Shown here: piece after piece, positions 1 through 64,000 of the stretch
Layout of the letters: the number at the start of each line of letters is the position of its first letter
Numbering within the stretch: position 1 is the stretch's first letter
Assembly (NCBI GenBank): GCA_049651785.1
Contig: JBASCT010000022.1
Coordinates: 44-64,043, forward strand
Direction: 5' to 3'
DNA: 64,000 nucleotides
DNA from: Minisyncoccia bacterium
GTDB taxonomy: Bacteria; Patescibacteriota; Minisyncoccia; Phycocordibacterales; Zambryskibacteraceae
Made by a program: the position numbers and the translations under genes
Notes under the pieces: model-generated
Databases searched by the model: none
Seen by the model: only the letters and a program-made list of their open reading frames with translations
Told to the model about the DNA's origin: nothing

Positions 1-178
1 CTTTTTTAGGATCCTCGGACTGCAAGAAAAGAAGTTGGGCGATAACAGTGTTGGCAACGGCATCGTCAATGTGTCCACCCAAAAATATTATTCGCTCACG
101 CAAAAGGCGCGAGTAAATGTCGTAGGCGCGTTCGCCGAACTGGCTTTTCTCTATAACGGTCGGGATGAGGTAGGCCAT
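1..178 (-). CDS. clpP: ATP-dependent Clp protease proteolytic subunit, N-terminal portion (gene continues past window start)
   Basis: Reverse translation from ATG at 176-178 reads [59 protein letters not shown], a canonical ClpP N-terminus. It is absent from the ORF track because it is truncated at the window edge. Confidence 0.8.
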
Positions 179-198
179 GCGAGATAGCCTAACAGAAA

Positions 199-229
199 AG
201 AGCCCGCGGGTGCAACCCGACAGGGCTCT
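199..229 (-). terminator. Intrinsic terminator hairpin (GAGCCC...GGGCTC with inner GC stem) followed on the minus strand by a T-run
   Basis: Inverted repeat AGAGCCCGCGGGTGCAACCCGACAGGGCTCT downstream of the 251..508 minus-strand gene; the minus-strand reading ends in TTTTCTGTT. Confidence 0.5.
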
Positions 230-250
230 TCTCTCTGAGATTACGAGTGC

Positions 251-508
251 TTAGGAGGCGTTGAATTCCGCGTCGAGATTTTCAACGTCGGTAGACTCAA
301 GGTCCGATTCGATTGAGCTCGTATCGTCCGAAATACTCTGCTCACTGATGTTCTCGACGGCCTCGTTAAGAGCCGCCTCATCGCTCGCGCCCTGCTTATT
401 CCAGAAGTAGAGCCCGGCGAGAACAAGGAGCACGAGTATCACTATCACGGCCACTTTAAGGCCAGAGCCGCTTTTCTCTCCCCCCATTGGGTTTTGTCCT
501 TCGTCCAT
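251..508 (-). CDS. Small membrane-anchored protein with acidic C-terminal tail (hypothetical)
   Basis: 85-aa ORF with one hydrophobic helix (VAVIVILVLLVLAGLYFW) and a D/E/S-rich tail. No recognisable family. Confidence 0.4.
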   Translation of the reverse strand: MDEGQNPMGGEKSGSGLKVAVIVILVLLVLAGLYFWNKQGASDEAALNEAVENISEQSISDDTSSIESDLESTDVENLDAEFNAS

Positions 509-519
509 GTTTTTATTTG

Positions 520-1191
520 CTAGCTGTTATCTGAATCATCGTTGCTGCCGTCGTCTGAGTCGTCGCTAGAACCGTCGTCATCGGGCGACTTGCCAGAAAC
601 GAGGGAGCGGATGGCATGCATGAGGTTTTGTCGCGCCTCTTTGATAAGGTCTCTCGCTTCGCTTGCCGCGGCGCGGATTCTCTGGAAGTTGTCTTGAGCC
701 GTCTCGCCCGAGAGGTCTACTGACGAGAAAGCTTCGACTTTCACTTTGGCGGCGGCAAGATTTGCTTTAGCCGCGGCGACGAACTCCTTGCTCTCTCCTA
801 CCCTCTTGCCTTCAGCCTCCTGTTTAGCAATTCTCGATTCAATCCTTTCAATAATTGCCTCAAGGCGCTCGATGGTGGCAAGCATCACGCGTCGCACATG
901 CTCGACCTGGCGCTTGGCAATATTCTGCTGGACTTCAATGCGCCTGGCGGTGGCAGTTGCTCTGCGATCGTCGATGTTTTGCTTGACATTGGCCCGCCTA
1001 GCCTCCCGCTCTTCCGTCGTCGAAGCGCGTCTCAGGTCTATGTTGGCCCGAACGTCTGCGCGCGTCTTTGTCGGAGTAACTGTGGCATTGAGCGAGGCGC
1101 CGGCACCGGCACTTTGTGCCAAGGCAAGGGCGGGAAAGACAACCGCCAAAGTAAGGCCCGTCACAACAAGTCGTTTGTAATTCATTGACAC
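520..1191 (-). CDS. Secreted coiled-coil protein with Asp/Ser-rich C-terminus (hypothetical)
   Basis: N-terminal signal peptide (LTLAVVFPALALAQS), a long R/E/A-rich predicted coiled coil and a DDDGSSDDSDDGSNDDSDNS tail. An extended -10 TGGTATAAT lies upstream on the minus strand. Confidence 0.55.
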   Translation of the reverse strand: MSMNYKRLVVTGLTLAVVFPALALAQSAGAGASLNATVTPTKTRADVRANIDLRRASTTEEREARRANVKQNIDDRRATATARRIEVQQNIAKRQVEHVRRVMLATIERLEAIIERIESRIAKQEAEGKRVGESKEFVAAAKANLAAAKVKVEAFSSVDLSGETAQDNFQRIRAAASEARDLIKEARQNLMHAIRSLVSGKSPDDDGSSDDSDDGSNDDSDNS

Positions 1192-1212
1192 TTTAAATTT
1201 AGCTCCTAATTC

Positions 1213-1241
1213 CTGCCGTTTCCGTAGAGCTCAATTATACC
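1213..1241. repeat. 29-nt motif CTGCCGTTTCCGTAGAGCTCAATTATACC (partner of 8759-8787); overlaps the -10 element of the 520..1191 gene
   Basis: Direct comparison. Confidence 0.55.
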
Positions 1242-1242
1242 A
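1234..1242 (-). promoter_or_regulatory. Extended -10 promoter element (TGGTATAAT on minus strand) for the 520..1191 gene
   Basis: Reverse complement of 1234-1242 is TGGTATAAT; AGGAG and the ATG follow about 45 nt downstream. Confidence 0.45.
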
Positions 1243-1244
1243 AA

Positions 1245-1775
1245 CTAGGCACCGGGTTTATATTTGTTCCTATAGAGTTTAGTACCTTCTTCAAAAGCTT
1301 TTTCGGCCTCACTCTTGCCCTTGAAACCCTTTATTTCAACGACCTTTTTCTGAAGCTGTTTGTAGGTGGAGTAGAAGTGCTCAAGTTCTTTGAGAGTATG
1401 CGGGTTCACGTCCTTGAGGTCACGGACTTCCTGCCAACGGGGGTCGCCCACGGGAACGGCGATAATTTTGTCATCACCTTCGCCCGAGTCAATCATATTC
1501 ATAAGCGCCACGGGCCTTGCTCTCACCAAGACTCCCGGCAGAAGCGGGTGAGTGGTTAAGAGAACAACATCCAAAGGGTCGTCGTCATGCCAGAGAGTCT
1601 GCGGCACGAAGCCGTAGTCGAAAGGGAAGTCTTGCGCCGTATGAAGCACGCGGTCGAGGGCGATAAGACCTGTTGCCTTATCGACCTCAAACTTGTTTTT
1701 CGAGCCGCGATTTATTTCAACCACGACATTCATCTCGTCTTTATTACCCGGACTAAGATCGTGCCACAAATTCAT
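1245..1775 (-). CDS. ppa: Inorganic pyrophosphatase
   Basis: 176 aa; motifs NVVVEINRGSKNKFEVD, DGDPLDVVLL-like (DDDPLDVVLL) and IIAVPVGDPRW are typical of family I PPase. Confidence 0.9.
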   Translation of the reverse strand: MNLWHDLSPGNKDEMNVVVEINRGSKNKFEVDKATGLIALDRVLHTAQDFPFDYGFVPQTLWHDDDPLDVVLLTTHPLLPGVLVRARPVALMNMIDSGEGDDKIIAVPVGDPRWQEVRDLKDVNPHTLKELEHFYSTYKQLQKKVVEIKGFKGKSEAEKAFEEGTKLYRNKYKPGA

Positions 1776-1782
1776 ATTTCAA

Positions 1783-2940
1783 TTATAAACTATTTTCTTC
1801 TTTTTTCTCGAGAGAAGCTGCGGGGGCTTCGGCGATGGCAAGTTCTTCACCCTTGGCGGACTGAATGTCTATTCGCCAGCCCGTGAGTTTGGCCGCCAAG
1901 CGCACGTTCTGTCCGCCCTTACCGATGGCAAGCGATTGCTGGTCTTCGGAGACATTAACCGTCGCCGACTTCTCTTCTGCGTTTATGTCGATGTTGAGAA
2001 TCTTAGCGGGGGAGAGCGCTTCTTCGATAAACTTGGCAGGCTCAGGAGACCACTCGATAATATCTATTTTTTCTCCGCGAAGCTCCGACATAACCGTCGA
2101 GACACGCACGCCGCGCTGGCCGACGAGCGCTCCGACCGGATCGATGTGGCTGTCAACGGCCTGGGCCGCAATCTTTGAGCGGTAACCTGCCTCGCGAGCG
2201 ATGGCCTTAATCGTGACTGTGCCGTTGGCAAGCTCGGGTGACTCGGCTTCAAAAAGTTTTTCTATGAATTTCGGATGCGAGCGCGAGAGGCGCAAAAAGA
2301 CCCCCCGAGGACTCTCTTCCACTCTATAGAGATAGGCCCTGACCCGCTCGCCTTGATTGAAGCGCTCGCCGGGAATCTGTTCCTCGTACGGCAGAAGTCC
2401 GGTCGCCCGGCCCATGTCGACAAAAATGTTGCCCCGCTCAATCCTCTGAACGGAGCCCGTGACAATCTGGCCCTCGCGCTTGCCGAATTCGGCCACGACC
2501 GAAGTCTTTTCGGCCTCGCGAATCTTTTGCGTGATGACTTGCTTGGCGGTCTGGGCGGCAATGCGGCCATAGTCACCCTTGGACTCAATGGGGAAGACAA
2601 CTTCTTCGCCGACGGCGGCGTCCTTTTTTATTTTTCTCGCATCCTCAAGAAGAATGTGATGCTCCGGATTGTATAGGTCGCGCGTATCGCCTTCCTTGAT
2701 TTCTTCCGTCTCGTTAAAAATGACATTGGAGTCGTCTACGACGATTTTTACCTGGAAAAAGTTCGTTTCGCCCGTGTTCGGGTCGAAGGTGGTGCGGATA
2801 ATTTGCCCCTTTTTGCCGTACTCTTTTTTGTAGGCCGTAGCGAGCGCCGCTTCTATCGCCTCAATTATAGAGGCGCGCGGAATACCGCGCACTTCTTCAA
2901 GTTCGCCCAAGACTGAATTGATGACTTTTAGATCAAACAT
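1783..2940 (-). CDS. nusA: Transcription termination/antitermination factor NusA
   Basis: 385 aa; NusA N-terminal domain followed by S1 and tandem KH regions (GQIVTGSVQRIERGNIFVDMG; AIGKGGQNVRLAAKLTGWRIDI). Confidence 0.9.
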   Translation of the reverse strand: MFDLKVINSVLGELEEVRGIPRASIIEAIEAALATAYKKEYGKKGQIIRTTFDPNTGETNFFQVKIVVDDSNVIFNETEEIKEGDTRDLYNPEHHILLEDARKIKKDAAVGEEVVFPIESKGDYGRIAAQTAKQVITQKIREAEKTSVVAEFGKREGQIVTGSVQRIERGNIFVDMGRATGLLPYEEQIPGERFNQGERVRAYLYRVEESPRGVFLRLSRSHPKFIEKLFEAESPELANGTVTIKAIAREAGYRSKIAAQAVDSHIDPVGALVGQRGVRVSTVMSELRGEKIDIIEWSPEPAKFIEEALSPAKILNIDINAEEKSATVNVSEDQQSLAIGKGGQNVRLAAKLTGWRIDIQSAKGEELAIAEAPAASLEKKEENSL

Positions 2941-3032
2941 ATTTGTATTTTTATGAAAGAAGTCCGCCTTGCGGCGAACTTCCCTAACTAACCCATATTA
3001 CGCCCTTATCCTATGCGACTTGGCCCTCCTTG

Positions 3033-3935
3033 TCAAGCCCGGCGGCGAGAATGGAACTTTTTGTGCGTCTCCTTAAGCTGACGGTCGGTGACGTGAGTAT
3101 AAATCTGGGTGGTCGCGATATTGGCGTGGCCCAAAAAGACTTGAACGCTTCGGAGGTCGGCGCCGTTTGAGAGGAGGTCGGTCGCGAACATGTGGCGGAT
3201 GACGTGCGGAGTCACTTTCTTCGAAATGCCGGCTTTTATAGCGTAGTGCTTGATGATTCTCTGGGCCGTGCGCGTGGTGACGGGGAAAAGAAAATCGTTG
3301 TCGATATCTTTCCGTTTATCCAAACCTGCCTGCGCAGACAGGTATTTTTTTATCGCCGTCTTGGCCTCGGGAGAGAGAAAAACAAGGCGAACCTTATCGC
3401 CCTTGCCCCGAACACTGAATTCGTCGCCGGAAAGATCGAGGTCGCGCGGCAGGGAACAGAGCTCAGAGACACGAAGCCCGGTGGAAAAAAGAGTTTCCAA
3501 GAGTGCTCTGTCCCGAAGGCCGTTTTCTTCTGAGACATCGGGCGCCTCCAAGAGACGCGTAAGTTCTTCGGGGGTTATGAGGTCTATAGAGCGCTCGCCA
3601 ACCTTGGCCAGCTCTATGGCTTCGGGTGAAAGGGTTTTAAACCCGCGTTTGGCGAGATATTTAAGAAACGCGCGCAGGGCGATGAGATAGTAATTCTGGG
3701 TTTTTTTCTTGAGTGTGTCGTTTTTGGCGGGCTGTCTATTGAGCCAGAGCCGGTACTCGCGCAAGATGTTCGGCGTAATCTCGCTTGTTTTTTTCGCCTT
3801 GGAATAGGAGAGGAATCGAGAGAGATACCGGTCGTAATTTTCTACTGTCTTTAGGCTCCGGCCCTTTTCTATCTCGGTGTATTCCAAGAATTCGCGCTTG
3901 AGTTGTTCGAGCTCGAGTGTCGCCATGTCGCACAA
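3033..3935 (-). CDS. xerC: Tyrosine site-specific recombinase, XerC/XerD family
   Basis: 300 aa; C-terminal catalytic signature HVIRHMFATDLLSNGADLRSVQVFLGHANIATTQIYTH (R..H..R..Y). Confidence 0.85.
   Translation of the reverse strand: MCDMATLELEQLKREFLEYTEIEKGRSLKTVENYDRYLSRFLSYSKAKKTSEITPNILREYRLWLNRQPAKNDTLKKKTQNYYLIALRAFLKYLAKRGFKTLSPEAIELAKVGERSIDLITPEELTRLLEAPDVSEENGLRDRALLETLFSTGLRVSELCSLPRDLDLSGDEFSVRGKGDKVRLVFLSPEAKTAIKKYLSAQAGLDKRKDIDNDFLFPVTTRTAQRIIKHYAIKAGISKKVTPHVIRHMFATDLLSNGADLRSVQVFLGHANIATTQIYTHVTDRQLKETHKKFHSRRRA
3325..3342. repeat. Copy of dispersed GC palindrome (CCTGCCTGCGCAGACAGG, one arm mismatch), inside the xerC coding sequence
   Basis: Direct reading; shares the CTGCCTGCGCAG core with copies at 8715, 32488, 33704 and 54688. 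Confidence 0.6.
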
Positions 3936-3996
3936 TATTATAACACGCTGAGATGGGTGGGTTGCAAAGTGTCGAGAGTTGTGCTATTATCAATAA

Positions 3997-4263
3997 GTGA
4001 TTTCGAAAACCAAGAAAGCAAAGCTCATTTCGGAAACCCGTATTCACGAAAAGGATACCGGTTCTCCGGAGGTGCAAATTTCCATATTGACGAATCGCAT
4101 TGAGGAATTGGCCAAACACCTAAAGACTCATGCCAAAGACAACCACTCGAGACGAGGGCTCCTTGCCATGGTCGCAGACCGCCAAGCTCACATGAGATAT
4201 TTGGAAAGGAAGAATCCGAAACGCGCCTCGGCTCTGCAGAAAAAACTTGGTTTGAAGAAATAA
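3997..4263 (+). CDS. rpsO: 30S ribosomal protein S15
   Basis: 88 aa; TGSPEVQISILTNRIEELAKHLKTHAKDNHSRRGLLAMV matches the conserved S15 core. Confidence 0.9.
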   Translation: MISKTKKAKLISETRIHEKDTGSPEVQISILTNRIEELAKHLKTHAKDNHSRRGLLAMVADRQAHMRYLERKNPKRASALQKKLGLKK

Positions 4264-4316
4264 CACGGAAATTTTACTTAAAGCTTCCGGGAATTTATCA
4301 GTATTTAGAAATTTAA

Positions 4317-4859
4317 ATGACAGTAATAAAACACAAAGCCCAGCGGGTCGGAATTTTTATAGACACGCAGAATGTTTACCATAGCGCGAAGAACATTCAC
4401 CACGCCAAAGCCAATTTCTCGGCTATTGTCAAAGACGCCTTAGCCGGACGCGTCCTAATCCGCGCCCTAGCCTACGTCGTCACGACCGAGTCGGGTGAAG
4501 AGAGCGCCTTCTTCGGCGCCCTTGAAAAGGCGGGGATTGAAATCCGCTCCAAGCCCTTACAAGTCTTCTTGGGCGGCGCCAAGAAAGCCGACTGGGATGT
4601 CGGGCTCGCCATAGACGCCGTTATCATGGCGCCCAAAGTAGACAGCATCATCCTTCTCTCCGGCGACGGCGACTATGTGCCTCTGGTTGAATATCTTCAA
4701 AATACTCACGGCTGCCAGGTCGAAGTGGTCGCCTTCGGTAAATCGGCTTCGGCACGCCTCGTCGAGGCGGCCGACGACTTCCTCGACCTTGACCAGAATC
4801 CGAGAAAATATCTTCTCAACAGCGCCGGCCCCAGAGTTCGTGAAGGTGGCTCAAGATAA
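4317..4859 (+). CDS. NYN-domain (LabA/PIN-like) protein
   Basis: 180 aa; RVGIFIDTQNVYHSAK ... ILLSGDGDYVPLV ... QVEVVAFG is the NYN/LabA-like arrangement of conserved acidic residues. Confidence 0.7.
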   Translation: MTVIKHKAQRVGIFIDTQNVYHSAKNIHHAKANFSAIVKDALAGRVLIRALAYVVTTESGEESAFFGALEKAGIEIRSKPLQVFLGGAKKADWDVGLAIDAVIMAPKVDSIILLSGDGDYVPLVEYLQNTHGCQVEVVAFGKSASARLVEAADDFLDLDQNPRKYLLNSAGPRVREGGSR

Positions 4860-4873
4860 GTTAAAATAGAGAG

Positions 4874-5713
4874 ATGGATAAGGAAGAGTCTCCTCTCAAA
4901 CAAATCCGCACCTATCAGGGTGACGTCGCCGAAGCGCTCAAAAAACAACGCGAATCTCTTTTCTCCGTTCAGCAAAAGGAACAGGCCAAAAAATCGGGCA
5001 GTCTTCGAGTCGAGCTGAGTCCCGATCGGAGGCGCCAACTTATTTCTCTCTCGCTTTGGAGTCTCGTTTTAATAGGGCTTGGCAGTCTTGGCGGCTGGTT
5101 TGCCTACAACGAATTCGCGAGAAAGACCGTCGCGCCGCCTCTCGAAGTGCCGGCCTCAAGATTTATCTTCGCCGGTAATGAAATAGAACTAACTTTGGAA
5201 GAAATTACGAGAACAGCACTCGTACAAAAAGTTACCGAAGCCGCGCGAGGGACGCCAAGAGGTGAAATAAGACATGTCGTTATAAAAAGAGCCGACGGCA
5301 TCCTTCTTCCAACCGAAGAATTTTTGCGAGCTCTTGAAATAACGGCGCCCGGCTACCTCATCCGAGCTTTTGGACCGCTCTTTATGTTCGGCGCCCTGGG
5401 AGAAGATAACTTTTTGATGATAAAACTTGTTTCGTTTGAAAGCGCCTTCGCCGGTATGCTTGCTTGGGAGAAAACGCTGGGACAAGAAATCGGACCGCTC
5501 TTCTCGACGGCCAATCTGTTGTTAAATCTCCCGTCGGGAGAACCTTTCACTGACCTGACCGACAGAAATAAAGATATTAGAGTGCTCGCAATGGGCGAAA
5601 ACCGCATCTTGCTCTACACGTTTTTTGAAAGCGACACTTTGGTTATAACCGAGAGTCTCGAGGCCATAAGAACCTTGGTCGATCGTCTCACTCAGGAAAA
5701 ACTTTCGCGCTAA
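4874..5713 (+). CDS. Membrane-anchored hypothetical protein
   Basis: 279 aa; one TM helix (LISLSLWSLVLIGLGSLGGWFAY) after a charged N-terminal segment. No recognisable domain. Confidence 0.5.
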   Translation: MDKEESPLKQIRTYQGDVAEALKKQRESLFSVQQKEQAKKSGSLRVELSPDRRRQLISLSLWSLVLIGLGSLGGWFAYNEFARKTVAPPLEVPASRFIFAGNEIELTLEEITRTALVQKVTEAARGTPRGEIRHVVIKRADGILLPTEEFLRALEITAPGYLIRAFGPLFMFGALGEDNFLMIKLVSFESAFAGMLAWEKTLGQEIGPLFSTANLLLNLPSGEPFTDLTDRNKDIRVLAMGENRILLYTFFESDTLVITESLEAIRTLVDRLTQEKLSR

Positions 5714-5737
5714 GCTCCTCTCTGCTAATATTGGGGC

Positions 5738-6097
5738 ATGCAAAGAGACCCGGAACACTTCAAGAAGAAATTGGAGGCGGAGAAAAAGCTTTTGGCCGAA
5801 GAGCTGGAAAAGGTCGGCAGACGAAATCCCGATAACCTCTCGGACTGGGAGGCGACTCCGACCGACCGCGACAGCTCACAGGCGGATGAAAACACCTTGG
5901 CTGATTCCGTCGAGGAATATGAAGAGAACCTAGCAATCGTTAACACTCTGGAGAGACGCTACCAGGAGATTAGAGATGCCTTAGCCAAAATAGAGAAGGG
6001 TACATACGGCCTCTGCGAGGTCTGCAGTGAGCCCATAGATGACAAAAGGCTTGAGGCCAATCCGTCCGCAAGATTCTGTCGCCAGCACATGAAATGA
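5738..6097 (+). CDS. DksA/TraR-family C4 zinc-finger protein
   Basis: 119 aa; coiled-coil N-terminus and C-terminal CEVCSEPIDDKRLEANPSARFCRQH (CxxC-x17-CxxH/C) as in TraR/DksA. Confidence 0.7.
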   Translation: MQRDPEHFKKKLEAEKKLLAEELEKVGRRNPDNLSDWEATPTDRDSSQADENTLADSVEEYEENLAIVNTLERRYQEIRDALAKIEKGTYGLCEVCSEPIDDKRLEANPSARFCRQHMK

Positions 6098-7623
6098 GCT
6101 TTTCGAGAGTCTATAGCGCGCAAACAAATCTTTTATCGGTCGTGCCAGTCTCGGTTGAAACGGATATTTCCCGCGGGCTCAACGCCTTTGCCGTCGTGGG
6201 ATTGCCCGACAAGGCGGTAGAGGAGGCGCGCGACAGAGTTTCGGCCGCGATAAAAAACTCCGGCTTCGATTCTCCGAAATCGAAGAATCACAAGGTCGTG
6301 GTCTCGCTCGCCCCCGCCGACCTCAAGAAGGAGGGCCCGTCCTTCGACGTCGCCATCGCCCTCTCCTACCTCTTGGCCAATAAAGACATAGCTTTCGACC
6401 CGGAGAAAAAGTTATTTCTGGGCGAGCTGGCTTTAGACGGTAAGGTGCGAAGGGTCTCCGGCATCTTGCCAATCGCCCGCTTCGCCAAAAAGAATAATTT
6501 TAAAGAACTTTTCGTGCCACTTGAGAATGTCTCCGAGGCGGCGATTATCGACAGTATCGATATTTTCGGCGTCTCGACTCTCGCGGACCTCGTTGAGCAC
6601 CTCGGCAACAAGAAAAAAATTGAAAAAGCCAGAGAGACAAAGGTTGATAAAATAAAGGCAACGTCAGCCATAGACTTCTCTGACATCAAGGGGCAAGAGC
6701 GCGCCAAGCGCGGCCTCCTCATCGCCGCCGCGGGGGGACACAATGTCGCCATGTACGGACCACCGGGCACAGGGAAGACCATGCTTGCCAAGGCCTTCGC
6801 TGGAATTTTACCGGAACTCTCGTTCGAAGAAGCGCTCGAAGTTACAAGTATTCACTCTGTCGCGGGTACCTTGTCGGAAACTTTCATCACCAATCCGCCC
6901 TTTCGTGCGCCGCACCACACCTCCTCATATGTCTCACTTGTCGGCGGGGGAACGACGCCGAGACCGGGAGAGATAACCCTCGCGCATTACGGCGTCCTTT
7001 TCATGGACGAGTTTCCCGAATTTGACAGACGAGTTATCGAGAGTTTGCGCCAGCCCTTGGAAGACAAGCTTATCTCCGTCGCGCGCGCCAAGGGCACGGC
7101 GCATTTCCCGGCGAATGTCTCGCTCGTTGCCGCCATGAACCCCTGCCCTTGCGGCAATTTCGGCTTCAGAGGCAGGCCCTGCGTCTGCACGCCTTCGGCT
7201 CTCTCGAAATACAGAAGAAAAATGTCGGGACCGATTATGGACAGGATTGATATCTGGCTTGAAGTGGATCGGGTGGTGCCAAGCGAGCTTTCCGGAACAG
7301 TCTCCGGCGCGAGAAGCGAGGAGCTTCGTCAAAGGGTTGAAGAGGCGCGAGGGCGGCAGCGCGCGCGATTTGAAAAATTGGGCAAAAAAATTTTAAGGAA
7401 CGCGGAAATGTCGGCGCGCGACATGACCTCAATCGTCAATTTGGATAAAGAGTCAAGAAAAACTCTGGACCTCGCCGCCGAGCGGCTGGGCTTCTCGCCC
7501 CGTGTTTATCACCGGATGATAAAAGTTTCGCGCACTATCGCCGACCTTGAGGGAAGTGCCGAAATTAAAAATGCCCACATTCTCGAGGCGATAGAATACC
7601 GTCCGAAAAAGTTTGATCTCTAA
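6094..7623 (+). CDS. comM: Mg-chelatase-like AAA+ ATPase, YifB/ComM family
   Basis: 509 aa; N-terminal Lon-protease-like domain, Walker A GPPGTGKTMLA, Walker B VLFMDEFPEF, and a C-terminal ChlI-like domain. Confidence 0.9.
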   Translation: MSFSRVYSAQTNLLSVVPVSVETDISRGLNAFAVVGLPDKAVEEARDRVSAAIKNSGFDSPKSKNHKVVVSLAPADLKKEGPSFDVAIALSYLLANKDIAFDPEKKLFLGELALDGKVRRVSGILPIARFAKKNNFKELFVPLENVSEAAIIDSIDIFGVSTLADLVEHLGNKKKIEKARETKVDKIKATSAIDFSDIKGQERAKRGLLIAAAGGHNVAMYGPPGTGKTMLAKAFAGILPELSFEEALEVTSIHSVAGTLSETFITNPPFRAPHHTSSYVSLVGGGTTPRPGEITLAHYGVLFMDEFPEFDRRVIESLRQPLEDKLISVARAKGTAHFPANVSLVAAMNPCPCGNFGFRGRPCVCTPSALSKYRRKMSGPIMDRIDIWLEVDRVVPSELSGTVSGARSEELRQRVEEARGRQRARFEKLGKKILRNAEMSARDMTSIVNLDKESRKTLDLAAERLGFSPRVYHRMIKVSRTIADLEGSAEIKNAHILEAIEYRPKKFDL

Positions 7624-7665
7624 ATTAGAACGCCCTTCGATGGACTCAGGGCATTTTAGCTGGCG

Positions 7666-8508
7666 CTAAAATGGATTCTTCGCGCCACGAACTTCAAAGT
7701 GAACATGTGGCCCTGTTGAGCGACCGGAGCTACCGACGGCCCCGATAGTTTCTCCCTGTGATACGACTTGCCCAACCGAGACATTCACTTTCGAGAGATG
7801 GCCGTAGAGCGTTTGCGTGCCATTGTCATGTCGGACGACGATATAGAGACCGTAGCCACCGTTATAACCGGAGGGTCTGGAAACGATAACCGTGCCTGCG
7901 GCCGAAGCAAAAACGGGCGTTCCCATGGGGGCGGCGATGTCAACGGCGTTGTAGCCGTGTATATTCTGGCTTTTCTTCCCGCCGACGATGGGTCGCATAT
8001 AGTATCCCGCGTAGGTTGGGTAACTCGAAGAGCTACCGGATTGGGCGAGAGTCGTAGGGGCGTTTACGATACCGCCAGGAATAATGATGACATCTCCGGT
8101 TTTGAGTTTGGAGTCCGCGGCAAGACCGTTATATGAAAGGACGTCGTCAAGATCGGCCTTATATTTGGTAGTAATAGATTTGAGCGTGTCGCCCGACTTC
8201 ACGATGTGGCGGACACCCGAGATCGGCAGGATGACGAGCTCCTGACCCTCTTTAATAGTAGAGCCGCGAAGGCTGTTCGCCCAGATAATCGTGTTTCTTG
8301 ATACTCCGAACATCTCGGCGATCTCGCCAAGCGTATCACCCTTGCGGACGACATAGACGCTGATCTCGCCCGTGCCGGATTTGCCAAGGTCAATGAAGAT
8401 GTCGCCCGCGCCACCATAAGATTCGAGCGCCACTTCATCAACGATAATAATTTCGGCTCCGCCCGTGCCGGTCGGATTAATATTGAGATAGCCCTCAAGG
8501 AGGGCCAT
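7666..8508 (-). CDS. Peptidase M23 with two LysM domains. It probably extends upstream by about 45 codons encoding a signal anchor, with no canonical start codon.
   Basis: Two LysM motifs (GDTLGEIAEMFGVSRNTI; GDTLKSITTKYKADLDDV) and the M23 HxxxD...HxH core (GYNAVDIAAPMGTPV...GPHVHFEV). The in-frame upstream reading KKKGLKATVLVALFLFAPLSLAAF runs to 8640. Confidence 0.85.
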   Translation of the reverse strand: MALLEGYLNINPTGTGGAEIIIVDEVALESYGGAGDIFIDLGKSGTGEISVYVVRKGDTLGEIAEMFGVSRNTIIWANSLRGSTIKEGQELVILPISGVRHIVKSGDTLKSITTKYKADLDDVLSYNGLAADSKLKTGDVIIIPGGIVNAPTTLAQSGSSSSYPTYAGYYMRPIVGGKKSQNIHGYNAVDIAAPMGTPVFASAAGTVIVSRPSGYNGGYGLYIVVRHDNGTQTLYGHLSKVNVSVGQVVSQGETIGAVGSSGRSTGPHVHFEVRGAKNPF

Positions 8509-8714
8509 GGTCTGGGAATTAAAAATTGGCGCGATGTTTGTCGGGCGAATAAGCTTGCTCGTTTCTCGGTAGGAAAAGGCGGCAAGGGATAGCGGCGCAA
8601 AGAGAAAAAGCGCGACTAAGACTGTCGCCTTGAGACCTTTCTTTTTAGGGACTGTGTCTCGGTAACTTATATAGAAGGGCTAAACTGGTCAAAAATATTC
8701 GGTCAATCAGAAAT

Positions 8715-8735
8715 GCCTGCCTGCGCGGGCGGGGC
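8715..8735. repeat. Degenerate copy of the GC palindrome family (GCCTGCCTGCGCGGGCGGGGC)
   Basis: Direct reading; intergenic between the M23 peptidase and pcrA. Confidence 0.4.
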
Positions 8736-8758
8736 TCAAATAGAGCCCTACATCTTAT

Positions 8759-8787
8759 CTGCCGTTTCCGTAGGGCTTAATTCTACC
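8759..8787. repeat. 29-nt motif CTGCCGTTTCCGTAGGGCTTAATTCTACC (26/29 identical to 1213-1241)
   Basis: Direct comparison of the two intergenic stretches; both lie upstream of minus-strand genes for exported proteins. Confidence 0.55.
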
Positions 8788-8828
8788 TTAAAATCGCCCT
8801 TAGTCAATTCTTATTTCCACATGCTATA

Positions 8829-10823
8829 GTGTCGGAAATGGCCGGAAAAAAGGGCGAAAATCTTAACCCCGAGCAGAGACGGGCGGTGCTTTTGACCGAG
8901 GGACCGCTCTTAATCCTTGCCGGCGCGGGCGCCGGCAAGACCAAGACCATTGCCGAGAGAATCAGACACTTGGTAACAAAAGGGGTTGCGCCGTCAAAAA
9001 TTTTGGCCATCACCTTTACCAACAAAGCGGCGCGCGAGATGCGGGAGAGAGTGGAAAATATTTTGAAAGAAGACAAGGAATTAAACAGGCCGATATCAAG
9101 CGCCGAGCGGCCGTTCGTCAGCACTTTCCACTCGCTCGGGGTCCACATTCTTAGGGAGCAAGCCGCGAACCTTGGCATCAAAAAATATTTTTCCATTTTC
9201 GACCGTGATGATTCAAAAAAGGCGGTTAAAGAGGCGCTTCTCGCGCTCGGCTTTGACCCAAAAACACATGAACCGGGTAAAATTCTCTCGATAATCTCGA
9301 AAGAAAAGGGTGCCGGCAGGAACTTCGAGAACTATGAGGCCTCGCGGCACGGCTACTTCGGGAAAGTGGTCGCGGCAGTCTGGCCCGAATATGACAAGGC
9401 GCTCAAAAGAGAGGGGGCGCTCGACTTCGACGACCTTATTTTGAAAACCCGTGACCTCTTGCGGACCAGGGATGATGTCAGGGATTACTATCAGAATGTC
9501 TGGAGTCACATCCACATCGACGAATATCAGGACACCAACCGCGTTCAGTACGAGATCTCGCGCCTTCTTGCCGACAAACATAAAAATATTTGCGTTGTCG
9601 GGGACGCCGACCAGAATATTTACTCCTGGCGCGGTGCCGAGATAAAAAATATTCTTGATTTCGAGAAGGATTATTCGAATACCTCGGTGATTGTCCTCGA
9701 GGAGAACTACCGTTCAACGAAAAATATCCTTGAGGCGGCAAATAATGTGATAGAGAAGAATAAAATCAGGCGCGAAAAAAATCTTTTTACCGCCAATGAA
9801 GCTGGCGAGAGGATAAGTCTTCTCGCGGGCTTCGATGAGGCGAGCGAAGCGCTCTTGATCGCCGAGAAAACTGGCGAACTCATCCGTGGCGGCACCTTGC
9901 CGGGTGAGATTGCGGTACTCTTCAGGGCAAACTTCCAATCGCGGGCGCTCGAAGAGGCGTTCATGAATCTCTCAATTCCCTACGAGCTTGTCGGCACGCG
10001 CTTTTTCGAGCGCAAGGAAGTCAAAGACATAATTTCTTACCTGCGCCTCGCCCTCAATCCCGAGAGTCTCTCCGATTTTAAGCGGGTGGCGAACGTGCCG
10101 ACGCGGGGCTTGGGCAAAACAAGTATTCTTAAAATCGCGATGGGACAAGAGGGGACTCTGCCGCCCGCCACAAAGAGAAAATTAGAGAGTTTCAGGACCC
10201 TTCTTAAGAGAATCGAAAAGGTGGCGCAGGAGAAAAAACCTAGTGAAACAATCGCTTTTATCATCAAAGAGACGGGCCTTGAAGAGGAGTGGAGGCCCGC
10301 CCGACCGAACGGTCGTTCGGGCGGGGGGGGTGGAGACGAAGGACTTTCGCGCCTTGAAAACGCCTATGAGTTGGTGAATTTCGCTTCAAGGTACGATGAA
10401 GTTGGGCCAGAGCGTGGAGTCCTTGAGCTCCTCTCGGAGGTGGCTCTGCAGAGCGACCAAGATAATATGCGCGAAGACGGTAGTGCCGTGCGCCTTATGA
10501 CAGTACACGCCTCCAAGGGGCTCGAGTTCGATGTTGTTTTCATCACCGGTTTGGAAGAAGGGCTCTTCCCGCATTCAAAAGTCGATGATGACGAGACGGC
10601 GCCCGAAGAGGCCGAGGAGGAGCGGCGGCTTTTCTATGTGGCACTCACCCGCGCGAGGAAAAAGGTTTTCTTGACTTACGCCGAGACAAGAAATATTTTC
10701 GGCTCGCGTCAGGTGGGTCTGCCTTCCACATTTCTCTCGGACATTCCGAACAAACTTTTTGAAGAAACTCTTACTAGTGAGCATGGTGGCGAGAGAAGGC
10801 CGCTTCTCGAAATAGAATTTTAG
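8829..10823 (+). CDS. pcrA: ATP-dependent DNA helicase, UvrD/PcrA/Rep family
   Basis: 664 aa; motif I GAGAGKTKT, motif II DEYQDTN, and motifs V/VI (TVHASKGLEFDVVF; LFYVALTRARK). Confidence 0.9.
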   Translation: MSEMAGKKGENLNPEQRRAVLLTEGPLLILAGAGAGKTKTIAERIRHLVTKGVAPSKILAITFTNKAAREMRERVENILKEDKELNRPISSAERPFVSTFHSLGVHILREQAANLGIKKYFSIFDRDDSKKAVKEALLALGFDPKTHEPGKILSIISKEKGAGRNFENYEASRHGYFGKVVAAVWPEYDKALKREGALDFDDLILKTRDLLRTRDDVRDYYQNVWSHIHIDEYQDTNRVQYEISRLLADKHKNICVVGDADQNIYSWRGAEIKNILDFEKDYSNTSVIVLEENYRSTKNILEAANNVIEKNKIRREKNLFTANEAGERISLLAGFDEASEALLIAEKTGELIRGGTLPGEIAVLFRANFQSRALEEAFMNLSIPYELVGTRFFERKEVKDIISYLRLALNPESLSDFKRVANVPTRGLGKTSILKIAMGQEGTLPPATKRKLESFRTLLKRIEKVAQEKKPSETIAFIIKETGLEEEWRPARPNGRSGGGGGDEGLSRLENAYELVNFASRYDEVGPERGVLELLSEVALQSDQDNMREDGSAVRLMTVHASKGLEFDVVFITGLEEGLFPHSKVDDDETAPEEAEEERRLFYVALTRARKKVFLTYAETRNIFGSRQVGLPSTFLSDIPNKLFEETLTSEHGGERRPLLEIEF

Positions 10824-10842
10824 TAATCTAGCCAACGCCCCC

Positions 10843-11523
10843 GGTTGACACGGTTGACGCTCGGTGTCAACATGAGAGAATAAATTCATGAGAAATATCA
10901 GGTTGGCGGAAGGTGAGTTCTATCACGTCTATAACAGAGGCGTAGACAAGAGGGTGGTCTTTTCTAATAAAAAAGACTTTGATCGGTTCTTGGAGGGTAT
11001 GAAAATATTTAACACGAAAGAAAATGTGGGTAACTTAACTCGCCACAGCAGTACAGAGGGAGAAGAAAAATTGGTTGATTTTGTTGCTTATTGTATTAAC
11101 TCGAATCATTTCCATTTTCTAATTACACCTCTAACAGAAAAAGGGTTGGAAAAATTTATGCACAAATTGTGTATGGGGTATTCGAAATATTTCAACGCAA
11201 AATATCATAGATCAGGCGCTCTTTTCCAGGGAAAATTTAAGGCCATCCATGTTGATACCAATGAGTATTTGTTGCATCTCAGTGCTTATGTAAATTTGAA
11301 CGAAAAAGTTCATAGACATGAGGGGAACAGTAGGTCCAGTTGGGAAGAGTATGCAGAAAGCGCTACAACTGGTTTATGTAAAAAAGACATTATACTTGGT
11401 CAATTTAAAAATCGAGGCGAATATGTAACGTTTGCTAAAAAAGCACTAAAACATATTGTTGATAAAAAATTATCCTTAAAAGACTTGGAATCCAACTCAT
11501 ATCCGTTGACACTCGGTGTCAAC
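10843..11523 (+). mobile_element. IS200/IS605-like element: Y1 (HUH) transposase gene flanked by subterminal hairpins
   Basis: Left end GGTTGACACGGTTGACGCTCGGTGTCAAC (10843-10871); right end GTTGACACTCGGTGTCAAC (11505-11523). The roughly 680-bp size matches IS200. Confidence 0.6.
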
Positions 11524-11541
11524 ATAAAGATAAAGAAATGA
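10888..11541 (+). CDS. tnpA: IS200-like / REP-associated tyrosine (Y1, HUH) transposase
   Basis: 217 aa; HUH motif NSNHFHFLI and catalytic tyrosine region HLSAYVNLN. The stop overlaps the rsmA start (ATGA). Confidence 0.75.
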   Translation: MRNIRLAEGEFYHVYNRGVDKRVVFSNKKDFDRFLEGMKIFNTKENVGNLTRHSSTEGEEKLVDFVAYCINSNHFHFLITPLTEKGLEKFMHKLCMGYSKYFNAKYHRSGALFQGKFKAIHVDTNEYLLHLSAYVNLNEKVHRHEGNSRSSWEEYAESATTGLCKKDIILGQFKNRGEYVTFAKKALKHIVDKKLSLKDLESNSYPLTLGVNIKIKK

Positions 11542-12356
11542 GGGCAAAAAAATCACTCGGACAACATTTTCTAAAATCGGAGAGGGCTCTCGGAAAAATC
11601 GTAGAGGCGGGAGAACTTAAGTCGGGCGATGCGGTACTCGAAATCGGTCCGGGTATGGGAGCTCTGACACAAAAAATGTTGGAAACAGGAGCAAGAGTTA
11701 CCGCCGTTGAAAAAGATGATGGGTTGTTCGGATTTTTAAAAAATAAATTTGAAAAAGAAATCGTTGAAAAAAAATTAACCTTAACTCACGCCGACATTCT
11801 GGATTTAGAAATTTCTTACTCCTTACTTCCTGCTCCTTACTACAAGCTCATCTCCAACATTCCCTACAACATTACCGGCGCAATCCTGGAAAAATTCCTG
11901 TCGACAAAATATCAGCCGGAACGAATGGTTCTTCTCGTTCAGAAAGAAGTGGCGGAAAGAATTGTCGCAAAAGATGGCAAAGAAAGTATTTTGTCACTTT
12001 CCGTAAAAGTTTATGGCAAACCAAGATATGTTGAGACCGTCAAGGCCGGCTCATTTGCGCCGAGACCGAAGGTGGATTCGGCAATTATCGCCATAGAAAA
12101 TATTTCCAAAGAATTTTTCAGAAAATTTCCGGAAAAAGAGTTTTTCGCGCTCCTTAAGGCAGGTTTCAAATCCAAGCGTAAAAAACTCTCTTCAAACCTC
12201 TCCAATCTTTTCGGTAAAAGTGAAATTAATGAGATTTTCAAGAAACTTGGCATAGGCAAGAACGCTCGGGCGGAGGACTTGAATCTCGATTTGTGGCAAA
12301 AATTGGCTGAAAATCTGGAAAAAATGGAAAATAAGAAGAATTTGACGAGTGAATAG
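11538..12356 (+). CDS. rsmA: 16S rRNA (adenine1518/1519-N6)-dimethyltransferase
   Basis: 272 aa; LGQHFL, SAM-binding VLEIGPGMGALT, and NIPYNIT motifs. Confidence 0.9.
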   Translation: MRAKKSLGQHFLKSERALGKIVEAGELKSGDAVLEIGPGMGALTQKMLETGARVTAVEKDDGLFGFLKNKFEKEIVEKKLTLTHADILDLEISYSLLPAPYYKLISNIPYNITGAILEKFLSTKYQPERMVLLVQKEVAERIVAKDGKESILSLSVKVYGKPRYVETVKAGSFAPRPKVDSAIIAIENISKEFFRKFPEKEFFALLKAGFKSKRKKLSSNLSNLFGKSEINEIFKKLGIGKNARAEDLNLDLWQKLAENLEKMENKKNLTSE

Positions 12357-12423
12357 AACAATTTGCGCCTTATTTCTGCCCTTTGAGTCGGGATTTCCTT
12401 CCTAATCCACAATTTCGGTCATT

Positions 12424-12468
12424 TTGTCCTTTAGAGCCGAAAAATGCCTATATTCCGTGTGGTATAAT
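12424..12468 (+). promoter_or_regulatory. Candidate promoter of the T4SS-like operon (extended -10 TGGTATAAT at 12460-12468; weak upstream -35)
   Basis: Direct reading; the first gene's ATG is at 12479 with little or no leader. Confidence 0.45.
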
Positions 12469-12478
12469 TTTCACTAAC

Positions 12479-13264
12479 ATGCGATTCGGAACAATATTTG
12501 CCCTTCTGTTCTCGGTCGTAATCGTAGGACTGGCACTTTTATGGCGTTTCTCGGACACAAAAGAGAGTGAATCTGTCCTTTATTCGGTGGAAACAGAGAG
12601 GCCCGACGACTACGAAGAGGCCTTGGCCTACTTTACCCAGCCAGCTGCCCCGCAAGCGACCACCACCGAGCCCGCCGAACCGAAACCCCTTACGGAGACC
12701 GATATTATCAGCCGCAACCTGCTTCTTAGTTACCTCGGTGTCGCCGTCGGGAACGAGGATATTGAGAAAGAGGATATGGAAAAAGTGGCGGAGCGCTATC
12801 TGGATCAGGCCGTCGGACTCCACAAGTTTGAAAAAATCGGTGCCGAGAGTCTTAAGATGGTGGCGGATAGTGAAGCGAACGCGAGGACCTACGGCCTTGG
12901 GTTCGCAAATATTTACACTACTTACGCGGCCAGCATGGCAGGTGTGATGGGTGACCTTACCGCCACCGACCAGCCGGAGAATACTTACGCGCAGTTTGTC
13001 GCGCCAATAGCAGACTCCTACTCGGGGATCGCAACGGCGCTCAAGGTCCTGCCCGTACCCGTTTCTCTCTCGCTTCTTCACTTGGAGCTTATAAACATTT
13101 ATCTCTCGAATGCGGCCGCTATGAAATCGATTGGGAAAATGAATGAGGAGCCGCTGACTGCCATGTCAGGGCTTGTGGCAATCAAAGAGAACGGGGCGAA
13201 AGAAATGGCCATTCTTAAAGAGCTTATGGAAGTCTTTACCAGCAAGTGGGGCGTAATAGAATAA
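12479..13264 (+). CDS. Signal-anchored hypothetical protein (first gene of T4SS-like operon)
   Basis: Track ORF 12383..13264. I place the start at MRFGTIFALLFSVVIVGLALLW (12479) because it provides an N-terminal hydrophobic anchor and follows the promoter. Confidence 0.45.
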   Translation: MRFGTIFALLFSVVIVGLALLWRFSDTKESESVLYSVETERPDDYEEALAYFTQPAAPQATTTEPAEPKPLTETDIISRNLLLSYLGVAVGNEDIEKEDMEKVAERYLDQAVGLHKFEKIGAESLKMVADSEANARTYGLGFANIYTTYAASMAGVMGDLTATDQPENTYAQFVAPIADSYSGIATALKVLPVPVSLSLLHLELINIYLSNAAAMKSIGKMNEEPLTAMSGLVAIKENGAKEMAILKELMEVFTSKWGVIE

Positions 13265-13268
13265 AAAT

Positions 13269-14393
13269 ATGATACGCAAAAAATATATTACGGGTCTTCT
13301 GGTTCTCTCAATTTTCGCGACAAGTTTCCTGCCGGCCTTCGCTCCCAAGGCAAAGGCACTCTTCGGCGCCTCTATCGTCTTAGACCCCACAGTCAACATG
13401 TCGATTATTTTTGATACTGGCCTTACTCTTGCCAACATGGCCGCAAGAGTCCTGGCCCAAGCGATTTTACAAAGAATGATCGAATCAACTGTTCAGTGGG
13501 CTAATGACGGCTTCGAAGGCAACCCCGCCTATGTCACCGACCCGGATAGCTTCTTCACGAACATCGCCGACAGTGTCGCGGGTGAGATTATCAGGGGTTC
13601 TGACCTTGGCTATCTCTGCTCGCCCTTCCAGAACACCATAAGACGTTCCCTCCAACAAAATTATGTAAATCGAGGTAGCTGGATGCCGCAAAATCGTTAT
13701 CAATGTACTCTAACAAATGTTGTCGGCAATATTGAAGGATTCTATGACGACTTTAGTCAGGGCGGCTGGCAGGGATGGTTTGGCATGACCCAGCGCAGTT
13801 CAAATAATCCATACGGCGCATTTCTTCAGGCACAAGCGGACCTTGATGAAAGAATTGCCAAGAGACTTGACCTCCAAAGAGAGCAGCTAGGTTGGGACAG
13901 TGGATTCTTGAGCTGGAGAGAGTGTACAGGAGGAAGAGCCCCAGGTTCCGGAGAGTGTCTCGGGTTCGGACCGACAAAAACTCCCGGCTCTGTCATCGCC
14001 AATCAGCTCAATCAGGTCTTGCCTGCGAATATGCAGAGATTTATAAATGCCCAGAATCTTGAGGACCTTGTCGCCGCCTTCGTCTCGGGCGCTCTCAACC
14101 GCTATGTCTTCAGCTCCTCCGACGGTCTCTTTAGTTCCGCTCCGCCACCACCGAGAGTCCCCCCGTCGCCACCCCCGCCGACTTCCGGCGCCGGTGCGGT
14201 TCAGACCTGCATGAACAACTGCATCAACCTCTACTGCCCGTCGAGTGACCCAAATAGCGGAAACTGTAACCAGCCGGCACTCAACCGTTGTGTGAATGGG
14301 TGCGCCGGCTTCACACCGCCCGCCCCGGTACCGGGACCGGGCGGTCCATTCTTCCCTGGCCCAGGACCCGGACCAGGCAACCCGATACCCTAA
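13269..14393 (+). CDS. Secreted protein with Pro-rich linker and Cys-rich C-terminal module (hypothetical)
   Basis: Signal peptide LLVLSIFATSFLPAFAPKAKA; PPPPRVPPSPPPPTSG followed by CMNNCINLYCPSS...NCNQPALNRCVNGCAG. Confidence 0.5.
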   Translation: MIRKKYITGLLVLSIFATSFLPAFAPKAKALFGASIVLDPTVNMSIIFDTGLTLANMAARVLAQAILQRMIESTVQWANDGFEGNPAYVTDPDSFFTNIADSVAGEIIRGSDLGYLCSPFQNTIRRSLQQNYVNRGSWMPQNRYQCTLTNVVGNIEGFYDDFSQGGWQGWFGMTQRSSNNPYGAFLQAQADLDERIAKRLDLQREQLGWDSGFLSWRECTGGRAPGSGECLGFGPTKTPGSVIANQLNQVLPANMQRFINAQNLEDLVAAFVSGALNRYVFSSSDGLFSSAPPPPRVPPSPPPPTSGAGAVQTCMNNCINLYCPSSDPNSGNCNQPALNRCVNGCAGFTPPAPVPGPGGPFFPGPGPGPGNPIP

Positions 14394-14397
14394 TTAG

Positions 14398-16485
14398 TTG
14401 ATGAAAAGATACGCCAAGAGAATTTCCGCCTTTCTCCTCGTTTTTATCCTTGTCTTCGGGATAAGTGGCGTTATCGCACCCCAAACGGCTGATGCTTGGA
14501 TATTCGAATACATACAGTGTGCCCTGAGTAACAGCTCGTTTGCTTGCGCTCTACGAGGCTTGGTTACCGGGCTCATGGAGGCGGTGCTTGCAATTGCGGG
14601 TCTTATTACCGGTCTTGCTGGAGTCATGCTTAACGGTGTTGTTTATCACACTGTCGTTAACGTGGCACAGAACTACGCCAATATTCCCGCGATAGACGCG
14701 GCCTGGACCACCGTCCGAGACCTCGCCAATATGGTCTTTATCTTCCTGCTCCTTTACGCGGCAATACGCATCATCCTCGGCTGGGGCGAGGACAGTAAGC
14801 GTCTCATCGTCAATATCATCATCGTCGCCATTCTCATAAACTTCAGTCTCTTTTTCACAAGAATTGTCATAGATGCTTCGAACATGTTGGCGCTCTTCTT
14901 CTACGGCGCCATAAGCCCTGGCGCATCAGTTAATAACTTTTCGCTTGACCCGGGTTCCACGAGCATCGCCGATCAGTTTATGAGCCGGCTTGAATTAACA
15001 AACCTTTATAATGCTGAGGGTGTTGAGACCAGCACAATCTTTGTCATGGGAATAATGGGCACGATGATGCTCATGATAGCTGCGTTTGTCTTTTTCTCCA
15101 TATCTATCATGTTTATCGTGCGGTATGTGATGCTAATTTTCGTTCTTATCCTCTCACCATTGGCCTTTCTTTCATACGCGTTTCCCGCCCTAAGAGGGGC
15201 GGGAAGTAAGTGGCTCGACACGCTGATAGGACAATCGTTTTTTGCGCCAATATATTTCATGATTACTTGGATTGCCCTAAGAGTACTGGGAGATGTAGCG
15301 AGAGTATTGGGAATCGATACCGGAGATTTGCAAGATGCAAGAAACTCCATATCACAGATTGCCACGGCCCAACCCGGCCAGCTGACCATAGAACCCTTTA
15401 TGGTGATTTTGAATTTTCTAATAGTTATTGTCTTTCTCTTGGCTTCACTATCTATCGCAAAGAGTTGGGCCAATCGGGCGGGAAATAGTGCACAAAAGGC
15501 AAACAAGTGGCTTGCTGGGGCTGCCGTTGGAACTGCGGCATTTGCCGGCAGACAAACGGTCGGTAGATATGCCGCCAGAACAGCAGAAAGGGGTGATTTG
15601 AAAGAAAGAGCGCTCGCTGGAGATAGGGGTGCTCGTCTGCAACTTTGGGCGGCAAGAAAGGGGGCCGCCGCAAGTTTTGATGCTAGAGGAGCAGGTCTTG
15701 GTATTGGTGCCGCAATGGATATGGGCAAGGCTGGTGGCAAGGGTGGCTATGCTGAATTCAGAAAGAAACAGGATGATAAGCTAGAGAAAATTGCTAAATC
15801 TTACGGTCCTTCGGAAGTAGAAATTGATCAGGCAAAACAAGCCTTGGCGAGGGCAAAAGAGAGCGGAACAGAACAAGAAAGGAGAGAGGCGCAAGCAAGG
15901 GTGGATCAGCTAGTGGGTATAAAAGGAGGAAAAGAAGGGAAAAAAGAAATCGCATCAAGAAAAGAAGATTTAAGGAGGAGAAAGGAACAGGCATTAAAAA
16001 ATGATGCGAACCTACAATCCTCCATAAACAAAGAGTTGGATATTGAGGAACAAATAAGGGATCAGGAACGCGAGGTTTCCATTGCCGCCAATCCGCACCT
16101 GAAAAGAGAGCGCGAAATGAAGCTTGATGAACTTAAAACACAATTAGAAAAACAGAAACAGGCTTCTAAAGCATTGAGTTCGTCTATTACTGAGGCCTTT
16201 GACAAAGAAATTGAGGGAATAAAAGAAACGAGTAGTTTGGCAGAAAAACATAAGCTGGCCTATGCTTCAATGATTGAAAAAGATTTCATTCCAACAATCC
16301 TCGGCTACAACAAGACAGCGGCGGCCAAAATAAGGGCTGGTAAATCAAAGAAAGATCAAGCTGTAGAGGCATTAAAGGGGCTCCAAGAAGAAGGCGTGAT
16401 TGAAGGTGGTGCCGAAAAAGAGGCGGCGGAACCAGAAACTTCACCAGAAACAACTAATTCTGAAGGTAATCCAAAGGCCGCATGA
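14398..16485 (+). CDS. Polytopic membrane protein with long K/E-rich coiled-coil tail (VirB6/TrbL-like topology)
   Basis: 695 aa; N-terminal signal, about six hydrophobic helices over residues 50-350, then about 300 aa of charged coiled coil. Assigned by topology and its position next to the VirB4-like gene. Confidence 0.55.
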   Translation: MMKRYAKRISAFLLVFILVFGISGVIAPQTADAWIFEYIQCALSNSSFACALRGLVTGLMEAVLAIAGLITGLAGVMLNGVVYHTVVNVAQNYANIPAIDAAWTTVRDLANMVFIFLLLYAAIRIILGWGEDSKRLIVNIIIVAILINFSLFFTRIVIDASNMLALFFYGAISPGASVNNFSLDPGSTSIADQFMSRLELTNLYNAEGVETSTIFVMGIMGTMMLMIAAFVFFSISIMFIVRYVMLIFVLILSPLAFLSYAFPALRGAGSKWLDTLIGQSFFAPIYFMITWIALRVLGDVARVLGIDTGDLQDARNSISQIATAQPGQLTIEPFMVILNFLIVIVFLLASLSIAKSWANRAGNSAQKANKWLAGAAVGTAAFAGRQTVGRYAARTAERGDLKERALAGDRGARLQLWAARKGAAASFDARGAGLGIGAAMDMGKAGGKGGYAEFRKKQDDKLEKIAKSYGPSEVEIDQAKQALARAKESGTEQERREAQARVDQLVGIKGGKEGKKEIASRKEDLRRRKEQALKNDANLQSSINKELDIEEQIRDQEREVSIAANPHLKREREMKLDELKTQLEKQKQASKALSSSITEAFDKEIEGIKETSSLAEKHKLAYASMIEKDFIPTILGYNKTAAAKIRAGKSKKDQAVEALKGLQEEGVIEGGAEKEAAEPETSPETTNSEGNPKAA

Positions 16486-16973
16486 CCGAAGAAGAAAAGC
16501 TTATAAAAGAACAGTGGGACAAACTACCGCCGGCACTCCAGCGGGCGATTGAATCTCTGCCTTGGAAAAGTTTGGTGAAAGAAGTTGGCCAGGCGAATGC
16601 CTTAGACAACGAGCAGTTGGTCTCGCTTGAGAGAGAGGCGATGTTTATCCTATATGGCTTTGAGAACCCCGCTGATTTTGTCTCAAACATCACAAGAGAG
16701 GTTGGGGTTTCTGAAGAAAAAGCTCTGGCGGTAGCGGCAGCCATTGCCGAAAAGATTTTTGAACCTATTTCTACAAAAATTGCTGCTGGGTCTGGCTCAA
16801 ACGCAGCTCTACCCATGGTCGAGGAGGGGGAAAAAGTTCATGATGCTCCGCATGTTGAAGCGGCACCAACACAGCCTGCGCCGCAGGCACGGCCGGAACC
16901 GAAGATAAAAACTCCTTTACCAGATTATCGTTACCCCGACGGCACGGATCCCTACCGCGAACCTCTTAAGTAG
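16482..16973 (+). CDS. Hypothetical protein (operon member; start overlaps upstream stop)
   Basis: 163 aa; ATGA overlap at 16482-16485. Confidence 0.45.
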   Translation: MTEEEKLIKEQWDKLPPALQRAIESLPWKSLVKEVGQANALDNEQLVSLEREAMFILYGFENPADFVSNITREVGVSEEKALAVAAAIAEKIFEPISTKIAAGSGSNAALPMVEEGEKVHDAPHVEAAPTQPAPQARPEPKIKTPLPDYRYPDGTDPYREPLK

Positions 16974-16988
16974 GCTCGCGGGGAAGCA

Positions 16989-17008
16989 GGGAGTAAGAAG
17001 TAGGAAGT
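16989..17008. repeat. Left inverted repeat (GGGAGTAAGAAGTAGGAAGT) abutting the ATG of the four-helix-bundle gene
   Basis: Its reverse complement matches ACTTCTTACTTCCTAC-type units in 17396-17452. Confidence 0.6.
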
Positions 17009-17392
17009 ATGATAATTGATGCAAAAATCAAAACCTTTAGGGATCTAAAAGTCTGGCAAGAGGCTCATAAGTTAGTGCTGGAAATATACAAAGTTACCAA
17101 AAGTTTTCCCAAAGAAGAGTCGTTTGGTCTAACTAGCCAGCTTAGGCGAGCATCGGTGTCTATAACCTCGAACATTTCCGAAGGTTTTAACAGAAGTTCT
17201 GCCAAAGAAAAACTACAGTTTTATTACATTGCCCTCGGTTCGCTCGCCGAGGTTCAAAATCAATTACTAATAGCGAAAGACATAGGTTATATAAAGCCAG
17301 AAATGTCTGATAAAATAGAAGAGCAGTTGATCGTGGCACAAAAATTGCTTAACGGTTTTATAAAAAGTACCCGTTCATTCTCCGAATCATGA
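17009..17392 (+). CDS. Four-helix-bundle protein of the type encoded in 23S rRNA intervening sequences
   Basis: 127 aa; FRDLKVWQEAHKLVLEIYKVTKSFPKEESFGLTSQLRRASVSITSNISEG is the characteristic signature. Confidence 0.75.
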   Translation: MIIDAKIKTFRDLKVWQEAHKLVLEIYKVTKSFPKEESFGLTSQLRRASVSITSNISEGFNRSSAKEKLQFYYIALGSLAEVQNQLLIAKDIGYIKPEMSDKIEEQLIVAQKLLNGFIKSTRSFSES

Positions 17393-17395
17393 CCC

Positions 17396-17452
17396 ATCTT
17401 ACTCCTTACTCCTTCCTTCCTACTTCTTACTTCTTACTCCTTACTTCTTAAT
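17396..17452. repeat. Right inverted repeat with tandem CTTACTC/CTTCCTA heptamer-like units
   Basis: ATCTTACTCCTTACTCCTTCCTTCCTACTTCTTACTTCTTACTCCTTACTTCTTA; starts 4 nt after the stop and ends 4 nt before the next ATG. Confidence 0.6.
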
Positions 17453-17455
17453 TTC

Positions 17456-17884
17456 ATGCGCTTTCAAGTCCCACAATTCATAGAGGTGGAAGACAAAATT
17501 TTCGGACCACTTACCTTTAAGCAATTCGTCTACGCCGGCGGCGGTATCGGCGTCGCGGTCGTTCTCTTTTTCCTCATCCCGAAGTTTCTCGCCATTCTCA
17601 TCGGCCTGCCGATAATGGCTTTCGGCTTCGCCCTCGCGTTCTACAAGATTAACGGCAAGCCGTTCATCGCCGTCGTCGAAGCGTTTGCCAAATACACTTT
17701 CACCAACAAGCTCTATCTCTGGAAAAAGGAGGAGAAAGCGCCGGTCGCGGGCGAGAGAGACAAGCCCTTGGAGCAAGTTTATGTGCCGAAGCTCTCCGAT
17801 TCGAAACTTAGAGAGCTCACCTGGGGCCTCGGGGTCAAAGATGACATAAATTCAGAGAGCGATCGGAGAGAGGATAAGATATAA
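17456..17884 (+). CDS. Small two-TM protein (VirB3/PrgI-like candidate)
   Basis: 142 aa; two hydrophobic helices (IGVAVVLFFLIPKFLAILIGLPIMAFGFALAFY) and the position directly upstream of the VirB4-like ATPase. Confidence 0.45.
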   Translation: MRFQVPQFIEVEDKIFGPLTFKQFVYAGGGIGVAVVLFFLIPKFLAILIGLPIMAFGFALAFYKINGKPFIAVVEAFAKYTFTNKLYLWKKEEKAPVAGERDKPLEQVYVPKLSDSKLRELTWGLGVKDDINSESDRREDKI

Positions 17885-17891
17885 TTAGACA

Positions 17892-18545
17892 ATGGCCCAA
17901 GCTTCGAGCCCCACACAGGAGTTCATCCCGATAAAAGAGGTGCGCGACGGCGTCGTGATGCTCAAAGATGGCGGCATGCGCGCCATCCTCCTCTGCTCGT
18001 CCTTAAACTTCTCGCTCAAGTCGGAGGACGAGAGGCAGGCTATCCTTTACCAATTCCAGGATTTCCTGAATTCGCTCGACTTTTCTATAGAAATAATCAT
18101 TCAGTCGAGAAAGCTCGACATCCGCCCCTACATCGCCCTCCTCGAGACGCAGGAAAAGAATCAGGTAAACAATCTGATGAAAATACAGGTGAGAGAATAT
18201 ATCGAGTTCATAAAGAATTTCACCGAGTCGACAAGCATTATGACCAAACACTTCTTCATCGTCGTGCCCTACAGTCCTGCCCTCCTCTCGACGGGGAAGG
18301 CGGATGGGCTCGCCGGCGGTATTACTTCGAAGCTCGGGCTCGGCGGTAAGAAAGAAGGTCCAATAACAACCGAGACAAGCTTCGACGAGAACAGGAGCCA
18401 GCTCGAAGAGCGCTTGGGCGTCGTCGAACAGGGTCTCATAAGAAGCGGTATTAGGGTCGCGCGACTGGGAACGGAAGAGGCGATAGAACTGTTCTACAAA
18501 GCGTTTAACCCCGGCGAGACCGAGAAGCCGATTAAACTCCAATAA
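17892..18545 (+). CDS. Hypothetical protein; possibly the detached N-terminal domain of the VirB4-like ATPase
   Basis: 217 aa; ends 1 nt before the 18547 ATG in a different frame. Combined length 843 aa matches VirB4/TraC proteins. Confidence 0.45.
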   Translation: MAQASSPTQEFIPIKEVRDGVVMLKDGGMRAILLCSSLNFSLKSEDERQAILYQFQDFLNSLDFSIEIIIQSRKLDIRPYIALLETQEKNQVNNLMKIQVREYIEFIKNFTESTSIMTKHFFIVVPYSPALLSTGKADGLAGGITSKLGLGGKKEGPITTETSFDENRSQLEERLGVVEQGLIRSGIRVARLGTEEAIELFYKAFNPGETEKPIKLQ

Positions 18546-18546
18546 C

Positions 18547-20427
18547 ATGGGGCTCTTCGATACACTCTTCAATAAAAAGAAGGATGGGAAGCAGGACATT
18601 GCCTCTATCCTGCCTAAAGAGATTTTCGAAGCGGGCGCCTTGGAGCTCAAAGATATTATCGCCCCCTCCGCCCTCAAGGTCGGGCCGAAAGAAATAAATC
18701 TCGGTGAGAAGGTTTTGAGAAGTTTCTTTGTAATCTCCTATCCGCGCTTCCTCTCCGAGGGGTGGTTCAGTCCAATTATCAATATGGACAAGGTCTTCGA
18801 CGTCTCAATCTTCGTCCACCCGATAGAGACCTCCAAGGTTCTGCGCCAATTCCAAAGAAAGGTTGCCGAAGTGCAGTCCCAAATTCACGGCAGAGAGGAG
18901 AAGGGTCTTGTGCGCGATCCGGTCCTTGATGTCGCCTACCAAGACCTCGAGAACCTGCGCGACCAGCTCCAACAGGCGCAAGAAAAGCTTTTTGACGTCG
19001 GTCTCTACATCACAATCTACGGCGACAACTCCGATGATTTGGATAAAATCGAGTCGGAGATAAAATCCATTCTTGAAGCAAAACTCATCTACGTTAAGCC
19101 CGCCCTCTTCCAGCAGGAACAGGGCTTCAAAAGCACCTTACCCTTAGGAAACGACCTCTTGGAGGTTCACTCTAAGCTAAATTCCTCTCCACTCTCCTCT
19201 CTCTTTCCATTTACTTCATTTGACCTGACTTCCGACAAAGGCATCCTCTACGGTATTAATAGACATAACTCCTCCCTCGTCCTCTTCGACCGCTTCTCGC
19301 TTGAGAACTACAACTCAATAATGTTCGCGAAGTCCGGCGCCGGCAAATCCTACGCCACGAAGCTTGAAATCTTGAGGACTCTTATGTTCGACACGGAGGT
19401 TATCGTCATCGACCCGGAGCGAGAGTACGAATACATGGCGGAAGCGACGGGCGGCAGATATTTCAAGATCTCCCTTAACTCCGAGCACCACATCAACCCC
19501 TTCGACCTACCCGTCCCGGGCCCGGACGAGAGCACGGCCAATGTCCTTCGTTCAAATATTATCAACCTAGTCGGCCTCTTCCGCCTGATGATGGGCGGTC
19601 TCACGGCGGAAGAAGACGCCATAATAGATCGCGCCATCACCGAGACCTATGCTCTGAAGGACATTACGGCCGAGTCAGACTTCAGAAATGTCGAGCCGCC
19701 TCTCATGTCTGACTTCGAGCTCGTGCTCGCGGGCATGGAGGGTGGCGAGTCTCTGGCCCAAAGACTTTCAAAATACACCAAAGGCACGTGGTCGGGCTTC
19801 ATCAACCGCCCTTCGAATGTCGATATCAATAAAAAGTTCGTGGTCTTCTCGCTCCGAGACATGGAGGATGAACTGAAACCCATCGCCATGTACATCGTCA
19901 CGCACTACATCTGGAATTCGATTAGGAAAGATCTTAGAAAGCGCCTCCTCGTCATTGACGAAGCGTGGTGGATGATGAAGTCGGAGGACACCGCCTCTTT
20001 CCTCATGGGCCTCGTCAAGCGAGGCAGAAAATATTTCCTCGGGGTCGCCACGATAACGCAGGACGTCGGGGACTTCTTGAAGAGTCCTTATGGACTCCCG
20101 ATTATCACCAACTCGTCAATTCAGATTCTGATGAAGCAGTCGCCAACAATTATCGACGAGCTTCAGAAAACTTTCAACCTGACGGATGAGGAAAAGTTCT
20201 TATTGCTTGAGTCCGACAGGGGAGAAGGAATCTTCTTCGCCGGCCTCAAGCACGTCGCGATAAAAAACATTGCTTCCTACACCGAGGACCAGATTATCAC
20301 CTCCGACCCGTCGCAAGTCTTGGCCATCAAGCGCGCCAAGCAAGAAGAAGTGTGGAAACAGGATGCCGAAACGGAAGCCAAGAAAGCCGAGATCCTTGCG
20401 GCCAAGGCGCAACCGAATAAACAATGA
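18547..20427 (+). CDS. virB4: VirB4/TraC-family T4SS ATPase
   Basis: 626 aa; Walker A FAKSGAGKSY, Walker B RLLVIDEAWWMM, and C-terminal motifs typical of the CagE/TrbE/VirB4 family. Confidence 0.8.
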   Translation: MGLFDTLFNKKKDGKQDIASILPKEIFEAGALELKDIIAPSALKVGPKEINLGEKVLRSFFVISYPRFLSEGWFSPIINMDKVFDVSIFVHPIETSKVLRQFQRKVAEVQSQIHGREEKGLVRDPVLDVAYQDLENLRDQLQQAQEKLFDVGLYITIYGDNSDDLDKIESEIKSILEAKLIYVKPALFQQEQGFKSTLPLGNDLLEVHSKLNSSPLSSLFPFTSFDLTSDKGILYGINRHNSSLVLFDRFSLENYNSIMFAKSGAGKSYATKLEILRTLMFDTEVIVIDPEREYEYMAEATGGRYFKISLNSEHHINPFDLPVPGPDESTANVLRSNIINLVGLFRLMMGGLTAEEDAIIDRAITETYALKDITAESDFRNVEPPLMSDFELVLAGMEGGESLAQRLSKYTKGTWSGFINRPSNVDINKKFVVFSLRDMEDELKPIAMYIVTHYIWNSIRKDLRKRLLVIDEAWWMMKSEDTASFLMGLVKRGRKYFLGVATITQDVGDFLKSPYGLPIITNSSIQILMKQSPTIIDELQKTFNLTDEEKFLLLESDRGEGIFFAGLKHVAIKNIASYTEDQIITSDPSQVLAIKRAKQEEVWKQDAETEAKKAEILAAKAQPNKQ

Positions 20428-20810
20428 ACGAAGAAGGGGAACAAATACAGGAACAAGAGCTAGAGCACCATAAGAAGTTCGGAGGAGTAACCTTTATCCT
20501 GATGCTCATCGTGGCTCTGTTTTTCGACGGTATTCAGATTCTGGTCCAGCTCATTCCGGTCGCGGGACAGATTCTCGGAAGCGTCATCGGTCTTCTCGCT
20601 TTCATGACCTTTTTCCTCTGGTTTGCCATGAAGGGCATGAGGTTTCTGACCGCAGGAAGAATTATCACCATGACAGGAACCTTGTTCGTGGAAGTTATAC
20701 CTTTAGCCAGCGCCCTGCCCGTCTGGACCCTTTCGATTGTCCTTATGTTTATCACCAGTAAGTTTGGGCGAACTACCAAAGTTGCGAGTATAATAACATC
20801 AAGGAAATGA
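20424..20810 (+). CDS. Small polytopic membrane protein (operon member)
   Basis: 128 aa with 3-4 hydrophobic helices; ATGA overlap with the upstream stop. Confidence 0.5.
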   Translation: MNEEGEQIQEQELEHHKKFGGVTFILMLIVALFFDGIQILVQLIPVAGQILGSVIGLLAFMTFFLWFAMKGMRFLTAGRIITMTGTLFVEVIPLASALPVWTLSIVLMFITSKFGRTTKVASIITSRK

Positions 20811-21514
20811 AGCCATTTTACTCCCTTTTAATAGCCCTCCTACTTGCTCCGGCGTTTAGCGTCTCGGCGCAGGAGGTAGACATCCTCTGGCAAGGTGAGA
20901 CCTACACTCCGCCGTTTTACGAAGGTCGGGCCCTCTGGTCAAATCAGTCGAGAATTACCTTGGTCGCCATACCGCAAGGCTTAGGAAATCCGACAAGCCT
21001 CAACTATAAGTGGATAAAAAATGGCACGGTGCTTGGTAATGTGAGTGGAATCGGTAGAGGCTCTCTTTTCTTCATCGATACGGTGCTCTCAAGGCCGCAG
21101 ACGATAGAGGTGGAGATTATCGCGAGCGACAAGAGCGTTCTCGCCAAGAATTCGGTCTATGTCGTCCCGCGCCCGCCCGCCTTGGCGGTGTATGAAAATA
21201 ATCCGCTCTACGGCTTCATGTTCCACAAAGAAATCAGCGAGTATGATATGCAGAGTCCCGAAGTGGTTCTGGCCGCCTTCCCGCTATTCTTCAGCACTTC
21301 TGACCGTTCTGACTTTTCCTTGGAATACGACTGGGCGAGCAATGCCGGCGACAGAAATAAAGAAAGTTCGGTAACCTATCGTGCGCCCGAAGGGGGTTCC
21401 GGCTCGGCAAGTGTAACGGTGCGGGTCAAGAGCTTGGATAATCTTATGCAGTCGGCAAGTAAAAATTTGCTCTTAAAATTTAATAGCGAGAATATTAATA
21501 ACTTCGGATTATGA
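20807..21514 (+). CDS. Secreted hypothetical protein
   Basis: Signal peptide MKPFYSLLIALLLAPAFSVSA; translationally coupled. Confidence 0.5.
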   Translation: MKPFYSLLIALLLAPAFSVSAQEVDILWQGETYTPPFYEGRALWSNQSRITLVAIPQGLGNPTSLNYKWIKNGTVLGNVSGIGRGSLFFIDTVLSRPQTIEVEIIASDKSVLAKNSVYVVPRPPALAVYENNPLYGFMFHKEISEYDMQSPEVVLAAFPLFFSTSDRSDFSLEYDWASNAGDRNKESSVTYRAPEGGSGSASVTVRVKSLDNLMQSASKNLLLKFNSENINNFGL

Positions 21515-22353
21515 AATATTTAATTGGCGCCACGCTTTCTCTGTTCCTGTTTATCGGTCTAGCGAGTTTTTCATTCGCACAAGATTACCAGCTGCTTCAA
21601 CCCCTGCCCATAGGTACCGGTGGAACGGAAGCAAGGACAATCACGCCGACTCAATATATTTCAGGCATGTTCATGTTAATTATCGGCATTGCGGGAGTTC
21701 TTGCGGTCATTATGATTATCGTCGGCGGTATTAAGTACATGACGACCGATGCCATGGGGGCGAAAAGTGACGCCAAGAAAACAATCCAAAACGCTATTTT
21801 CGGTCTGCTCCTCGCTCTCGGTGCTTGGATAATTCTCTACAGCATCGGCGGCGATCGCTTGACGAACTTTACCATTTCTCTTGACGCAATCCCGGCCGCA
21901 AGCACAACTCCGCCAATCCAACGAGAACCCTGGCCCGATGACTCCGCGCTACGCCGAGCTTTGCTCCAGAATGGAATTACCGTCCAAAGAACAACCTCAT
22001 GTTTATGGGTAGGACAAACGGCGTGTACCTCTCTTTCTGACATAGGTGGCACCGTAATTGCCGGGCTAGGAACGCTTCGGGCAAATTGTCCTACTTGCAT
22101 GATTGTTATCAACGGCGGGACAGAGTATTGGCTTCATGGTAATGGATCAAGAGTGTTGGCAGACAACCCAACGGACCATAGGCCTGGAGGGGGCGCGGTT
22201 GATTTGGACAACACCACGACCCTAAACAGATTTGTACTTGACAACGGACAAGAAATAACCGGTAGAAACAATTGTAGTAACGTTGGCCCTGCTTACAGGA
22301 TTGGAAATGCAATTTATGTTAACGAGTTTAACCACTGGCATGTCTGCTACTAA
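21511..22353 (+). CDS. Pilin-like protein (signal peptide + two hydrophobic helices, VirB2/TrbC-like topology) fused to a Cys/His-containing C-terminal domain
   Basis: MKYLIGATLSLFLFIGLASFSFA, then FMLIIGIAGVLAVIMIIVGGIKYMTTDAMGAKSDAKKTIQNAIFGLLLALGAWIILYSI. C-terminal HGNGSRVLAD...DHRPGGGAVD...EFNH resembles metallopeptidase motifs (weak). Confidence 0.5.
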   Translation: MKYLIGATLSLFLFIGLASFSFAQDYQLLQPLPIGTGGTEARTITPTQYISGMFMLIIGIAGVLAVIMIIVGGIKYMTTDAMGAKSDAKKTIQNAIFGLLLALGAWIILYSIGGDRLTNFTISLDAIPAASTTPPIQREPWPDDSALRRALLQNGITVQRTTSCLWVGQTACTSLSDIGGTVIAGLGTLRANCPTCMIVINGGTEYWLHGNGSRVLADNPTDHRPGGGAVDLDNTTTLNRFVLDNGQEITGRNNCSNVGPAYRIGNAIYVNEFNHWHVCY

Positions 22354-22359
22354 CAAAAA

Positions 22360-23616
22360 ATGAAAAAAATATTATTAATTTCCGGTGGAGTAATTCTCGT
22401 AATCGTCTTGGGAATTTTTTCCTGGATTCTCGTCTCCAAAGATCCAGAGGTGCCGGTGGGTGAGGCCCTGAGGGACTTTTTGCCGTTCGGTTCGGGCGAT
22501 GACTTCGTCGTGCCTCCCGGTGGGGGCGGGTTCAGCGAGGGCGGGGGCGGTGAAGATTCTTCGGCGGGCGAGGGTGGTGCTCCTGAGAAAATTCTTTTCC
22601 GTATTACTGACGTTCCCGTCGCTGGCTTCGTCGCCCTTAATAGGGGCACCTCTTCTACGGCCGTGCGCTATGCCGAGCGCGCCACGGGCCATATCTACGA
22701 AGTGAATCTTGGGAATCTTGAGAGAGCAAGGCTGACGAACCAGACCCTGCCGAAAATTTATGAGGCGCACTTCCGAGCGGACGGGAGCGCCGTCCTCTTC
22801 AGATCACTTAAAGATGATTCTGATGTAGTAGAAAATATTTCTCTCGCTCTTACACCGCCGAAGGCGACGGCCACTTCTTCGGAAGAAGAGTTTTACTCCG
22901 TTTCATCAACGCCTCTGCGCGGCGAACTTGGCTCAACTGCGGCCGGTTCCACAAACACTCTTTTCTATGTTCTTGAGGACGCGGGCTCTGTCGTCTCGTC
23001 CGCCTTTGACGGCTCGGGTCAGAAGACTCTTCTTTCTTCGCAATTCACCGACTGGGCTCTTGCTCCTTACGGCAACACGGGTCTTCTCGTTTATACCAAG
23101 GCTGGCGGCGCCAATACTCCCGGATATGCCTACACTCTTGGCGGCTCAGGAGGTCTTACTAAAGTTATCGGACCGGTTCCGGATTTGACGGCCCTTATGA
23201 GTCACGACGGCAAGAGGTTGGTTCTTTCCCAGAGTTATGCCGGAAGCATCAGATCTTTTATAAGAAATGTGGAAGATGATACCAGCTTCGAAATGTCTTC
23301 TCCCACCTTTGCCGACAAATGTGTCTGGAGCAGAGCAAGGCTTGCGGTCGTTTTCTGCGCCACTCCTTCAAACAATATTGGCTCGGGTGAGCCGAGCAAT
23401 TGGTATTTGGGCCGCACCTCGTTCCAAGACAAGATTTGGGTCTTTGATGCCGAAACAGAACTCTCGGAGCTTCTCGCCGAGCCGGCAAATGTTGTCGGTT
23501 TGGATCTCGACGTTGTCGAGCTGAAACTTTCTCCCAGGGAAGACTACCTGGTGTTTATAAATAAAAAAGATCTGTCACTCTGGGCGCTTAAGCTTGAGCC
23601 GGCCCCCGAGGAGTAG
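22360..23616 (+). CDS. Signal-anchored extracellular protein (last gene of T4SS-like operon)
   Basis: 418 aa; N-terminal TM helix, Gly-rich linker (PPGGGGFSEGGGGEDSSAGEGG), then a large probably beta-rich domain. Confidence 0.5.
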   Translation: MKKILLISGGVILVIVLGIFSWILVSKDPEVPVGEALRDFLPFGSGDDFVVPPGGGGFSEGGGGEDSSAGEGGAPEKILFRITDVPVAGFVALNRGTSSTAVRYAERATGHIYEVNLGNLERARLTNQTLPKIYEAHFRADGSAVLFRSLKDDSDVVENISLALTPPKATATSSEEEFYSVSSTPLRGELGSTAAGSTNTLFYVLEDAGSVVSSAFDGSGQKTLLSSQFTDWALAPYGNTGLLVYTKAGGANTPGYAYTLGGSGGLTKVIGPVPDLTALMSHDGKRLVLSQSYAGSIRSFIRNVEDDTSFEMSSPTFADKCVWSRARLAVVFCATPSNNIGSGEPSNWYLGRTSFQDKIWVFDAETELSELLAEPANVVGLDLDVVELKLSPREDYLVFINKKDLSLWALKLEPAPEE

Positions 23617-24319
23617 CCCTCATTTTCTTTCTTATCACGAGTTCCTGGCCGATACCGAAAAGGTTGTTGGTAAGCCAGTAGAGCGCGATGGCGCCGGAGA
23701 TACTGTAGGAGACAAAGAAGACGATTACGGGAAGAAAATATTTCATTTGTAGCTGCATATTGCGGGCAAGGTTTGAGCCGAAGGAATTGCCTTGCGGCGG
23801 GGTCTGGTTTCTCATTGAAATACTGAATTGGAAAAATGTTGAGAGGCCGGCGAGAAGAGCAATAACAATGCTTTTATCGGTAATATCAACCAGACCGAGA
23901 AAGTTGGTATTGATGTATTCCGGCGCTGTCACAAAAGAGTACAAGAGAGACTTATTTACCTCTGGAAACTTGAGGAAAATTTGGTAGAGCGCGAAAATGA
24001 TCGGGATCTGTATTATGATAACGAAAATTCCAGAGAAAGGGTTAACCTTCTTGTCTTTGTAGAGCGAGAGAATTTGCTTGGCTTGCTCCTCCGACTTGTC
24101 TTTGTACTTTTCTTTTATTTTCTCAAGCTCGGGAGCAATCTCGGCCATCTTCACTTGGGTGTGGATGGCCTTTCTTGAGAGGGGAAAGATGATGAGGCGC
24201 ACGACAATCGTCAGGATAATAATGATAATGCCGGCGCCAGCCCAGGGAAGCGCGTTGAAAAGAAAGATGAGAAAGTTGTAGATAGGGTTAAAAATGAAGT
24301 TGTGGTAGAGGTCGGACAT
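23588..24319 (-). CDS. yidC: Membrane protein insertase YidC/Oxa1 (short form)
   Basis: 243 aa; conserved PLSRKAIHTQVKMAEIAPELEKIKEKYK and five TM segments. Confidence 0.9.
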   Translation of the reverse strand: MSDLYHNFIFNPIYNFLIFLFNALPWAGAGIIIIILTIVVRLIIFPLSRKAIHTQVKMAEIAPELEKIKEKYKDKSEEQAKQILSLYKDKKVNPFSGIFVIIIQIPIIFALYQIFLKFPEVNKSLLYSFVTAPEYINTNFLGLVDITDKSIVIALLAGLSTFFQFSISMRNQTPPQGNSFGSNLARNMQLQMKYFLPVIVFFVSYSISGAIALYWLTNNLFGIGQELVIRKKMRATPRGPAQA

Positions 24320-24328
24320 TGGGTAATT

Positions 24329-24646
24329 CTATCCTTTAGATAAAAGTTCTGCCAGTTCGTTTTTAAGCTCTTCTCCCCTAAGCTTATCCGTGCCCGGCTT
24401 GGCAATAAGTAAAAAAAGTTTCTTTGGAAGGGCTGGTAAGAGCTCGCGCACGACAGAATAGGTTCGGCGGCGAATTTTATTGCGCACCACCGCCTTTTTG
24501 GAAATCTTTTTTGACACGGAGACGGCGAGGCGGGCCGTCTTTGACGGTGCTGTTCTCAAGAAGAAATATTTTGAATCGACTTTTTTGCCGAATTTTAAAA
24601 TAACTTCAAAAAGTTCGCGCGAGATTCTCCTGTTTCGGGGAAGCAT
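24329..24646 (-). CDS. rnpA: Ribonuclease P protein component
   Basis: 105 aa; basic, with RLAVSVSKKISKKAVVRNKIRRR (RNR motif region). Confidence 0.85.
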   Translation of the reverse strand: MLPRNRRISRELFEVILKFGKKVDSKYFFLRTAPSKTARLAVSVSKKISKKAVVRNKIRRRTYSVVRELLPALPKKLFLLIAKPGTDKLRGEELKNELAELLSKG

Positions 24647-24781
24647 TTAGGCGGCGAGTCTCCTTCTGCCCTTTCTTCGTCTATTACGAACGGTCCTTCT
24701 GCCGGTGGAACTTTTGTGTCGCGATAAAAATCCGTGAGTTCTGGCTCTTTTCCTCTTTTTTGGTTGGTAAGTTCTCGACAT
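24647..24781 (-). CDS. rpmH: 50S ribosomal protein L34
   Basis: Manual translation [44 protein letters not shown] (44 aa); not in the track because it is under 60 aa. Confidence 0.9.
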
Positions 24782-24880
24782 TTATTATTAACAAGTTATA
24801 AACATATTATAAACATTTTTTGATGATTTAACAAGTTCTCGCGAGAGCCCTAAAAGATATACTATAGTACCGATATTCCC
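24782..24880. promoter_or_regulatory. dnaA upstream region with direct repeats (TTAACAAGTT x2, TTATAAACA x2); candidate DnaA-box cluster / oriC part
   Basis: Direct reading; AT-rich 99-bp spacer between divergent rpmH and dnaA. Confidence 0.45.
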
Positions 24881-26227
24881 ATGACTGACTATAAACAGCT
24901 CTGGCAAAGTGTCCTCGTCGAGATAGAGCTGGGTATTTCAAGCGCAAACTTCGCAACCTGGTTTAAAGACACAAAAATTGTCAAAGAAGATGCCGGCATA
25001 ATCATTCTCTCCGTGCCCAACGCCTTTGTGAAAGAGTGGCTTCTGACAAAATACCACAACACCATTCTTAAAAGCCTGAGAAACGTCAACGGCGCCATTC
25101 ATGCTGTTGAGTACGTGGTGAACAAGGAGGAGGTGAGGAGAAAAGAATCAAGGCCCGAGAGCGAAACTCACACCAAGGAGCTTCCTTTACCGGAAGTGCT
25201 GGTAAACAAGGACGATAATCTCAATCCGCGCTACACCTTCGAGACGTTTGTGGTTGGGCCGTTCAACGAGCTTGCCCACGCGGCGGCTCAAGCGGTGATA
25301 AAAAAACCGGGAATCATGTACAACCCACTTTTTATCTATGGTTCAACCGGCCACGGCAAAACACACCTGATCCAGGCGGTGGGAAATTACATAAAACAAA
25401 CCAGTCCGAGCAAAAGAGTCTACTACATGACCTCGGAACAGTTCGGCCAAGAGTGGATGAACGCGCTCCAGAACAATAAAATTGCGATTTTTAAGGATAA
25501 ATACAGGAAATATGACGTTTTTATCGTTGATGATATCCAGTTTTTCTCCGATAAACAAAAGTTGCAGGAGGAAATCTTCCACCTTTTTAACGCCCTCTAC
25601 GACAGCAACAAGCAAATAATCTTTTCTTCCGACAAACACCCCTATTTCATTACCGGTCTCGAGGAGCGCCTGAAGTCGCGGCTCTCGGCCGGGATGACGG
25701 TTGATATTCCGGTCCCGGACAAAGAGTCCCGGGTCGCAATAATATCTGCTAAGGCAAAACAACAGGGAATGAATCTTTCTGGAGAAATAATAGATTACCT
25801 GGCCCACACCATAAACGGCAACATCAGAGACCTTGAGGGCGCGGTGAACACCCTTCTCTGTCACGCCCAGCTTAAAAACAAGGAGATTAGCATGACCGAC
25901 GTTAGAAACTACATTAAAAACAACATAAAACCAAAGAAGGCGGTGGCGGTCAAAGATGTTGTTAAGGTTGTCTCCGATTTCTACAACATAAAAGAAGACA
26001 GTATTTACGAAAAAACCAGACATAAAGAGGTAATAAGACCAAGGCAAATAATCATGTACCTTTTAAGGGAAGATTTTAATATTTCTTACCCGTCCATCGG
26101 CCAGAAGCTCGGCGGCAGAGATCACACCACCGTGATTCATTCGTGTGAAAAAATAAAAAATGACATAAAAGCCGACCAAGGGCTCCTGGAAGAGGTCGTT
26201 AGAATTAGAAACCTTTTGGCTGTGTAA
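24881..26227 (+). CDS. dnaA: Chromosomal replication initiator protein DnaA
   Basis: 448 aa; AAA+ Walker A GSTGHGKTHL and C-terminal DNA-binding signature GGRDHTTVIHSCEKI. Confidence 0.95.
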   Translation: MTDYKQLWQSVLVEIELGISSANFATWFKDTKIVKEDAGIIILSVPNAFVKEWLLTKYHNTILKSLRNVNGAIHAVEYVVNKEEVRRKESRPESETHTKELPLPEVLVNKDDNLNPRYTFETFVVGPFNELAHAAAQAVIKKPGIMYNPLFIYGSTGHGKTHLIQAVGNYIKQTSPSKRVYYMTSEQFGQEWMNALQNNKIAIFKDKYRKYDVFIVDDIQFFSDKQKLQEEIFHLFNALYDSNKQIIFSSDKHPYFITGLEERLKSRLSAGMTVDIPVPDKESRVAIISAKAKQQGMNLSGEIIDYLAHTINGNIRDLEGAVNTLLCHAQLKNKEISMTDVRNYIKNNIKPKKAVAVKDVVKVVSDFYNIKEDSIYEKTRHKEVIRPRQIIMYLLREDFNISYPSIGQKLGGRDHTTVIHSCEKIKNDIKADQGLLEEVVRIRNLLAV

Positions 26228-26431
26228 AAGTATGTATATTAACTATGAAAAAGCTGTTAAGAAGATGTTGAGGATTTTATCTTTTTCTCGTCTGGCCAAG
26301 ATGTGTTCGTTTCTATCTATGGCTAATCCTCAAGTTATCAGAAATAAAAATTCAGGAAACGGCGCTGGTGTTGGATTTTTTGGTCTATGCACTTATTCAC
26401 ACTACTAATAGTATTAATATAATTTTTATAT
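26228..26431. promoter_or_regulatory. dnaA-dnaN intergenic region: candidate oriC / DNA-unwinding element
   Basis: 204-bp AT-rich spacer with the DnaA-box-like TTATTCACA (26393-26401) and an AT-only stretch at 26404-26433. Confidence 0.45.
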
Positions 26432-27535
26432 ATGAAAATAGAATGTATTAAAGAACAACTCGAGGAGGCCCTAAACAAAGCTAACAAAGTTTCCGCGAGA
26501 AGCAACGCCCTACCGGTTCTTTCCGGATTATACCTTAGTGCCAGACAAAACGCTCTTGCTATAAAAGCCACCAACTTGGACCTTGGAATCTCAATTAGCA
26601 TCCCCGTCAGAATAACCGAACCGGGAATTGCCGTGGTGCCGGCACAAATAATAACTTCTTTTATCTCCTCGTTATCAAGCGACAAAAGCATAAACATAAG
26701 CACCAAAGGACAAACCCTGGAGATAAAAACAAAAAACACAAAAACGGTTATCAAAACAATCCCGAACGAAGATTTTCCGGTTATTCCGGAAATAGAAGAC
26801 GAAAAAGCTTTTTCAATACAGGCGCGAGACCTTGTTTTTGGCATAAGGTCTGTTGTCTATGCTGCGGCCGTGGGCGGAGCAAGGCCGGAACTCTCGGCGG
26901 TCTCTCTTACTCACGAGGGAGACGCGCTTGTCTTTGCCGCAACGGACTCTTTTAGGCTTGCCGAGAAGAGAATTAGAGTGAAAAAGGCCCCAAGATTTAA
27001 ACAAATTCTTATTCCACAAAAAAATGCCGTCGAGATATCAAGAATTTTTGATAAAGGAGAAGAAGATGTTTCTATTTCTGTCGAAGAACACCAAATAGCC
27101 ATGAGGGCAGGCGGTGTTTATCTCACTTCTCGCATTGTTGACGGATCCTTTCCTGACTACAAACAAATTATTCCCAAGGAGATGAAGTCAAAAGCGATTG
27201 TTTTAAAGCAAGACCTCATAAACGCCCTTAAAACAAGCCTTATTTTCTCGGACAACTTTAACCAGCTCACTTTTAAGCTCATGCCGAAAGCAAAAAGCTT
27301 TGAGCTTGAGTCAAAAAACAACGCCGTCGGCGAAAACACCGACGCCGTTGACGCCGCGCTCGAGGGCGAAGATATTTCTGTAAATATAAACCACAGATAT
27401 TTTACCGACTGTTTTCAGTCCATAATCACCGACAGTGTTTCTCTCGAGTTTGGCGGAGAGGCGCGCCCCATTCTGGTGCGCGGTGTTGGGGACACGAGCT
27501 TCCTCTACCTTGTGATGCCAATGAATCAGTCTTAG
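26432..27535 (+). CDS. dnaN: DNA polymerase III beta sliding clamp
   Basis: 367 aa; three-domain clamp profile with N-terminal MKIECIKEQLEEALNKANKVSA....LPVLSG. Confidence 0.9.
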   Translation: MKIECIKEQLEEALNKANKVSARSNALPVLSGLYLSARQNALAIKATNLDLGISISIPVRITEPGIAVVPAQIITSFISSLSSDKSINISTKGQTLEIKTKNTKTVIKTIPNEDFPVIPEIEDEKAFSIQARDLVFGIRSVVYAAAVGGARPELSAVSLTHEGDALVFAATDSFRLAEKRIRVKKAPRFKQILIPQKNAVEISRIFDKGEEDVSISVEEHQIAMRAGGVYLTSRIVDGSFPDYKQIIPKEMKSKAIVLKQDLINALKTSLIFSDNFNQLTFKLMPKAKSFELESKNNAVGENTDAVDAALEGEDISVNINHRYFTDCFQSIITDSVSLEFGGEARPILVRGVGDTSFLYLVMPMNQS

Positions 27536-29604
27536 GGCCTTCTTGAGCTAAGCCAGAGCCTTGTCGCATACTCCCAATTATTGAACTGAGAATCGTTTGA
27601 CGGATTTTGGGGAACCGGACCCCTCGGATCTTCTTTATCAATCCAATATAGAAGAGAATGAATTTCTTGCCCCGGCTCACCCGCCTCTCCTCTTAGGACT
27701 GGTTTAAGAGAGTCGTCGTCTTCCGGTTCAGGACTAAGAAACGGCTCGACGGGGAGAGACGGAAGAATCTTGTCCATAAATTCCCGCCACATTGGAGAAA
27801 CAATGAATCCTGCCACCTTTTTCTCCATCTCTGAATTGTCGTTATTGCCGGCCCAGACACCAACGGCGATATTTGGTGTGTAGCCGATAATCCAAGCGTC
27901 TCGGTAATCGTTCGAGGTGCCGGTTTTCACCGCCACGTCTCTTGAGGCAATGTAAAGGGGAGAATTAAGGCCATAAGACGGCGCCCTTGCCTCGTTGTCC
28001 GAGAGAATGCTTGAGATAATCCTCGCCGTCTGTTCGGGGAGGGCTCTCGTTGGGTAGGCCGCGCGTCTGTCTATAATATTGCCGTCCTTATCCTCAATCC
28101 AGAGAAGGGGATTGTATTTATTTCTTATTCCGTCGTTTGCGAAAACAGAGTAGGCCGAAGTTATATCGAGAAGAGAAACGGCACCGCCGCCAAGAACAAG
28201 AGAGAGACCATAAGCATCGAGGTCTGTCAGGCTTTCGATGCCAAGGGTTTTTGCAAGGTCAACGGAGTTTTTGACCCCCGCCAGATAGAGCGCCTGAACG
28301 GCCGGAATGTTTATCGACTGCGCTAGAGCACTCCTCATTGTTATAGGGCCCCGGAAATTGTCGTCATAATTTACCGGCGAATAGCAGACGTCGTCGGTCT
28401 CAAATTTATCCGGCGGGCAGGCGGGAGAGAACTGCGTCGGAGCGTCAAAGAAAACTGTTTTATCGGTATAGCCGCGATTGAGAAGCACCGAATAAACAAA
28501 GGGCTTGAAAGTCGAGCCGGGCTGTCTGTATCCGGTCGCGGCGTTGAAGTTGCCGTCAATTTCCTGATCAAAATAATCCTTCGAGCCGACCATTGCAAGG
28601 ATATCGCCATTTTTTGGATCAAGGGCAACCATGGCGTTGTTTTCCGCCCGGAAGCGTTCTTTATTTATGACGCCGTATTTTTTGGCCACAGCTTCCGCCT
28701 CTTTTTGAATCTCATAATTTAAGGTCGTCACAACCTTAAAGCCGCTGCCCGAAAGAGTTTCTTCTCCATAGGCCCGAGCAAGCTCTTCGAGGACGAAGAA
28801 GACGAAGTGGGGCGCTTTAATACTTCCCGTGTCTTGCCTTGGCCTGAATTCAGCCGCCTCATTTATCGCCGAATCAAATTCTTCCTGTGACACGAAGCCG
28901 TTCTCGAGCATCTCCGTCAGAACAAGATTTTTTCTTGTCTCAAGCTCGGCCTTGTGTGAGCCGTAGGGAGAGTAGTAGGTGGGCGCTTTTGGCAGGGCGG
29001 CGAGATAAGCGGACTCGGCCAGCGTCAGGTCTTTGGCCGGCTTGCCGAAGAAGTTTTGAGAAGCCTCCTCTATGCCGTAGATTGTGCCGCCGTAAGGTAT
29101 TTCGTTTAAATACAGAGAAAGAATTTGGTCCTTGGTAAGAACCTTTTCAAGCTTAAGAGCAAGAATCAACTCCTTTAATTTTCTGGCCGGGGTCTTGTCT
29201 TTGGTGAGAATGGAATTTTTTACCACCTGTTGGGTAATGGTTGAGCCGCCCTGGCTAAAAGAAAGGCTGGTTATATTTATAAGCACCGCCCTAAGAAAGG
29301 AGCGTAGCTGAAAGCCGTTGTGGGAGTAGAAGTTTCTGTCTTCTATGGCCAGGGCCGCCAGTCTCGCGTAAGGAGAAATCTCGTCGAGGAGCACGGTCGC
29401 ACGCTTCGTGTCCCTCGAGGTGTCGTAGAGAAGAATTTCTCCCGTGCGGTCATATATTTTTATCGAGCGATCCACCTTGCGCTCAGAAATGTCTTCCAGG
29501 GCGGGGATGCGGAACGACGAGACCCAAAGAACAAGGGCGCCGGCAACAAAAAGAACTAGGGTGACCGAGATTAAAAAACGGTTGGAATGACGCAATTTCT
29601 TCAT
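27532..29604 (-). CDS. Class A penicillin-binding protein (glycosyltransferase + transpeptidase), PBP1A type
   Basis: 690 aa; GT51 motifs EDRNFYSHNGF, GGSTITQQ; transpeptidase SxxK (STFKP), SxN and KTG (KTGTS). Confidence 0.85.
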   Translation of the reverse strand: MKKLRHSNRFLISVTLVLFVAGALVLWVSSFRIPALEDISERKVDRSIKIYDRTGEILLYDTSRDTKRATVLLDEISPYARLAALAIEDRNFYSHNGFQLRSFLRAVLINITSLSFSQGGSTITQQVVKNSILTKDKTPARKLKELILALKLEKVLTKDQILSLYLNEIPYGGTIYGIEEASQNFFGKPAKDLTLAESAYLAALPKAPTYYSPYGSHKAELETRKNLVLTEMLENGFVSQEEFDSAINEAAEFRPRQDTGSIKAPHFVFFVLEELARAYGEETLSGSGFKVVTTLNYEIQKEAEAVAKKYGVINKERFRAENNAMVALDPKNGDILAMVGSKDYFDQEIDGNFNAATGYRQPGSTFKPFVYSVLLNRGYTDKTVFFDAPTQFSPACPPDKFETDDVCYSPVNYDDNFRGPITMRSALAQSINIPAVQALYLAGVKNSVDLAKTLGIESLTDLDAYGLSLVLGGGAVSLLDITSAYSVFANDGIRNKYNPLLWIEDKDGNIIDRRAAYPTRALPEQTARIISSILSDNEARAPSYGLNSPLYIASRDVAVKTGTSNDYRDAWIIGYTPNIAVGVWAGNNDNSEMEKKVAGFIVSPMWREFMDKILPSLPVEPFLSPEPEDDDSLKPVLRGEAGEPGQEIHSLLYWIDKEDPRGPVPQNPSNDSQFNNWEYATRLWLSSRRP

Positions 29605-29655
29605 TTTTTGGACCGCTAAAGGCCCATTTTAACACATTTCACTTTTAGGCCGAAC

Positions 29656-31077
29656 GTGTTAAATTGGCTCTATATGACTAAAGAGGTCGAGGAAGTACTC
29701 GCGCGCGGCGTCAGCGGACTCGTCGACCCCGGCGGCGTCTTTACGGAAAAACTTCTTAAAAAAGCGAAAGGAGAATACCAAAAAGACATTATTATAAAAC
29801 TCGGAGTGGACCCGAGCCGTCCCGATATCCACCTTGGGCACGCCGTTATTCTTAGGAAATTGCGCCAGCTTCAGGACCTGGGCTGCAAAACAGTGTTTCT
29901 TGTCGGTGATTTTACCGCGCGCATCGGCGACCCGTCGGGCAAGAGCAAAACGAGGCCCGAGCTCGAGCAGGCGGAGGTCGACCATAACGCCAAAACCTAT
30001 ATAGACCAGGTCGGCAAAATTTTAAGAACCGAACCGAAATATTTTTCTTGGATAAGAAATTCAGACTGGTTTACCAACATCACCGATCTTAATCTGCCGA
30101 ATGATTACGAAGTCAGTATGGACGTCACGGTAGAAAAAAAGACGGCCAAAATAAGAATCACCCCAAATTCTTTCGTCGGCAAAGCAATCGTTTTCGAAAA
30201 AACGAGAATGCAGGTGCGCGACCTCGGGCTCAAAGATCGTATCTCGGTTATCACCCTTCTAAACCTTCTCTGGGCTCTCAAGCACACGACGCACTCGCGT
30301 CTTATCGAGCGCGACATGTTCCAGGAAAGGCTCTCGGCCGGCCAGGAACTTTTCATGCACGAGATGCTCTATCCCGTTTTCCAAGGTATTGATTCTTTCG
30401 TTATCTCCCAAATTTACGGCTCCTGTGACCTTGAAATTGGCGGCACCGACCAGACCTTCAACATGCTCGTGGGGCGCGACGTTATGAAGGCCAACAAATC
30501 AGAACAACAGGCGGTAATGTCGTTGGAAATCTTGCCCGGTCTCGACGGCAAGGAAAAAATGTCAAAGAGCCTCGATAACTACATCGCCATCACCGACAAG
30601 CCCAGCGAGATGTTCGGCAAGGTTATGTCTCTTCCCGACTTTGCTATTGCGATTTATTTCAAACTCGCCACCTATGCGCCTCTCTCGGAAATAAAAGAGA
30701 TAGAGAAAAAACTCTCCGATTCCAAACATAATCCAAAAGATGTGAAAATGCGCTTGGCGCACGAAATAGTCTCGATCTATCACGGCGAAGCCGCCGCCAA
30801 AGAGGCCGAAAAAGAATTCACCAACACCTTTTCCAAAAGACAAAGTCCCCAAACCCCGGAGACGGTAAAAATTTCTCGCGGCACAAAACTTTCCGAAACT
30901 CTTCTGGCTCAAGGCATCGTTGAATCGAAGACCGAATGGCGTCGCCTTATCAAAGAGGGGGCAATCACCAATGTCGAGACAGGAAAAAAAATTTCCTCGG
31001 TCGACGAGACGCTCGGCGATAAACCAGTGACCCTAAGAGTAGGGAAACATCGGTTTATTAAAATTGAGCCTCTTTAA
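29656..31077 (+). CDS. tyrS: Tyrosine--tRNA ligase
   Basis: 473 aa; HIGH-like DIHLGHAV and KMSKS (KMSKSLDNYI) motifs. The C-terminal S4-like domain is replaced or extended. Confidence 0.85.
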   Translation: MLNWLYMTKEVEEVLARGVSGLVDPGGVFTEKLLKKAKGEYQKDIIIKLGVDPSRPDIHLGHAVILRKLRQLQDLGCKTVFLVGDFTARIGDPSGKSKTRPELEQAEVDHNAKTYIDQVGKILRTEPKYFSWIRNSDWFTNITDLNLPNDYEVSMDVTVEKKTAKIRITPNSFVGKAIVFEKTRMQVRDLGLKDRISVITLLNLLWALKHTTHSRLIERDMFQERLSAGQELFMHEMLYPVFQGIDSFVISQIYGSCDLEIGGTDQTFNMLVGRDVMKANKSEQQAVMSLEILPGLDGKEKMSKSLDNYIAITDKPSEMFGKVMSLPDFAIAIYFKLATYAPLSEIKEIEKKLSDSKHNPKDVKMRLAHEIVSIYHGEAAAKEAEKEFTNTFSKRQSPQTPETVKISRGTKLSETLLAQGIVESKTEWRRLIKEGAITNVETGKKISSVDETLGDKPVTLRVGKHRFIKIEPL

Positions 31078-31082
31078 GAAAA

Positions 31083-31111
31083 ATCCGCCCCGACGCAACT
31101 TCGGGGCGGAT
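31083..31111. terminator. Terminator hairpin ATCCGCCCCGA-CGCAAC-TTCGGGGCGGAT between convergent tyrS and the ruvC operon
   Basis: 10-bp GC-rich stem; a T-run follows on the minus strand. Confidence 0.7.
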
Positions 31112-31117
31112 AATCTT

Positions 31118-31285
31118 AGAGCGGATTGACGTCGTCGAACGGCTCCTCCTCTTCTTCCTCGTCTTCGGCGAGCTCCTCTAGACTTTCATGCTCTTCATCG
31201 AGGATATCGGCGTTCTTTTCGTCTTCCGGAAGCTTAGAATCAAGATCCCCTTCTTCTTCCAATCCTTCGTCAATTTCGTCCATTT
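31118..31285 (-). CDS. Candidate 55-aa highly acidic mini-protein downstream of ruvC
   Basis: Manual translation MDEIDEGLEEEGDLDSKLPEDEKNADILDEEHESLEELAEDEEEEEPFDDVNPL, same strand as ruvC and ending at the terminator. The opposite-strand 31126..31308 ORF is Ser-only low complexity. Confidence 0.3.
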
Positions 31286-31356
31286 TTAAAATTAAAACTA
31301 ATTTTTAATAAAAATGCTCGAAAAACTTCCGGCATTTTTGAATGCTAATATTTGTA

Positions 31357-31881
31357 TCAAATACCCCTTTCAGTTGCAAGATGAGTAATCCCCAGGGCAA
31401 TCGCATCGGTCTCATCATCCAGTATTTTCAATTGACCCTTCATGCCCAAAAGCTTTTTGACCATCAAGGCAACCTCTTTCTTACCCGCCTTGCCGTAGCC
31501 GGTAACGGCCACCTTTACCGTCTGCGGGCCGTACTCATATATTTCAAGCCCGGCCTTGTCCGCCTCGTAGAGAATAACGCCGCGCGCTTCAGCTACGCCT
31601 ATGGCGCTCGTCGCGTTGGTGTTGAAAAAAAGCGTTTCGATGGCGAGCGCCTCGGGGCGCCACTCCCGTATTGTTTTTTTAAGCCTCTTGCCTATTGAAG
31701 AAAGTCTTTCGGCCCCGGTTTTTTTCTTATTTGTTTTAAAACATTCCGAAAAGATAAGTTTGGGATTGCCGCGCTCCTTCGTAAGCAGGGCAATACCGAC
31801 CCTGTCGAAACCGGGGTCAACAGCGAGAATTTTCTTAGGCCGCGTTGGTGTAGACGTCTTGGACTTCATCATTTTCTTCAA
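31357..31881 (-). CDS. ruvC: Holliday junction resolvase RuvC
   Basis: ILAVDPGFDRVGIAL ... EALAIETLFF ... ETDAIALGITH. The true start is probably an internal Met, since the annotated start overlaps yebC by 47 nt. Confidence 0.9.
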   Translation of the reverse strand: MKKMMKSKTSTPTRPKKILAVDPGFDRVGIALLTKERGNPKLIFSECFKTNKKKTGAERLSSIGKRLKKTIREWRPEALAIETLFFNTNATSAIGVAEARGVILYEADKAGLEIYEYGPQTVKVAVTGYGKAGKKEVALMVKKLLGMKGQLKILDDETDAIALGITHLATERGI

Positions 31882-32365
31882 GGGCCTCTATAAGTTTTTC
31901 AAGATTTTTCTCGTCTTCTTCGGAGAGGGCGACGGTCGTTGTCGGTCGCCATTCGCGCCCGTCTTTGACGAAGGCCCAAGTGACGGAGCCCGGTGTTGCG
32001 AGACCAAGGGCGTGTTGCGACAAAATAAATTTTACTTCTTGCGCCGCCTTATTTCTGTTTGCCGTAAGGGCCTCGATTATCAGGGCCGCCCCTCCCGGGC
32101 CGTAGGTTTCGTAAGTCACCGTCTCGAGGTTCTCGTTATCTCCGCCGGCACCCTTCTTGATTGCGCGCTCAATGTTTGAGGCCGGCATATTATATTCGCG
32201 CGCCTTCTCCACCACTGCCCGCAGGGCGGGGGAACTAGTGTCGCCTCCCGCCTCCCTTGAGGCGACGGAGATTAGGCGAGCCATTTTTGAGAAGATTTTA
32301 GACTTAGCCGCATCCGTAACCGCCTTTTTATTTTTTATTTTTGACCATTTGTTGTGGCCACTCAT
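31835..32365 (-). CDS. yebC: YebC/PmpR-family transcriptional regulator (compact form)
   Basis: MSGHNKWSKIKNKKAVTDAAKSKIFSKMARLI...VTYETYGPGGAALIIEALTANRN; 176 aa, shorter than typical YebC. Confidence 0.85.
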   Translation of the reverse strand: MSGHNKWSKIKNKKAVTDAAKSKIFSKMARLISVASREAGGDTSSPALRAVVEKAREYNMPASNIERAIKKGAGGDNENLETVTYETYGPGGAALIIEALTANRNKAAQEVKFILSQHALGLATPGSVTWAFVKDGREWRPTTTVALSEEDEKNLEKLIEALEENDEVQDVYTNAA

Positions 32366-32448
32366 CCCGTTAGAGATTAATCATGTTGTTCTAATAAGAG
32401 GCATTATATAACTTCGGAAGCGCTAGCGCTTCCTATCTCTAACGGGAC

Positions 32449-33498
32449 TCATAGGAGTTTCTTCTGGCGCCTGGTCGGAACGGTTTTGCCTGCCTGCGCA
32501 GGCAGGCCAAGGTGTTTATAAGCATGCTCCGTCAGCACTCGTCCCCTGGGACTGCGCTCTAAGAGGCCAAGCTGCAAGAGATAGGGCTCATTAAACTCCT
32601 CAACGGTCGCTTCTTCTTCCGAAAGGGCGGCGGCAAGAGTTGAGAGCCCCACCGGTCCGCCGCCAAACTTCTCCGCCACCGTTTCAAGAAGCTTTCTGTC
32701 CGAGGGCGAGAGACCCTTCTCGTCTATACCGAGAAGTTTGAGGGCAAGCTCAACGGTTTCCTTGTCCAAAGAGCGATTCTCGACCTGCGCGAAGTCGCGG
32801 GCCCGTTTGAGGAAGTAGTTTGCCGTGCGCGGCGTGAAGCGCGAGCGTTTGGCGATTTCTTTTTCGGCATTTTTTGCCATTTCGACACCGATTATTTTTG
32901 CCGAACGGCGCAAAATCTCGGCAATCTCTTCTTCGGTGTAAAAATCAAGACGAAAAACTCCGCCGGAAAATCGGCTTCTTAATGGCGAAGAGATCATTGC
33001 CACTCTTGTTGTTGCCGCCAGGAGCGTAAAGGGCGGCAACTCTAGCTGGATGGTGCGCGCCGAAGGTCCTTTGCCGATAATAATATCGAGCACTCCCGAC
33101 TCCATGGCGGGATAGAGGACCTCTTCAACCGTTTTGTTTAATCGGTGAATTTCGTCTATGAAAAGGATGTCGCCCCCAGAGAGGTTGGTGAGGATAGAGG
33201 CCAAGTCTCCGACGCGCTCTATGGCCGGGCCGGAGGTAATCTTTATCGCTCGGCCCGTTTCTTTCGCCACCAAGTGGGCCAAGGTCGTTTTACCGAGCCC
33301 CGGCGGCCCGTAGAAGAGGACGTGCTCGGGCGGAGTGCCACGCTCCATGGCCGCCCGGAGAAGAATCTTGAGATTGTCTTTGACCGCCTTCTGGCCGATG
33401 TATTCGTCCCAGCGGGACGGCCTCAACTCATTATCGAGAAAAGAAGCATAGGCACCCTCTTCTTTGTCCTTAGGCTCCTTACTTCCTTTACTTGACAT
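32449..33498 (-). CDS. ruvB: Holliday junction branch-migration ATPase RuvB
   Basis: 349 aa; Walker A GPPGLGKTTLA, Walker B ILFIDEIHRL, sensor TTRVAMISSPLRSRF. Confidence 0.95.
   Translation of the reverse strand: MSSKGSKEPKDKEEGAYASFLDNELRPSRWDEYIGQKAVKDNLKILLRAAMERGTPPEHVLFYGPPGLGKTTLAHLVAKETGRAIKITSGPAIERVGDLASILTNLSGGDILFIDEIHRLNKTVEEVLYPAMESGVLDIIIGKGPSARTIQLELPPFTLLAATTRVAMISSPLRSRFSGGVFRLDFYTEEEIAEILRRSAKIIGVEMAKNAEKEIAKRSRFTPRTANYFLKRARDFAQVENRSLDKETVELALKLLGIDEKGLSPSDRKLLETVAEKFGGGPVGLSTLAAALSEEEATVEEFNEPYLLQLGLLERSPRGRVLTEHAYKHLGLPAQAGKTVPTRRQKKLL
32488..32507. repeat. Perfect 20-nt GC palindrome GCCTGCCTGCGCAGGCAGGC inside the 3' end of the ruvB coding sequence
   Basis: Direct reading; encodes ...PAQAGKT... 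of RuvB. Confidence 0.7.
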
Positions 33499-33550
33499 AA
33501 AAATTTTTATGTGATAGACTATTTTCCAGCAAATCCGTTCTTATCCAGAG

Positions 33551-33695
33551 CATAAATCTCTAAGCAACGTGCCTCTCGGGGCATTTGGACTTTTCTCTAA
33601 GGACACTCTTGGTATCCCTTGGGATTTCTGAAGCCATCCTCAAAAGAATCGTTTAGCTTTTGGTGTATTCTGAAAGTGTTGCTTAGAGATTTATG
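33551..33695. repeat. 18-bp perfect inverted repeat pair (CATAAATCTCTAAGCAAC / GTTGCTTAGAGATTTATG) enclosing about 109 nt: structured RNA or MITE-like element
   Basis: Direct reading; lies in the 305-bp spacer between pilB and ruvB and contains the inner hairpin ATCCCTTGGGAT. Confidence 0.5.
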
Positions 33696-33703
33696 TGCTG
33701 GAC

Positions 33704-33720
33704 TCGCCTGCGCAGTCAGG
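33704..33720. repeat. Degenerate copy of GC palindrome (CGCCTGCGCAGTCAGG)
   Basis: Direct reading. Confidence 0.4.
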
Positions 33721-33803
33721 ACTCCAGACCCAATTATTCATTCTCCAAGAAACTAATCAATATTGACTAATACAATTTTAATACTTTTAGAGTTTCGCCA
33801 CAA

Positions 33804-35486
33804 TTAATCTATTGACGAAAGGTCCACCACGCGGTCGAGTTCTTCGAGCGTCGTAACACCCTTTAGCACTTTAATTACTCCATCCTCCACGAGACCCAGA
33901 AGCTTTTGTCCCTTAGCTGCCTCACGAATATCGCGTTCGGAAGGATTTTGTATAACCGCTTTTTCTATCTCATTGTCTATCAAAACAGCTTCAAAGACGC
34001 CAATTCGGCCAAGAAAGCCGATATTATTGCACTTGCCACAGCCCAGCGCCTCCCAAACGTGGGCTCTCTGAACCCCCTCTAAATAGGCGGGGTCGGGAAC
34101 ATTGGCAAGAATTTTGTCTATAATTTCCTTCTTTTTACCCTCAAGAGGCACCTCCTTTTTGCAATTCTCGCAGAGCTTACGCACGAGTCTCTGGGCGAGC
34201 GAGATGTTGAGGGCGGAGCTTATAACTTTGGAATTGACTCCGAGATCGAGCAATCTCGGGAAGGCGCCCGCGGCGTTGTTCGTGTGGAGGGTCGAGAACA
34301 CGAGGTGACCGGTGAGCGCGGCGTTGATTGCCGTTGTCGCCGTTTCCTCGTCTCTGATTTCTCCCACCATGATGATGTCGGGGTCCTGGCGCAGGGCGCT
34401 TCTGAGCCCCTCGGCGAAGCTGTAGCCCTTGTCCTCTTCGGCTTGTGTCTGGACGATGCCCTTGAGGTGGTACTCAATCGGATTTTCAATCGTGACTATT
34501 TTTATGTCCGGAGTGTAGATGTGTCTCAAAAAAGCGTAAAGAGTCGTCGTTTTACCCGAACCGGTGGGCCCCGTGGTGAGAATCATGCCGTTGGGTCTTC
34601 TAATCTGTTGCTTAATTATTTCCAAGAGACGCGGGTCAAGACCCAGAGTCTCGAGTTCCACCGCAATCGCGTTCGGGTTGAGGACTCGGAGCACTACAGA
34701 CTCGCCGTAGGGTCCGGGGAGAAGCGAGGTGCGCACCTCGATATCCTCTTCGCCGACCTTAATGGAGAATCTGCCGTCCTGAGCTTTTTCCTTGACGTTG
34801 AGTTTTAATTCGCTCACAAGTTTGATGCGCGAGAGCAAGAGTTCAAAAGTCTCCGAATCGAAGTGGAGAATGTCGGTTAAGACGCCGTCGAGTCTGTAAC
34901 GCAGACGCACCTCTTTTTCTTCCGGCTCGAGGTGGATGTCGGAGGCCTTGAGACTGATGGCACCGGCGAGAATGATTTCAAGAATTTTTGAGATCCGGTA
35001 GGCGCGCTTCAGAGACAGGACATTCTTAATCATCTTAGTGATGTCCTCAAGAGAGTTAACGCTTTTGATTATCTCGAGAATCTCTTCGTTCGAAATGTCG
35101 AGAGAGCCGGACTTGGTCTCGAAGGAGTACGACATATCTTTATAGCGCTCCCAGACCTTCTCAAGACTCTGGTGCGAGGCCATGAAGATTTCCGGTATGT
35201 AGCCCTTGGACTCGAGGAGCGCTATTGCCTCTCGCGTCTTTTCGTTCTCGGGGGAGATGACCGCAACGGCGATGCGCTTATCGGTGGCGTTGAAGACCGC
35301 CAAATCCGCCGCCCTAGCGTCGGCCTCCTTAATCACCCGCAGAGCGTCGATGTTTATAGGGTGGGAGGAAAGGTCGACATAGGTGACGCCGTGACGCCCC
35401 GACAGGGCAGAGGCGAGCTCTTCCTCTTCTCGTTCGAGAAGGGCCTTGAGCTTCTCCTTCTGCTTTTCTTCGTCGAATTTAACCAT
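33804..35486 (-). CDS. pilB: Type IV pilus / type II secretion assembly ATPase (GspE/PilB family)
   Basis: 560 aa; Walker A TGPTGSGKTTT, Asp box, Walker B IIMVGEIRD, His box TLHTN, tetracysteine CENCKK...CGKC. Confidence 0.85.
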   Translation of the reverse strand: MVKFDEEKQKEKLKALLEREEEELASALSGRHGVTYVDLSSHPINIDALRVIKEADARAADLAVFNATDKRIAVAVISPENEKTREAIALLESKGYIPEIFMASHQSLEKVWERYKDMSYSFETKSGSLDISNEEILEIIKSVNSLEDITKMIKNVLSLKRAYRISKILEIILAGAISLKASDIHLEPEEKEVRLRYRLDGVLTDILHFDSETFELLLSRIKLVSELKLNVKEKAQDGRFSIKVGEEDIEVRTSLLPGPYGESVVLRVLNPNAIAVELETLGLDPRLLEIIKQQIRRPNGMILTTGPTGSGKTTTLYAFLRHIYTPDIKIVTIENPIEYHLKGIVQTQAEEDKGYSFAEGLRSALRQDPDIIMVGEIRDEETATTAINAALTGHLVFSTLHTNNAAGAFPRLLDLGVNSKVISSALNISLAQRLVRKLCENCKKEVPLEGKKKEIIDKILANVPDPAYLEGVQRAHVWEALGCGKCNNIGFLGRIGVFEAVLIDNEIEKAVIQNPSERDIREAAKGQKLLGLVEDGVIKVLKGVTTLEELDRVVDLSSID

Positions 35487-35554
35487 CCCCCTATTATAAG
35501 CCCTAAAGCCGAGAGCTCCTAGTTTAAGCCCAATTCTAGCCCCATTTTAGCCCT

Positions 35555-35583
35555 TGACTTTTACCTACCTCTTATGGTATAAT
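35555..35583 (+). promoter_or_regulatory. Near-consensus sigma70-type promoter (TTGACT-17 bp-TATAAT with TG extension) plus AAGGAGG RBS for the lipoprotein gene
   Basis: Direct reading of 35555-35560 TTGACT and 35578-35583 TATAAT. Confidence 0.6.
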
Positions 35584-35618
35584 GGCAACAGGTTAAACGA
35601 AGGCCCAAAGGAGGGTCT

Positions 35619-36080
35619 ATGAACAGGTTCTTTACAATCATCGCAGCCGTTCTTGTGTCGGGCTGCACCGGCCTGGGTTACACGACCGTGCCGACCGTGC
35701 CGTCGTCGACTCAGTACGAGGTCAAACCCGTTTGGTTTCTCCAGCGTGGAGTCAATGCTCAAGTGATCAACTTCTGCAGCTCGCGCGCGGTGCTTTACCC
35801 GACGTATCCTTTCCCGACGAATGGTGAGGCGATTGAGTTGCCGCCCGGCCAGCCGGTCTGGGTTGCGATGGCACCGAACCTTCTTGAAATGTCGCGTGGT
35901 CTCGCGGCCACCGTCGTTTTCTATGAGAAAGGTATCCAGATGGGTACGGTTAGCCGGTCTTTCCGGATTGATCAGTACTCGACGCAGAGGGTCCAGTGGA
36001 TTCTCGGCGGCGACCGCGGCGGTGGTGGGCAGAACGTTTTCGTCGACCGCTGCCCGCGCTCACTCGACCGGAGTCGGTAA
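35619..36080 (+). CDS. Lipoprotein (hypothetical), GC-rich stand-alone cassette
   Basis: Lipobox LVSGC after the signal peptide; bracketed by a consensus promoter and a terminator. Noticeably GC-richer than its neighbours. Confidence 0.5.
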   Translation: MNRFFTIIAAVLVSGCTGLGYTTVPTVPSSTQYEVKPVWFLQRGVNAQVINFCSSRAVLYPTYPFPTNGEAIELPPGQPVWVAMAPNLLEMSRGLAATVVFYEKGIQMGTVSRSFRIDQYSTQRVQWILGGDRGGGGQNVFVDRCPRSLDRSR

Positions 36081-36100
36081 CGCCATGTGTTACCCCAACA

Positions 36101-36133
36101 AGGGCAGAGAGAAATCTCTGCCCTTTCTTTTTG
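36101..36133 (+). terminator. Rho-independent terminator AGGGCAGAGA-GAAA-TCTCTGCCCT + TTCTTTTT
   Basis: Direct reading. Confidence 0.75.
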
Positions 36134-36155
36134 CCTAAAGTGCTAAAATGCTTTT

Positions 36156-36587
36156 ATGAAATATATCTCAAAGAGTCTTATCGAAACAGGGGAGATCGCC
36201 GAGAATTTTCTCGGGAGCCTGAGGTCCTCTTCAGGAGCAACGGTCGTCGCCCTCTCCGGAGATCTCGGCTCGGGCAAAACTACTTTCGCGCAAGCGCTTG
36301 GGCAGGCGCTCGGTGTCACGGAAAGTATCCAGAGCCCAACCTTTGTCATAGAAAAAATTTACGATATTGATTTCAAAAACTTCCGCCGTCTTATACACAT
36401 TGATGCGTACCGCTTGGAAGGCGACAAAGAACTTCTACACCTCGGCTGGGAGGAAATTACCAAAGAGCCGGAAAATTTGATTCTGATAGAATGGCCCGAG
36501 AATGTCCGAGGTATTATTCCCGAGGACGCGAAGACTATCCGGTTCAGGTTTGTGGACGAACACACGCGCGAAATTTCTTATGACTAA
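36156..36587 (+). CDS. tsaE: tRNA threonylcarbamoyladenosine biosynthesis protein TsaE
   Basis: 143 aa; P-loop LSGDLGSGKTTF and a conserved HxDxYR-like HIDAYR motif. Confidence 0.85.
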   Translation: MKYISKSLIETGEIAENFLGSLRSSSGATVVALSGDLGSGKTTFAQALGQALGVTESIQSPTFVIEKIYDIDFKNFRRLIHIDAYRLEGDKELLHLGWEEITKEPENLILIEWPENVRGIIPEDAKTIRFRFVDEHTREISYD

Positions 36588-38997
36588 AGACAAAGCCAAA
36601 AAAGAGGGGAAGAAGAGATTGGTGCTTCTTGACGCGCACGCGATAATCCACCGCGCCTATCACGCCCTGCCGGAGTTTGCCGCCTCATCTGGCGAGCCGA
36701 CTGGCGCTCTCTACGGTCTCTCCACGATGCTTCTTAAAATTATTAATGAACTTAAGCCGGACTTTATTATCGCCTGTCTTGATCTCCCCGGACCGACACA
36801 TCGGCACGAAGCGTATGAAACTTATAAAGCCGGCCGGGCCAAAACCGAGGACGCTCTTGTCCTTCAGCTCGGACGCGCCAAAGAAGTTTTTGACGCCTTC
36901 GATATCCCGACCTACTCACATCCGGGCTTTGAAGCGGATGACGTTCTCGGGACGATTGTCTCAGATCTGAAAGAGAACAAAGATTTGGAAATTATTATCG
37001 CCACGGGCGACATGGACGCGCTCCAGCTCGTCGAGCCGGAGCGGGTTAAGGTCTATACTCTCAAAAAGGGTATAAGTGACACCATTCTCTATGATGAGAA
37101 AAAGGTTGAGACGCGTTTCGGCTTCGGGCCCAAACTTCTTGTGGATTACAAAGGACTGCGCGGTGATCCTTCCGACAACATCGTGGGCGTCAAAGGTATC
37201 GGAGAGAAAACGGCGACGGCCCTTATCACGACTTTCGGCACGGTAGAAGATATTTATAAAGCCCTTAAGAAAGACAAAGACGCTTATAAAAAAGCGAGCA
37301 TTACCGAAAGGATAAAAAATTTACTTCTCGACAACGAAGAAGAGGCGCTCTTTTCTAAAACCCTTGCTACTATCCGCACCGACGCGCCGATAAACTTCGC
37401 TCTGCCGGCCGCTTGGCGCGAGAGCGTGAACATAGAAAAATTGGAAGAGCTATTCAAGAAACTTGAATTTAGAACGATGGGAGAGAGGGTAAAAAATATT
37501 TTGGGGGACAGCCATGTCGAGCGGAAAACCGCGGACAATTTTCTACCCTCACAAGAAAATTCTTTGGAAGAGAAGGAGCTTTGTCTCGCGCTCTGGGTTG
37601 TAGACTCTAATCTTAGTAATCCAACCCTTGAAGAGGTGTTTCGATTTACGAAAACGAAAGATATTAAGGAGGCAAGGCAAGTTCTTGAAAAGGAACTTGA
37701 AAAGAGGGGTGCCAAAAAACTTTTTGAAGAAATAGAGAAGCCGCTCATTCCGATCGTGGGCGCCATGAACGCCCGGGGCATCAAAATTGACAAGAAAAAT
37801 CTCGGAAAGCTCTCTCTTGAATACCACAAGGAACTCGCGCGCCTTGAAGAAGCGATTTGGCGCGCGGCGGGGGAGGAACCCGCCCGAACGGCTGAAGGTG
37901 TTCAGTCGGGCGGGTTCAACATCAATTCGCCCAAGGTACTTGGCGGTATTCTCTTCGAAAAATTGGGCCTAGCCGGCAAAAACCAGAAAAAGACTCCGAC
38001 CGGAGCACTCTCAACGAAGGAGTCGGAGCTCGAGAAACTAAAAGACAAACATCCGATAGTGAAAATGATTCTTGAATACCGAGAGCTCGCCAAACTCCTC
38101 TCGACTTACATCGACGCTATCCCGCCGCTCTTGGATAAAGATTCTCGGCTCCACTCCACCTTTCTCGCGGCGGGTACGACCACGGGCCGTATGGCCTCCA
38201 ACTCGCCCAATCTCCAGAACATTCCGAATAAAACGGCGCTGGGCCGCGCCATCCGCCACGCGTTTGTCGCCGAGAAAGGCTTTCGGCTCGTTTCTTTCGA
38301 CTATTCGCAAATTGAACTTCGTATCGCCGCCATTCTCTCGAAAGACAAAAAACTTATTGAAATCTTTAAGTTAGGTACGGACGTCCACGCCGGTGTGGCC
38401 GCAAGAATCTTCAAGGTGGGGGAGAAAGATGTCGACAAGGGCATGCGCATCAAGGCGAAGACCATCAATTTCGGCATTCTCTACGGTATGGGGGTTAATG
38501 CCTTAAAGACCAATCTTGGTGTTGACCGCAAGGAAGCGCAAGAATTTTACAACGAATACTTTAAAACCTTTCACGGACTCTCGAACTATCTTGACCGCGT
38601 TAAGGCCGAGGCGGAGCGCCGTGGTTATACCGAAACGATGTTCGGAAGGCGGCGTTATTTCTCCGGTTTCCGCTCACCCCTGCCTTATGTGAAGGCGCAG
38701 GCGGAACGCATGGCGATAAATGCGCCGATCCAAGGAACGCAAGCCGATCTGACGAAACTTGCCATGAAGCAAATTGATGATTTTATAAAGAAGAATAAAT
38801 ATGGAGAGGATGTCCGCCTCCTTCTTCAAGTCCATGACGAACTTGTTTATGAAGTGAAAGACTCGCTTGTCGGCAAGGTCGCTCCCGAAATCAGAAAGAT
38901 AATGGAAAAAGCTTTCCCCGAAAAAGAGACCCTCGGAGTGCCGATAACGGTTGAAGCGCAGGCGGGGGACAATTGGGGTGAGATGAAAAAGATATGA
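36580..38997 (+). CDS. polA: DNA polymerase I (5'-3' exonuclease + polymerase domains)
   Basis: N-terminal FEN domain (LVLLDAHAIIHRAYHAL...GFEADDVLGT) and polymerase motifs A (LVSFDYSQIELRI), B (RIKAKTINFGILYG) and C (LLQVHDELV). Start reassigned to ATG 36580 (MTKDK), overlapping the tsaE stop. Confidence 0.9.
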   Translation: MTKDKAKKEGKKRLVLLDAHAIIHRAYHALPEFAASSGEPTGALYGLSTMLLKIINELKPDFIIACLDLPGPTHRHEAYETYKAGRAKTEDALVLQLGRAKEVFDAFDIPTYSHPGFEADDVLGTIVSDLKENKDLEIIIATGDMDALQLVEPERVKVYTLKKGISDTILYDEKKVETRFGFGPKLLVDYKGLRGDPSDNIVGVKGIGEKTATALITTFGTVEDIYKALKKDKDAYKKASITERIKNLLLDNEEEALFSKTLATIRTDAPINFALPAAWRESVNIEKLEELFKKLEFRTMGERVKNILGDSHVERKTADNFLPSQENSLEEKELCLALWVVDSNLSNPTLEEVFRFTKTKDIKEARQVLEKELEKRGAKKLFEEIEKPLIPIVGAMNARGIKIDKKNLGKLSLEYHKELARLEEAIWRAAGEEPARTAEGVQSGGFNINSPKVLGGILFEKLGLAGKNQKKTPTGALSTKESELEKLKDKHPIVKMILEYRELAKLLSTYIDAIPPLLDKDSRLHSTFLAAGTTTGRMASNSPNLQNIPNKTALGRAIRHAFVAEKGFRLVSFDYSQIELRIAAILSKDKKLIEIFKLGTDVHAGVAARIFKVGEKDVDKGMRIKAKTINFGILYGMGVNALKTNLGVDRKEAQEFYNEYFKTFHGLSNYLDRVKAEAERRGYTETMFGRRRYFSGFRSPLPYVKAQAERMAINAPIQGTQADLTKLAMKQIDDFIKKNKYGEDVRLLLQVHDELVYEVKDSLVGKVAPEIRKIMEKAFPEKETLGVPITVEAQAGDNWGEMKKI

Positions 38998-39434
38998 GAG
39001 ACGAGTTTTATCACAAAGACCTTTTCGGCGCGGTTGTGGACTTCTCTCCCAAAGAGGAAGAAGAAAAGCCCCTTTTTGACAAAAAGGGCAGAGAATTTAA
39101 TATTTTTATCCTAACGGACGCCTTGGGTGCCAGAAATAAAAAAGAAGCTTGGACTCTTTACCAGAAGGCCTTGGCGGCCGGGGTCTCGGTCGATGAAATA
39201 TTTTTCAAAATTTTCTGGCAAGTGAAATCTATGCTTCTGGCTTCAAAAACGAAGGGTGTCGCCGAGACCGATATGAAGCCATTCCCCTACAACAAAGCCA
39301 AAGGTTACGCCAAAAACTATTCTCCCGAGGAGCTAGAAAACCTCTCACAAAGTCTTGTCGAGGGCTATCTCCTGGCCCGCCGCGGCGAAGGGGAGATTGA
39401 GACCCTGCTCGAAAAAATACTTCTTAAACTATGA
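38994..39434 (+). CDS. Hypothetical protein coupled to polA
   Basis: 146 aa; ATGA overlap with the polA stop; no confident family. Confidence 0.4.
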   Translation: MRDEFYHKDLFGAVVDFSPKEEEEKPLFDKKGREFNIFILTDALGARNKKEAWTLYQKALAAGVSVDEIFFKIFWQVKSMLLASKTKGVAETDMKPFPYNKAKGYAKNYSPEELENLSQSLVEGYLLARRGEGEIETLLEKILLKL

Positions 39435-39452
39435 AAATGCTATGATTGTTGT

Positions 39453-40646
39453 ATGAATAACGACCCCATTGGCAAGAATGGTAACGGGCTAGCTGATGTG
39501 GAACCAACTATTTTCAACCGTAATCAAAAATTAAAGAAACTTTTAATAATACTCTCTGCTTCTGTGTTGTTGAGTGTATTTATTTTATTTAAAAACGATA
39601 CCCCCTTTTCCTCTCGGCTTGTGCCGTCTGAGAAATTAGCACCACAATTACAAGAAGGCATCGACAATGCTAGTACTAGCGAACCTATAATACTAACCGC
39701 CCGAGGCGAGGGCGGCTATGTGATTAAGGATGGAATTCTTTATTACTTTTCTCGCGAGGTGCCCGGTGTTGATATTGCGACCCTTGAAGTTATTAACGAT
39801 TATTGGGTTAGGGATAAAAATAATGCCTATAATGGAGAAAAAATTTTTGACCATGATGAGGTAGATGTTGGGTCTCTTGAAATTCTTGATGGATATGTCA
39901 TCAAAGATAACAAAAATGTTTATTCCACTATTGGTGACAAACTACAAATTGTTCCAAATGTTGATATAACAAGCTTCCAATATGTTGGAACTTGTAAAGG
40001 GTTTTCAGGTGCCCGCGGCGAAAACTATTTTCGAGACAAGTTTAATATATACCATGCAACATATGGACAAGATTTCGCTCCAAATTTTTCGATTAAAAAA
40101 TTAGATTATATAGATACTTCATCGTTTCAATATTTAGGTTTTTACTCCCCCTTTGGACCAGGGGAGATACAGCCCTCGGTGCCCTACGCGAAGGATAAAA
40201 ACAATATCTACTATGCCTGCGGCGAGATTTTAAAAGACGCGGATCCAAATAGTTTTATAGACTTTACAGACGGTTATGCCAAGGATAAGTTAACGGTTTG
40301 GTATTTGGGCGAATTGATTGAGGGAGCAGATTCGGCGACATTTCAACCATTAACTACTAAATATTACCATAACGGATATTACTGGGGTGATTTTTACGCC
40401 AAAGACAAATCAAATGTTTACGTTGGAGGCCACGTTCTTGGTGACCTTGATCCCGCGACACTTGTAATTGTTGAAGGGTGGCTCCTGGAGGACCAAGTAT
40501 TTACTATCTACTTAAAAGATAAAAATTATGTTTACGCAGCTGCTGGTTACAAAGTAACTGGAGTTAATCCCACAGACTGTACTCCAGAAACATTCTCAAA
40601 GTGCAAAAACGATGATTACCAGAGATACAATCTAGGGCCCTTCTAG
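39453..40646 (+). CDS. DKNYY-repeat membrane-anchored protein
   Basis: N-terminal TM helix; at least seven repeats of (K/R)DKNN(I/V)YY-type units (KDKNNIYYA, KDKSNVYVG, KDKNYVYAA...). AT-richer than the flanking core genes. Confidence 0.65.
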   Translation: MNNDPIGKNGNGLADVEPTIFNRNQKLKKLLIILSASVLLSVFILFKNDTPFSSRLVPSEKLAPQLQEGIDNASTSEPIILTARGEGGYVIKDGILYYFSREVPGVDIATLEVINDYWVRDKNNAYNGEKIFDHDEVDVGSLEILDGYVIKDNKNVYSTIGDKLQIVPNVDITSFQYVGTCKGFSGARGENYFRDKFNIYHATYGQDFAPNFSIKKLDYIDTSSFQYLGFYSPFGPGEIQPSVPYAKDKNNIYYACGEILKDADPNSFIDFTDGYAKDKLTVWYLGELIEGADSATFQPLTTKYYHNGYYWGDFYAKDKSNVYVGGHVLGDLDPATLVIVEGWLLEDQVFTIYLKDKNYVYAAAGYKVTGVNPTDCTPETFSKCKNDDYQRYNLGPF

Positions 40647-40667
40647 TGCGCCCAGTAGCGGTCGAAC

Positions 40668-41498
40668 CTAGTTTTTAAAGGATTTAATTGCTTGAGCAAG
40701 CAGAATTTGTTTTTCCAAGGGTTTCTTCCAAACGCTATTTAAGCGTCTCCCATTCAATCTAACTCCCGGAGAAAAATTAATTTCTTCCTGAAACTTCTGC
40801 ATATTTTCTTTTCTGCTGATTACCACCTCGTTTGGTCTTAACACTCTCGATTCAATATTAAATTCCGAAAGAAGTTTTTGGATCAGAAAAAGTCTCGAGA
40901 CATCTTTTTGGTAGCCCCTTATTTGTCTTAAATTTCTCTTAGGCCTGAAATCCATGCAACCCTCATCATCAAAAAAAGCCCTAACAAACTCTTTTTTCAA
41001 AGCTTTGGGTAGTCGATAAATAACTTTCAGCAATTCTTTTGATTTTATTTGTAAATAAGCTCCTAGGGCCACGTTATGATAACTAATACGAGATACTCCC
41101 GTTGTTGTATTCACCCACCGCCGAGGCGGGTAATTGTAAATCTCTTTCATACAGTTTTCTACCATGTCGAGCAACGACTGATTTCGGTTGTTATAGACAC
41201 AGCTAGTCCTGCTTATTGTCCCATCAAAAATTAGATGAGCCACAAGCAAGACAGTTTTCTTCTCCCATCGGTCAAATTTCTTGAAATCCCTATCACTTTT
41301 TCCCCTTCTAGCTAAGGCAAGATTTTTTGCTCTGACACCACTAGCAGTACGAATTGATTTTATCTTTTCTGCGCCCAAGGGGATGTGGTGAATGTGAGAA
41401 TAAACTGAAGTTTTAGAGCGTCCGGTAATTTTTACTATTTCTGTTAAGGTGTGGCCCGACTTGCGTAAATTGAGGCAGCGCTTCTTAAAATTATTCAT
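40668..41498 (-). CDS. HTH + double-motif LAGLIDADG-like homing endonuclease family protein
   Basis: N-terminal HTH (LRKSGHTLTEIVKITGRSKTSVYSHI) and two LAGLIDADG-like motifs (LVAHLIFDGTIS; VRAFFDDEGCMDF). Start codon 2 nt from the tRNA-Lys 3' end. Confidence 0.65.
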   Translation of the reverse strand: MNNFKKRCLNLRKSGHTLTEIVKITGRSKTSVYSHIHHIPLGAEKIKSIRTASGVRAKNLALARRGKSDRDFKKFDRWEKKTVLLVAHLIFDGTISRTSCVYNNRNQSLLDMVENCMKEIYNYPPRRWVNTTTGVSRISYHNVALGAYLQIKSKELLKVIYRLPKALKKEFVRAFFDDEGCMDFRPKRNLRQIRGYQKDVSRLFLIQKLLSEFNIESRVLRPNEVVISRKENMQKFQEEINFSPGVRLNGRRLNSVWKKPLEKQILLAQAIKSFKN

Positions 41499-41499
41499 G

Positions 41500-41570
41500 T
41501 CCCCCCACCAGGAATCGAACCTGGATCAGCGGATTAAAAGTCCGTTGCTCTACCACTGAGCTATGGAGGG
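41500..41570 (-). tRNA. tRNA-Lys (anticodon UUU)
   Basis: Manual cloverleaf CCCTCCA-TA-GCTC-AGTGGTA-GAGC-A-ACGGA-CTTTTAA-TCCGC-TGAT-CCAGG-TTCGATT-CCTGG-TGGGGGG-A; no encoded CCA. Confidence 0.8.
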
Positions 41571-41673
41571 TTACCTTAATAGGATAACAGACGCAGGTTC
41601 TATTAATCTCACTTTCTGTGGATAATCACAAAAAGTTTTAAAACTATACCTAAAAACAAGACTTCTGTCGATA

Positions 41674-42078
41674 TTAAAGCGGTATATCTAGGGCGTAGCC
41701 ACCGGCTCCAGTTACAAGAAGAGAAAGCGAGATGACGAAAATGAATAGGTAGAAAACGACATCGCGTTTAAGAATCTCGCGCGCCTTCCATTCTATGTAA
41801 AGCTCAAGCCCTGAAAAAACTACGAAAGCAAGGGCCACCACTTGGGTCCAGAGGCCGATGATAAGAAAGAAGCCGCCGACAATCTGGAGCACTGCGTAGA
41901 AAGGCACGAAAAAATTTGCTGGTCGCAAGCCCAGAGCATCAAAACTCGAGAGCCAGCCCTCTTTTTCCCCGCGGAGCTTAAGAATACCGAGGTCGATGAA
42001 CAGAAGTCCGAGCACGAGGCGCAAAATAAGCGGCGCCAGAGCCGAATACATCAGGAGTTCGGGGAAAGGATTAAGCAT
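41674..42078 (-). CDS. DoxX-family membrane protein
   Basis: 134 aa, 4 TM; N-terminal LILRLVLGLLFIDLGILKL is typical of DoxX. Confidence 0.75.
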   Translation of the reverse strand: MLNPFPELLMYSALAPLILRLVLGLLFIDLGILKLRGEKEGWLSSFDALGLRPANFFVPFYAVLQIVGGFFLIIGLWTQVVALAFVVFSGLELYIEWKAREILKRDVVFYLFIFVISLSLLVTGAGGYALDIPL

Positions 42079-42103
42079 GTTATTTATAGTGAGCTTGTCG
42101 AAT

Positions 42104-42574
42104 CTATTTTAGCACAAAGAGGGCAACGCCCGCCGCAACCGAGACATTGAGCGAAAGGGAGTTGCCCGGCGTGCCTATTTCTACAATCTCATCGGAAAGT
42201 TCGAGCGTCTTTTTCTCGACACCCGCAACCTCGCTACCTACTATTAGGGCGAATTTTTCTTTGGCTTTGAAATTTTTAAGCTGTCCCGCCCGCAGGTCTT
42301 GTTCAAGAGCAATGATTTGGAAGCCGTCTTGTTTCAATTTTTTTACCGCCGATTCTGCCGTCTTCTCGTATTCCCAAGGCACTCTTTTTTCCGCGCCCAA
42401 GGACACCTTGGCGAAATCTTGGCGCGCCCTCCGGAAGCGGTCGAGGGGCGCGGGGGTTGTACCGACCAGAACTATTTTTGAGACTCCAAAACGGTCGGCG
42501 GTGCGGAAGATTGAGGCCGTATTCTCAACACTCCTGATATTTTCAAGCACCAAGATGGAAGTTCGGTTTGTCAT
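42104..42574 (-). CDS. SpoU/TrmH-family RNA 2'-O-methyltransferase
   Basis: SPOUT motifs LENIRSVENTASIFRTADRFG, LEQDL, LIVGSEVAGV and EIGTPGNSLSLNVSVAAGVALF. Start reassigned to internal Met so that the stop/start couples with mutM. Confidence 0.8.
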   Translation of the reverse strand: MTNRTSILVLENIRSVENTASIFRTADRFGVSKIVLVGTTPAPLDRFRRARQDFAKVSLGAEKRVPWEYEKTAESAVKKLKQDGFQIIALEQDLRAGQLKNFKAKEKFALIVGSEVAGVEKKTLELSDEIVEIGTPGNSLSLNVSVAAGVALFVLK

Positions 42575-43473
42575 TTGCCTGCCCGCCGACGAGGCGGGTA
42601 GAGTTTCTGGTGCTTGTTGCAGAAGTGAGTACTTCTCGAACCAATTACGAGGCGCTCCATTTTTCCTCGGCAGCCGGGTTTCAGACATCTTTCTCCCGTT
42701 CGCTGATAGGCCCTGTGATGGTTCTGAAACTTGCCCTTGCCACCCTCAATATTTCGGTAATCGGAGGTTGAGTCTCCACCAAGATCTAGGCCCTTGCGCA
42801 AAAGCTCTTTCATCGCCCGAAAAGAGAGCTTCAAATTTGTTTCCGGAATTTTATCCGGGTGGGAGAGAGGGTGAATTCCCGCCCGCCAGAGAATTTCGTC
42901 GGAATAAATATTACCGATGCCCGAGATTAAGCTCTGGTCGAGAAGAACCTGCTTAATTTTCCCCCTTGGGCGCAAGAGGAGACGCCTCCTGAAATCCGGG
43001 AAGCCAAAATTTTTATCCAAGGGTTCGGGTCCGAGGTTTTGGAGGTGCGGGGAACGGTGGAGCGCCTCTGTTCTGACAACAGTCACTTTGGCGAATTTTC
43101 GCAGGTCGGAGAATAACAGATCTTTGCTGTTGTCGAGGGCGAATTTCAGACGGACAAACTTGGTTTCCGGCCTGTCGTAGACGAAGTGCCCTGTCATTTT
43201 CATATGGACGATGATAGTTTCTCCGCCTGCTTGCCCCGAGCCCGGTTGAGGGGAGAGATGGATTAAGATGTTTTTTGCCCTTCTTTCTGCTCTAAGAATC
43301 TTTTTGCCCACGATGCGTCTCCTAAAATTTAGAAAAAACTTTGGATCCTTAATATTATCTTTGCCTTTGTGATACTCACTTCGGTAGTCAGTAGTAACGC
43401 TAAGGATTTTCTTTCCTTTTACCGTTCTGTTTAGTCCTTTGACCGTAGTTTCTACTTCCGGCAGCTCAGGCAT
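42571..43473 (-). CDS. mutM: Formamidopyrimidine-DNA glycosylase
   Basis: MPELPEVETT N-terminus (catalytic P2/E3) and C-terminal zinc finger CLKPGCRGKMERLVIGSRSTHFC. Confidence 0.9.
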   Translation of the reverse strand: MPELPEVETTVKGLNRTVKGKKILSVTTDYRSEYHKGKDNIKDPKFFLNFRRRIVGKKILRAERRAKNILIHLSPQPGSGQAGGETIIVHMKMTGHFVYDRPETKFVRLKFALDNSKDLLFSDLRKFAKVTVVRTEALHRSPHLQNLGPEPLDKNFGFPDFRRRLLLRPRGKIKQVLLDQSLISGIGNIYSDEILWRAGIHPLSHPDKIPETNLKLSFRAMKELLRKGLDLGGDSTSDYRNIEGGKGKFQNHHRAYQRTGERCLKPGCRGKMERLVIGSRSTHFCNKHQKLYPPRRRAGK

Positions 43474-43479
43474 ATACTT

Positions 43480-44082
43480 TTAACTCTTCTTAACTCCGAT
43501 GTAGGATTTGATCTTGCGATCACCGCTTACAGCGAAAGCAATGGATCTCATATTGCCGTCGTCAAGCTCCCAGCGCATTTTTTTCAACCCTTTTCTATTG
43601 ACCGGACTCGGACCTCTTTCGATCACTATGGGCAAGGAATATCGGTCTTTTTTTATAATCTTTTTGAGATTAATAATAATTGGAACGACGCGCCTGGCTC
43701 TTTTGTTAAGAAGCCCGCTACCTGACTCAAGAGCTTTTCTAACCATTTTTCCAGTATGCGCCAGTGAATTATCTGTCCAAGAAACAGGGAGTCCGCCAGC
43801 TCTTTTCCAAACCCCCACTTCTTTGGTTAAAAGCTCACCTACATACCAGTCAACTTTTTGATAAGCAACAAGCCTCTTTTTCCAGCTGCCGATAATTTTA
43901 TCCAGTTTTTTCTCCGGCAGTTTTCTTAGCGCCTTGTAGGCTCGGGCTCTTGCCAGCAAATATTTTTTAACTGGGGGAATTTTTTTATCATTTTTTTTAG
44001 CAACACCGTATTTCCGGAGAAATTCTGTTAAAAGAAAAGTTCTCTTAACCTCAATACCGCCAACTCTTCTCATTAACTTCAT
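43480..44082 (-). CDS. Lys-rich hypothetical protein between ruvA and mutM
   Basis: 200 aa, coupled to ruvA (overlapping stop/start); no confident family. Confidence 0.45.
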   Translation of the reverse strand: MKLMRRVGGIEVKRTFLLTEFLRKYGVAKKNDKKIPPVKKYLLARARAYKALRKLPEKKLDKIIGSWKKRLVAYQKVDWYVGELLTKEVGVWKRAGGLPVSWTDNSLAHTGKMVRKALESGSGLLNKRARRVVPIIINLKKIIKKDRYSLPIVIERGPSPVNRKGLKKMRWELDDGNMRSIAFAVSGDRKIKSYIGVKKS

Positions 44083-44654
44083 GATCTTGCAGAAAGCAGT
44101 TTGAGGGCGGCGCGGACTCGCTCAGAGACACCCTTAATATCCTTAGAAACTTTTTTCAACGCCTCGCGAGCATCACGTTCGCTGTAGCCGAGAGAGACCA
44201 GAGCCTCGAGGGCGTCTCCTTCCGAGCGGGTGTCGAGGCCGCCGTCCTCTTTGGTTATCTTCAGCTTGTCTTTGAGCTCCAAGACAATTTTCTCCGCGTT
44301 CTTTTTACCGATACCGGAGACGCGCGTCAGGTATGAAGTGTCGGAGCTCGCCACGGCCTGCCGAAGCGTTTGCGGACTCGCAACGTTGAGAATGTTTAGC
44401 GCCGTCTTCGGCCCAATGCCCGAAATCGTTATCAGAAGCTCAAAAGTATCCAAGGTTTCTTTGTCGATAAACCCGTACAAATCAAGAGCGTTTTCCCGCA
44501 CGGCCAAATGCGTCCAGAGAAAAATTGGCGCCCCCACCGTTGCCTCAAGCGCGGTCTCAGCCGTGACGGCCGTGCGGTAGCCGACCCCCGAGACCTCCAC
44601 TACCAGCGAGCCGAGACCTCTGCTTTTTACCGTACCGTTAAGCGAGCCTATCAT
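44079..44654 (-). CDS. ruvA: Holliday junction DNA helicase RuvA
   Basis: 191 aa; MIGSLNG N-terminus, HhH motifs (LITISGIGPKTALNIL; LTRVSGIGKKNAEKIVLEL). Confidence 0.9.
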   Translation of the reverse strand: MIGSLNGTVKSRGLGSLVVEVSGVGYRTAVTAETALEATVGAPIFLWTHLAVRENALDLYGFIDKETLDTFELLITISGIGPKTALNILNVASPQTLRQAVASSDTSYLTRVSGIGKKNAEKIVLELKDKLKITKEDGGLDTRSEGDALEALVSLGYSERDAREALKKVSKDIKGVSERVRAALKLLSARS

Positions 44655-44697
44655 CGTCTTGTCATTATAAATGAAAGTCTGCTAAGATGCTCTCACT

Positions 44698-44958
44698 ATG
44701 GCAATTACGCAAAGCGCGAAGAAAGCCCTGCGAGTCTCGAAAAGGAGGCGAGTCTTTAATCTGCGCCGTAAAAGCGAAGTCGAGCGCGCCGTAAAATCTT
44801 TCAAAAAACTCCTAGCTTCTGGCGATAAAAAGGGGACTCTGGAAGCCATGCGCCAGGTTCAGAGTGCTCTGGATAAGGCGGTCAAAGGCAAAACCTTGAA
44901 GAAAAACAACGCCGCGCGCAAAAAGTCTCGCCTTTCAAAGCTCTTGAAGAAGCTATAA
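44698..44958 (+). CDS. rpsT: 30S ribosomal protein S20
   Basis: 86 aa; MAITQSAKKALRVSKRRRVFNLRRKSEVERAVK is S20-like. Confidence 0.85.
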   Translation: MAITQSAKKALRVSKRRRVFNLRRKSEVERAVKSFKKLLASGDKKGTLEAMRQVQSALDKAVKGKTLKKNNAARKKSRLSKLLKKL

Positions 44959-44992
44959 ACTGGAACTGTTCATCTGCGTCTACCAGAGACAA

Positions 44993-45066
44993 GCTCTCAT
45001 CGTTCAATGGATAGGACATAACTTTGCGGAAGTTAAAATGTAGGTTCGATTCCTACTGAGAGCACC
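44993..45066 (+). tRNA. tRNA with anticodon GCG (Arg, decoding CGC/CGU)
   Basis: Manual cloverleaf GCTCTCA-TC-GTTC-AATGGATA-GGAC-A-TAACT-TTGCGGA-AGTTA-AAAT-GTAGG-TTCGATT-CCTAC-TGAGAGC-A-CC; G37 is consistent with a CGN decoder. Confidence 0.65.
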
Positions 45067-45537
45067 TTAGAATCCGAAATACTCGAGAATTTTTTCTACA
45101 AACGGGAGAGCGTGGAACTCTTCTTTTAGAACCGAAGAAAGATTCTCGTGGAGTTCGTCGGCGTCGATTTCATCATTTAAGGGTACGATGATAAGGGGCA
45201 TGAGCATTTTTTGCGACTTGAGAATTATCTTTTTATGAGGATGCTCGACATCTATCCAAAAAGATTCGAGGGTGGAATAAGGATAAAATACCTTGCCGCG
45301 CACAAGACCCTTCTCGTCGACCGCCACATGGACATTGTTCGGCGGACGCTTGGCAAAGAGGGAGAGGGCGAAGGCGCCGACCAGAATCAGAATACCGAGG
45401 ATAATATTTTTGAAAATTATTGCGGCAACCGCGAGAGCAACAGCGACAATTCCGACCGCCCAGAACCAGTCTGAACTCCTAACTTTATGTTCGTATTCGT
45501 GGGCGTCCCACTCCATTCTGAAAGAGGGTCGTGGCAT
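45067..45537 (-). CDS. Membrane hypothetical protein
   Basis: 156 aa; two TM helices after HEYEHK; no family recognised. Confidence 0.45.
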   Translation of the reverse strand: MPRPSFRMEWDAHEYEHKVRSSDWFWAVGIVAVALAVAAIIFKNIILGILILVGAFALSLFAKRPPNNVHVAVDEKGLVRGKVFYPYSTLESFWIDVEHPHKKIILKSQKMLMPLIIVPLNDEIDADELHENLSSVLKEEFHALPFVEKILEYFGF

Positions 45538-45580
45538 AGATGGAAAAATTATATCATAATCAATATAACAAGATTACAGC

Positions 45581-46336
45581 ATGACCGAAGTACTTCTTTA
45601 TTCCGTCCTCGTGATGCTTGCCTCCCTTGTCGGCGTTTTCGCTGTCTGGCGCAACGTCGGCCGCCTTATCGAGCGCAATCTTAGCCTTTTGGTAAGTCTC
45701 TCGGCGGGCGTCTTTGTTGTCATAACTTACAACCTGATGAAGGAAACCATGGAGCACTCGAGCGGAGTGACAGAGGGGCTCGCCTGGATTCTCGGCGGAG
45801 CTTTCTTCTTCTGGCTGCTTTTTAAACTGGCACCCCTCTTCCACCACCACCACGATGCCAGCAGAGAAACGACTCCGCACTCTCGGATAGATGCGCGCCG
45901 GGTTATGGCCGGAGATGCCCTGCACAATTTCAGCGACGGCCTTCTGCTTGCCGCCTCTTTTGGGGTCAGCTCTGCCTTCGGTGTCTTAACCGCCTTGAGT
46001 ATTTTTGTTCACGAACTGGTGCAGGAGATGTCGGAGTTTTTTGTTTTGAAGCAGGCGGGCTACCAGACCAAGAAAGCGCTTATTTCCAATTTCGCCATAT
46101 CCTCGACAATTTTACTCGGCTCGCTTGTTGGGTTTTTCCTTATAGATAATTTTGAAATGTTCGAGGTACCGCTTCTGGGGCTGACAGCTGGCGCCTTCCT
46201 TGTTGTCGTCCTCGATGACCTTATTCCGCATTCAATCCGCGCCTCTAGATTAACTCAATTCTATGCCAGACACCTCGCTTGGTTTGTCATCGGGCTCGTT
46301 TTAATGTTTGTTGTTAGCTCTTTTGTTACACCCTAA
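45581..46336 (+). CDS. ZIP-family divalent metal transporter (ZupT-like)
   Basis: 251 aa; His-rich loop LFHHHHDA, conserved HNFSDGL and HELVQE motifs. Confidence 0.8.
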   Translation: MTEVLLYSVLVMLASLVGVFAVWRNVGRLIERNLSLLVSLSAGVFVVITYNLMKETMEHSSGVTEGLAWILGGAFFFWLLFKLAPLFHHHHDASRETTPHSRIDARRVMAGDALHNFSDGLLLAASFGVSSAFGVLTALSIFVHELVQEMSEFFVLKQAGYQTKKALISNFAISSTILLGSLVGFFLIDNFEMFEVPLLGLTAGAFLVVVLDDLIPHSIRASRLTQFYARHLAWFVIGLVLMFVVSSFVTP

Positions 46337-46337
46337 C

Positions 46338-46422
46338 TGGCGGAGGGTAGAGGACTCGAACCTCTAAGGGCTTTCACCCGCCGGTTTTCAAGACCGGTGC
46401 CATACCGTTAGGCGAACCCTCC
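46338..46422 (-). tRNA. tRNA-Ser (anticodon UGA), CCA encoded
   Basis: Manual fold GGAGGGT...CCGGT-CTTGAAA-ACCGG, long variable arm, T-arm AGAGG-TTCGAGT-CCTCT, ACCCTCC-G-CCA. Confidence 0.8.
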
Positions 46423-46434
46423 AATTAAGTTACT

Positions 46435-46671
46435 TTACTCGGTTTTTTCAATTACTTCCACCTTATATTTTCGTGCCACAAGAGAGTAGTAAATAATTTC
46501 GAGAACGCCGAAAGTGTTGATTATGAAAATAGCAACGAACCAATATTTATGTCTCAGACCTGCCGCGGTCCATAAAGCGAACCCCTTCCAGGCAAGAGAC
46601 CAGATTACCAGTAGAGCAATTGCCGCAAGCTCCGTCGGGCTGAACTGGGACAAAATTTCGAGCAAATTCAT
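46435..46671 (-). CDS. Small two-TM membrane protein (hypothetical)
   Basis: 78 aa; two hydrophobic helices. Confidence 0.4.
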   Translation of the reverse strand: MNLLEILSQFSPTELAAIALLVIWSLAWKGFALWTAAGLRHKYWFVAIFIINTFGVLEIIYYSLVARKYKVEVIEKTE

Positions 46672-46703
46672 GTTAATTCCCCAATTGTACTATAATTTCC
46701 CTA

Positions 46704-47078
46704 ATGAGACTTATGGCGATAGATTATGGCTCCAAGCGCGTCGGTATCGCCTCAACCGATGAGACCGGGAGGTTTGCTCTGCCGCGCGCCGTCTGGCCAA
46801 ACGACGACAAGCTTCTTGATAAGATTCTTGAGTTTAAGGAGAAAGAGGGGGTAGAGAAGATCGTCATCGGCGAATCTAAAAATTTTAAAGGTGGGCCCAA
46901 CCCCATTCAGAAAGAAATAGAAGAATTTAAAAAAACTCTTGAGGCGCTGGGAATCTCCGCGGTCTACCATCCCGAAATAATGACAACAGTTGAAGCAAGA
47001 CGGATTCAGGGTAATACGGAGTTCACGGACGCCTCGGCCGCCGCGCTTATCCTCAGGAATTTCCTTGATGCTGTATAA
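46704..47078 (+). CDS. ruvX: YqgF/RuvX RNase H-fold nuclease (putative pre-16S rRNA nuclease)
   Basis: 124 aa; MRLMAIDYGSKRVGIA with conserved D/E residues. Confidence 0.85.
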   Translation: MRLMAIDYGSKRVGIASTDETGRFALPRAVWPNDDKLLDKILEFKEKEGVEKIVIGESKNFKGGPNPIQKEIEEFKKTLEALGISAVYHPEIMTTVEARRIQGNTEFTDASAAALILRNFLDAV

Positions 47079-47087
47079 TAAATCCGT

Positions 47088-48086
47088 ATGGCGGTACTTT
47101 TGAGACGCAGAAGTTTAATGGACTTTTTCCCCGTGCCCGAGTTCATGCTTCTCTCGATGACGGGGATTGTTATAACCGACGACGACACTCGTTTTGTCGA
47201 GCTGAAGCGAGGCCTTTTCGGCGACGGCTTCGAGCTGGTGCACGCAAGCAAGGCCGCCAACCCCAAGGGTGCTGTTGAGTCGGGGCTTATTGTTAGTCCG
47301 CAAAATCTTGCCCCAGTGGTCAAAAAGCTCTCTGAGCACTACGGGGTACGATACGCCCGAGCCGTCCTACCGGAAGAGCGGGCCTACCTTTTCACCACCA
47401 CGATAGACTGGGTCCCGCGCGAAGGTTTGAGAGATGCCGTGGCTTTCATTATCGAAGAAAATGCGCCGGTGTCTCTCGCTGAATCCGTATTTGATTTCGA
47501 AGTAATAAATTCCGACCGAGGAGCGGGGGAGATAAAGCTTGCCGTCTCCGTTGTGCCGAAAGAGATTACAAAAAGTTACGAAGGCCTTCTGGAATCCGTG
47601 AACATCACCCCAATCTCTTTTGAGCTCGAATCGCAAGCTGTTGCCCGCGCGGTTATTCACCGCGAGGATAAGCGCCCGCAACTTATAATAAATTTGTCTC
47701 TCAAGAAAACAGGTTTTTATGTCGTCGAGGACGGCGTGGCCCAGTTCAGCACCACACCGGTATTTGGCATCGGTGCCGACGGTGCTTACGCCAATCTGGC
47801 AGACCTTCGAGCCGAGATGAGGAAGGTTATTACTTTCTGGAATGTTCGTACCGACAAAGAAGGCCGGCCGGGGAAGAAAATAGAACAAATCGTTCTCTGC
47901 GGCCAAGGAACAAATGACCCGGCCTTTGTCGACAAGCTCATGGAAGGAAGTGAAGTGGATCACCAGCTTGCTGACGTCTGGCTCAACCTCTCTTCTTCAC
48001 GCGACGCGACCCCGCCGATCCCTTTTGAGGAATCGCTTGGCTACACTCCGGCTATCGGTCTGGTCCTGCCGCGTCGAAACGAATAA
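47088..48086 (+). CDS. pilM: PilM-like type IV pilus assembly protein (actin-like fold candidate)
   Basis: 332 aa; cytoplasmic protein directly upstream of two bitopic PilN/PilO-like genes. Assigned mainly by context. Confidence 0.55.
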   Translation: MAVLLRRRSLMDFFPVPEFMLLSMTGIVITDDDTRFVELKRGLFGDGFELVHASKAANPKGAVESGLIVSPQNLAPVVKKLSEHYGVRYARAVLPEERAYLFTTTIDWVPREGLRDAVAFIIEENAPVSLAESVFDFEVINSDRGAGEIKLAVSVVPKEITKSYEGLLESVNITPISFELESQAVARAVIHREDKRPQLIINLSLKKTGFYVVEDGVAQFSTTPVFGIGADGAYANLADLRAEMRKVITFWNVRTDKEGRPGKKIEQIVLCGQGTNDPAFVDKLMEGSEVDHQLADVWLNLSSSRDATPPIPFEESLGYTPAIGLVLPRRNE

Positions 48087-48088
48087 AT

Positions 48089-48619
48089 ATGCTTAAACTC
48101 TTAACAGACGAGGGCAGAGAAAAAGTTTCCGAGGAGTACAAAGTACGCCGAGTGGTCGTTATTATTTTGGCGCTTATCGTCATTACGATTATAACTATTA
48201 TCGGACTTTTGCCGTCATATGTTCTCTCAGACAGCCGCGAAGAAGAAGCACTCGCTCGTCTGCGACTCACCGAATCTGGCGGCCAGAAAGAGGGACAAGA
48301 GCTTCGCACCTGGCTTGCCGAGACCAATAAAAGACTCTCAACCATCGCGCCGAACCTTGACACCGACAAGCCCTCCAATTTCATCGCGCGCGCCATAGCC
48401 CTAAAGCCCTCGGGTATAAAAATCACCAGTTTTTCCTGGACCAAGGCAAAGGACAAAGTCACCCTTTCTCTTAGTGGTACGGCCCTGGACCGACAGACTT
48501 TGGTACGCTTCGAAAACGAGATAGAGGCGTCGGGTCTTTTCTCTGACATTACTCTGCCGATTTCTGATCTCGCCAAGGATCGCAATATCGGTTTCCAGAT
48601 AAAATTCTCGCCGATATGA
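48089..48619 (+). CDS. PilN-like bitopic pilus assembly protein
   Basis: 176 aa; N-terminal TM helix then periplasmic domain. Confidence 0.5.
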   Translation: MLKLLTDEGREKVSEEYKVRRVVVIILALIVITIITIIGLLPSYVLSDSREEEALARLRLTESGGQKEGQELRTWLAETNKRLSTIAPNLDTDKPSNFIARAIALKPSGIKITSFSWTKAKDKVTLSLSGTALDRQTLVRFENEIEASGLFSDITLPISDLAKDRNIGFQIKFSPI

Positions 48620-49137
48620 CAAACAAAAGCTCAAAACCGATTCTCATTCTCCTCCTAATTATTTTTGCCGCCCTCATTGCGGTATTGGTCTTCGGCATTC
48701 TTGACATCAGGACAAAGAACACGGAAATCTCAAGATTGGTCAACGAGGCGGATCAGGCGGTCGAGAATGAAAGACTCATCCAGTCCATAAAGGAACTCCA
48801 GAACGAAGCGGCCGGGAATCTTGAAGCCTTTGGTCAGGCGGTCTTTATGGACGACAAGCTTGTCCCTCTTATCGAGATGATAGAGGGGCTAGGCAGAAGT
48901 TTGGGCCTCGAGACGAGGATTGCTTCCGTTTCAGAGATAGAAGATAAAAAGTCGGCCGAGCCCAAAATTATTAAAATTACAATTGAGGCAACCGATGGTT
49001 CTTGGAGTTCGGCCTTCTCTTTTTTGAGAGCGATAGAAAACTTGCCGCATAGAGTTATGGTAGAAGACGCCAGTCTTTCTAAAGAAGGGGATGACTGGCG
49101 CCTGCGCCTGACCATCTCTCTCTACTCATTCAAATAA
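48616..49137 (+). CDS. PilO-like bitopic pilus assembly protein
   Basis: 173 aa; TM helix + coiled coil + C-terminal domain; overlapping stop/start. Confidence 0.45.
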   Translation: MTNKSSKPILILLLIIFAALIAVLVFGILDIRTKNTEISRLVNEADQAVENERLIQSIKELQNEAAGNLEAFGQAVFMDDKLVPLIEMIEGLGRSLGLETRIASVSEIEDKKSAEPKIIKITIEATDGSWSSAFSFLRAIENLPHRVMVEDASLSKEGDDWRLRLTISLYSFK

Positions 49138-49138
49138 C

Positions 49139-49462
49139 ATGGAAGAAAAGAAAAACATATTTAACATAAGCGGCAAACTCCACATCCATTTTCTCCATTG
49201 GGGGAGGAGTCCGGAGAGGGATTGGAAGATAATATTTGTCTTTGCCACCATTTTCGTTTTCTGCTCCATCGCCACGAGCGCTTTTATCTTCGTCAAAATA
49301 GACAGAGGCGAAATATTCCTTGCTGAAAAAGTTAACGAAGAATCTGGAGAAACTCTCGACTTTAAAAAACTCGAAGAAACGGCTTCGTACTATAAAAACA
49401 AAGAACTCGAATTGGAAAAAATTATAAGGTCAAAACCGCAGTACGTTGACCCGTCGCTCTGA
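49139..49462 (+). CDS. Small membrane protein (PilP-position gene)
   Basis: 107 aa; one TM helix. Confidence 0.4.
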   Translation: MEEKKNIFNISGKLHIHFLHWGRSPERDWKIIFVFATIFVFCSIATSAFIFVKIDRGEIFLAEKVNEESGETLDFKKLEETASYYKNKELELEKIIRSKPQYVDPSL

Positions 49463-49484
49463 TAAAGCTACGATTGAGGCACCT

Positions 49485-49556
49485 GTCCCCGTAGCTTAAT
49501 GGATAAAGTAGAGCTCTTCTAAGGCTTTGATGCAGGTTCGATTCCTGCCGGGGACA
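49485..49556 (+). tRNA. tRNA-Arg (anticodon UCU)
   Basis: Manual fold GTCCCCG-TA-GCTT-AATGGATA-AAGT-A-GAGCT-CTTCTAA-GGCTT-TGAT-GCAGG-TTCGATT-CCTGC-CGGGGAC-A. Confidence 0.75.
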
Positions 49557-49622
49557 CAAATTGACTTCTCTCTTCCAGAGTGCTATTTTCGCCTCTAGCC
49601 TAACTATTTTGGGGAGAGACAA

Positions 49623-50261
49623 ATGGAATCTCCGAATGTGTTACCGTTCTTTGACGATCCCGGAAAATTTTTCGGCAATTGTGATATCGGCGATAAGGAG
49701 GCGCCACGCCACATAGTCGAGGCCCAAGAGCCCCGGTACCAGTACCACGCGATTCTGACAAAGGATGTTGGGCAAGTTTCTGGAGAAGACTTCCTTCGAT
49801 ACACGAGACGCCTTGTTGCAATCTGCTACCGCGTTTACCGAAGGGCGGAATGGGAACTGACCGCCGATTCAAGGGGTCCGATTAGTTTCTATATTTCCTC
49901 GAGTGGGAAGTATCAGAAACCGCCGTACTTTACGAATGACGTGAGCCAGCTCAACGAGAAGGTTTTCTTGGCGATGTTCAGGATGTCGTACTTCATGAAG
50001 CTTCGTGTCAATCAGAGGCCTATCTCTGGTCGGCAACCAAGCTCTTACGCCAAGATTTTCTGGCATTGTTACAAACCCGACATGCTCTTCGTGGCGGCCA
50101 GGCGCGACCATCGTGATGACTATCGAGGTACGGCCGCCGCCCTTGAGGGTCTGCTTTCTCGGAAATTTCTCTATGTTCCGAAAATGGCACCAACCGATGG
50201 CTTCTCCGTGGATCTCGGCATGGACATCTACAACAGGGAAGAAATGGAATTGCCTTCCTGA
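49623..50261 (+). CDS. Hypothetical protein immediately downstream of tRNA-Arg
   Basis: 212 aa; no recognisable family. Confidence 0.45.
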   Translation: MESPNVLPFFDDPGKFFGNCDIGDKEAPRHIVEAQEPRYQYHAILTKDVGQVSGEDFLRYTRRLVAICYRVYRRAEWELTADSRGPISFYISSSGKYQKPPYFTNDVSQLNEKVFLAMFRMSYFMKLRVNQRPISGRQPSSYAKIFWHCYKPDMLFVAARRDHRDDYRGTAAALEGLLSRKFLYVPKMAPTDGFSVDLGMDIYNREEMELPS

Positions 50262-50302
50262 TTTTCGACACAGGGCGTCCAACGATAGGGCGCTCTTTCT
50301 TT

Positions 50303-51004
50303 TTACAAACTTATCTCTCGAACGGATTGATTGCGATGAATTAGTTCGTCATTTCTGACGGAGAGGAAAAATTCGTACTGGTTTCTTGGGTTCCTGCCGT
50401 ACCAACGCAGGAATTCGCTCTCAACCGGTTTTTTCTTCAGCTCCTCGCCTCGGGTTTCGAGAAATTTTGAGTATTGTTCAAATGCGTGTTGTTCGAAAAG
50501 ATAATTAAGCTCGAGAGACGCCCTGGGGCTGAAAAGGTACAAAAGGTAAGAGGTCCAGAAATAGAAGAAAGCGAAAAGCATCGGCACAAAAGTGTGTCTA
50601 AGGAAGCCGGCCCTCTTCTCTTTTTTTGCCAATTGCGTTATGACGATTACATGCATGGTCTCGTTGTCTTGCGCTAGGCGGGCGTAGCGCGTGACATTTG
50701 AGAGTCGGAGGGCGCGTTTCTCATCCGAATAAAACATTGTAAGAAGTGTATAGGCGACCGAGGACCAAGAGTGGTAGGGAACACGGGCGATAACTTCCAC
50801 GGCACGAAATTTCAGATAAGACGGCTTGAAGCCGTAGAAAAGATTGCCGCAATTAACGAGAAAACCCCCGAGAATCTGGGGCAGGAATCCGGGGCGGTAG
50901 CTGTCGAAAGGTTTTTTATAAGCTTCGAGTTGTTCCGGGTTATTGAGTTCTAGGTTGAGCGCTTCTAACCCTGGTTTATCTTTTGGTGTATCCATTAGAA
51001 ACAT
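50303..51004 (-). CDS. Alternative oxidase / plastid terminal oxidase family di-iron carboxylate protein
   Basis: All four AOX iron-binding helices are present: EVIARVP (LETVAAVPG-like), NETMHV (NERMHL-like), EQHAFEQY (EEEAIHSY-like), RNDELIHRN (RADEAHHRDVNH-like). The track's longer GTG start at 51106 lies inside tRNA-Leu and is rejected. Confidence 0.75.
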   Translation of the reverse strand: MFLMDTPKDKPGLEALNLELNNPEQLEAYKKPFDSYRPGFLPQILGGFLVNCGNLFYGFKPSYLKFRAVEVIARVPYHSWSSVAYTLLTMFYSDEKRALRLSNVTRYARLAQDNETMHVIVITQLAKKEKRAGFLRHTFVPMLFAFFYFWTSYLLYLFSPRASLELNYLFEQHAFEQYSKFLETRGEELKKKPVESEFLRWYGRNPRNQYEFFLSVRNDELIHRNQSVREISL

Positions 51005-51025
51005 TATAACTGACAAAGTTACTAC

Positions 51026-51112
51026 TGGTGCCGAGGAGGAGATTTGAACTCCTACGAGGGTTCCCTCACTGCGTTCTGAACACAGCGTGTCTACCAATTT
51101 CACCACCTCGGC
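51026..51112 (-). tRNA. tRNA-Leu (anticodon CAG)
   Basis: Manual fold GCCGAGG-TG-GTG-AAATTGGTAGA-CAC-G-CTGTG-TTCAGAA-CGCAG-long variable arm-AGGAG-TTCAAAT-CTCCT-CCTCGGC-A-CCA. Confidence 0.8.
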
Positions 51113-51120
51113 TTTGCTAG

Positions 51121-51194
51121 TGCGCGCTGAGGGATTTGAACCCCCGGCCTACTGTGTGTAAAACAGTCGCTCTAACCAACTGAGCTAAGCGCGC
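51121..51194 (-). tRNA. tRNA-Val (anticodon UAC)
   Basis: Manual fold GCGCGCT-TA-GCTC-AGTTGGTTA-GAGC-G-ACTGT-TTTACAC-ACAGT-AGGCC-GGGGG-TTCAAAT-CCCTC-AGCGCGC-A. Confidence 0.8.
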
Positions 51195-51275
51195 GTGCTT
51201 CAGTTATACACTATTATTCTTAAAGCAACAATATTAGACTGGAGTAACTCATACTAGGTATGTTATACTTTACTT

Positions 51276-51944
51276 ATGAAAGTTAAAGAAAGAGAACATG
51301 CTCGTAAGTTGCGGAAAAAAGGCAAGTCAATGAACCAAATTATTGAAGAAACTGGATATTCTAAGGCTAGTGTAAGTTTTTGGACTCGTGACATTAAGCT
51401 AACTCCTTATCAAAAAAATAAGATATCGTTGCGAGGAAGGAGTATTGAATCAATTGAGAGAAGAAGAGAGAGTCGCCTTGCAAATATAGCAAATAAAAGG
51501 CGGGAGATAATAGACTTGGCAAAAGGAGATTTTACGAGTCTAACCATAAGGGAACTAAAATTAGTAGGAGCTATGATTTACTGGGGGGAAGGTAGAAAGG
51601 CCGGAAACTGGACTGTTAGTTTGGCAAATAGCGATCCGTTAATTATTAAGGTTATGATGAGATTTTTTCGGGAAGTGTGCAAGGTGCCGGAGGAAAAATT
51701 TCGTGGACATATACACACTTTTGAAAATGCTACGATATCTAAGACTGAAAGATACTGGTCCGAAATATCTGGTATACAACGAAAACAGTTTTATAAAACA
51801 TATACAAAGCCAAGCAAAGGAGGTTTGCAAAAAAGACAAACATTACCCTACGGGACCCTAGACATATATGTCAATGACACAAAATTATTTCTTACAATTA
51901 AGGGGTGGATTGAGAAAATTGCTGAATTAGCCATAAATTCATGA
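51276..51944 (+). CDS. HTH + LAGLIDADG-like protein, paralogue of the 40668..41498 gene
   Basis: N-terminus LRKKGKSMNQIIEETGYSKASVSFW aligns with LRKSGHTLTEIVKITGRSKTSVYSHI of the tRNA-Lys-adjacent gene. Motif LVGAMIYWGEG corresponds to LVAHLIFDGTI. Confidence 0.5.
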   Translation: MKVKEREHARKLRKKGKSMNQIIEETGYSKASVSFWTRDIKLTPYQKNKISLRGRSIESIERRRESRLANIANKRREIIDLAKGDFTSLTIRELKLVGAMIYWGEGRKAGNWTVSLANSDPLIIKVMMRFFREVCKVPEEKFRGHIHTFENATISKTERYWSEISGIQRKQFYKTYTKPSKGGLQKRQTLPYGTLDIYVNDTKLFLTIKGWIEKIAELAINS

Positions 51945-52699
51945 TTGACCTATCTAAAAATATTCTTTACGAAGACTCCGACTTGCTGGTGATAAACAAG
52001 CCAGCTGGACTCGTGGTGCACCCAGACGGTAGGACCAAAGAGCCGAGTGTCTCGGAGTGGTTTGAGAAAAAATTTCCCGAAGCGCGCAGCGTGGGCGAGC
52101 CCTTAGAGCTTGAAACAGGAGAAATTTTAGAACGCACGGGGGTGGTACATCGGATAGACCGAGAAACTTCTGGGGCCCTAATTCTTGCTAAAACAAAAAA
52201 AGGACACGCGGCGCTCAAAAAACAATTCCAAAATAGAGAGGTTTCAAAAATTTACCACCTTTTTGTCGCGGGCGACCTCAAGCGTGACCAAGGCACGATT
52301 GATTTGGCGATAGGCAGAAGTATTAATGACTTCCGCAAACGCTCGGCAGAACGCATTACTCGAGGCGAGAAAAGAGAAGCCCTGACGCACTTCAGAGTGC
52401 TTAGGAAACCATCCGATAAGACCTCCACTTTCGTGGAAGCAAGACCAAAAACAGGTCGAACCCATCAGATTAGAGTTCATTTCAAAGCTATTGGACACCC
52501 GGTTGTTGCCGATAAACTTTACGCGCCGAAAGGGAAATCGATTCTTGGATTCAAGAGACTAGCACTCCACGCTCGTGCCGTAACTTTCAAAAATCTCTCC
52601 GGTCAAGAAGTTGCCGTCGAAGCGCCGTACCCAGAAGATTTCGAACAAGCACTTTCTGGTCTAAAAGAAAACGCCCCGCATCACTTGGGGGCGTCTTGA
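51941..52699 (+). CDS. RluA-family pseudouridine synthase
   Basis: 252 aa; LVINKPAGLVVHP and catalytic HRIDRETSGALILAKT motif. Confidence 0.85.
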   Translation: MIDLSKNILYEDSDLLVINKPAGLVVHPDGRTKEPSVSEWFEKKFPEARSVGEPLELETGEILERTGVVHRIDRETSGALILAKTKKGHAALKKQFQNREVSKIYHLFVAGDLKRDQGTIDLAIGRSINDFRKRSAERITRGEKREALTHFRVLRKPSDKTSTFVEARPKTGRTHQIRVHFKAIGHPVVADKLYAPKGKSILGFKRLALHARAVTFKNLSGQEVAVEAPYPEDFEQALSGLKENAPHHLGAS

Positions 52700-53379
52700 G
52701 GAGCGAGTTCAAGCTCGCACTGAGTATGATTGTCGGAATGGAGACATCCGGCGAAGTGCTCAGAGGCGATGCTGTAGGCGGCTCTAGCCGCTTTACGAGG
52801 GGGTCGCTTGTGACCGTCTCGTGCGCGTTCGCCAGTTAGAACAATGTTATTTTCCGTCTTCGTTACCCGGAGCTCACCACTCGGGTGCAAATAAAAGCCG
52901 AAGAGGTACGGGGACCAGGCGCGTCTTTTGAACCTGACTGTGACTTTTGACTTATCTTTCGGATCAACGGTCAGCACGTGCTCATGAAGAGACTTGATGC
53001 TATCCAGGTCCTTTTCAACCTCAAGAAAACCAAGAACTTCTGCGAGCATCTTTTGGTACAGTTCGTACGGCACATCTACCGCCACCCGTAGGCCGGACGG
53101 CTCGATGCGCCCATGACGGCGTCTTTCTATGTCTTCACCGCTCTCGCTGTCCTCATTGACGAGCCAGTTGATGAAATAGTAATCGCCAAGACACTCTCCC
53201 ACGACTTCTATCATGCTCATGAGGTCGCCATAGCCAGGCAGCTTGAAGCGGCGCTCGACAAACTTCACCCCAACTGCTGGAGGCCAGTTTTCCGATTTCA
53301 CAAAGTACTCCTCTAAAACCGTTCCGCTCGCCAATATAGCAGAAACGGCTTCCGCCGAGTAATGGACACTGGCGGCCAA
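52681..53379 (-). CDS. Hypothetical protein
   Basis: 232 aa; no confident family. Confidence 0.4.
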   Translation of the reverse strand: MAASVHYSAEAVSAILASGTVLEEYFVKSENWPPAVGVKFVERRFKLPGYGDLMSMIEVVGECLGDYYFINWLVNEDSESGEDIERRRHGRIEPSGLRVAVDVPYELYQKMLAEVLGFLEVEKDLDSIKSLHEHVLTVDPKDKSKVTVRFKRRAWSPYLFGFYLHPSGELRVTKTENNIVLTGERARDGHKRPPRKAARAAYSIASEHFAGCLHSDNHTQCELELAPQDAPK

Positions 53380-53393
53380 AATGTGTTAGATTA

Positions 53394-53795
53394 TTGCCCA
53401 CTGCCGTTATGAAAATAATGAGTCCAGTCAATATCGAAGAGAGGCAAAAACTCGACATCCGAGCGGGCGACACTGTCCGTGTCTGGCAAAAAATATTGGA
53501 AAAGGGCAAGACCCGCTTGCAGGCCTTTGAGGGCCTGGTTCTTGCCACTAAACACGGCAAGGAGGCAGGGGCAACCCTAACTTTACGCCGTACTGCCTCG
53601 GGCGTTGGGGTTGAGAAAATTTTCCCGCTCTACTCTCCCGTAATCGACAAAATTGAAATCGTTAAGCGCTCAAAGGTCCGCCGAGCCAAGCTCTATCACA
53701 TCAGAGAAAAGGCGACCAAGGAGATCAGTCGCCAGATGAGAAATGTCCGCATGGCGAAAGACGAAGAGGTGGCAGCTGAGGCGGAAGCGAAGTAA
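53394..53795 (+). CDS. rplS: 50S ribosomal protein L19
   Basis: 133 aa; FRAGDTVRV...RLQAFEGLV...HGKEAGATLTLRR...GVEKIFPLYSP signature. Confidence 0.9.
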   Translation: MPTAVMKIMSPVNIEERQKLDIRAGDTVRVWQKILEKGKTRLQAFEGLVLATKHGKEAGATLTLRRTASGVGVEKIFPLYSPVIDKIEIVKRSKVRRAKLYHIREKATKEISRQMRNVRMAKDEEVAAEAEAK

Positions 53796-53827
53796 GATTG
53801 AAACACGCCCTCCTTCGCCGAGGCTTC

Positions 53828-53911
53828 GGACGGGCAATGCGCGGGTGGCGAAATTGGTAGACGCACTACCTTGAGGTGGTAGCGCTGGCAACGGCGTGGA
53901 GGTTCAAATCC
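53828..53911 (+). tRNA. tRNA-Leu (anticodon GAG)
   Basis: Manual fold GCGCGGG-TG-GCG-AAATTGGTAGA-CGC-A-CTACC-TTGAGGT-GGTAG-long variable arm-GGAGG-TTCAAAT-CCTCT-CCCGCGC-A. Confidence 0.75.
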
Positions 53912-53924
53912 TCTCCCGCGCACT

Positions 53925-54473
53925 ATGTTTTTTACCGGTAAGGGTGATAAGGGTACCACGAAGTTTTTCGGCACGGATGCCAGGCGTGTTTCGAAAAGCT
54001 CGAATGTGGCGGAAGCGCTCGGGAGTTTAGACGAGCTCAATTCTCTTCTCGGGCTTGTAAAGGTGAAATGTCTTGAGAAAAAGACCGAGGTTTATGACAA
54101 CTTGGCTGAGACGGTAGAAAACGTTCAGGAAAATATTTTTATCATCTCGGCCAATATCGCTGGGGCGAACAAAAATATCACGGAGGAGAAAGTGAAGGAA
54201 ATGGAGGAGATTATCCGCCAGTGCGAAAAGACTCTGCCGCCGATAAAAACTTTTACCGTTGCCGGCGGCACGGAGCTCTCGGCACTCTTTGATTTCGCCA
54301 GAACCCTGGCGCGCCGGGCCGAGAGGCGAGTGGTCTCAGTCAATGAAGAGCTTCCTATCGCGCCACCCGAAATTCTGAAGTATATGAATCGACTCTCAAG
54401 TCTTCTTTTTGCCCTCGCTCGACTCTCGAATCACCTTTCTGGTATAAAAGAGCGCGCTCCGCGATATACTTAA
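53925..54473 (+). CDS. ATP:cob(I)alamin adenosyltransferase, PduO type
   Basis: 182 aa; N-terminus TGKGDKGTTKFFGTDARRVSKSSNVAEALGSLDELNSLLG matches the PduO/MMAB family signature. Confidence 0.8.
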   Translation: MFFTGKGDKGTTKFFGTDARRVSKSSNVAEALGSLDELNSLLGLVKVKCLEKKTEVYDNLAETVENVQENIFIISANIAGANKNITEEKVKEMEEIIRQCEKTLPPIKTFTVAGGTELSALFDFARTLARRAERRVVSVNEELPIAPPEILKYMNRLSSLLFALARLSNHLSGIKERAPRYT

Positions 54474-54487
54474 AACGGAGAATTAAT

Positions 54488-54560
54488 GGCGGCTATAGTT
54501 TAGTGGTAGAACTCCAGCTTGTGGAGCTGGTCGCGAGAGTTCGATTCTCTCTAGCCGCCC
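54488..54560 (+). tRNA. tRNA-His (anticodon GUG) with genomically encoded G-1
   Basis: Manual fold G(-1)-GCGGCTA-TA-GTTT-AGTGGTA-GAAC-T-CCAGC-TTGTGGA-GCTGG-TCGCG-AGAGT-TCGATTC-TCTCT-AGCCGCC-C; G-1 pairs with discriminator C. Confidence 0.8.
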
Positions 54561-54570
54561 AAGATACAAA

Positions 54571-54600
54571 AATGTCTGTTCTTACGACAGGCATTTTTGT
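54571..54600 (+). terminator. Terminator hairpin AATGTCTGT-TCTTACG-ACAGGCATT + TTTTGTT after tRNA-His
   Basis: Direct reading. Confidence 0.6.
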
Positions 54601-54617
54601 TATCTTTGTCTTGTTTA

Positions 54618-54635
54618 GGAGAGAGAATCGAACTC
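54618..54635. repeat. Inverted partial copy of the tRNA-His T-arm (GGAGAGAGAATCGAACTC)
   Basis: Reverse complement GAGTTCGATTCTCTCTCC matches tRNA-His 54536-54552 at 16/17 positions. Confidence 0.6.
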
Positions 54636-54687
54636 GGGAAGGGGGTCGGGGAAACTCTAGTTTCCCCGTGGAGGAAGGCAGGGCGAT

Positions 54688-54703
54688 CTGCCTGCGCAGG
54701 CAG
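54688..54703. repeat. Perfect 16-nt GC palindrome CTGCCTGCGCAGGCAG
   Basis: Direct reading. Confidence 0.7.
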
Positions 54704-54752
54704 GAGCCCGTCGGAAAACCGAGGGTTTCCGAGGAGTGAGATAGCGGAGCGT

Positions 54753-54767
54753 CTCTCTAGCCGCCCA
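54753..54767. repeat. Direct repeat of the tRNA-His 3' end (CTCTCTAGCCGCCCA), about 190 bp downstream of the gene
   Basis: Identical 15-mer to 54547-54561. Confidence 0.7.
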
Positions 54768-54837
54768 CGTCAAACGTGGCCTTGCCCGTGCAGACGTGTC
54801 CCGTTCGACGGGACCCGTCAATCTATATATTATTTAA

Positions 54838-54860
54838 GTAGCGACGTCAGACGTCGCTAC
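54838..54860 (+). promoter_or_regulatory. Perfect 11-bp-arm hairpin GTAGCGACGTC-A-GACGTCGCTAC ending 4 nt before the GIY-YIG start codon
   Basis: Direct reading; preceded by two more palindromes (CCACGTCAAACGTGG 54768-54782; GTCCCGTTCGACGGGAC 54798-54814). Confidence 0.55.
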
Positions 54861-54863
54861 GAG

Positions 54864-55130
54864 ATGCAACACTTCTACATTTACGTATTATTAAGTCGTA
54901 GGGATAAAAAACTTTATATTGGCTATACCAATAATCTAAAAAGACGGCTGACAGAACACGCAAACGGGGAAGTGAAATCAACCAAAAACCGCAGACCACT
55001 AAGACTCATTCATTATGAATATTTTATTGATGAAAGAGATGCTAAATCGCGAGAGATATTTTTAAAAAGTGGGGCAGGACACAAGCAACTTAAAGATAAG
55101 TTAAAACAAACTTTCACTAACCTATCCTGA
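54864..55130 (+). CDS. Stand-alone GIY-YIG nuclease domain protein
   Basis: 88 aa; FYIYVLLSRRDKKLYIGYTNNLKRRLTEH...N has the GIY/YIG, Arg and Glu/Asn catalytic positions. The track's longer 54597 start runs through the hairpin array and is rejected. Confidence 0.7.
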   Translation: MQHFYIYVLLSRRDKKLYIGYTNNLKRRLTEHANGEVKSTKNRRPLRLIHYEYFIDERDAKSREIFLKSGAGHKQLKDKLKQTFTNLS

Positions 55131-55397
55131 CCGTCGAATTTTATTGATTTGACAAGATAGGTAAATAAGTAGATAACGATAGAGGTAGTTCGTTGACTGT
55201 GCTACTTCCTCCTCGGATTAGAGGGCAATATCTTTAGGGCAAATTAGCCCAAAAGGAACAAAATAATGAGCGCACAATTCGCAATCGCGGAGGTTTTACC
55301 GGGCAAATTGAACGCGCTGGTGAAAAACATCATGAGTCCGACTTGAGAAGCTGACCCAAATAAGGCTGTCCGACTTGTCAACTCAGGCGAGTGGATA

Positions 55398-55916
55398 GTG
55401 GTTTCAAAACCAGCGCGCCCGTGGCGTGATGAAGGGGGTATTCTCTACTTCTCGGTCACGAGTAATGGAACAACTGGCGAGGAGTGGGTCGAACGACTCC
55501 AGAAGAAAGGTTTCCGATTAGGAGACTACGCGAAGAGAGCACTTCTTTCACCGGGCTTTAAGCCAACTTTTGGCATCACGATCGAAGTTGCTGTTCTCCA
55601 TGGCTTAATCTTCGAGGATGACAATCGGCTCACTCAAAAGATTCGCACATTTGCAGCCGAGCGTAAGCTCGAAGCTCCGAGCGCCGAGATTGCCTGTCTA
55701 ATTCGTGAGAAGTTCACGGACAAGGAAATCAAGGAGATGGGTCTGTGGTACATCGTTGCCATGCACGAACCCTTCGGCTTTGACGGCGACATGTTCTTGC
55801 TCGATGCAAACCGTGACGATGGTGGGCGATGGCTCGGCACCTCCTATGGCTGGTCTGACGACTCATGGGAATGGGACAGCGGGTTCGCGTTCGTCGTGTC
55901 GCAAACGAGTAGCTGA
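55398..55916 (+). CDS. Hypothetical cytoplasmic protein (GC-rich, GTG start)
   Basis: 172 aa; followed by a strong terminator. Confidence 0.45.
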   Translation: MVSKPARPWRDEGGILYFSVTSNGTTGEEWVERLQKKGFRLGDYAKRALLSPGFKPTFGITIEVAVLHGLIFEDDNRLTQKIRTFAAERKLEAPSAEIACLIREKFTDKEIKEMGLWYIVAMHEPFGFDGDMFLLDANRDDGGRWLGTSYGWSDDSWEWDSGFAFVVSQTSS

Positions 55917-55930
55917 AGACAGTTCCCTTC

Positions 55931-55960
55931 GGGCCCCGCAATCGTTGCGGGGCCCTTTTC
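55931..55960 (+). terminator. Rho-independent terminator GGGCCCCGCAA-TCG-TTGCGGGGCCC + TTTTC
   Basis: Direct reading. Confidence 0.8.
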
Positions 55961-56011
55961 TATAAACAAAGGTTCAAATGTTATACTTTTAGTGTGAAGT
56001 AATACGCATTA

Positions 56012-56746
56012 GTGATTTTCGATTTGGATGGTACCTTGGCACCATCTAAATCGCCGATGGAGCCGGATATGACCAGGCTCTTGGCAAAACTCCTTGAGAA
56101 AACGGGGGTGGTGGTAATTTCCGGCGGCTCTTGGAGCCAGTTTGAAAAACAGTTTCTTGCGAGCGCCAATTTCTCTTCGGGACAACTGGAGCGGCTGTTT
56201 CTTGCGCCCACAAGCGGTGCCAGTTTTTTTAGATTCGCGAATGGCAAGTGGCACAGAGTTTATGCCGAAGTTTTATCTCGAGAAGAGAAAAAAAGAATCT
56301 TTGAAGCTTTCGACTACGCTCTGCCGAAGGGAGGATACGTGCCGCCGAAAAATCCCCACGGTGAACTTATCGAAGACCGCGTGACACAAGTAAGTTTCTC
56401 CGCCTTGGGACAGCAAGCACCATTGGCGCTCAAAGAAAAATGGGACCCGGATAAAAAGAGACGCCTCAAAATTGTTCCGTTTCTTAAAGAAAAACTCCCA
56501 GACCTTGAGGTACGCATCGGCGGCACCACCACCATAGACATAACCAAAAAGGGTATCGACAAAGCCTACGGCATCCAGAAGATTTCCGAAGAACTCGGGC
56601 TTTCGATAGATAGAATGCTCTTCGTCGGCGACGCCCTCTTTGAAGGGGGCAATGACGAGGCGGCCAAAAAGACCGGTATAGACTGCCGGGCCGTCCGTGA
56701 CACGGCAGATACGAAGCAACTCATACGCGAACTCATTGGTCAATAG
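56012..56746 (+). CDS. HAD-superfamily subfamily IIB hydrolase (phosphomannomutase-like candidate)
   Basis: Motif I IFDLDGTLAPS, motif II VVVISGGS, C-terminal FVGDALFEGGNDEAA (motif IV). Confidence 0.65.
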   Translation: MIFDLDGTLAPSKSPMEPDMTRLLAKLLEKTGVVVISGGSWSQFEKQFLASANFSSGQLERLFLAPTSGASFFRFANGKWHRVYAEVLSREEKKRIFEAFDYALPKGGYVPPKNPHGELIEDRVTQVSFSALGQQAPLALKEKWDPDKKRRLKIVPFLKEKLPDLEVRIGGTTTIDITKKGIDKAYGIQKISEELGLSIDRMLFVGDALFEGGNDEAAKKTGIDCRAVRDTADTKQLIRELIGQ

Positions 56747-56768
56747 GAAGTGCTACAATATTGCCATC

Positions 56769-57119
56769 ATGAAAGAATTAAAACCTTTTACTGACAATCG
56801 CCCTTGGGGCTGGTTTCGGGACTTCATAGACAATAAGTCCTGCACGGTCAAAATCCTTTTTGTAAAGAAAGGCGAAGCTTTCAGCCTTCAGAAGCACCTA
56901 AGACGCGACGAATTCTGGCGAGTCTTGAAAGGGGAGCCGGAAATCACTCTGGGAGATAAAATCATTGAGGCCAAGCCGGGCGATGAGTTTGAAGTTTCAA
57001 GGAAAACCATTCACCGAATTTATTCGCCCAATACCGACTCGGAAATTTTAGAGATCTCAAGAGGTAAATTCGACGAGAACGATATAATTAGAATCGAAGA
57101 CAAGTATGGCCGCGCCTAA
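56769..57119 (+). CDS. Cupin-2 protein resembling the cupin domain of type II mannose-6-phosphate isomerases
   Basis: RPWGWF...FSLQKHLRRDEFWRVLKGEPEITLGD...GDEFEVSRKTIHRIYSP. Start placed at internal MKELK; the track start is at 56697. Confidence 0.6.
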   Translation: MKELKPFTDNRPWGWFRDFIDNKSCTVKILFVKKGEAFSLQKHLRRDEFWRVLKGEPEITLGDKIIEAKPGDEFEVSRKTIHRIYSPNTDSEILEISRGKFDENDIIRIEDKYGRA

Positions 57120-58269
57120 AAAGAAAATTAAGAAAAAAGTTTCCAAGAAAACCCGCCCGAATGACCGGAATCATTCGGTCGGGCGAGAACCCGCGAGAAA
57201 GGTTCTCAAAAGAGCGGTTACACGTCGGGTGAAGAGGTCGGGTCAATTAGCCCCAAGAATCCTCCGTAAGTCGGAAGGGAATCCCATCATCATGCCGATT
57301 ACTACCGATTCTTGGCAGTCGAAGGCCACCTTTAACCCCGCGGCGCTCTACCACGACGGCAAGGTTCATATTATTTATCGTGCGATAGGCGATTCGGACG
57401 AGTCAGTCTTGGGTTACGCCAAAAGTTCCGACGGGCTCTCGGTTGATTCTCGCTTCGGCCACCCCGTTTTTTCCCACACGCGGCCGCGTGAAAGCTCTGA
57501 GGCTTTACCAAAAATTTCTTATACCTCCGGGGGTGGCTGGGGCGGCGGCTCGGAGGACCCGCGCCTGACGCTAATAGACGACCAAGTCTACCTTATTTAC
57601 ACCGCCTTTGACGGTTGGGGTTCTGTAAGAATCGCCCTGTCTTCCATCACCCTCGATGATTTTATTTCAAACCGCTGGAAGTGGAAAAAGCCGGTTCTAA
57701 TCTCGCCCCCGAACGAGATAAACAAAAACTGGGTACTCTTTTCCGACAAGATTAACAACAGATTTGCCATTCTTCACAGTCTTTCGCCGGAAATTCTTGT
57801 TGATTACTTTAGCGATCTTGACGAACTTGACGGCAGCCGCTTCATAAAAAGCATCCACCAAGGCAGCCCTTCTTGGTACAAGCGCGACAAGGGGATTCGC
57901 GGCGTCGGTCCTACGCCCATCAAGACAAAGTACGGCTGGCTCGTTCTCTACCACGCCATGGAGGAAGGCAACCCCAACCACTACAAGCTCTGGGCCATGA
58001 TTCTTGATCTCAATAATCCCAAAAAGATTCTTTACCGCGGTGTTGAACCCGTTCTTGAGCCGGATCAATCGTACGAGAACGACGGCTTTAAGTCTGGCGT
58101 GGTCTACTCCTGCGGTGCCGTGGTCAAAGACGGGGAACTCTTTGTCTACTATGGCGGCGCTGACACGGTTTCCTGCGTTGCCACGGCCAATTTTGAAAAG
58201 TTTCTTGAAGAAGTGGTCTCGTCCAAGCCCGCGAGACTCACCAAGAGAAAAATAAAATCAAGAACATAA
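57106..58269 (+). CDS. Glycoside hydrolase family 130 (beta-mannoside phosphorylase-like) protein with Lys-rich N-terminal tail
   Basis: NPIIMPITTDSWQSKATFNPAALYHDGKVHIIYRAIGD...DPRLTLIDDQVYLIYTAFDGW...YYGGADTVSCVATAN is the GH130/DUF377 pattern. Confidence 0.8.
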   Translation: MAAPKKKIKKKVSKKTRPNDRNHSVGREPARKVLKRAVTRRVKRSGQLAPRILRKSEGNPIIMPITTDSWQSKATFNPAALYHDGKVHIIYRAIGDSDESVLGYAKSSDGLSVDSRFGHPVFSHTRPRESSEALPKISYTSGGGWGGGSEDPRLTLIDDQVYLIYTAFDGWGSVRIALSSITLDDFISNRWKWKKPVLISPPNEINKNWVLFSDKINNRFAILHSLSPEILVDYFSDLDELDGSRFIKSIHQGSPSWYKRDKGIRGVGPTPIKTKYGWLVLYHAMEEGNPNHYKLWAMILDLNNPKKILYRGVEPVLEPDQSYENDGFKSGVVYSCGAVVKDGELFVYYGGADTVSCVATANFEKFLEEVVSSKPARLTKRKIKSRT

Positions 58270-60186
58270 ATGTTCATCACCAAGCGCTCACACCACAATC
58301 CGATCCTGACACCGACCCAAGAACACTACTGGGAAGCGTTCGCCACCTTTAACATGTCTCCCATAAAGCACGGGAAGGCGACCTACGGCCTTTACCGCGC
58401 CATATCGTCGCGCGACTCGCTGAGGGTACCCGACAGAATCTCGACGATCGGGATTGCGAAAAGTACCGACGGCACCCATTTCAGCGATCGCAAAATTTTT
58501 ATTGAACCCTCGGAGGAATGGGATAAATTCGGATGCGAAGATCCCCGAGTGACCTACTTTGAAGGGAAGTTCTATATTTTCTACACGGCCATTTCCACTT
58601 TTCCCCCTTCTCCGGATGGCATCAGGGTAGCGGTTGCCATATCAAAGGATCTCAAACATGTGGATGAAAAGCATCTTATAACCCCATTTAATGCTAAGGC
58701 GATGGCTCTTTTCCCCGAGCGCATTAACGGAAAAATCACCGCAATTTTAAGCGCCCATACCGACAGTCCGCCGACCAAAATGTCTTTTGCCCAAGTCGAT
58801 AACATCGAGCAATTGTGGGACGAGAAATTTTGGAATTCTTGGCACTCGGAAATTAACAGCCATTCCATAGATCCGCGTCGGGGCGACAAGGATCAGGTGG
58901 AAGTCGGGGCGGTACCCCTTAAGACCAAATACGGCTGGTTACTTGTCTATTCGCATATCGAAGACTATTTTTCTGACAATAAGCGATTCGGGATTGAGGT
59001 CCTGCTTCTCGAGCTCGGCAATCCGCAGAAAATCGTCGGGCACACGAAGGGTCCGATTGTTGTGCCAGAAGAGCCGTACGAAACCTCCGGCCATATCGGC
59101 AACATCGTGTTTCCGTCGGGCGCGCTTGTTGATAAAGATCTCCTTACAATTTACTACGGCGCCTCGGATACCACCGTTTGTAAAATTCGCGTCAATCTCG
59201 AGGATTTAATTTCGAGTGTTTTTGTCGAGACGGAGGCTAGGTGGCACTTCAAGCGTCTGAAAAATAATCCGATTATCGTACCCAACCCGAATCATAAGTG
59301 GGAATCAAAGGCCACCTTTAACCCGGCCGCCATAGACCTTGGCGGCAAGGTCCACATTCTCTACCGCGCCCTCTCGGATGACAACACTTCTTCCATGGGC
59401 TATGCCATAAGCGAAGATGCCGCCTTTATTAGCGAGAAGTCGAATGAGCCGATCTATGTGCCGCGCGAAAATTTTGAGATTAAAAAAGTTGAAGGAGCAA
59501 ACTCCGGTTGCGAAGACCCGCGTCTTACGAAAATGGGTAAGGACATCTTCATGTGCTACACCGCCTTTGACGGTGTCGGCCCGCCGAGAGTCGCCGTCAC
59601 TTCAATCAAAGAAGCTGATTTTTTGGCGCGTAATTGGAAGTGGACCAAACCCAGACTGATTACTCCGGAAAATGTTGACGATAAGGATGCCTGCATTTTG
59701 CCGGAGAAGATTAAGGGTTCCTACCTCATTCTCCACAGAATCGGCACGGACATCTGTGCCGACTTTCTCAAGACGCTTGATTTCAAAACGGAGACTGTTA
59801 AGAAGTGCATCAGAATTTTCGGACCGCGACCGGGCGCTTGGGACGGCACCAAGGTGGGCATCGCCGCGCCGCCGGTAAAGACCAAAAAGGGCTGGCTCCT
59901 TATTTACCACGCGGTCTCCGAACATCACCACACCTACCGCATCGGAGCCGTGCTTCTGGATCTTAAAGACCCGACGGTGGTTCTCGCGCGCTCGACTGAT
60001 CCAATTTTTAGTCCGGAAGAAGAATTCGAAAAAATCGGTATCGTAAACGGTGTTGTTTTCCCCTGCGGCATGGTTGTGCGTGACGGTCTTCTCTATATTT
60101 ACTACGGTGGCGCCGACAGAGTAACGGGTGTGGCCACCATGGAAATCGACGTTCTTGTCAATGCTCTGACAAGAAATTTGTACTAA
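58270..60186 (+). CDS. Tandem double GH130-domain protein
   Basis: Two repeats of NPI(L/I)xP...(K/E)ATFN...YRA(I/L)S...CEDPR(V/L)T...YYG(A/G)(S/A)D across 638 aa. Confidence 0.8.
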   Translation: MFITKRSHHNPILTPTQEHYWEAFATFNMSPIKHGKATYGLYRAISSRDSLRVPDRISTIGIAKSTDGTHFSDRKIFIEPSEEWDKFGCEDPRVTYFEGKFYIFYTAISTFPPSPDGIRVAVAISKDLKHVDEKHLITPFNAKAMALFPERINGKITAILSAHTDSPPTKMSFAQVDNIEQLWDEKFWNSWHSEINSHSIDPRRGDKDQVEVGAVPLKTKYGWLLVYSHIEDYFSDNKRFGIEVLLLELGNPQKIVGHTKGPIVVPEEPYETSGHIGNIVFPSGALVDKDLLTIYYGASDTTVCKIRVNLEDLISSVFVETEARWHFKRLKNNPIIVPNPNHKWESKATFNPAAIDLGGKVHILYRALSDDNTSSMGYAISEDAAFISEKSNEPIYVPRENFEIKKVEGANSGCEDPRLTKMGKDIFMCYTAFDGVGPPRVAVTSIKEADFLARNWKWTKPRLITPENVDDKDACILPEKIKGSYLILHRIGTDICADFLKTLDFKTETVKKCIRIFGPRPGAWDGTKVGIAAPPVKTKKGWLLIYHAVSEHHHTYRIGAVLLDLKDPTVVLARSTDPIFSPEEEFEKIGIVNGVVFPCGMVVRDGLLYIYYGGADRVTGVATMEIDVLVNALTRNLY

Positions 60187-60219
60187 GTATAATGGTCTCC
60201 TTATGATAGGCTTAATCCA

Positions 60220-60882
60220 ATGATATTTCCGAACTGGGCTAAAAATATTTTGTTTCTTTTGGTTCTGATGATTTCAGGACTTCTTCTTATTATCATCATT
60301 GAGGGTTTGATTTCCGGCAACGAGCTTATTCCCCTCAATACCGCAATCGAGAGTGCCATAACTCGCATGAGAACTCCGCTTTGGACCAACTTTTTTGTCG
60401 CTGTTACCAAAATCGGCAACCCGTTTGTTCTAACTTTTGCCTCAGCCCTCATGGCCTTCTTCCTCATTCTCCGCGGACGGCTCTACGACGCCGCCCTTTT
60501 CGTTACGGCCCTTGTCATAGCGATAGTCTCCCTCGTAGTTCTCAAAGAAACTTTCCAGATTGCCCGCCCGGCTTCCGACCTTCTTGCGACCGAGGGTTGG
60601 AGCTTCCCTTCGGGGCACGTCGCGGTCGCCACCGCCTTCTTTTTCATGTTTGCATACTCGTTTTACGGCAAGATGAAGACAATCAGACACAAAACTATCC
60701 TAATTCTTTCCTCATTTACAGCGACGCTCCTCATCTCGCTCTCGCGACTTTATTTGGGCGCCCACTGGACGCTTGATGTCTTGGCGGGCATTGCCTTAGG
60801 GCTCTTGTCTGTAAGCTTCACCATCCTCGTCTTCAGTTTGTTTCTTGACGGCAGGCGCTCGTTTAGAGATAGGCTCGGCTAG
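60220..60882 (+). CDS. PAP2-family phosphatase (undecaprenyl-diphosphatase-like)
   Basis: KETFQIARP ... SFPSGH ... SRLYLGAHWTLDV (KxxxxxxRP / PSGH / SRxxxxxHxxxD). Confidence 0.8.
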   Translation: MIFPNWAKNILFLLVLMISGLLLIIIIEGLISGNELIPLNTAIESAITRMRTPLWTNFFVAVTKIGNPFVLTFASALMAFFLILRGRLYDAALFVTALVIAIVSLVVLKETFQIARPASDLLATEGWSFPSGHVAVATAFFFMFAYSFYGKMKTIRHKTILILSSFTATLLISLSRLYLGAHWTLDVLAGIALGLLSVSFTILVFSLFLDGRRSFRDRLG

Positions 60883-60934
60883 AAAGAGTCCAGGAGGTTG
60901 CGCGTCTCCTACTCTGTAATATAATTCAGTAATT

Positions 60935-61723
60935 ATGATGAACACAGAATCAACACAAAACGTTTTTAAGTGGGGGAAAATTGTACTTATAGTTTTAGCA
61001 GTATTTCTTGCCGCCGAGGCTCTGGGCTCTCTCAAGGGGCTTAAGGCCATTGATCCGGCCTATAACTCGATTTCCGTCTCGGGCGAAGGGGAAATAGTCG
61101 CACCGCCGGATGTTGCTGTCTTTTCTTTCTCGGTTTCAGCCGATGCCAAATCGGTTAGTGACGCTCAAGGCGAGGTAACCGAGAAAATGAACTCGATTCT
61201 TGATGGGCTTGAAACCATGGGTGTTGAAGAAAAAGATATCAAGACTACCGATTATTCCATCTGGCCGAAGTATAAGTACGAACCCCTTATTTGTACCACG
61301 ATGTATTGCCCCCCCTCGCGACAAGTTGAAGACGGTTATACCGTGACCCACAGTGTTTCCGTCAAAGTAAGAAAAACGGAACAAGCTGGCGAAGCGCTGG
61401 CTCTGGTCGGGGAGAAAGGGGCCACCAATCTATCTGGCATTTCTTTCGTGGTTGATGATCCAGATAAAATTCTTGAAGAAGCAAGAGCCATGGCTATTGC
61501 CGATGCCAAGGAAAAGGCGAAAGCTCTTTCCAAGGATCTTGGTGTTCGCCTGGTAAGGGTGGTCAGCTTCTATGACAACACTGGTGGCGGTATTCCATCT
61601 TACGGCGAGGCGATGGGTATGGGTGGCGACATGGTAAGGAATATCAAAGCTCCTGCTCCAACAATTCCTATGGGTGAGAACAAGATTACGGTTAACGTCA
61701 CAGTGGTCTACGAAATCAGATAA
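60935..61723 (+). CDS. SIMPL-domain (DUF541) exported protein
   Basis: 262 aa; signal anchor then the SIMPL fold signature (SVSGEGEIVAPPDVAVFSFSV...ITVNVTVVYEI). Confidence 0.75.
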   Translation: MMNTESTQNVFKWGKIVLIVLAVFLAAEALGSLKGLKAIDPAYNSISVSGEGEIVAPPDVAVFSFSVSADAKSVSDAQGEVTEKMNSILDGLETMGVEEKDIKTTDYSIWPKYKYEPLICTTMYCPPSRQVEDGYTVTHSVSVKVRKTEQAGEALALVGEKGATNLSGISFVVDDPDKILEEARAMAIADAKEKAKALSKDLGVRLVRVVSFYDNTGGGIPSYGEAMGMGGDMVRNIKAPAPTIPMGENKITVNVTVVYEIR

Positions 61724-61763
61724 TAGTTGACTCGCGGCGCGAACCTATAGTATTATCAAAAGG

Positions 61764-61783
61764 CACCCCCAGGGGTGTTTTTT
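61764..61783 (+). terminator. Terminator CACCCCC-A-GGGGTG + TTTTTT
   Basis: Direct reading; separates the SIMPL gene from secE-nusG-rplK. Confidence 0.6.
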
Positions 61784-61792
61784 GTAACAGCA

Positions 61793-61975
61793 ATGTCACG
61801 ACTAACAGACTATCTCAAAGAGACTCGCGAGGAGCTAAGACACGTCTCCTGGCCAACGAGGCGTCAGTCCATCGCCTTTACCGTGGGAGTCATTGCCATC
61901 TCCCTTCTGGCCGCCGCCTATCTCGGCTTTTTCGACTTTCTCTTTTCGCAGATTCTTAAAAAGTTCATTCTCTAG
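61793..61975 (+). CDS. secE: Preprotein translocase subunit SecE
   Basis: 60 aa; ETREELRHVSWPTRRQ then a single TM helix; immediately upstream of nusG. Start placed after the terminator T-run. Confidence 0.7.
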   Translation: MSRLTDYLKETREELRHVSWPTRRQSIAFTVGVIAISLLAAAYLGFFDFLFSQILKKFIL

Positions 61976-61999
61976 TTCGATAAGCTCACTATAAATAAA

Positions 62000-62545
62000 A
62001 TGACGAAGCAACAGCTCTCCGAAGGCCGAAATTGGTACGTTATTCATACCTACGCGGGGTATGAGAATGCCGTGATGCGAAACCTCAAGCAACGCATAGA
62101 GTCACTCGGCATGGAGGACAAAATCTTTAATGTTATTGTCCCGACCGAAAAGAAAATAAAAATCAAAGGCGGTAAACGGGTCGAGGAAGAGGAGAAGATC
62201 TACCCGGGCTATATTCTCGTCGATATGATTGTGACGGACGATTCCTGGTACGTGGTCAGAAACACTCCGCGCGTAACCGGCTTCGTCGGTTCCGGAGTTT
62301 TCCCTGTGCCAATAGATAAGAAAGAGGTTGACTCACTTTTCGCCAGAATGTCTGCCGACAAGGTCATGCACACCATCAATCTTCAGGAAAATGACGCCGT
62401 CCTTGTCGTTGACGGACCATTTAAGGAACTTGAAGGCAAAGTCTCCGACATTGACGAAGAGCGGGGCAAGGTTAAGGTCCTCGTCAACATGTTCGGTCGA
62501 GAAACACCCGTTGAGCTTGATTTCTTGCAAGTCAAAAAAATTTGA
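62000..62545 (+). CDS. nusG: Transcription termination/antitermination factor NusG
   Basis: 181 aa; NGN domain WYVIHTYAGYENAV and C-terminal KOW (GKVKVLVNMFGRETPVELDF). Confidence 0.9.
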   Translation: MTKQQLSEGRNWYVIHTYAGYENAVMRNLKQRIESLGMEDKIFNVIVPTEKKIKIKGGKRVEEEEKIYPGYILVDMIVTDDSWYVVRNTPRVTGFVGSGVFPVPIDKKEVDSLFARMSADKVMHTINLQENDAVLVVDGPFKELEGKVSDIDEERGKVKVLVNMFGRETPVELDFLQVKKI

Positions 62546-62567
62546 AGTATTGTAGTTTCCTAAAACC

Positions 62568-62990
62568 ATGGCTAGAAAAGTCGTAAAAATTCTCAAACTC
62601 CAGATCCCCGGCGGACAAGCCGTGCCCGGTCAGCAATTGGGTCCCGTCTTGGGCGGTGCGGGTATTCCCATCGGAGAATTTGTTAAGCGCTTTAACGACG
62701 AGACTAAAGACCGCAAGGGCGAGATTGTACCGACAGTCGTTCACGTCTTTGAGGACAAGAAATATTCTCTGACCTATAAAACCGAACCCGCCTCGGCCAT
62801 GATTCTTAAGGCGCTGGGGAAAGAAAAAGGTTCCGGCACGCCGAACACTTCTAAAATCGGCACCCTTTCAAAAGTGAAACTAAAAGAAATCGCCGAGAAA
62901 AAGATGCCCGATTTAAACGCAGGGAGCCAAGAGGCGGCTGAAAAAATTATCGCCGGCACAGCTCGAAGCATGGGGGTCGATATAAAATAA
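62568..62990 (+). CDS. rplK: 50S ribosomal protein L11
   Basis: 140 aa; KLQIPGGQAVPGQQLGPVLGGAGI...EFVKRFND signature. Confidence 0.9.
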   Translation: MARKVVKILKLQIPGGQAVPGQQLGPVLGGAGIPIGEFVKRFNDETKDRKGEIVPTVVHVFEDKKYSLTYKTEPASAMILKALGKEKGSGTPNTSKIGTLSKVKLKEIAEKKMPDLNAGSQEAAEKIIAGTARSMGVDIK

Positions 62991-63011
62991 AGGTTTTAGT
63001 AGGAAAAAATT

Positions 63012-63039
63012 AGCCCCGTGACGCATGCGTCACGGGGCT
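63012..63039. terminator. Bidirectional terminator AGCCCCGTGACGCATGCGTCACGGGGCT between convergent rplK and thyX
   Basis: 12-bp stem; T-rich on both flanks when read from either strand. Confidence 0.75.
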
Positions 63040-63046
63040 TTGAGTT

Positions 63047-63955
63047 TCAGACCTTGCGGTACTTGGTCTTGACCGCTCTGGTCCCGTCACCCAAGGTTAC
63101 TTCTTCGTAATCCTCGAGGAGCACGGGCCAGACCTTCTTGAGGAGAGTGAAGCAAAGAAAGATGAGTGCGCGAATTTCCGTTTCGGCGCCCTCGGACGCT
63201 CTCATCTCGAAGATGTGGCGCCAGGCCCGGGTGTTGCCGGTGAAAAGAACGATGGTCTCGGTCTCGTTCGGCAGGCACGAGCGGGCCGCTTGATTGACCC
63301 TCTTCCTCGCATCGGTCTTGCGCTCGGCGGACATATCTTCGTCTCCACGCTCCTGCTTAAGGAGAAGCAGAGAAGCCCGCTCTTCGTATTCTCGAGCCGA
63401 CAGATCAATCCAGTCCTCGAAGCGACTGTGAAGCGCCTCGTCGTTCTGATATTCCGGCCGCTCGACGAAGCGCACGAGCTTTCCCGAGACGTACCTCTGG
63501 GAGAGTTGTGAGAAAGCGGTACCCGCCCGGTGACGCACCAGCTCGTGCGTGAGACTCCGGCTTACACCGTAGACGAGAACGGAAGCAGAAGCGTGCTCGA
63601 GAACCGAGCCATGCCCCGACTCCTTGAGGTGTTCGAAATACTTCGAGGCCCCTTCGTTCTTTGTCCGTTTCTCGCCTAGACTCATATAGCAGATCTGGCC
63701 GCCGACCTTGGTGATGGCTTCGCCGCTCGGGATGAGCGTTGGGTCGAGGAGATAACCATCGAACCCGAACTCTTCGAGAAACTCTGCGATGCCGTCAATG
63801 TTGGTCATGGTCTGTCCGACCACGGCGGCACCGGGCTCCTTCAAGTAACGGGTTCCAGCTTTGGTGGTGAAGACTTTCGGATGGTGGCGAGGCCACGCGA
63901 GAGTGGGATCCACAAAATACTTCGGCACAAAGACTCCTTTGTTTCCTAAGAACAA
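63047..63955 (-). CDS. thyX: FAD-dependent thymidylate synthase ThyX
   Basis: 302 aa; ThyX signature RHRAGTAFSQLSQRY (RHRxxxxxS...SxRY). Confidence 0.85.
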   Translation of the reverse strand: MFLGNKGVFVPKYFVDPTLAWPRHHPKVFTTKAGTRYLKEPGAAVVGQTMTNIDGIAEFLEEFGFDGYLLDPTLIPSGEAITKVGGQICYMSLGEKRTKNEGASKYFEHLKESGHGSVLEHASASVLVYGVSRSLTHELVRHRAGTAFSQLSQRYVSGKLVRFVERPEYQNDEALHSRFEDWIDLSAREYEERASLLLLKQERGDEDMSAERKTDARKRVNQAARSCLPNETETIVLFTGNTRAWRHIFEMRASEGAETEIRALIFLCFTLLKKVWPVLLEDYEEVTLGDGTRAVKTKYRKV

Positions 63956-64000
63956 GTTGTTCTGGCGCCCATACTATTCTTCTCTTCTCGAGAGTCAAGA

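Follow-up and report, generated by a model that had tools for sequence, protein, structure and literature searches.

A probable intervening-sequence-type palindromic gene cassette at a junction of a T4SS-like operon in Patescibacteria

Intervening sequences and other palindromic elements in bacterial RNA

For more than 30 years, bacterial intervening sequences (IVSs) have been held to be an oddity of rRNA genes. The ORF-less rRNA IVSs of Salmonella, Yersinia and others, as well as the Correia/nemis elements of Neisseria, are inverted repeats of ~100-150 nt that are co-transcribed with their surroundings and form hairpins that are cut by RNase III. In the intercistronic RNase III sites of the phages T7 and lambda, the cutting of a stem splits a polycistronic RNA, and the upstream fragment keeps a protective hairpin.

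A second group of IVSs, known from Coxiella, Leptospira, Brucella and Xanthomonas-type elements, carries an S23p ORF of ~125 aa. The best comparison for the present locus is the IVS in the 23S rRNA of Coxiella burnetii, in which a strain-dependent number of tandem heptamers precedes the S23p ORF and RNase III cuts at the first of these repeats (PMC4990558). Insertions that carry an S23p-type ORF have also been reported from rRNA genes of the CPR (PMC11270868), and genes of the 23S_rRNA_IVP family have been observed between cas genes (PMC3936711).

Here, we describe an S23p gene enclosed by inverted heptamer arrays that lies within a T4SS-like operon of an ultra-small CPR bacterium, in the window, i.e., the whole 64-kb stretch of DNA that was analysed. 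The element shares with rRNA IVSs the stem-closing inverted repeats, the heptamer-preceded S23p ORF and the sporadic presence among relatives, and it is flanked by two protein-coding genes, not located in a 23S or 16S rRNA gene (helix 25 or 45). We read it, with a probability of roughly 0.7, as an IVS-type palindromic gene cassette of ~480 bp in a polycistronic mRNA rather than in rRNA, which we regard as the best reading because an element of the same build, the Coxiella 23S IVS, is a substrate of RNase III.

The insert, its gene and its repeat arms

As the original prediction had proposed, the setting of the cassette is T4SS-like. Upstream lie a TrbL/VirB6-like gene and a gene for a 163-aa protein (16482..16973, plus strand; stop codon TAG at 16971-16973), which is without a Pfam match and is a conserved member of Patescibacteria T4SS-like operons, with orthologues in the same position in the related loci L081, L082 and L084. 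Downstream follow a PrgI/VirB3-like gene of 142 aa (17456..17884, plus strand; PF12666, E 8.9e-13) and TraC-like and VirB4-like genes. Alignment with L088, the closest related operon, in which the site is empty, delimits an insert of ~479 bp (16974..17452) that sits exactly between the upstream stop codon and the prgI/virB3 ATG. Its sole ORF is the four-helix-bundle (S23p) gene of 127 aa (17009..17392, plus strand), co-oriented with the operon. On the plus strand of the cassette, neither a sigma-70-type promoter nor an intrinsic terminator was predicted. A search of the window against Rfam returned only tRNAs at the gathering threshold and no rRNA, and the one match in the cassette region, to a snoRNA (E 0.71), is at chance level. 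No second copy of the cassette protein or of the arm motif occurs within the 64-kb window, so that nothing points to recent activity in this genome. A signature search of the 64-kb window for an RNase III gene was negative, which says nothing about the rest of the genome.

The 127-aa protein belongs, in agreement with the original prediction, to the four-helix-bundle type encoded in rRNA IVSs. It lies above the family thresholds of both PF05635 (23S_rRNA_IVP; E 4.3e-41, 139.9 bits, cut-off 33.8), which it matches over the full model (positions 1-106), and TIGR02436 (132.8 bits, cut-off 24), and phmmer recovers the structure 2GSC with an E value of 3.3e-20. The AlphaFold monomer model (pLDDT 94.3) contains four helices, and its best Foldseek match is again 2GSC (XCC0516; TM 0.83-0.98, rmsd 0.5-1.2 Å), followed by 2RLD (BT_0352); the modelled fold is clearly a four-helix bundle like that of these two homologues, of which 2GSC is known to form a homopentamer (toroid; cited in PMC3936711 and PMC4990558). 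The motif (G)xxRxxxSxxxNxxE, noted as conserved in XCC0516 homologues (PMC3936711), is found as R47-x3-S51-x3-N55-x2-E58 within QLRRASVSITSNISEG, with the leading G replaced by Q, and the four residues R47, S51, N55 and E58 are invariant or nearly so across 40 homologues. The gene is under purifying selection (dN 0.13-0.22, dS saturated; dN/dS <= 0.18).

The same fold, together with the pentameric assembly of solved relatives, links the protein distantly to Avd, the accessory variability determinant of diversity-generating retroelements (DGRs), which binds nucleic acid in a retroelement RNP. The cassette gene might accordingly be taken for an Avd-type DGR accessory gene or for some other defence- or CRISPR-linked factor, in keeping with the resemblance of the model to Avd (4DWL, 8UB7; TM about 0.74), with weak profile matches (bAvd 26.3 bits, NF033474 27.6 bits) and with the recurrence of the family in cas loci. 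We consider this highly improbable, as both scores are far below the cut-offs (40 for PF22296 and 80 for NF033474), sequence identity to Avd is only ~11%, and the gene has T4SS neighbours with no reverse transcriptase next to it and no template/variable repeat (TR/VR) pair in a self-comparison of the window. The DGR reading was ruled out on the scores, the neighbourhood and the repeats, and the defence-system reading was dropped as PADLOC gave no match. For the presence of the family in cas operons, insertion into operons, of which this would be another instance, is a better explanation than an 'association' that reflects shared function, and the same caution may hold for other guilt-by-association matches.

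The gene is enclosed by two arrays of 7-nt repeats. The 20-nt sequence GGGAGTAAGAAGTAGGAAGT, at 16989-17008, ends at the ATG of the cassette gene as the original prediction stated; apart from this site, it is represented in the window only by two reverse-complement matches, both in the downstream block, against 0.01 matches expected by chance. It forms part of a 5' arm (16982..17012, plus strand) of about four heptamers (GGAAGCA, GGGAGTA, AGAAGTA and GGAAGTA, followed by TGA), in which Tandem Repeats Finder detects a period-7 array of 4.0 copies at 16982-17009. Read as heptamers of the form AGTAAGA/AGTAGGA/AGTATGA, the upstream arm begins at ~16982 and takes in the ATG itself, and both the start codon and a purine-rich Shine-Dalgarno-like stretch are located inside it. 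The 3' arm (17397..17452, plus strand; consensus TCTTACT) consists of ~7.7 heptamers that are reverse-complementary to the repeat of the 5' arm (period-7 array at 17397-17450, 7.7 copies, score 73). The downstream block had been recognised correctly in the original prediction, together with its complementarity to the upstream repeat and its closeness to the next gene; its length is 54-56 nt instead of the 57 nt given there, and the PrgI/VirB3-like ATG at 17456 follows 3-5 nt past its end, where a spacing of 4 nt had been stated.

That the two arms would pair into a long stem looping out exactly this ORF, also part of the original prediction, is borne out by folding. In the predicted structure of 16975-17460, the arms form a closing stem of ~30 bp, longer than the roughly 20 bp required by RNase III, with an MFE of -124.1 kcal/mol (z = -3.1) that was reached by none of 100 shuffled sequences. 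The arm-arm duplex has a predicted energy of -43.4 kcal/mol, compared with -25.6 +/- 3.5 kcal/mol for 500 shuffles (best -39.7) and with a mean of -19.0 kcal/mol for 389 pairs of segments with matching geometry taken from other parts of the window (best -37.5). The inverted repeat extends over 30 nt (16983-17012 / 17418-17447) with 87% complementarity, and the longer 3' arm can pair with the 5' arm in several alternative registers 7 nt apart. Measured against the repeat consensus, arm complementarity is 0.87 in the best register, 0.64 when shifted by 7 or 14 nt and 0.33 at other shifts; since selection of the best register biases its value, the contrast is no proof of position-specific covariation.

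A further hairpin, CCGCGAaCCT-cttaagt-AGGcTCGCGG (16955..16981, plus strand; predicted fold -14.9 kcal/mol), spans the stop codon of the upstream gene with nine Watson-Crick pairs. Its 5' half is made up of the final codons of the upstream gene, and its 3' half, located just within the insert, repeats these in inverted orientation. Comparison of the filled and empty sites shows this inverted copy of the upstream flank instead of a clear direct repeat. The empty site of L088 is without this hairpin, and equivalent hairpins of different sequence are found in L081, L082, L084, L168 and L169. Across the related operons, hairpins of at least 10 bp occur at 15 of 53 occupied junctions, compared with 2 of 106 short junctions and 1 of 73 control stop codons, and the inverted duplication covers the last 9-22 nt of the upstream gene.

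Presence and absence among related operons and in the wider family

The original prediction regarded the gene as an inserted cassette, and comparison with operons that lack it supports this. In L088, which has 99% and 97% amino acid identity to the window in VirB4 and PrgI, respectively, the junction is empty, with 4 nt between stop codon and ATG where the window holds the insert of ~479 nt. The right flanks of the two loci are 91.7% identical at the nucleotide level over 2.9 kb, and on the left, identity is 78.8% across the final 164 nt of the upstream gene, beyond which no alignment is possible. We rejected the idea that L088 is from nearly the same strain, given a DNA identity of only 91.7% on the right and the sharp divergence on the left. 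Its empty site could have arisen through allele replacement by recombination, and recombination between operon alleles could more generally spread or remove the cassette without any activity encoded by the element. The cassette of the window is an insertion/deletion polymorphism; it is called mobile here because of this comparative presence and absence, as neither a transposase or recombinase nor an excision intermediate was found, and no clear duplication of the target site.

Members of this cassette lineage are found at the corresponding junction of at least six further operons (L081, L082/L170, L084/L110, L168 and L169), all with AGTAnGn heptamers and a stop-codon hairpin. The lineage has stayed at this site across a wide divergence, with neighbouring genes that are 25-89% identical and four-helix-bundle genes that are 77-80% identical. 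This position in orthologous operons, together with a divergence of the cassette gene within the range of its neighbours, the strong purifying selection, the operon orientation and the lack of transcription signals of its own, is what one would expect of an ordinary, vertically inherited T4SS accessory gene, such as a small regulator or chaperone, whose repeats form a local regulatory hairpin for, e.g., translational control or mRNA stabilisation, with nothing mobile involved. We judge this explanation improbable. Besides L088, the cassette is missing from 13 of the 36 scored unk|prgI junctions, and its carriers, which always possess the repeats, are interspersed among empty operons in the VirB4 tree. 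The pattern that the original prediction had named as speaking for vertical inheritance, with the gene in every orthologous operon and no repeats around it, is thus not the one observed. Family members with other heptamers are found at this junction and at two neighbouring ones of the same operon, and a 71%-identical copy of the same lineage, again with different heptamers, is located in an unrelated operon; cassettes of this family do occur at other sites in relatives, where the original prediction had suggested looking for them. The same element type is, moreover, found in rRNA genes (PMC11270868, PMC4990558), although a search of 40 of the ~80 homologue loci for copies inside rRNA genes, a location that was likewise to be checked, recovered none.

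For the family at large, ~80 homologues from many phyla were compared, the loci being phylogenetically non-independent and including some near-duplicates; several contigs break off within repeat arms. Hainich groundwater is the source of several related contigs, L082, L091, L113 and L139 among them. A lag of 7 nt gives the best self-match in 67 of 79 upstream and 62 of 79 downstream flanks, compared with 6 of 79 ORF interiors, and inverted-repeat scores lie beyond those of all shuffles at 55 of 79 loci. Inverted arms with 7-nt periodicity are a feature of the whole family, and the sequences of the arms differ by lineage. At 69 of 78 loci, the gene lies between same-strand ORFs with short gaps, and the neighbouring genes fall into 156 Pfam families, including ATP synthase, POR, LexA and T4SS components, a diversity that also argues against a T4SS accessory gene. 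The cassettes form a large family at intergenic junctions of many unrelated operons. In the literature searched, which covers subscription journals thinly, we met no account of IVS-type cassettes within mRNA operons, and this widespread class that comes and goes between ordinary operon genes is apparently undescribed.

In a census of 159 junctions from 80 related operons, 89 junctions are empty and 21 hold a full four-helix-bundle cassette, distributed over three different junctions and at least seven heptamer types. The window's own type is AGTAnGA, and GAATTAn is an example of a foreign one. At least ten junctions contain ORF-less miniature versions of 80-130 nt, made up of inverted repeats and heptamers, which are the counterparts of the ORF-less IVSs and of Correia/nemis elements. 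Several loci have a full and a miniature element of one type together, and one miniature type sometimes occurs two or three times per locus (L153, L154, L120, L142, L137).

Such miniatures, carrying the same arms at other junctions and sometimes repeated within a locus, raise the possibility of a DNA-level miniature transposon (MITE- or Correia-like) with a passenger ORF, for which the RNA stem would be incidental and the heptamer arrays, varying in sequence by lineage, would serve as terminal inverted repeats or as iteron-like sites bound by a transposase or recombinase acting in trans. The precise insertion between genes would fit such an element, the palindromically duplicated end of the upstream gene at 15 of the 53 occupied junctions resembles a DNA-level footprint, and genes for PD-(D/E)XK and GIY-YIG nucleases are present in the same junctions of other operons. 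We nevertheless regard this origin as possible rather than likely. No transposase lies in or beside the cassette, there is no clear direct target duplication and the window contains a single copy; unlike Correia/nemis, the element carries a gene, shows no evident TA target duplication and has arms of 7-nt tandem repeats in place of a conserved terminal inverted repeat. Across lineages, the arms keep only the 7-nt period and their complementarity, which would be unusual for ends recognised by a transposase. The strict co-orientation with the operon (all four-helix-bundle copies in T4SS loci and 69 of 78 elsewhere) points to a dependence on host transcription, and RNase III processing of the homologous stem has been shown experimentally in Coxiella (PMC4990558). 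A transposon origin concerns the way in which the element moves and is compatible with an IVS-type cassette in the mRNA.

Proposed fate of the operon transcript

As an IVS-type element, the cassette would act in the operon transcript, where its arms are predicted to pair as a duplex of at least 30 bp. This duplex would mask the Shine-Dalgarno-like stretch and the ATG of the cassette gene, so that synthesis of the protein may be confined to nascent RNA that does not yet include the 3' arm, and it would draw the flanking cistrons together again. By analogy with the homologous Coxiella 23S IVS, RNase III would then cut the duplex, and the cassette RNA would be lost and the operon mRNA divided into a VirB6 side and a VirB3/VirB4 side. 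The stop-codon hairpin, whose 3' half copies the end of the upstream gene in inverted form, may protect the newly formed 3' end from exonucleases. The phage T7 and lambda sites differ in that they are short, fixed hairpins and not gene-carrying cassettes that are polymorphic for gain and loss.

The likeness to the Coxiella IVS, which the original prediction had pointed out for RNase III-processed rRNA IVSs in general, extends to the S23p ORF of ~125 aa, the tandem heptamers directly 5' of the ATG with a repeat number that varies among strains or relatives, the long ORF-enclosing stem closed by inverted repeats, the element length of about 430-480 nt and the sporadic distribution. The Coxiella element is hosted by helix 45 of the 23S rRNA, whereas here the host is a protein-coding operon transcript; its ORF is decaying and probably untranslated, whereas the present one is intact and under purifying selection; and the extra hairpin from the upstream gene end is present only here.

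The Avd-like and presumably pentameric protein probably binds nucleic acid, for which the heptamer arrays would be the obvious candidate, and probably serves the upkeep or spread of the element rather than secretion; an intact, selected protein at a long-kept site also fits a domesticated function.

A broader reading, which we offer tentatively and, taken as a whole, consider rather unlikely, would make the four-helix-bundle/heptamer cassettes a widespread and autonomous class of mobile elements that are removed at the RNA level. Excision of the stem by RNase III would allow them to colonise the packed junctions of essential, highly expressed operons as well as rRNA genes, and the rRNA IVSs would be merely the subset that was noticed first. 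The pentameric Avd-like protein would recognise the 7-nt arrays, with one heptamer per subunit, and would drive copying or homing, the ORF-less miniatures would be non-autonomous derivatives, and the palindromic duplication of the last 9-22 nt of the upstream gene would be the footprint of an undescribed insertion chemistry.

Given S23p genes and heptamer inverted repeats between ordinary operon genes of many phyla, as found here and in the related loci, IVSs can be approached as a general mobile cassette that is open to study with respect to protein binding, RNase III cutting and insertion. In one cultured species, Ca. S. epibionticum, epibiotic growth has been reported to require the T4SS of Patescibacteria (PMC12102498), and processing at cassettes may shape the expression of T4SS operons. 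The cassettes could also act as natural, portable RNase III insulators in operon engineering.

The insert differs from its surroundings in base composition as well, with a G+C content of about 0.38-0.40 compared with about 0.51 in the adjoining genes. We rejected recent transfer as the cause, since the offset recurs in all four diverged genomes compared: the cassette gene lies 10-13 points under its neighbours in each of them, which again speaks against an ordinary inherited accessory gene and makes the G+C deficit a stable property of the cassette gene.

Cassette, protein and arms

The element at 16974–17452 is an intervening-sequence (IVS)-type cassette that has inserted exactly between two cistrons, relies on transcription of the operon and is polymorphic among relatives. 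The window is part of a Minisyncoccia (Patescibacteria/CPR) chromosome; it also encodes the RNase P protein, L11, RuvX, KsgA and eight tRNAs, and holds a single cassette copy in 64 kb. As the original prediction had placed it, the cassette lies inside a T4SS-like operon, downstream of a TrbL/VirB6-like gene (14398–16485) and a 163-aa gene of unknown family (unk, 16482–16973) and upstream of the PrgI/VirB3-like (17456–17884), TraC-like (17892–18545) and VirB4-like ATPase (18547–20427) genes. This operon is the chromosomal T4SS of Patescibacteria, homologous to the monoderm conjugation machinery; one cultured species reportedly cannot grow epibiotically without its PrgI and VirB6 (PMC12102498). 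The + strand of the cassette has no promoter-like or terminator-like site, and the cassette must therefore be co-transcribed with the operon.

The 127-aa product of the + strand ORF at 17009..17392 matches PF05635 (23S_rRNA_IVP) over the entire model (E 4.3e-41, 139.9 bits, cut-off 33.8) and TIGR02436 ("four helix bundle protein", 132.8 bits, cut-off 24), which bears out its earlier assignment to the four-helix-bundle (4HB) proteins of 23S rRNA IVSs. Its AlphaFold model is a four-helix bundle (pLDDT 94.3) that superposes on XCC0516 (2GSC, TM 0.83–0.98) and BT_0352 (2RLD), and, at a greater distance, on the Avd protein of the Bordetella phage DGR, also as it occurs in the retroelement ribonucleoprotein (4DWL, 8UB7). 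Avd, to our knowledge the sole understood member of the 4HB family, is a partner of reverse transcriptase and binds nucleic acid. No reverse transcriptase was found near the cassette, Avd profile scores were all below threshold, the window contains no template/variable repeat pair, and PADLOC gave no match. Compared with its same-site relatives, the gene has a dN of 0.13–0.22 with saturated dS (dN/dS ≤0.18), and the protein is therefore maintained by selection. Its G+C content is 10–13 points below that of its neighbours in 4/4 genomes compared; recent transfer was rejected as the cause because the offset is stable across all four.

Tandem Repeats Finder delimits two period-7 arrays on the + strand, a 5′ arm at 16982–17009 (4 copies) and a 3′ arm at 17397–17450 (7.7 copies of TCTTACT, score 73). 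The 20-mer GGGAGTAAGAAGTAGGAAGT abuts the ATG of the cassette gene at its 3′ end, and its only other matches in 64 kb are two reverse-complement ones in the downstream block (chance expectation 0.01); repeat searches thus confirmed the proposed reverse complementarity between the repeat at the ATG and the heptamer block after the stop codon. The inverted arms measure 30 nt and are 87% complementary, with alternative registers: shifts of 7 or 14 nt still pair at 64% identity, compared with 33% for other shifts. The long stem predicted to loop out the ORF was recovered in computed folds, where a 486-nt stretch is closed by the arms as a ~30-bp stem (z = −3.1) and the arm-arm duplex reaches −43.4 kcal/mol versus −25.6 ± 3.5 for shuffled arms and −37.5 for the best of 389 segment pairs with the same spacing from other parts of the window. 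The ATG belongs to the last 5′-arm heptamer (AGTAAGA, AGTAGGA, AGTATGA), so that the stem spans the cassette's own ribosome-binding region. Because the repeat unit is not divisible by three, any stop or start codon that it contains recurs in all three frames within 21 nt; speculatively, a heptamer-armed insert would terminate the incoming host reading frame anywhere it lands. The host ORF ends within an arm in four comparison loci (L108, L121, L120, L142).

A period-7 run of CTTACTC-type units (ISYSLLPAPYYK) also lies at 11815–11849, within the KsgA/RrnaAD gene (11538–12356). It shares 14 bases (TCTTACTCCTTACT) with the 3′ arm at 17397–17410 which makes it complementary to the 5′ arm. It has no nearby partner array of complementary sequence and could be a chance occurrence, a remnant arm or an antisense target.

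Empty site and stop-codon hairpin

We compared the operon with 80 related VirB4 loci from metagenomes, the closest of which, L088, is 99% identical in VirB4 and 97% in PrgI at the protein level (DNA 91.7% over 2.9 kb). In L088 the TAA of the upstream gene is followed by AAAT and the prgI ATG, so that 4 nt stand where the window has ~479 extra bases (16974–17452), and this orthologous empty site upholds the view that the cassette is an insert. The left flank of L088 is far more divergent (78.8% over the last 164 nt, unalignable beyond), which makes recombinational replacement of the allele just as possible as excision or insertion. In L081, L082/L170, L084/L110, L168 and L169 these two host genes flank the closest protein homologues (71–81% identical). 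Same-site orthologues without repeats, which would mean an ordinary operon gene, did not appear among them: all carriers are flanked by AGTAnGn-type heptamers and their complement, with differing exact sequences and copy numbers. The divergence of the cassette gene (77–80% aa identity to relatives) is within the range of its neighbours (VirB4 88%, TraC-like 74%, PrgI 57–66%, VirB6 36–45%). On the VirB4 tree, cassette carriers are scattered among empty operons, the window being sister to empty L088 and L081 to empty L121, which requires repeated gain, loss or allele exchange. A 71% identical homologue, P0020, occurs in an unrelated operon adjoining Wzy/TPR and beta-helix proteins, flanked by AGAATnT heptamers. 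Four contigs with window-lineage cassettes (L083, L086, L169, L170) break off within the 3′ arm, 25–70 nt past the cassette stop codon; metagenome assemblies seem to be interrupted by the repeats of the arms.

A hairpin spans the host stop codon at 16955–16981 (CCGCGAaCCT-cttaagt-AGGcTCGCGG). Its 5′ half encodes the C-terminal end of the upstream protein (...REPLK*) and is present in the empty L088 allele too; its 3′ half, an inverted copy of the 5′ half, is missing there. Every orthologous carrier has a hairpin of this kind, made from its own, different coding sequence (−13.6 to −23.7 kcal/mol). Elsewhere, perfect palindromes of 15–22 nt are centred on the stop codon in L129/L133, L144, L153, L016, L055 and L067. 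Counted as at least 10 Watson-Crick pairs spanning the host stop codon, hairpins occur at 15/53 occupied junctions versus 2/106 short junctions and 1/73 VirB4 stop codons; the wider family has them at 6/72 host stops versus 1/79 for the stop codon of the cassette gene itself. The hairpin is not universal. Point mutation is an unlikely source of perfect palindromes this long, and a DNA-level copying step is implied, whether an insertion footprint, template switching or hairpin-templated repair. Two prgI|traC junctions (L098, L100; 45–53-nt gaps) have the hairpin only, consisting of the last 15 nt of prgI and their inverted copy around a 19–21-nt loop that lies in opposite orientations in the two loci (CCTTAAATACGATTCCCAAGG vs CCTTGGGAATCGTATTTAAGG); they could mark where an element was lost or be a feature in their own right.

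Family-wide architecture and junction census

The window cassette, whose protein is under selection, belongs to a large family in which inverted arms with a 7-nt period are conserved and miniature derivatives occur. We sampled 80 loci with homologues 48–68% identical, drawn from many classes of Patescibacteria as well as genomes that carry the labels Kiritimatiellales, Nitrospira, Bacteroidota, Cytophagales and Vicinamibacteria. Among these loci, which are not independent of one another, the flank-to-flank inverted-repeat score was above all shuffles by a margin in 55/79, and self-match peaked at a 7-nt shift in 67/79 flanks upstream and 62/79 downstream, versus 6/79 ORF-internal controls. The tandem heptamers that make up the arms come in many sequences (e.g., GAATTAn, GTATnTn, AGATAAC, AGCAnTC and AGTGAAC). 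The genes lie between same-strand ORFs in 69/78 loci, with gaps of tens of nucleotides, and none of 40 homologue loci scanned is located in an rRNA gene. The neighbours span 156 Pfam families and thus share no functional theme except "inside an operon"; those that come up repeatedly are PrgI and T4SS pilin, pyruvate:ferredoxin oxidoreductase, LexA/UmuC, ATP synthase subunits and glycosyltransferases. One homologous cassette (L019, 2854–2971) begins 45 nt past a tRNA gene rather than a protein-coding gene, so elements also follow stable RNAs. In the window, the T-arm region of tRNA-His recurs as an inverted copy (GGAGAGAGAATCGAACTC) on the opposite strand at 54618–54640, ~60 nt downstream of the tRNA (54489–54560) and just after its terminator hairpin (54570–54598); the copy, which gives rise to a 105-nt imperfect palindrome in the window self-comparison, may be a tRNA fragment left by an integration event.

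Three junctions of the Patescibacteria T4SS operon (unk|prgI, prgI|traC, traC|virB4) were scored wherever both flanking genes were present (n = 159); owing to near-duplicate loci (L101/L102, L155/L158, L129/L133, L105/L107, L108/L109) the counts are descriptive and do not represent independent events. Empty junctions, with gaps of −4 to <30 nt, number 89/159, and 21/159 hold a full 4HB cassette of 400–520 nt (8 unk|prgI, 4 prgI|traC, 9 traC|virB4), every 4HB copy pointing in the direction of the operon. At least 10/159 junctions, with more just below thresholds, hold 80–130-nt "mini" elements, in which two complementary heptamer arrays enclose a short loop, often retaining an ATG and a few codons. 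The full cassettes comprise several protein lineages, 34–61% identical to that of the window or detectable by HMM only, and PF05635 was confirmed for three of other lineages. Each lineage has its own heptamer type (AGTAnGA, TAGCTnn, CAGCTTT, CGACAAC, the CAATnnA/TTTACAA type, TAAATCC or GTATTAT/GAATTAT), and some loci hold 2–3 elements of one type: one full and two minis in L153, two minis in each of L154, L125 and L135, and a full cassette with a mini in L120, L142 and L137.

At junctions occupied by 4HB cassettes in some operons, different small genes are present in other operons: a PD-(D/E)XK gene (PDDEXK_3, "GxxExxY" type) whose long inverted repeats lack a 7-nt period, at traC|virB4 (L124 3978–4500, and L141), a 90-aa GIY-YIG nuclease gene adjoining a stop-codon hairpin at prgI|traC (L109 373–670), and a DUF6364-type gene pair at unk|prgI (L111 2805–3400). 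Many prgI|traC junctions (e.g., L090, L108, L112, L121, L126), empty and occupied alike, share a conserved GGTTATAAT / GGTTAAAAT motif 8–12 nt ahead of the traC-like ATG, which could be an internal −10-type promoter or an operon leader element.

Relation to rRNA intervening sequences and proposed working

The 23S IVS of Coxiella burnetii (428 nt, helix 45) has an S23p ORF after 2–3 tandem heptamers (GACAGAT) of strain-variable number; RNase III excises it by cutting where the first repeat begins. The RNA that is released has a short life, and the ORF is apparently decaying and not translated (PMC4990558). 4HB-family ORFs have been reported in 16S and 23S insertions of CPR bacteria (PMC11270868), and 18 23S_rRNA_IVP genes were found between cas genes, e.g., cmr3/cmr2 (PMC3936711). 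Earlier publications cover rRNA IVSs, the heptamers of Coxiella and the presence of 23S_rRNA_IVP genes in cas loci. The window cassette, as read from its sequence, has the defining anatomy of the ORF-bearing Coxiella IVS but is located in an mRNA, and the minis at T4SS junctions parallel ORF-less IVSs. In a full-text literature search that covered few subscription journals we found no account of heptamer-armed, gain/loss-polymorphic cassettes with minis as general inhabitants of mRNA operons, and an earlier mention is possible.

We propose the following steps, each with a probability of roughly 0.5–0.6. The arms would pair in the transcript into a duplex of at least 30 bp, hiding the Shine-Dalgarno sequence and ATG of the cassette, which could then be translated only from nascent RNA in which the 3′ arm has yet to be synthesized. 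This pairing would bring the upstream stop codon, which lies 9 nt from the base of the stem, beside the prgI ATG (~8 nt from the base). By analogy with Coxiella, RNase III would cut the duplex, removing the cassette RNA and separating the VirB6-side from the VirB3/VirB4-side mRNAs, and the stop-codon hairpin would then protect the new 3′ end. Neither a mobility enzyme nor a mobility intermediate was found for the cassette. XCC0516 is described in the citing literature as a homopentameric toroid (as cited in PMC3936711, PMC4990558), and, more speculatively, a pentameric 4HB protein may bind the heptamer arrays; the arms typically comprise 4–5 heptamers, which fits a pentamer.

Follow-up and report, generated by a model that had tools for sequence, protein, structure and literature searches.

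A probable small-RNA gene with a covarying fold, divergent from ruvB in Parcubacteria, and its tentative assignment to the 6S type

The window, i.e., the whole 64-kb stretch of DNA that was analyzed, holds a 305-bp spacer (33499-33803) between ruvB and a gene encoding a T2SSE/PilB-type ATPase (pilB-like). It stems from a MAG of the Minisyncoccia (Parcubacteria/Paceibacteria), and its RuvB shows 100% identity to an NCBI protein of a 'Minisyncoccia bacterium'. The sequence CATAAATCTCTAAGCAAC occurs in this spacer at 33551-33568 on the plus strand and at 33678-33695 on the minus strand with zero mismatches. The first-pass annotation had singled out this 18-nt perfect inverted repeat, which proved to be exact at these positions and far above chance, with 0.03 matches expected and two matches in 0 of 100 shuffles. 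The repeat lengthens to 25 nt (33544-33568/33678-33702) at 92% complementarity, and the interval between its arms, previously given as about 109 nt, measures 109 nt. An internal hairpin reported in this interval, ATCCCTTGGGAT, is present at 33614-33625. Both strands of the spacer fold better than shuffled sequences (z = -4.2 and -4.3, the latter for the minus strand), and a pattern search, blastn of the spacer, and a covariance model (CM) all found the inverted-repeat element in a single copy in the window. Two other palindromes noted in the same annotation are also real: an 18-nt perfect AT palindrome, ACATAAAAATTTTTATGT, which extends over the ruvB ATG (9+9 nt; 33495-33512), and a degenerate GC palindrome that abuts the element. 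The genes and the latter repeat are arranged as follows.

32449-33498, minus strand: ruvB, followed by yebC and ruvC
33804-35486, minus strand: gene for the T2SSE/PilB-type ATPase (pilB-like)
33703-33724 (palindrome 33703-33720), no strand assigned: GC-palindrome insertion of 19 nt that is a degenerate CCTGCCTGCGCAGGCAGG copy, outside the RNA family described below

The closest relative, L082, lacks the GC palindrome that flanks the element, which is a genome-specific 19-nt insertion. The family to which it belongs, CCTGCCTGCGCAGGCAGG, has five copies in the window. As an observation in its own right, the alignment of the window with L082 (92% DNA identity) displays two indels over 2.5 kb, both of which are copies of this palindrome.

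Homologues of the element were collected by two routes. A RuvB-anchored scan of species-representative genomes, together with look-ups of close RuvB relatives, showed that divergent Patescibacteria carry this inverted repeat upstream of ruvB, with compensatory changes in the outer stem. Metagenome contigs were also scanned for the pattern of the conserved core, CTCTAARCAA-N90-120-TTGCTTAGAG; this search, which places no demand on gene context, yielded at least 120 loci. The element lies between a pilB-like ATPase gene and ruvB in at least about 125 contigs of Parcubacteria (Paceibacteria/Minisyncoccia), and the RNA element, for which at least 120 distinct sequences were collected, covaries strongly. 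Among the matches listed, the order is pilB, element, ruvB, with both genes on the same strand, wherever the contig reaches far enough, and the distance from the element to the ruvB start ranges from 41 to 445 nt. Because the scan pattern fixes the core sequence, the inner 10 bp of the closing stem are nearly invariant in the metagenome set partly by construction. The RuvB-anchored set, which is free of this bias, still shows a highly conserved inner stem, with rare compensatory changes (e.g., CTCGAAGTAA/TTACTTCGAG in L016). In that same set, the CM found the element in loci L002-L019, L021, and L029, all with Patescibacteria-type or unclassified labels, and its best-scoring strand was always opposite to ruvB. 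No element was found by the CM in the Chloroflexi, Firmicutes, and other Patescibacteria lineages of the set, and it was absent from non-Patescibacteria. We thus read the inverted repeat as the predicted closing helix (P1) of a stand-alone structured small-RNA gene with a 159-nt core, the RNA probably reaching ~175-200 nt with its leader. That a small-RNA gene resides on the plus strand of the window is, in our judgment, highly probable.

The RNA is encoded on the plus strand of the window, so that its gene diverges from ruvB and converges on the 3′ end of pilB. The counts of G·U versus A·C combinations, the CM scores, and the orientation of a conserved promoter all favor this strand. In the plus-strand reading, the modelled pairs across the alignment comprise 3877 Watson-Crick, 494 G·U, and 129 A·C combinations, and the structure is 91.4% paired on the plus strand versus 83.8% on the minus strand. 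The CM scored the element in the window at 111 bits on the plus strand and at 60 bits on the minus strand, with a gap of ~50 bits or more in favor of the plus strand at every locus with both strands listed. Upstream of the core, the following features were identified.

33492-33497, plus strand: -35 hexamer TTGACA of the putative RNA promoter; the start codon of ruvB (minus strand, ATGTCAA) overlaps it
33498-33514, plus strand: 17-nt promoter spacer, which holds most of the AT palindrome and ends in TGA, with the TG of the extended -10 at 33512-33513
33515-33520, plus strand: -10 hexamer TAGACT
33528-33543, plus strand: predicted 5′ leader, with the start placed near 33527/33528 from the position of the -10 hexamer

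These motifs make up a putative sigma-70 promoter that is close to consensus and has an extended -10, apparently the strongest in the window; specifically, within the 64 kb, TTGACA-N13-15-TGnTAnnnT is matched exactly at 33492-33520 and nowhere else. Among the matches listed, an exact TTGACA-N16-18-TAnnnT, antisense to ruvB and pointing into the element, occurs in 91 of 103 loci, and the same motif was found at 0 of 103 loci in each of the other three flank/strand combinations. A TG precedes the -10 hexamer in 115 of the 118 loci listed, and the spacer measures 17 nt in 94 of the 118. Furthermore, 82 of the listed loci have a -35 hexamer that is the reverse complement of their ruvB start (ATGTCAA). 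In about one-third of the loci, the -35 hexamer lies off any long ORF start and the promoter is nonetheless conserved; coding constraint is therefore no explanation for its conservation. Judged from the putative starts, the leader varies from 18 to 200 nt among the homologues. As for the opposite end, one large clade has a U7-8 tract immediately after the 3′ strand of P1 on the plus strand, and several other lineages have a canonical plus-strand terminator hairpin with a U-tract 20-50 nt after P1. No terminator is evident on the plus strand in the clade of the window itself, and none was predicted in the spacer region on either strand. For the window, we infer the 3′ end of the RNA.

The AT palindrome coincides with the spacer of the RNA promoter and the ruvB ATG, and it is not conserved: the equivalent sequence is not palindromic in L084, L181, and L002, relatives that include some with 88-89% RuvB identity. 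It had been put forward as a repressor operator of the SOS type, with the advice to look for it at other genes. This idea is rejected, as no second copy with up to two mismatches exists within the 64-kb window, and the Cheo-type LexA box GAAC-N4-GTTC was found in 0 of 117 orthologous regions, with 1-mismatch matches no commoner than in shuffles.

The predicted fold of the RNA comprises the segments below.

33544-33568, plus strand: 5′ strand of the closing stem P1, whose inner 10 nt, CUCUAAGCAA, are nearly invariant
33569-33584, plus strand: 5′ central segment, predicted by folding as the small hairpin GUGCCU CUCG GGGCAU; variable, and missing in one clade
33586-33655, plus strand: long apical arm (P3a-d, with internal loops), containing the conserved AGGAC...AUCCU and UGG/CUG helices
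33614-33625, plus strand: variable terminal hairpin of the apical arm
33656-33677, plus strand: 3′ hairpin P2′, facing the 5′ central segment and closed at its base by CUUU...AAAG; predicted for 112 of 119 homologues
33678-33702, plus strand: 3′ strand of P1, GUUGCUUAGAGAUUUAUGUGCUGGA

To quantify pairing, a structure of 40 modelled pairs (24 in P1, 4 in AGGA/UCCU, 7 in the adjoining helix, and 5 at the base of the 3′ hairpin) was scored on an alignment of 120 sequences from the matches listed. Compared with shuffle controls, which ignore phylogeny as far as pair counts are concerned, 91.4% versus 78.5% of the cells were paired and 595 versus 158 cells carried double changes. The slid-partner control, which does correct for phylogeny, remained far below the observed covariation score (at most 0.114 versus 0.405); shuffles scored 0.167, and 0 of 500 were as high as the observed value. 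Compensatory changes on both sides affected 31 of the 40 modelled pairs, and a CM-made alignment gave the same covariation picture. The AGGA/UCCU and adjoining helices were 97.9% and 89.2% paired, respectively. Compensatory changes affected 9 of the 11 pairs in these two helices, and both-side changes were seen in 5 of 5 modelled pairs of the 3′ hairpin P2′. Covariation in the alignment thus supports four predicted helices.

Per-sequence MFE folding of sequences from the matches listed predicted P1 in 119 of 120 and P1 enclosing three branches in 79 of 120, the predicted branches in most homologues being the 5′ hairpin, the long apical arm, and the 3′ hairpin. The RNA folds as a rod composed of P1, the 5′ central segment, an apical arm of ~70 nt, and the hairpin on the 3′ side. 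P1 measures 24-25 bp, and the median lengths are 15 nt for the 5′ central segment and 70 nt for the apical arm, the other central segment being 25 nt long. The 5′ central segment is a predicted hairpin in 88 of 119 homologues and is single stranded (~12 nt) only in the L018-type clade. Where this hairpin is present, the predicted junction is compact, with ~6-7 unpaired nucleotides per side and no open bubble. The 5′ central helix is built from different sequences in different clades. The pairs of P3a/b and of the 5′ hairpin rest on per-sequence folding and inspection, and the all-against-all column covariation scan was too noisy. Across the fold, the conserved nucleotides sit in helices, not in single strands.

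Of the readings offered by the first-pass annotation, a structured noncoding RNA with a long closing stem is the one that conservation and covariation in ~120 homologues bear out, for the plus strand; its 6S-like variant stands as a leading guess only. The Rfam check of both strands that had been suggested matched no family: Rfam 15 returned none, 6S included, at E ≤ 10 for the region 33400-33900 and for 20 homologous loci. A gathering-score scan of the 64-kb window identified tRNAs elsewhere and no 6S match, and looser scans delivered only chance matches. Several other candidates were considered and rejected. A tRNA or tmRNA was predicted by neither ARAGORN nor Rfam. The flanks of the element encode the T2SSE ATPase and RuvB, and a reverse transcriptase is absent, which speaks against a retron msr-msd RNA. 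DnaA-like boxes occur in one subclade, but the site in the window is without the skew switch or box cluster of a replication origin. In the literature that we searched, we found no description of an RNA at this locus, of 6S RNA in Patescibacteria, or of noncoding RNAs in the Candidate Phyla Radiation (CPR).

The RNA presumably acts in trans as an abundant protein-binding molecule, with a 6S-type function as the most likely role. Protein recognition is favored over pairing through single-stranded seeds because the conserved features are helices, namely, the inner P1 duplex and the G·U-rich apical helix. In that role, it would mimic an open promoter to bind the housekeeping RNA polymerase holoenzyme, the 5′ central segment might be a template for product RNAs, and the gene would fill the 6S slot that Rfam models miss in the window and in 20 related contigs. 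In size and shape, the RNA resembles 6S, with a 159-nt core, a length of at least ~175 nt when counted from the predicted start, a P1 of 24-25 bp, and an apical arm with a median of 70 nt. The pRNA template of Escherichia coli and Bacillus subtilis 6S RNAs carries the motif CCGA..A, and inspection of the 5′ central segment by eye revealed no convincing counterpart. A polymerase-binding RNA of the 6S type is thus our leading guess, plausible and unproven, and the explanation as a whole, with its 6S-type mechanism, is put forward tentatively.

It is possible, though doubtful, that the gene specifies a stand-alone plus-strand sRNA of a new class unrelated to 6S, with a protein partner and function of its own that would operate via the invariant inner P1 and the G·U-rich apical helix, e.g., as a component of a cloverleaf-like four-way-junction RNP. 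All the gene-level evidence applies to such an RNA, no Rfam family was matched, and folding predicts the compact four-way junction for 79 of 120 homologues. The confinement of the conserved nucleotides to helices, with an inner P1 that is conserved also in the unbiased set, points in the same direction. However, the dimensions and gene organization fit 6S, an RNA that to our knowledge is near-universal in bacteria and would otherwise be unaccounted for here, and the sequence itself names no partner or function. A more specific version, which we regard as rather unlikely, is a hitherto unknown, abundant RNA class particular to Paceibacteria, built around a four-way junction, whose invariant 10-bp duplex would be recognized by a dedicated protein. 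Because of the unbroken linkage to ruvB-yebC-ruvC, such a class could be tied to the Ruv machinery, e.g., as a junction-shaped decoy or regulator.

Regulation of ruvB-yebC-ruvC in cis, either by occlusion of the ruvB promoter or start by the plus-strand promoter or by an RNA antisense to a long ruvB 5′ UTR, seems improbable. It would account for the linkage to ruvB, which is invariant among the matches listed, and for the position of the -35 hexamer over the ruvB ATG at most loci. Moreover, a weak promoter-like sequence in the ruvB sense, TTGATT-16-AATAAT (33760-33733), located ~25 nt upstream of the core, would generate a ruvB UTR complementary to the RNA. This sequence is found at 13 of 110 loci, the clade of the window included, and such a sense promoter is therefore not general. 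The RNA, for its part, runs away from ruvB without overlapping its coding sequence, and the promoter is still conserved in the one-third of loci whose -35 hexamer is off the ruvB start. Antisense action would not require the deep conservation of internal helices with G·U pairs on the plus strand, and the bidirectional terminators that several lineages have between pilB and the RNA speak against read-through.

That the element belongs to the minus strand is very improbable, whether as a riboswitch or structured 5′ leader of the ruvB operon, one of the options of the first-pass annotation, or as a pilB terminator. We ourselves had started from a ruvB-sense model, based on the invariant U·G pair that the AGGAU/GUCCU helix forms on the minus strand, and dropped it after the A·C/G·U tally and the promoter result. 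The minus strand does fold well (z = -4.3, as noted above), and the element is always upstream of ruvB among the matches listed. In contrast, A·C mismatches dominate on this strand, the CM prefers the plus strand by the margin given above, no conserved minus-strand promoter was found, and the distance between element and ruvB start varies widely. As for a pilB terminator, none was predicted, with no terminator-like site in the region on either strand. Finally, a feature acting at the DNA level is scarcely credible, be it a MITE with 18-bp terminal repeats as once suggested, a cruciform, or protein-binding sites with the AT palindrome as an SOS operator. In its favor are the perfect inverted repeat, far above chance, and the equally perfect AT palindrome. 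Against it, blastn identified a single copy in the 64-kb window, and the element recurs at the same locus in all of the at least about 125 genomes; the MITE reading is refuted. The arms covary with G·U-type pairs confined to one strand, a pattern that pairing of DNA would not tolerate, and the AT palindrome is unconserved, without a second copy in the window or a LexA box.

CPR bacteria account for a large share of bacterial diversity, and the element described here is a widespread structured RNA that has no Rfam family and is served by the best promoter in the window. If it is the 6S RNA of the clade, it would widen the known diversity of 6S and provide a model for annotation in thousands of MAGs; if not, it would be a new class of abundant RNA in organisms whose regulatory repertoires are minimal. 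The annotation of the locus is corrected in either case, in that the ruvB start codon is embedded in the -35 box that serves the divergent RNA gene.

Among known systems, sRNAs of divergent or cis-antisense promoter regions share with this gene the interleaving of the promoter with the start of the opposite-strand neighbor and the invariant linkage, whereas the RNA described here leaves ruvB without ORF overlap and its structure covaries far beyond what antisense action needs. Bacterial Y RNAs of the YrlA type are similar in the long stem formed by the ends, the conserved and presumably protein-binding duplex, and the cloverleaf-like branched domain. They differ in that Rfam returned no Y RNA match, no conserved T-loop-like loop was seen, ARAGORN detected nothing tRNA-like, and the adjoining genes are pilB and ruvB rather than rsr/Ro. 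Compared with 6S RNAs, no covariance model matches, the 5′ central segment is usually a predicted hairpin that results in a compact junction, and P1 is almost bulge-free, whereas 6S closing stems are usually bulged. Its nearly invariant 10-bp inner closing stem is a trait for which we know of no counterpart in known 6S RNAs. The likeness to 6S lies in a core of ~160 nt plus leader, a rod shape, a long closing stem in which the 5′ and 3′ ends pair, an apical arm interrupted by small internal loops and capped by a terminal loop, and a predicted hairpin opposite the 5′ central segment (112 of 119 homologues). It extends to the gene, which is monocistronic, with its own strong sigma-70 promoter, a terminator in several lineages, and one copy per genome region, and to a rigid synteny beside an opposite-strand recombination gene, ruvB here and rarA for 6S in Firmicutes, RarA being an AAA+ protein related to RuvB. 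A hairpin opposite the 5′ central bulge has been described for the 6S RNA of LAB and for B. subtilis 6S-1 (PMC8414754). 6S RNAs are monocistronic and highly abundant transcripts with a terminator, and in B. subtilis and other Firmicutes they display strong synteny next to rarA, in the opposite direction (PMC8414754).

Five copies of an 18-nt GC palindrome, CCTGCCTGCGCAGGCAGG, are present in the window, one of them within ruvB and another beside the RNA gene, the small structured RNA encoded between ruvB and the pilB-type ATPase gene:

3325-3342, CCTGCCTGCGCAGGCAGG copy
8716-8733, CCTGCCTGCGCAGGCAGG copy
32489-32506, CCTGCCTGCGCAGGCAGG copy internal to ruvB
33703-33724, CCTGCCTGCGCAGGCAGG copy beside the RNA gene
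54687-54704, CCTGCCTGCGCAGGCAGG copy

The ruvB-internal copy results in a 6-aa insertion (LPAQAG) that is missing in all close RuvB homologues. Alignment of 2.5 kb with the closest relative revealed only two indels, which are the CCTGCCTGCGCAGGCAGG copies in ruvB and next to the RNA gene. Two more copies lie inside long ORFs; the homologue comparison covers the ruvB copy and the one flanking the RNA gene. CCTGCCTGCGCAGGCAGG looks like a recently mobile mini-palindrome, capable of in-frame insertion into genes. An identical RuvB was found in only one other assembly, L001 (Logan contig SRR28011868_28389). This contig stops 137 nt upstream of ruvB, i.e., within the RNA gene, and the long hairpin may have caused the assembly to break there.

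The divergent promoter of the RNA gene carries the ruvB start codon within its −35 hexamer (ATGTCAA/TTGACAT; 33492-33498), an arrangement found in 82 loci. A weak promoter-like site that may serve ruvB itself was also identified, which is common only to the clade of the window:

33760-33733, minus strand, TTGATT-16-AATAAT, weak promoter-like site

The operon order is ruvB-yebC-ruvC, with yebC and ruvC (31357-32365, minus strand) overlapping by 47 nt; ruvA is absent beside ruvB in the window. Downstream of ruvC lies an extremely acidic 55-aa ORF (31116-31283, minus strand), and both L001 and a further compared locus, L084, have a gene called at this position that is 54 to 55 aa long and has no Pfam match.

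An origin-like skew switch is absent from the window at the RNA gene locus, and the window's clade lacks the tandem DnaA-box-like 9-mers present in one subclade (L100, L114, L138, L141, L101, L199, and about 12 more loci). In this subclade, the RNA leader, from the conserved promoter to the closing helix P1, extends over 100 to 160 nt and carries three such 9-mers, TTATCAACA, GTATCAACA, and CTATxCACA, at positions +15, +26, and +38 after the −10 element, followed by a conserved ATTATAGCATTT and then a second −10-like sequence, TAGTATAAT. These DnaA-box-like 9-mers may confer DnaA-dependent control or act as a roadblock.

Follow-up and report, generated by a model that had tools for sequence, protein, structure and literature searches.

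A predicted free-standing LAGLIDADG endonuclease gene sits directly behind tRNA-Lys(UUU) in this contig, on the same strand and with a single base between the tRNA discriminator and its start codon. Judging from the sequence, it probably encodes a homing endonuclease specific for the tRNA-Lys 3' boundary, which would be co-transcribed with the tRNA and translated from a leaderless mRNA generated by tRNA 3' processing. No intron or intein encloses the reading frame, which is found at one fixed place, the 3' boundary of tRNA-Lys(UUU). The features of the locus are listed below, with positions counted in the window, i.e., the whole 64,000-nucleotide stretch analysed.

39453 to 40646, plus strand: gene for a DKNYY-repeat protein of 397 aa with an N-terminal hydrophobic segment (Pfam DKNYY, E = 1.8e-28).
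40646 to 40669, minus strand: displaced 3' third of a tRNA-Lys, left as a remnant that comprises T-arm, acceptor 3' strand, A and C and reads AGGTTCGACCGCTACTGGGCGCAC (shuffled controls, allele comparison).
40668 to 41498, minus strand: predicted free-standing LAGLIDADG endonuclease gene, 276 aa (Pfam, AF2, Foldseek, alignment).
41499 to 41570, minus strand: tRNA-Lys(UUU) (ARAGORN; Rfam RF00005, 71.6 bits; sequence reading; alignment with 78 related tRNAs).
41571 to 41673, minus strand: intergenic leader with two promoter-like elements (motif match, conservation in relatives).
41602 to 41596 and 41586 to 41581, minus strand: proximal promoter-like element, TAGAACC and TATCCT separated by 10 nt, ending 10 nt before tRNA position 1.
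41617 to 41625, minus strand: TTATCCACA, a single perfect copy of the DnaA-box consensus, between the two promoter-like elements.
41671 to 41666 and 41648 to 41643, minus strand: distal promoter-like element, TCGACA and TATAGT separated by 17 nt (10/12 match).

ARAGORN and Rfam agreed on a complete, uninterrupted tRNA-Lys(UUU) at 41499/41500-41570 on the minus strand, in which the acceptor pair C1-G72 is unusual and the D and variable loops are short ('type B'). The acceptor 3' strand TGGGGGG is followed by the discriminator A at 41500, by C74 at 41499 and by the ATG at 41498; the junction thus reads GGGGGG-A-C-ATG, with a gap of one base (C74) between discriminator and start codon and no encoded CCA in the tRNA sequence as read. 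Most tRNAs of the window likewise lack an encoded CCA. An alternative start upstream of this ATG was ruled out because the upstream frame is the tRNA itself and conservation in the homologue alignment begins at M1. The first-pass annotation, which had the gene beginning almost at the discriminator on the same strand, was therefore right on this point.

A sequence search of the PDB with the 276-aa protein returned spurious RGS10 matches only (E>0.04), so that structure prediction was needed to place it. By profile, the protein matched Pfam LAGLIDADG_3 (PF14528) at 28.5 bits against a cut-off of 22.5 (E = 1.9e-6), and HTH profiles matched residues 4-54 weakly, below threshold. The AF2 model (pLDDT 91) has a three-helix HTH plus a long helix in residues 1-65 and a two-domain, I-DmoI-like core in residues ~80-276 that carries D92 and E179, with helices and strands in the order expected for a doubled alpha-beta-beta-alpha-beta-beta-alpha fold. 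Foldseek matched the model to the TliVMA intein endonuclease domain, I-DmoI, I-Tsp061I and PI-PfuI (E 2e-7 to 9e-6), and also to WhiA (E about 1e-7) and the bI3 maturase, both non-nuclease LAGLIDADG proteins; sequence identity to these solved structures is just 11-18%. The motifs LIFDG (HLIFDG, D92-G93) and FFDDEGC (E179-G180) are invariant across 25 sequences; in I-DmoI the catalytic pair is D21/E117. The original description of an HTH-LAGLIDADG gene with two motifs is borne out by these results, and the acidic residues whose retention it proposed to check are both kept in the protein and its homologues.

Pfam found neither a GIY-YIG domain nor a Hint domain in the ORF, which has its own start and stop; NCBIfam profiles gave weak intein-domain overlaps only, far under their cut-offs; tblastn against a phage collection gave no match; and Rfam found no intron RNA in 36-46 kb at E<=1. 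Like I-DmoI and I-Tsp061I, the modelled protein has a two-domain, monomeric LAGLIDADG fold with a putative D...E catalytic pair; unlike them, and unlike the ORFs of CPR rRNA introns, it lies outside any intron or intein and carries an extra N-terminal HTH module of ~80 residues. The predicted product is a LAGLIDADG endonuclease of the single-chain, I-DmoI-like type, with the HTH at its N-terminus. Endonucleases of the LAGLIDADG class make site-specific double-strand cuts with 4-nt 3' overhangs. The family comprises about 90 clusters at 50% identity, monomeric proteins of roughly 276 aa with near-constant length and a mean column identity of 61% in the homologue alignment. The gene is AT-rich (GC 0.381 vs 0.49 for the window), but low GC is a constant trait of the family (77/77 loci) and so is not a mark of fresh acquisition.

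Homologues occur in about 100 species-level genomes from a subset of the Parcubacteria (Minisyncoccia/Paceibacteria), and at all 78 related loci with upstream sequence they stand directly behind tRNA-Lys(UUU) on the same strand, a recurrence that excludes chance as the source of the abutment. The junction A73-C-ATG is found at 53 of 79 loci, and the spacer between tRNA and ATG is 1 nt at 55/79 and 0-6 nt at 69/79. A scan anchored on tRNA-Lys alone, and thus unbiased for the endonuclease, covered 120 loci. The gene was present in four, every one at A-C-ATG, and about 27 endonuclease-less loci had the DoxX/SpoU/Fpg/RuvA and holA/polA (or geneX) neighbours. The same syntenic tRNA-Lys site therefore exists without the gene, as the comparison of related genomes suggested at first pass was meant to establish; the frequency of the gene is 13% (about 4/31 syntenic loci) in a small, pattern-limited sample, and empty loci are interspersed among endonuclease-bearing ones.

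Empty sites read ...GGGCGSA-CAA, followed by a terminator hairpin or a neighbour's stop codon. In pairwise comparisons of the junctions of one empty allele (L184, which retains an encoded CCA) with two occupied ones (L054 and L020), the ORF was the sole difference, the flank being 75-78% identical. The insertion is a bare ORF that begins at tRNA position 75 (A73-C74, then ATG) and runs up to the next feature or stops a few bases short of it. With its surroundings syntenic, the gene is present in some genomes and missing from others, a presence/absence polymorphism. Among empty sites, the consensus carries information on the tRNA side only, the sequence downstream being poorly conserved, and gives tAGGTTCGAttCCTactGGGCGcA/CAA as the predicted target. 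No systematic base differences above lineage noise were found between occupied and empty tRNA bodies; since the two are alike, immunity to cleavage would have to come from interruption at position 74/75.

The far boundary of the insertion is marked by the displaced 3' third of another tRNA-Lys, the kind of duplicated tRNA 3' segment that the first-pass annotation had proposed to look for. The 5' end of this remnant (40646-40669) overlaps the endonuclease stop codon, its 3' end overlaps the DKNYY stop codon by one base, and its score is 16 against a shuffled maximum of 11. Such remnants directly behind the endonuclease stop codon occur at 6 of 79 loci, the window included, with scores of 14-20 against shuffled maxima of 11-12; the other loci do not rise above shuffled controls. 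The window remnant matches the functional tRNA-Lys upstream poorly; with the tRNA-Lys of L127, a locus without the endonuclease, it shares 22 of 24 positions at the 3' end (the L127/L128-type sequence is GTAGGTTCGATCCCTACTGGGCGCACAG). The L011 remnant similarly matches L087 (22/22) and the L077 remnant matches L163 (25/28), both of these being endonuclease-less alleles from other lineages. The remnants start with the T-arm and differ in allele from the functional tRNA of their locus, and the tRNA type differs between the sister hosts L016 and L018.

The two promoter-like elements upstream of tRNA-Lys, an architecture conserved in many related loci, would drive a tRNA-endonuclease transcript. 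A promoter within the tRNA, or a Shine-Dalgarno (SD) motif in the acceptor strand, was considered and rejected, as the tRNA sequence is constrained and the motif would be 3-4 nt from the start codon, which is too close, and paired in the precursor. With one base between tRNA and ATG, co-transcription would be the sole reasonable reading in the main clade, and the co-transcript proposed at first pass is supported to that extent. In a distant clade the spacer is 22-34 nt and a TATAAT-like -10 box lies 7-9 nt before the start codon, so that this clade would also make a near-leaderless mRNA. SD-like motifs precede just 3 of the 46 long ORFs in the window; a literature search found nothing on leaderless translation in Patescibacteria.

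In mitochondrial tRNA punctuation, tRNA excision creates mRNA ends, and mitochondrial mRNAs are leaderless. Here as there, the ORF begins right at the tRNA 3' end and leaves no space for promoter or SD, so that tRNA 3' processing would define the mRNA 5' end; unlike the mitochondrial case, the locus is on a bacterial chromosome, the processing is predicted, and there is no genome-wide rule (1 other credible case at <=3 nt among 75 other tRNAs in related loci). Within the window, a second gene begins 2 nt behind tRNA-Leu.

From these observations we infer cleavage, RNA processing and the remaining steps of a mechanism as follows. In the main clade, the endonuclease gene would have neither promoter nor ribosome-binding site of its own, and the tRNA-Lys promoter would yield a tRNA-mRNA precursor. 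RNase Z-type endonucleolytic 3' processing, followed by CCA addition, would free tRNA-Lys and leave an mRNA that starts at the AUG or one base before it, to be translated leaderless without a Shine-Dalgarno sequence, much as in mitochondrial tRNA punctuation. The protein would cut insertion-free tRNA-Lys genes in or near the T-arm/acceptor end, and repair from the occupied allele would copy the ORF and co-convert part or all of the tRNA, the old 3' third being left as a scar. The N-terminal HTH may add DNA-binding specificity or autoregulation. Several points speak against homing: immunity via position 74/75 sits ill with the poorly conserved sequence that follows empty sites, remnants that look intact would have to escape re-cutting, a recognisable remnant is present in just 6 of 79 loci, and strong purifying selection with constant length would also fit a host-beneficial protein.

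A more far-reaching version, which we regard as possible but put forward tentatively, is that the mobile unit is the tRNA-Lys allele together with the endonuclease. A cut at the T-arm/acceptor end and repair would then overwrite the host's single essential tRNA-Lys(UUU) with the donor allele, making the element a natural gene drive that is expressed purely by hijacked tRNA transcription and 3'-end maturation, with a leaderless mRNA as the product and thus a parallel in bacteria to mitochondrial tRNA punctuation. In this scheme the persistence of remnants would be explained by a role of the displaced 3' third as homology arm on the downstream side.

The evidence on selection and inheritance bears on a different explanation, that of a domesticated host protein. 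On this view an old LAGLIDADG-HTH gene would have taken on a useful role, for instance in regulating the tRNA-Lys promoter, as a nuclease in repair or as an RNA chaperone/maturase; it would share an operon with tRNA-Lys and pass down vertically, and loci without it would have lost it secondarily. Among homologues pS is 0.6-0.9, pN 0.07-0.27 and pN/pS 0.12-0.33, and purifying selection keeps the ORF intact; with synonymous sites saturated and about 100 species-level genomes sharing the position, the arrangement is not recent. Endonuclease and PolA identities are positively correlated overall (r = 0.57) and the endonucleases of two loci are never much more similar than their PolA proteins, so inheritance looks mostly vertical and transfers old or rare. 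The strength of selection, the near-constant length and column identity, the conserved position, this correlation, and the presence of WhiA and bI3 maturase among the fold matches would all suit a domesticated protein.

Other results do not suit it, and we consider domestication unlikely. In neighbour-joining distance trees with 200 bootstraps, comparing the endonuclease with PolA from the same contigs, PolA grouped (L012,L028) and (L016,L018) in 200/200 bootstraps and the endonuclease grouped neither pair in any (0/200 for both), placing L003 with L016 instead in 198/200; this conflict with a linked housekeeping gene indicates that the gene has moved between lineages. Further, the gene occupies just about 4/31 syntenic loci in the unbiased sample, with empty loci nested among occupied ones; remnants derive from foreign tRNA alleles; disrupted ORFs occur (L059, L079 and L081); and empty L184 keeps its encoded CCA, which simple deletion would not restore. 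WhiA itself is a transcription factor built from a domesticated LAGLIDADG scaffold and an HTH, in which the catalytic acidic residues are lost and the HTH is C-terminal. The present protein resembles WhiA in its make-up, a LAGLIDADG core plus an HTH, and in fold (Foldseek matches 3hyi/3hyj). It differs in its N-terminal HTH, its invariant D92 and E179 and the patchy distribution of its gene; retained acidic residues and presence in a minority of syntenic loci are not what is expected of a WhiA-like regulator.

Less probable still is that the ORF is a static relic: having left a group I intron of an rRNA or tRNA gene (such introns are common in CPR bacteria) or an intein, it would have landed once behind tRNA-Lys and stayed there, immobile and expressed simply by read-through from the tRNA promoter. 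In favour are the abundance of LAGLIDADG ORFs in CPR rRNA genes (PMC11270868) and the fact that intron and intein endonucleases head the fold and profile matches. However, no intron RNA was found at an Rfam E-value threshold of 1, so that the escaped intron-encoded endonuclease proposed at first pass is a speculative origin at most, and an immobile relic should decay, yet the ORF is under purifying selection. The conflict with the host marker, and foreign-allele remnants that imply later recombination events, also argue against it.

The first-pass annotation had offered, as its second option, a small integrated islet at the tRNA. The 3' ends of tRNAs are classic att sites, and such an islet would carry both genes, endonuclease and DKNYY, between the tRNA and an att-type repeat of its 3' end; the direct repeat is present, and both genes have low GC (about 0.38-0.39 vs 0.49 for the window). 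The repeat, however, brackets the endonuclease ORF alone, with DKNYY outside. The DKNYY gene, moreover, is a lineage-specific neighbour missing from the site in nearly all relatives, where the endonuclease is constant (in L002, holA_C ends 51 nt behind the endonuclease gene), and its protein has a best homologue just 39% identical. It is also on the plus strand, convergent with the endonuclease gene, so that it does not follow in one transcript; position, orientation and absence in relatives together rule it out as cargo. No integrase or recombinase ORF was found in 39.4-41.6 kb, the neighbouring ORFs being DKNYY, holA_C and DoxX, which argues against att-type integration, and the remnant is of another allele type, whereas a recent att duplication would copy the functional end exactly. 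What stands of the proposal is an endonuclease inserted at the tRNA-Lys 3' end; the two-gene islet is refuted, and integrase-type integration is very improbable.

An oriC or DnaA-regulated locus is the least credible reading: the perfect TTATCCACA noted at first pass is indeed there, once in the window (about 0.5 copies expected by chance in 64 kb on both strands, by our own estimate), it is conserved between the two promoter-like elements in the closest relatives (perfect in L001, one mismatch at a similar position in L002, L032 and L036), and near-matches are enriched (22 vs 8.7 expected), but these are dispersed, the nearest >2.8 kb away with no cluster within about 3 kb, no GC-skew switch occurs at the tRNA-Lys locus, and nearby ORFs tested gave no dnaA or dnaN match, the neighbours being DoxX, SpoU and polA. 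The overlapping second box that had been reported was not found (none within one mismatch). A single DnaA-type box is not an origin.

For the preferred reading of a homing endonuclease at the tRNA-Lys boundary, the closest precedent is phage T4 SegB, and the tRNA-Lys endonuclease is of a known kind. SegB is a free-standing GIY-YIG homing endonuclease of a tRNA gene cluster that recognises a T-psi-C stem-loop motif, and its homing carries the endonuclease gene and flanking tRNA genes by co-conversion (PMC2330249). The present gene likewise stands free beside a tRNA gene, and the tRNA-Lys allele may travel with the ORF in the manner of SegB co-conversion, remnants beginning at the T-arm. Unlike SegB, the protein belongs to the LAGLIDADG family, resides on a CPR cellular chromosome rather than in a phage, keeps to one tRNA species and position (74/75), apparently lacks a promoter of its own in the main clade, and has an activity that is predicted. 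LAGLIDADG ORFs, including LAGLIDADG_3 types with N-terminal extensions, are abundant in CPR rRNA introns (PMC11270868); these come from the same organism group, but the target we infer here is a tRNA gene boundary, not rRNA. As in tRNA-targeting integrative elements, the target gene is left intact, with a displaced copy of its 3' end beyond the insertion; unlike those elements, the insert is a single ORF without an integrase, and the displaced end is of a different allele, not an exact duplicate. The same likeness holds for the Allomyces atp6 element, an example of the endonuclease elements that carry a replacement 3' end of the target gene. A literature search found no description of a tRNA-Lys-linked LAGLIDADG gene in CPR bacteria.

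If confirmed, this would be a free-standing LAGLIDADG homing endonuclease of a bacterial chromosome dedicated to a tRNA gene boundary, the nearest so far being the T4 GIY-YIG enzyme, and its mRNA would be a bacterial message that owes its 5' end to tRNA 3' processing and is translated leaderless. That would bear on translation start in CPR bacteria, here almost without Shine-Dalgarno motifs. The family would also add compact, rare-cutting nucleases with a predictable and highly conserved target, and, with the gene so patchily present, recombination between uncultivated Parcubacteria can be tracked conveniently at the tRNA-Lys locus. Finally, a selfish element would be shaping the evolution of a single-copy essential tRNA, which could account for the mosaic of tRNA-Lys types that close relatives show and for the unusual C1-G72 acceptors among them.

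The features at the tRNA-Lys locus of the window are as follows.

41499/41500-41570, minus strand: complete tRNA-Lys(UUU) gene (ARAGORN, Rfam)
40668-41498, minus strand: ORF for a 276-aa endonuclease, ATG at 41498 (Pfam LAGLIDADG_3)
39453-40646, plus strand: DKNYY-repeat protein gene (Pfam), convergent

On the minus strand the junction reads ...CCTGG-TGGGGGG-A-C-ATG, passing from the T-stem through the acceptor 3' strand, discriminator A73 (41500) and C74 (41499) to the start codon (41498). Together with the ARAGORN and Rfam calls, this reading confirms the abutment of tRNA and endonuclease gene reported in the first-pass annotation. The window tRNA-Lys(UUU) has no encoded CCA, and no in-frame start codon was found upstream of the ATG. 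Both the endonuclease and the DKNYY genes are present as reported, at a GC content of ~0.38-0.39 vs 0.49 for the window, but the DKNYY gene, being convergent on the plus strand, does not follow the endonuclease gene.

The Pfam LAGLIDADG_3 match exceeds the gathering score, and residues 4-54 match HTH models weakly. Across 25 aligned homologues, conservation starts at Met1 and the motifs HLxFDG (D92), FFDDEGC (E179) and RGYQK (194-198) are invariant; the invariance of D92 and E179 settles the question of whether the catalytic acidic residues are retained. In a confident AlphaFold2 model (pLDDT 91), an N-terminal module of three helices is followed by a long helix and two alpha-beta-beta-alpha-beta-beta-alpha domains, and Foldseek matched the model in the PDB to intein endonuclease domains, I-DmoI, WhiA, I-Tsp061I and PI-PfuI (E 2e-7 to 9e-6). 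The protein is an I-DmoI-like LAGLIDADG enzyme of the monomeric, two-domain kind that retains both catalytic acidic residues. A database search gave 491 homologues, the best 120 of which are nearly all ~276 aa long and 55-86% identical, with named members from Parcubacteria, Minisyncoccia and Kaiserbacteria. The family is small: among 1.84 billion cluster representatives searched in full with an HMM, only 87 clusters reached E<=1e-30. Phage sequences gave no match and NCBIfam holds no specific model. The known setting of LAGLIDADG genes in CPR bacteria is rRNA introns (PMC11270868), and we found no description in the literature of a free-standing, tRNA-Lys-linked LAGLIDADG family.

Linkage to tRNA-Lys is a property of the whole endonuclease family. 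In a scan with one genome per species, which returned 80 of 101 confirmed loci (L001-L080), the nearest upstream feature was a same-strand tRNA-Lys(UUU) in 78/78 loci having upstream sequence. With the discriminator position at each locus set beforehand by acceptor pairing, the spacer between tRNA and start codon measured 1 nt in 55 of 79 loci (53 of these A-C-ATG) and 0-6 nt in 69 of 79. The ten exceptions include seven distant members (L060, L062, L064-L067, L071) whose spacers of ~22-34 nt hold a -10 box resembling TATAAT/TACAAT, 7-9 nt ahead of the start codon; their mRNA would also be almost leaderless. An inverted repeat in these seven, TGGTAC...GTACCA, flanks the -10 box and ends at the start codon, and may serve as an operator through which the N-terminal HTH regulates its own gene. 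At another locus, L069 (5105-5991), a separate 157-aa ORF of unassigned function (5335-5808) separates tRNA-Lys from the endonuclease gene; the latter has a GTG start and an FFDDEGS motif. In the alignment, ~60% of the L001-L080 tRNA-Lys(UUU) genes have C1-G72 as their first acceptor pair, a combination that is unusual in bacterial elongator tRNAs.

A metagenome-collection scan used the tRNA alone as its pattern, from D-arm to discriminator, and was blind to downstream sequence. The endonuclease occurred in 4 of the 120 tRNA-anchored loci (L081-L200), all A-C-ATG and one of them truncated. About 27 further loci lacked it and had the same neighbours as occupied loci, namely DoxX, SpoU, Fpg and RuvA on one side and holA_C and polA on the other (in a Kaiserbacteria-like group, a conserved 'geneX' instead), so that tRNA-Lys is ancestral here and the endonuclease an optional addition. 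Presence of the gene in relatives, which the first-pass annotation proposed to compare, does vary: the endonuclease is a polymorphic insertion and has not become fixed. At empty sites the sequence is ...GGGCG(C/G)-A-C-A-A, after which comes an A-rich terminator hairpin or, immediately, the neighbour's stop codon. When empty L184 is compared with occupied L054 and L020, the downstream flanks are 75-78% identical and the difference is exactly the ORF: cgggcgcA CCAACTAA/TAACTAAACGC in the empty allele, cgggcgcA C/ATG...TAG/TAGCTAAACGC in the occupied one, with no untranslated sequence at either end of the insertion. PolA-based clustering nests empty loci among occupied ones, at PolA distances to occupied neighbours of 0.17-0.18 (L184, L152) and 0.16 (L174).

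Flanked by polA/holA_C and DoxX/SpoU, tRNA-Lys occurs in either orientation, with or without the endonuclease (one in the window, L001, L002, L125 and L146, the opposite in L034, L038, L041, L127 and L174), which implies repeated local inversion. In empty L196 (~8400-8665), an 18-nt stretch of the tRNA 3' end recurs perfectly in direct orientation ~180 nt downstream (CGAGTCCTTCCGGGCGGA), with an inverted T-arm copy in between; a lost insertion may have left this as a scar, or it may be another small tRNA-targeting element. Downstream of tRNA-Lys in several empty loci (L119, L127, L162) is a recurring motif, GTGCGAGCCGCAGCGATG... with ...ATTATCCGTGACCAC, which looks like a small dispersed repeat.

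In six loci, a recognisable tRNA 3' third lies directly past the endonuclease stop codon (window, 40646-40669; L001, L011, L051, L073, L077). These remnants contain the T-arm, acceptor 3' strand, A and C, and in three cases CCA too, and score 14-20 vs a shuffled maximum of 11-12. They match not the functional tRNA just upstream but empty tRNA-Lys alleles of other lineages (window, 22/24 with L127; L011, 22/22 with L087; L077, 25/28 with L163). The functional tRNA of the window is a short 'type B' with acceptor CCCTCCA/TGGGGGG, and the remnant acceptor is the common TGGGCGC. The ORF therefore came by recombination, which probably replaced most of the resident tRNA-Lys and displaced its 3' third downstream.

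Pairwise endonuclease identity correlates with PolA identity (r = 0.57) and no pair in this comparison was strikingly more similar in endonuclease than in PolA, indicating that much of the history is vertical. Synonymous sites are saturated (pS 0.6-0.9) while pN is 0.07-0.27, which means that the protein's function has long been maintained. Such strong selection and largely vertical inheritance would suit a domesticated host factor, which we keep as a live alternative of low probability; the patchy distribution, the retained catalytic residues, the foreign-allele remnants and a tree conflict with PolA count against it. The polA gene is 1-4 kb from the endonuclease gene on the same contig; in bootstrapped NJ trees (200 replicates) PolA groups L012 with L028 and L016 with L018 in 200/200, the endonuclease does so in 0/200 and joins L003 with L016 in 198/200, and the two trees are in hard conflict. 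The sister hosts L016 and L018 have different tRNA-Lys types, and length types 'B' (71-73 nt) and 'A' (73-76 nt) are mixed among close relatives generally. Broken endonuclease copies occur in L059, L079 and L081. Endonuclease GC is below that of the flanks in 77/77 loci (0.41 vs 0.51), and is therefore a trait of the gene and no mark of recent arrival.

The duplicated tRNA 3' segment that the first-pass annotation suggested seeking does exist in the window, bracketing the endonuclease ORF only; the DKNYY gene is outside the bracket because its stop codon overlaps the last base of the remnant. Nearly all relatives lack it at the tRNA-Lys site (the L002 holA_C gene ends 51 nt past the endonuclease gene), a homologue search gave nothing above 39% identity, and it is an unrelated, lineage-specific neighbour. 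An integrase islet, and with it the two-gene islet first proposed, fails because no recombinase ORF lies in 39.4-41.6 kb, the cargo is outside the repeats and the repeat belongs to a foreign allele.

The one-base gap between tRNA and ATG leaves no room for a promoter or Shine-Dalgarno sequence, and the bases before the ATG are acceptor strand, paired in the tRNA. Judged from sequence, the simplest reading would be a tRNA-mRNA precursor, transcribed from promoter-like elements conserved upstream of tRNA-Lys (TCGACA-17-TATAGT, and TAGAACC-10-TAnnnT 10 nt before position 1). Endonucleolytic cutting at the tRNA 3' end would release an mRNA with the 5' end C-AUG or AUG, and CCA would then be added to the tRNA. 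SD-like motifs precede 3/46 window ORFs of at least 200 aa, and CCA is encoded in 2/8 window tRNAs (41499-54560), 4/8 having A73-C74 plus a non-C base; the organism thus seems suited to leaderless mRNA made by processing. Empty tRNA-Lys alleles of relatives are mostly A-C-A-A.

Elsewhere in the window (53839-54473, plus strand), tRNA-Leu(GAG) ends ...CCCGCGC-A-C, and one T later a PduO-type cob(I)alamin adenosyltransferase gene (53925-54473; Pfam E 1.6e-44) begins with its ATG, 2 nt past the tRNA, giving this genome a second ORF start that abuts a tRNA. Among 75 other tRNAs in related loci, this is the sole credible abutting case, so abutment is not a general rule. A GIY-YIG-domain ORF (54597-55130, within 54489-55130, plus strand; Pfam E 2.8e-15), 37 nt past tRNA-His, could be a further nuclease gene that has settled behind a tRNA. 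In two other CPR-like contigs, L099 and L137, a gene for a bL25-like ribosomal protein, identified by eye from sequence, starts 4 nt past the tRNA-Lys discriminator.

The perfect DnaA box noted upstream of tRNA-Lys is present (41617-41625) and is the single perfect TTATCCACA in the window. The window (41571-41673), L001, L002, L032 and L036 share the order TCGACA-17-TATAGT, TTATCCACA or TTATACACA, then TAGAACC-N10-TATAAT-N10-tRNA; the box is kept in the nearest relatives, at a varying 20-30 nt from the -10 box. Near-matches are enriched window-wide (22 observed vs 8.7 expected) and scattered, with no cluster at tRNA-Lys; four (11025, 11156, 11457, 12403) fall within 1.4 kb in a low-GC stretch (10888-12411; 0.375) with an IS200-like Y1 transposase ORF (10888-11541). 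A replication origin at tRNA-Lys is rejected: the box is solitary, no others cluster with it, and the skew does not switch here.

No systematic differences were found between occupied and empty tRNA bodies, and the empty-site consensus, tAGGTTCGAttCCTactGGGCGcA/CAA, is informative on the tRNA side only. What fits best is a target that would span the T-arm/acceptor end and the first trailer bases, split by the ORF at 74/75; the start of the remnants at the T-arm hints at this arm as the place where breaks or conversion tracts stop. Among documented systems, phage T4 SegB (PMC2330249), a free-standing GIY-YIG endonuclease in a tRNA cluster, comes closest; the window enzyme, unlike SegB, is LAGLIDADG, and its cleavage is predicted. 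The comparative evidence is strong for what the endonuclease is and where it resides, with cleavage, co-transcription and leaderless translation proposed for how it operates. Together, the fixed site, the empty alleles among relatives, the conflicting trees, the purifying selection and the occasional decay match what the life cycle of a homing endonuclease predicts.
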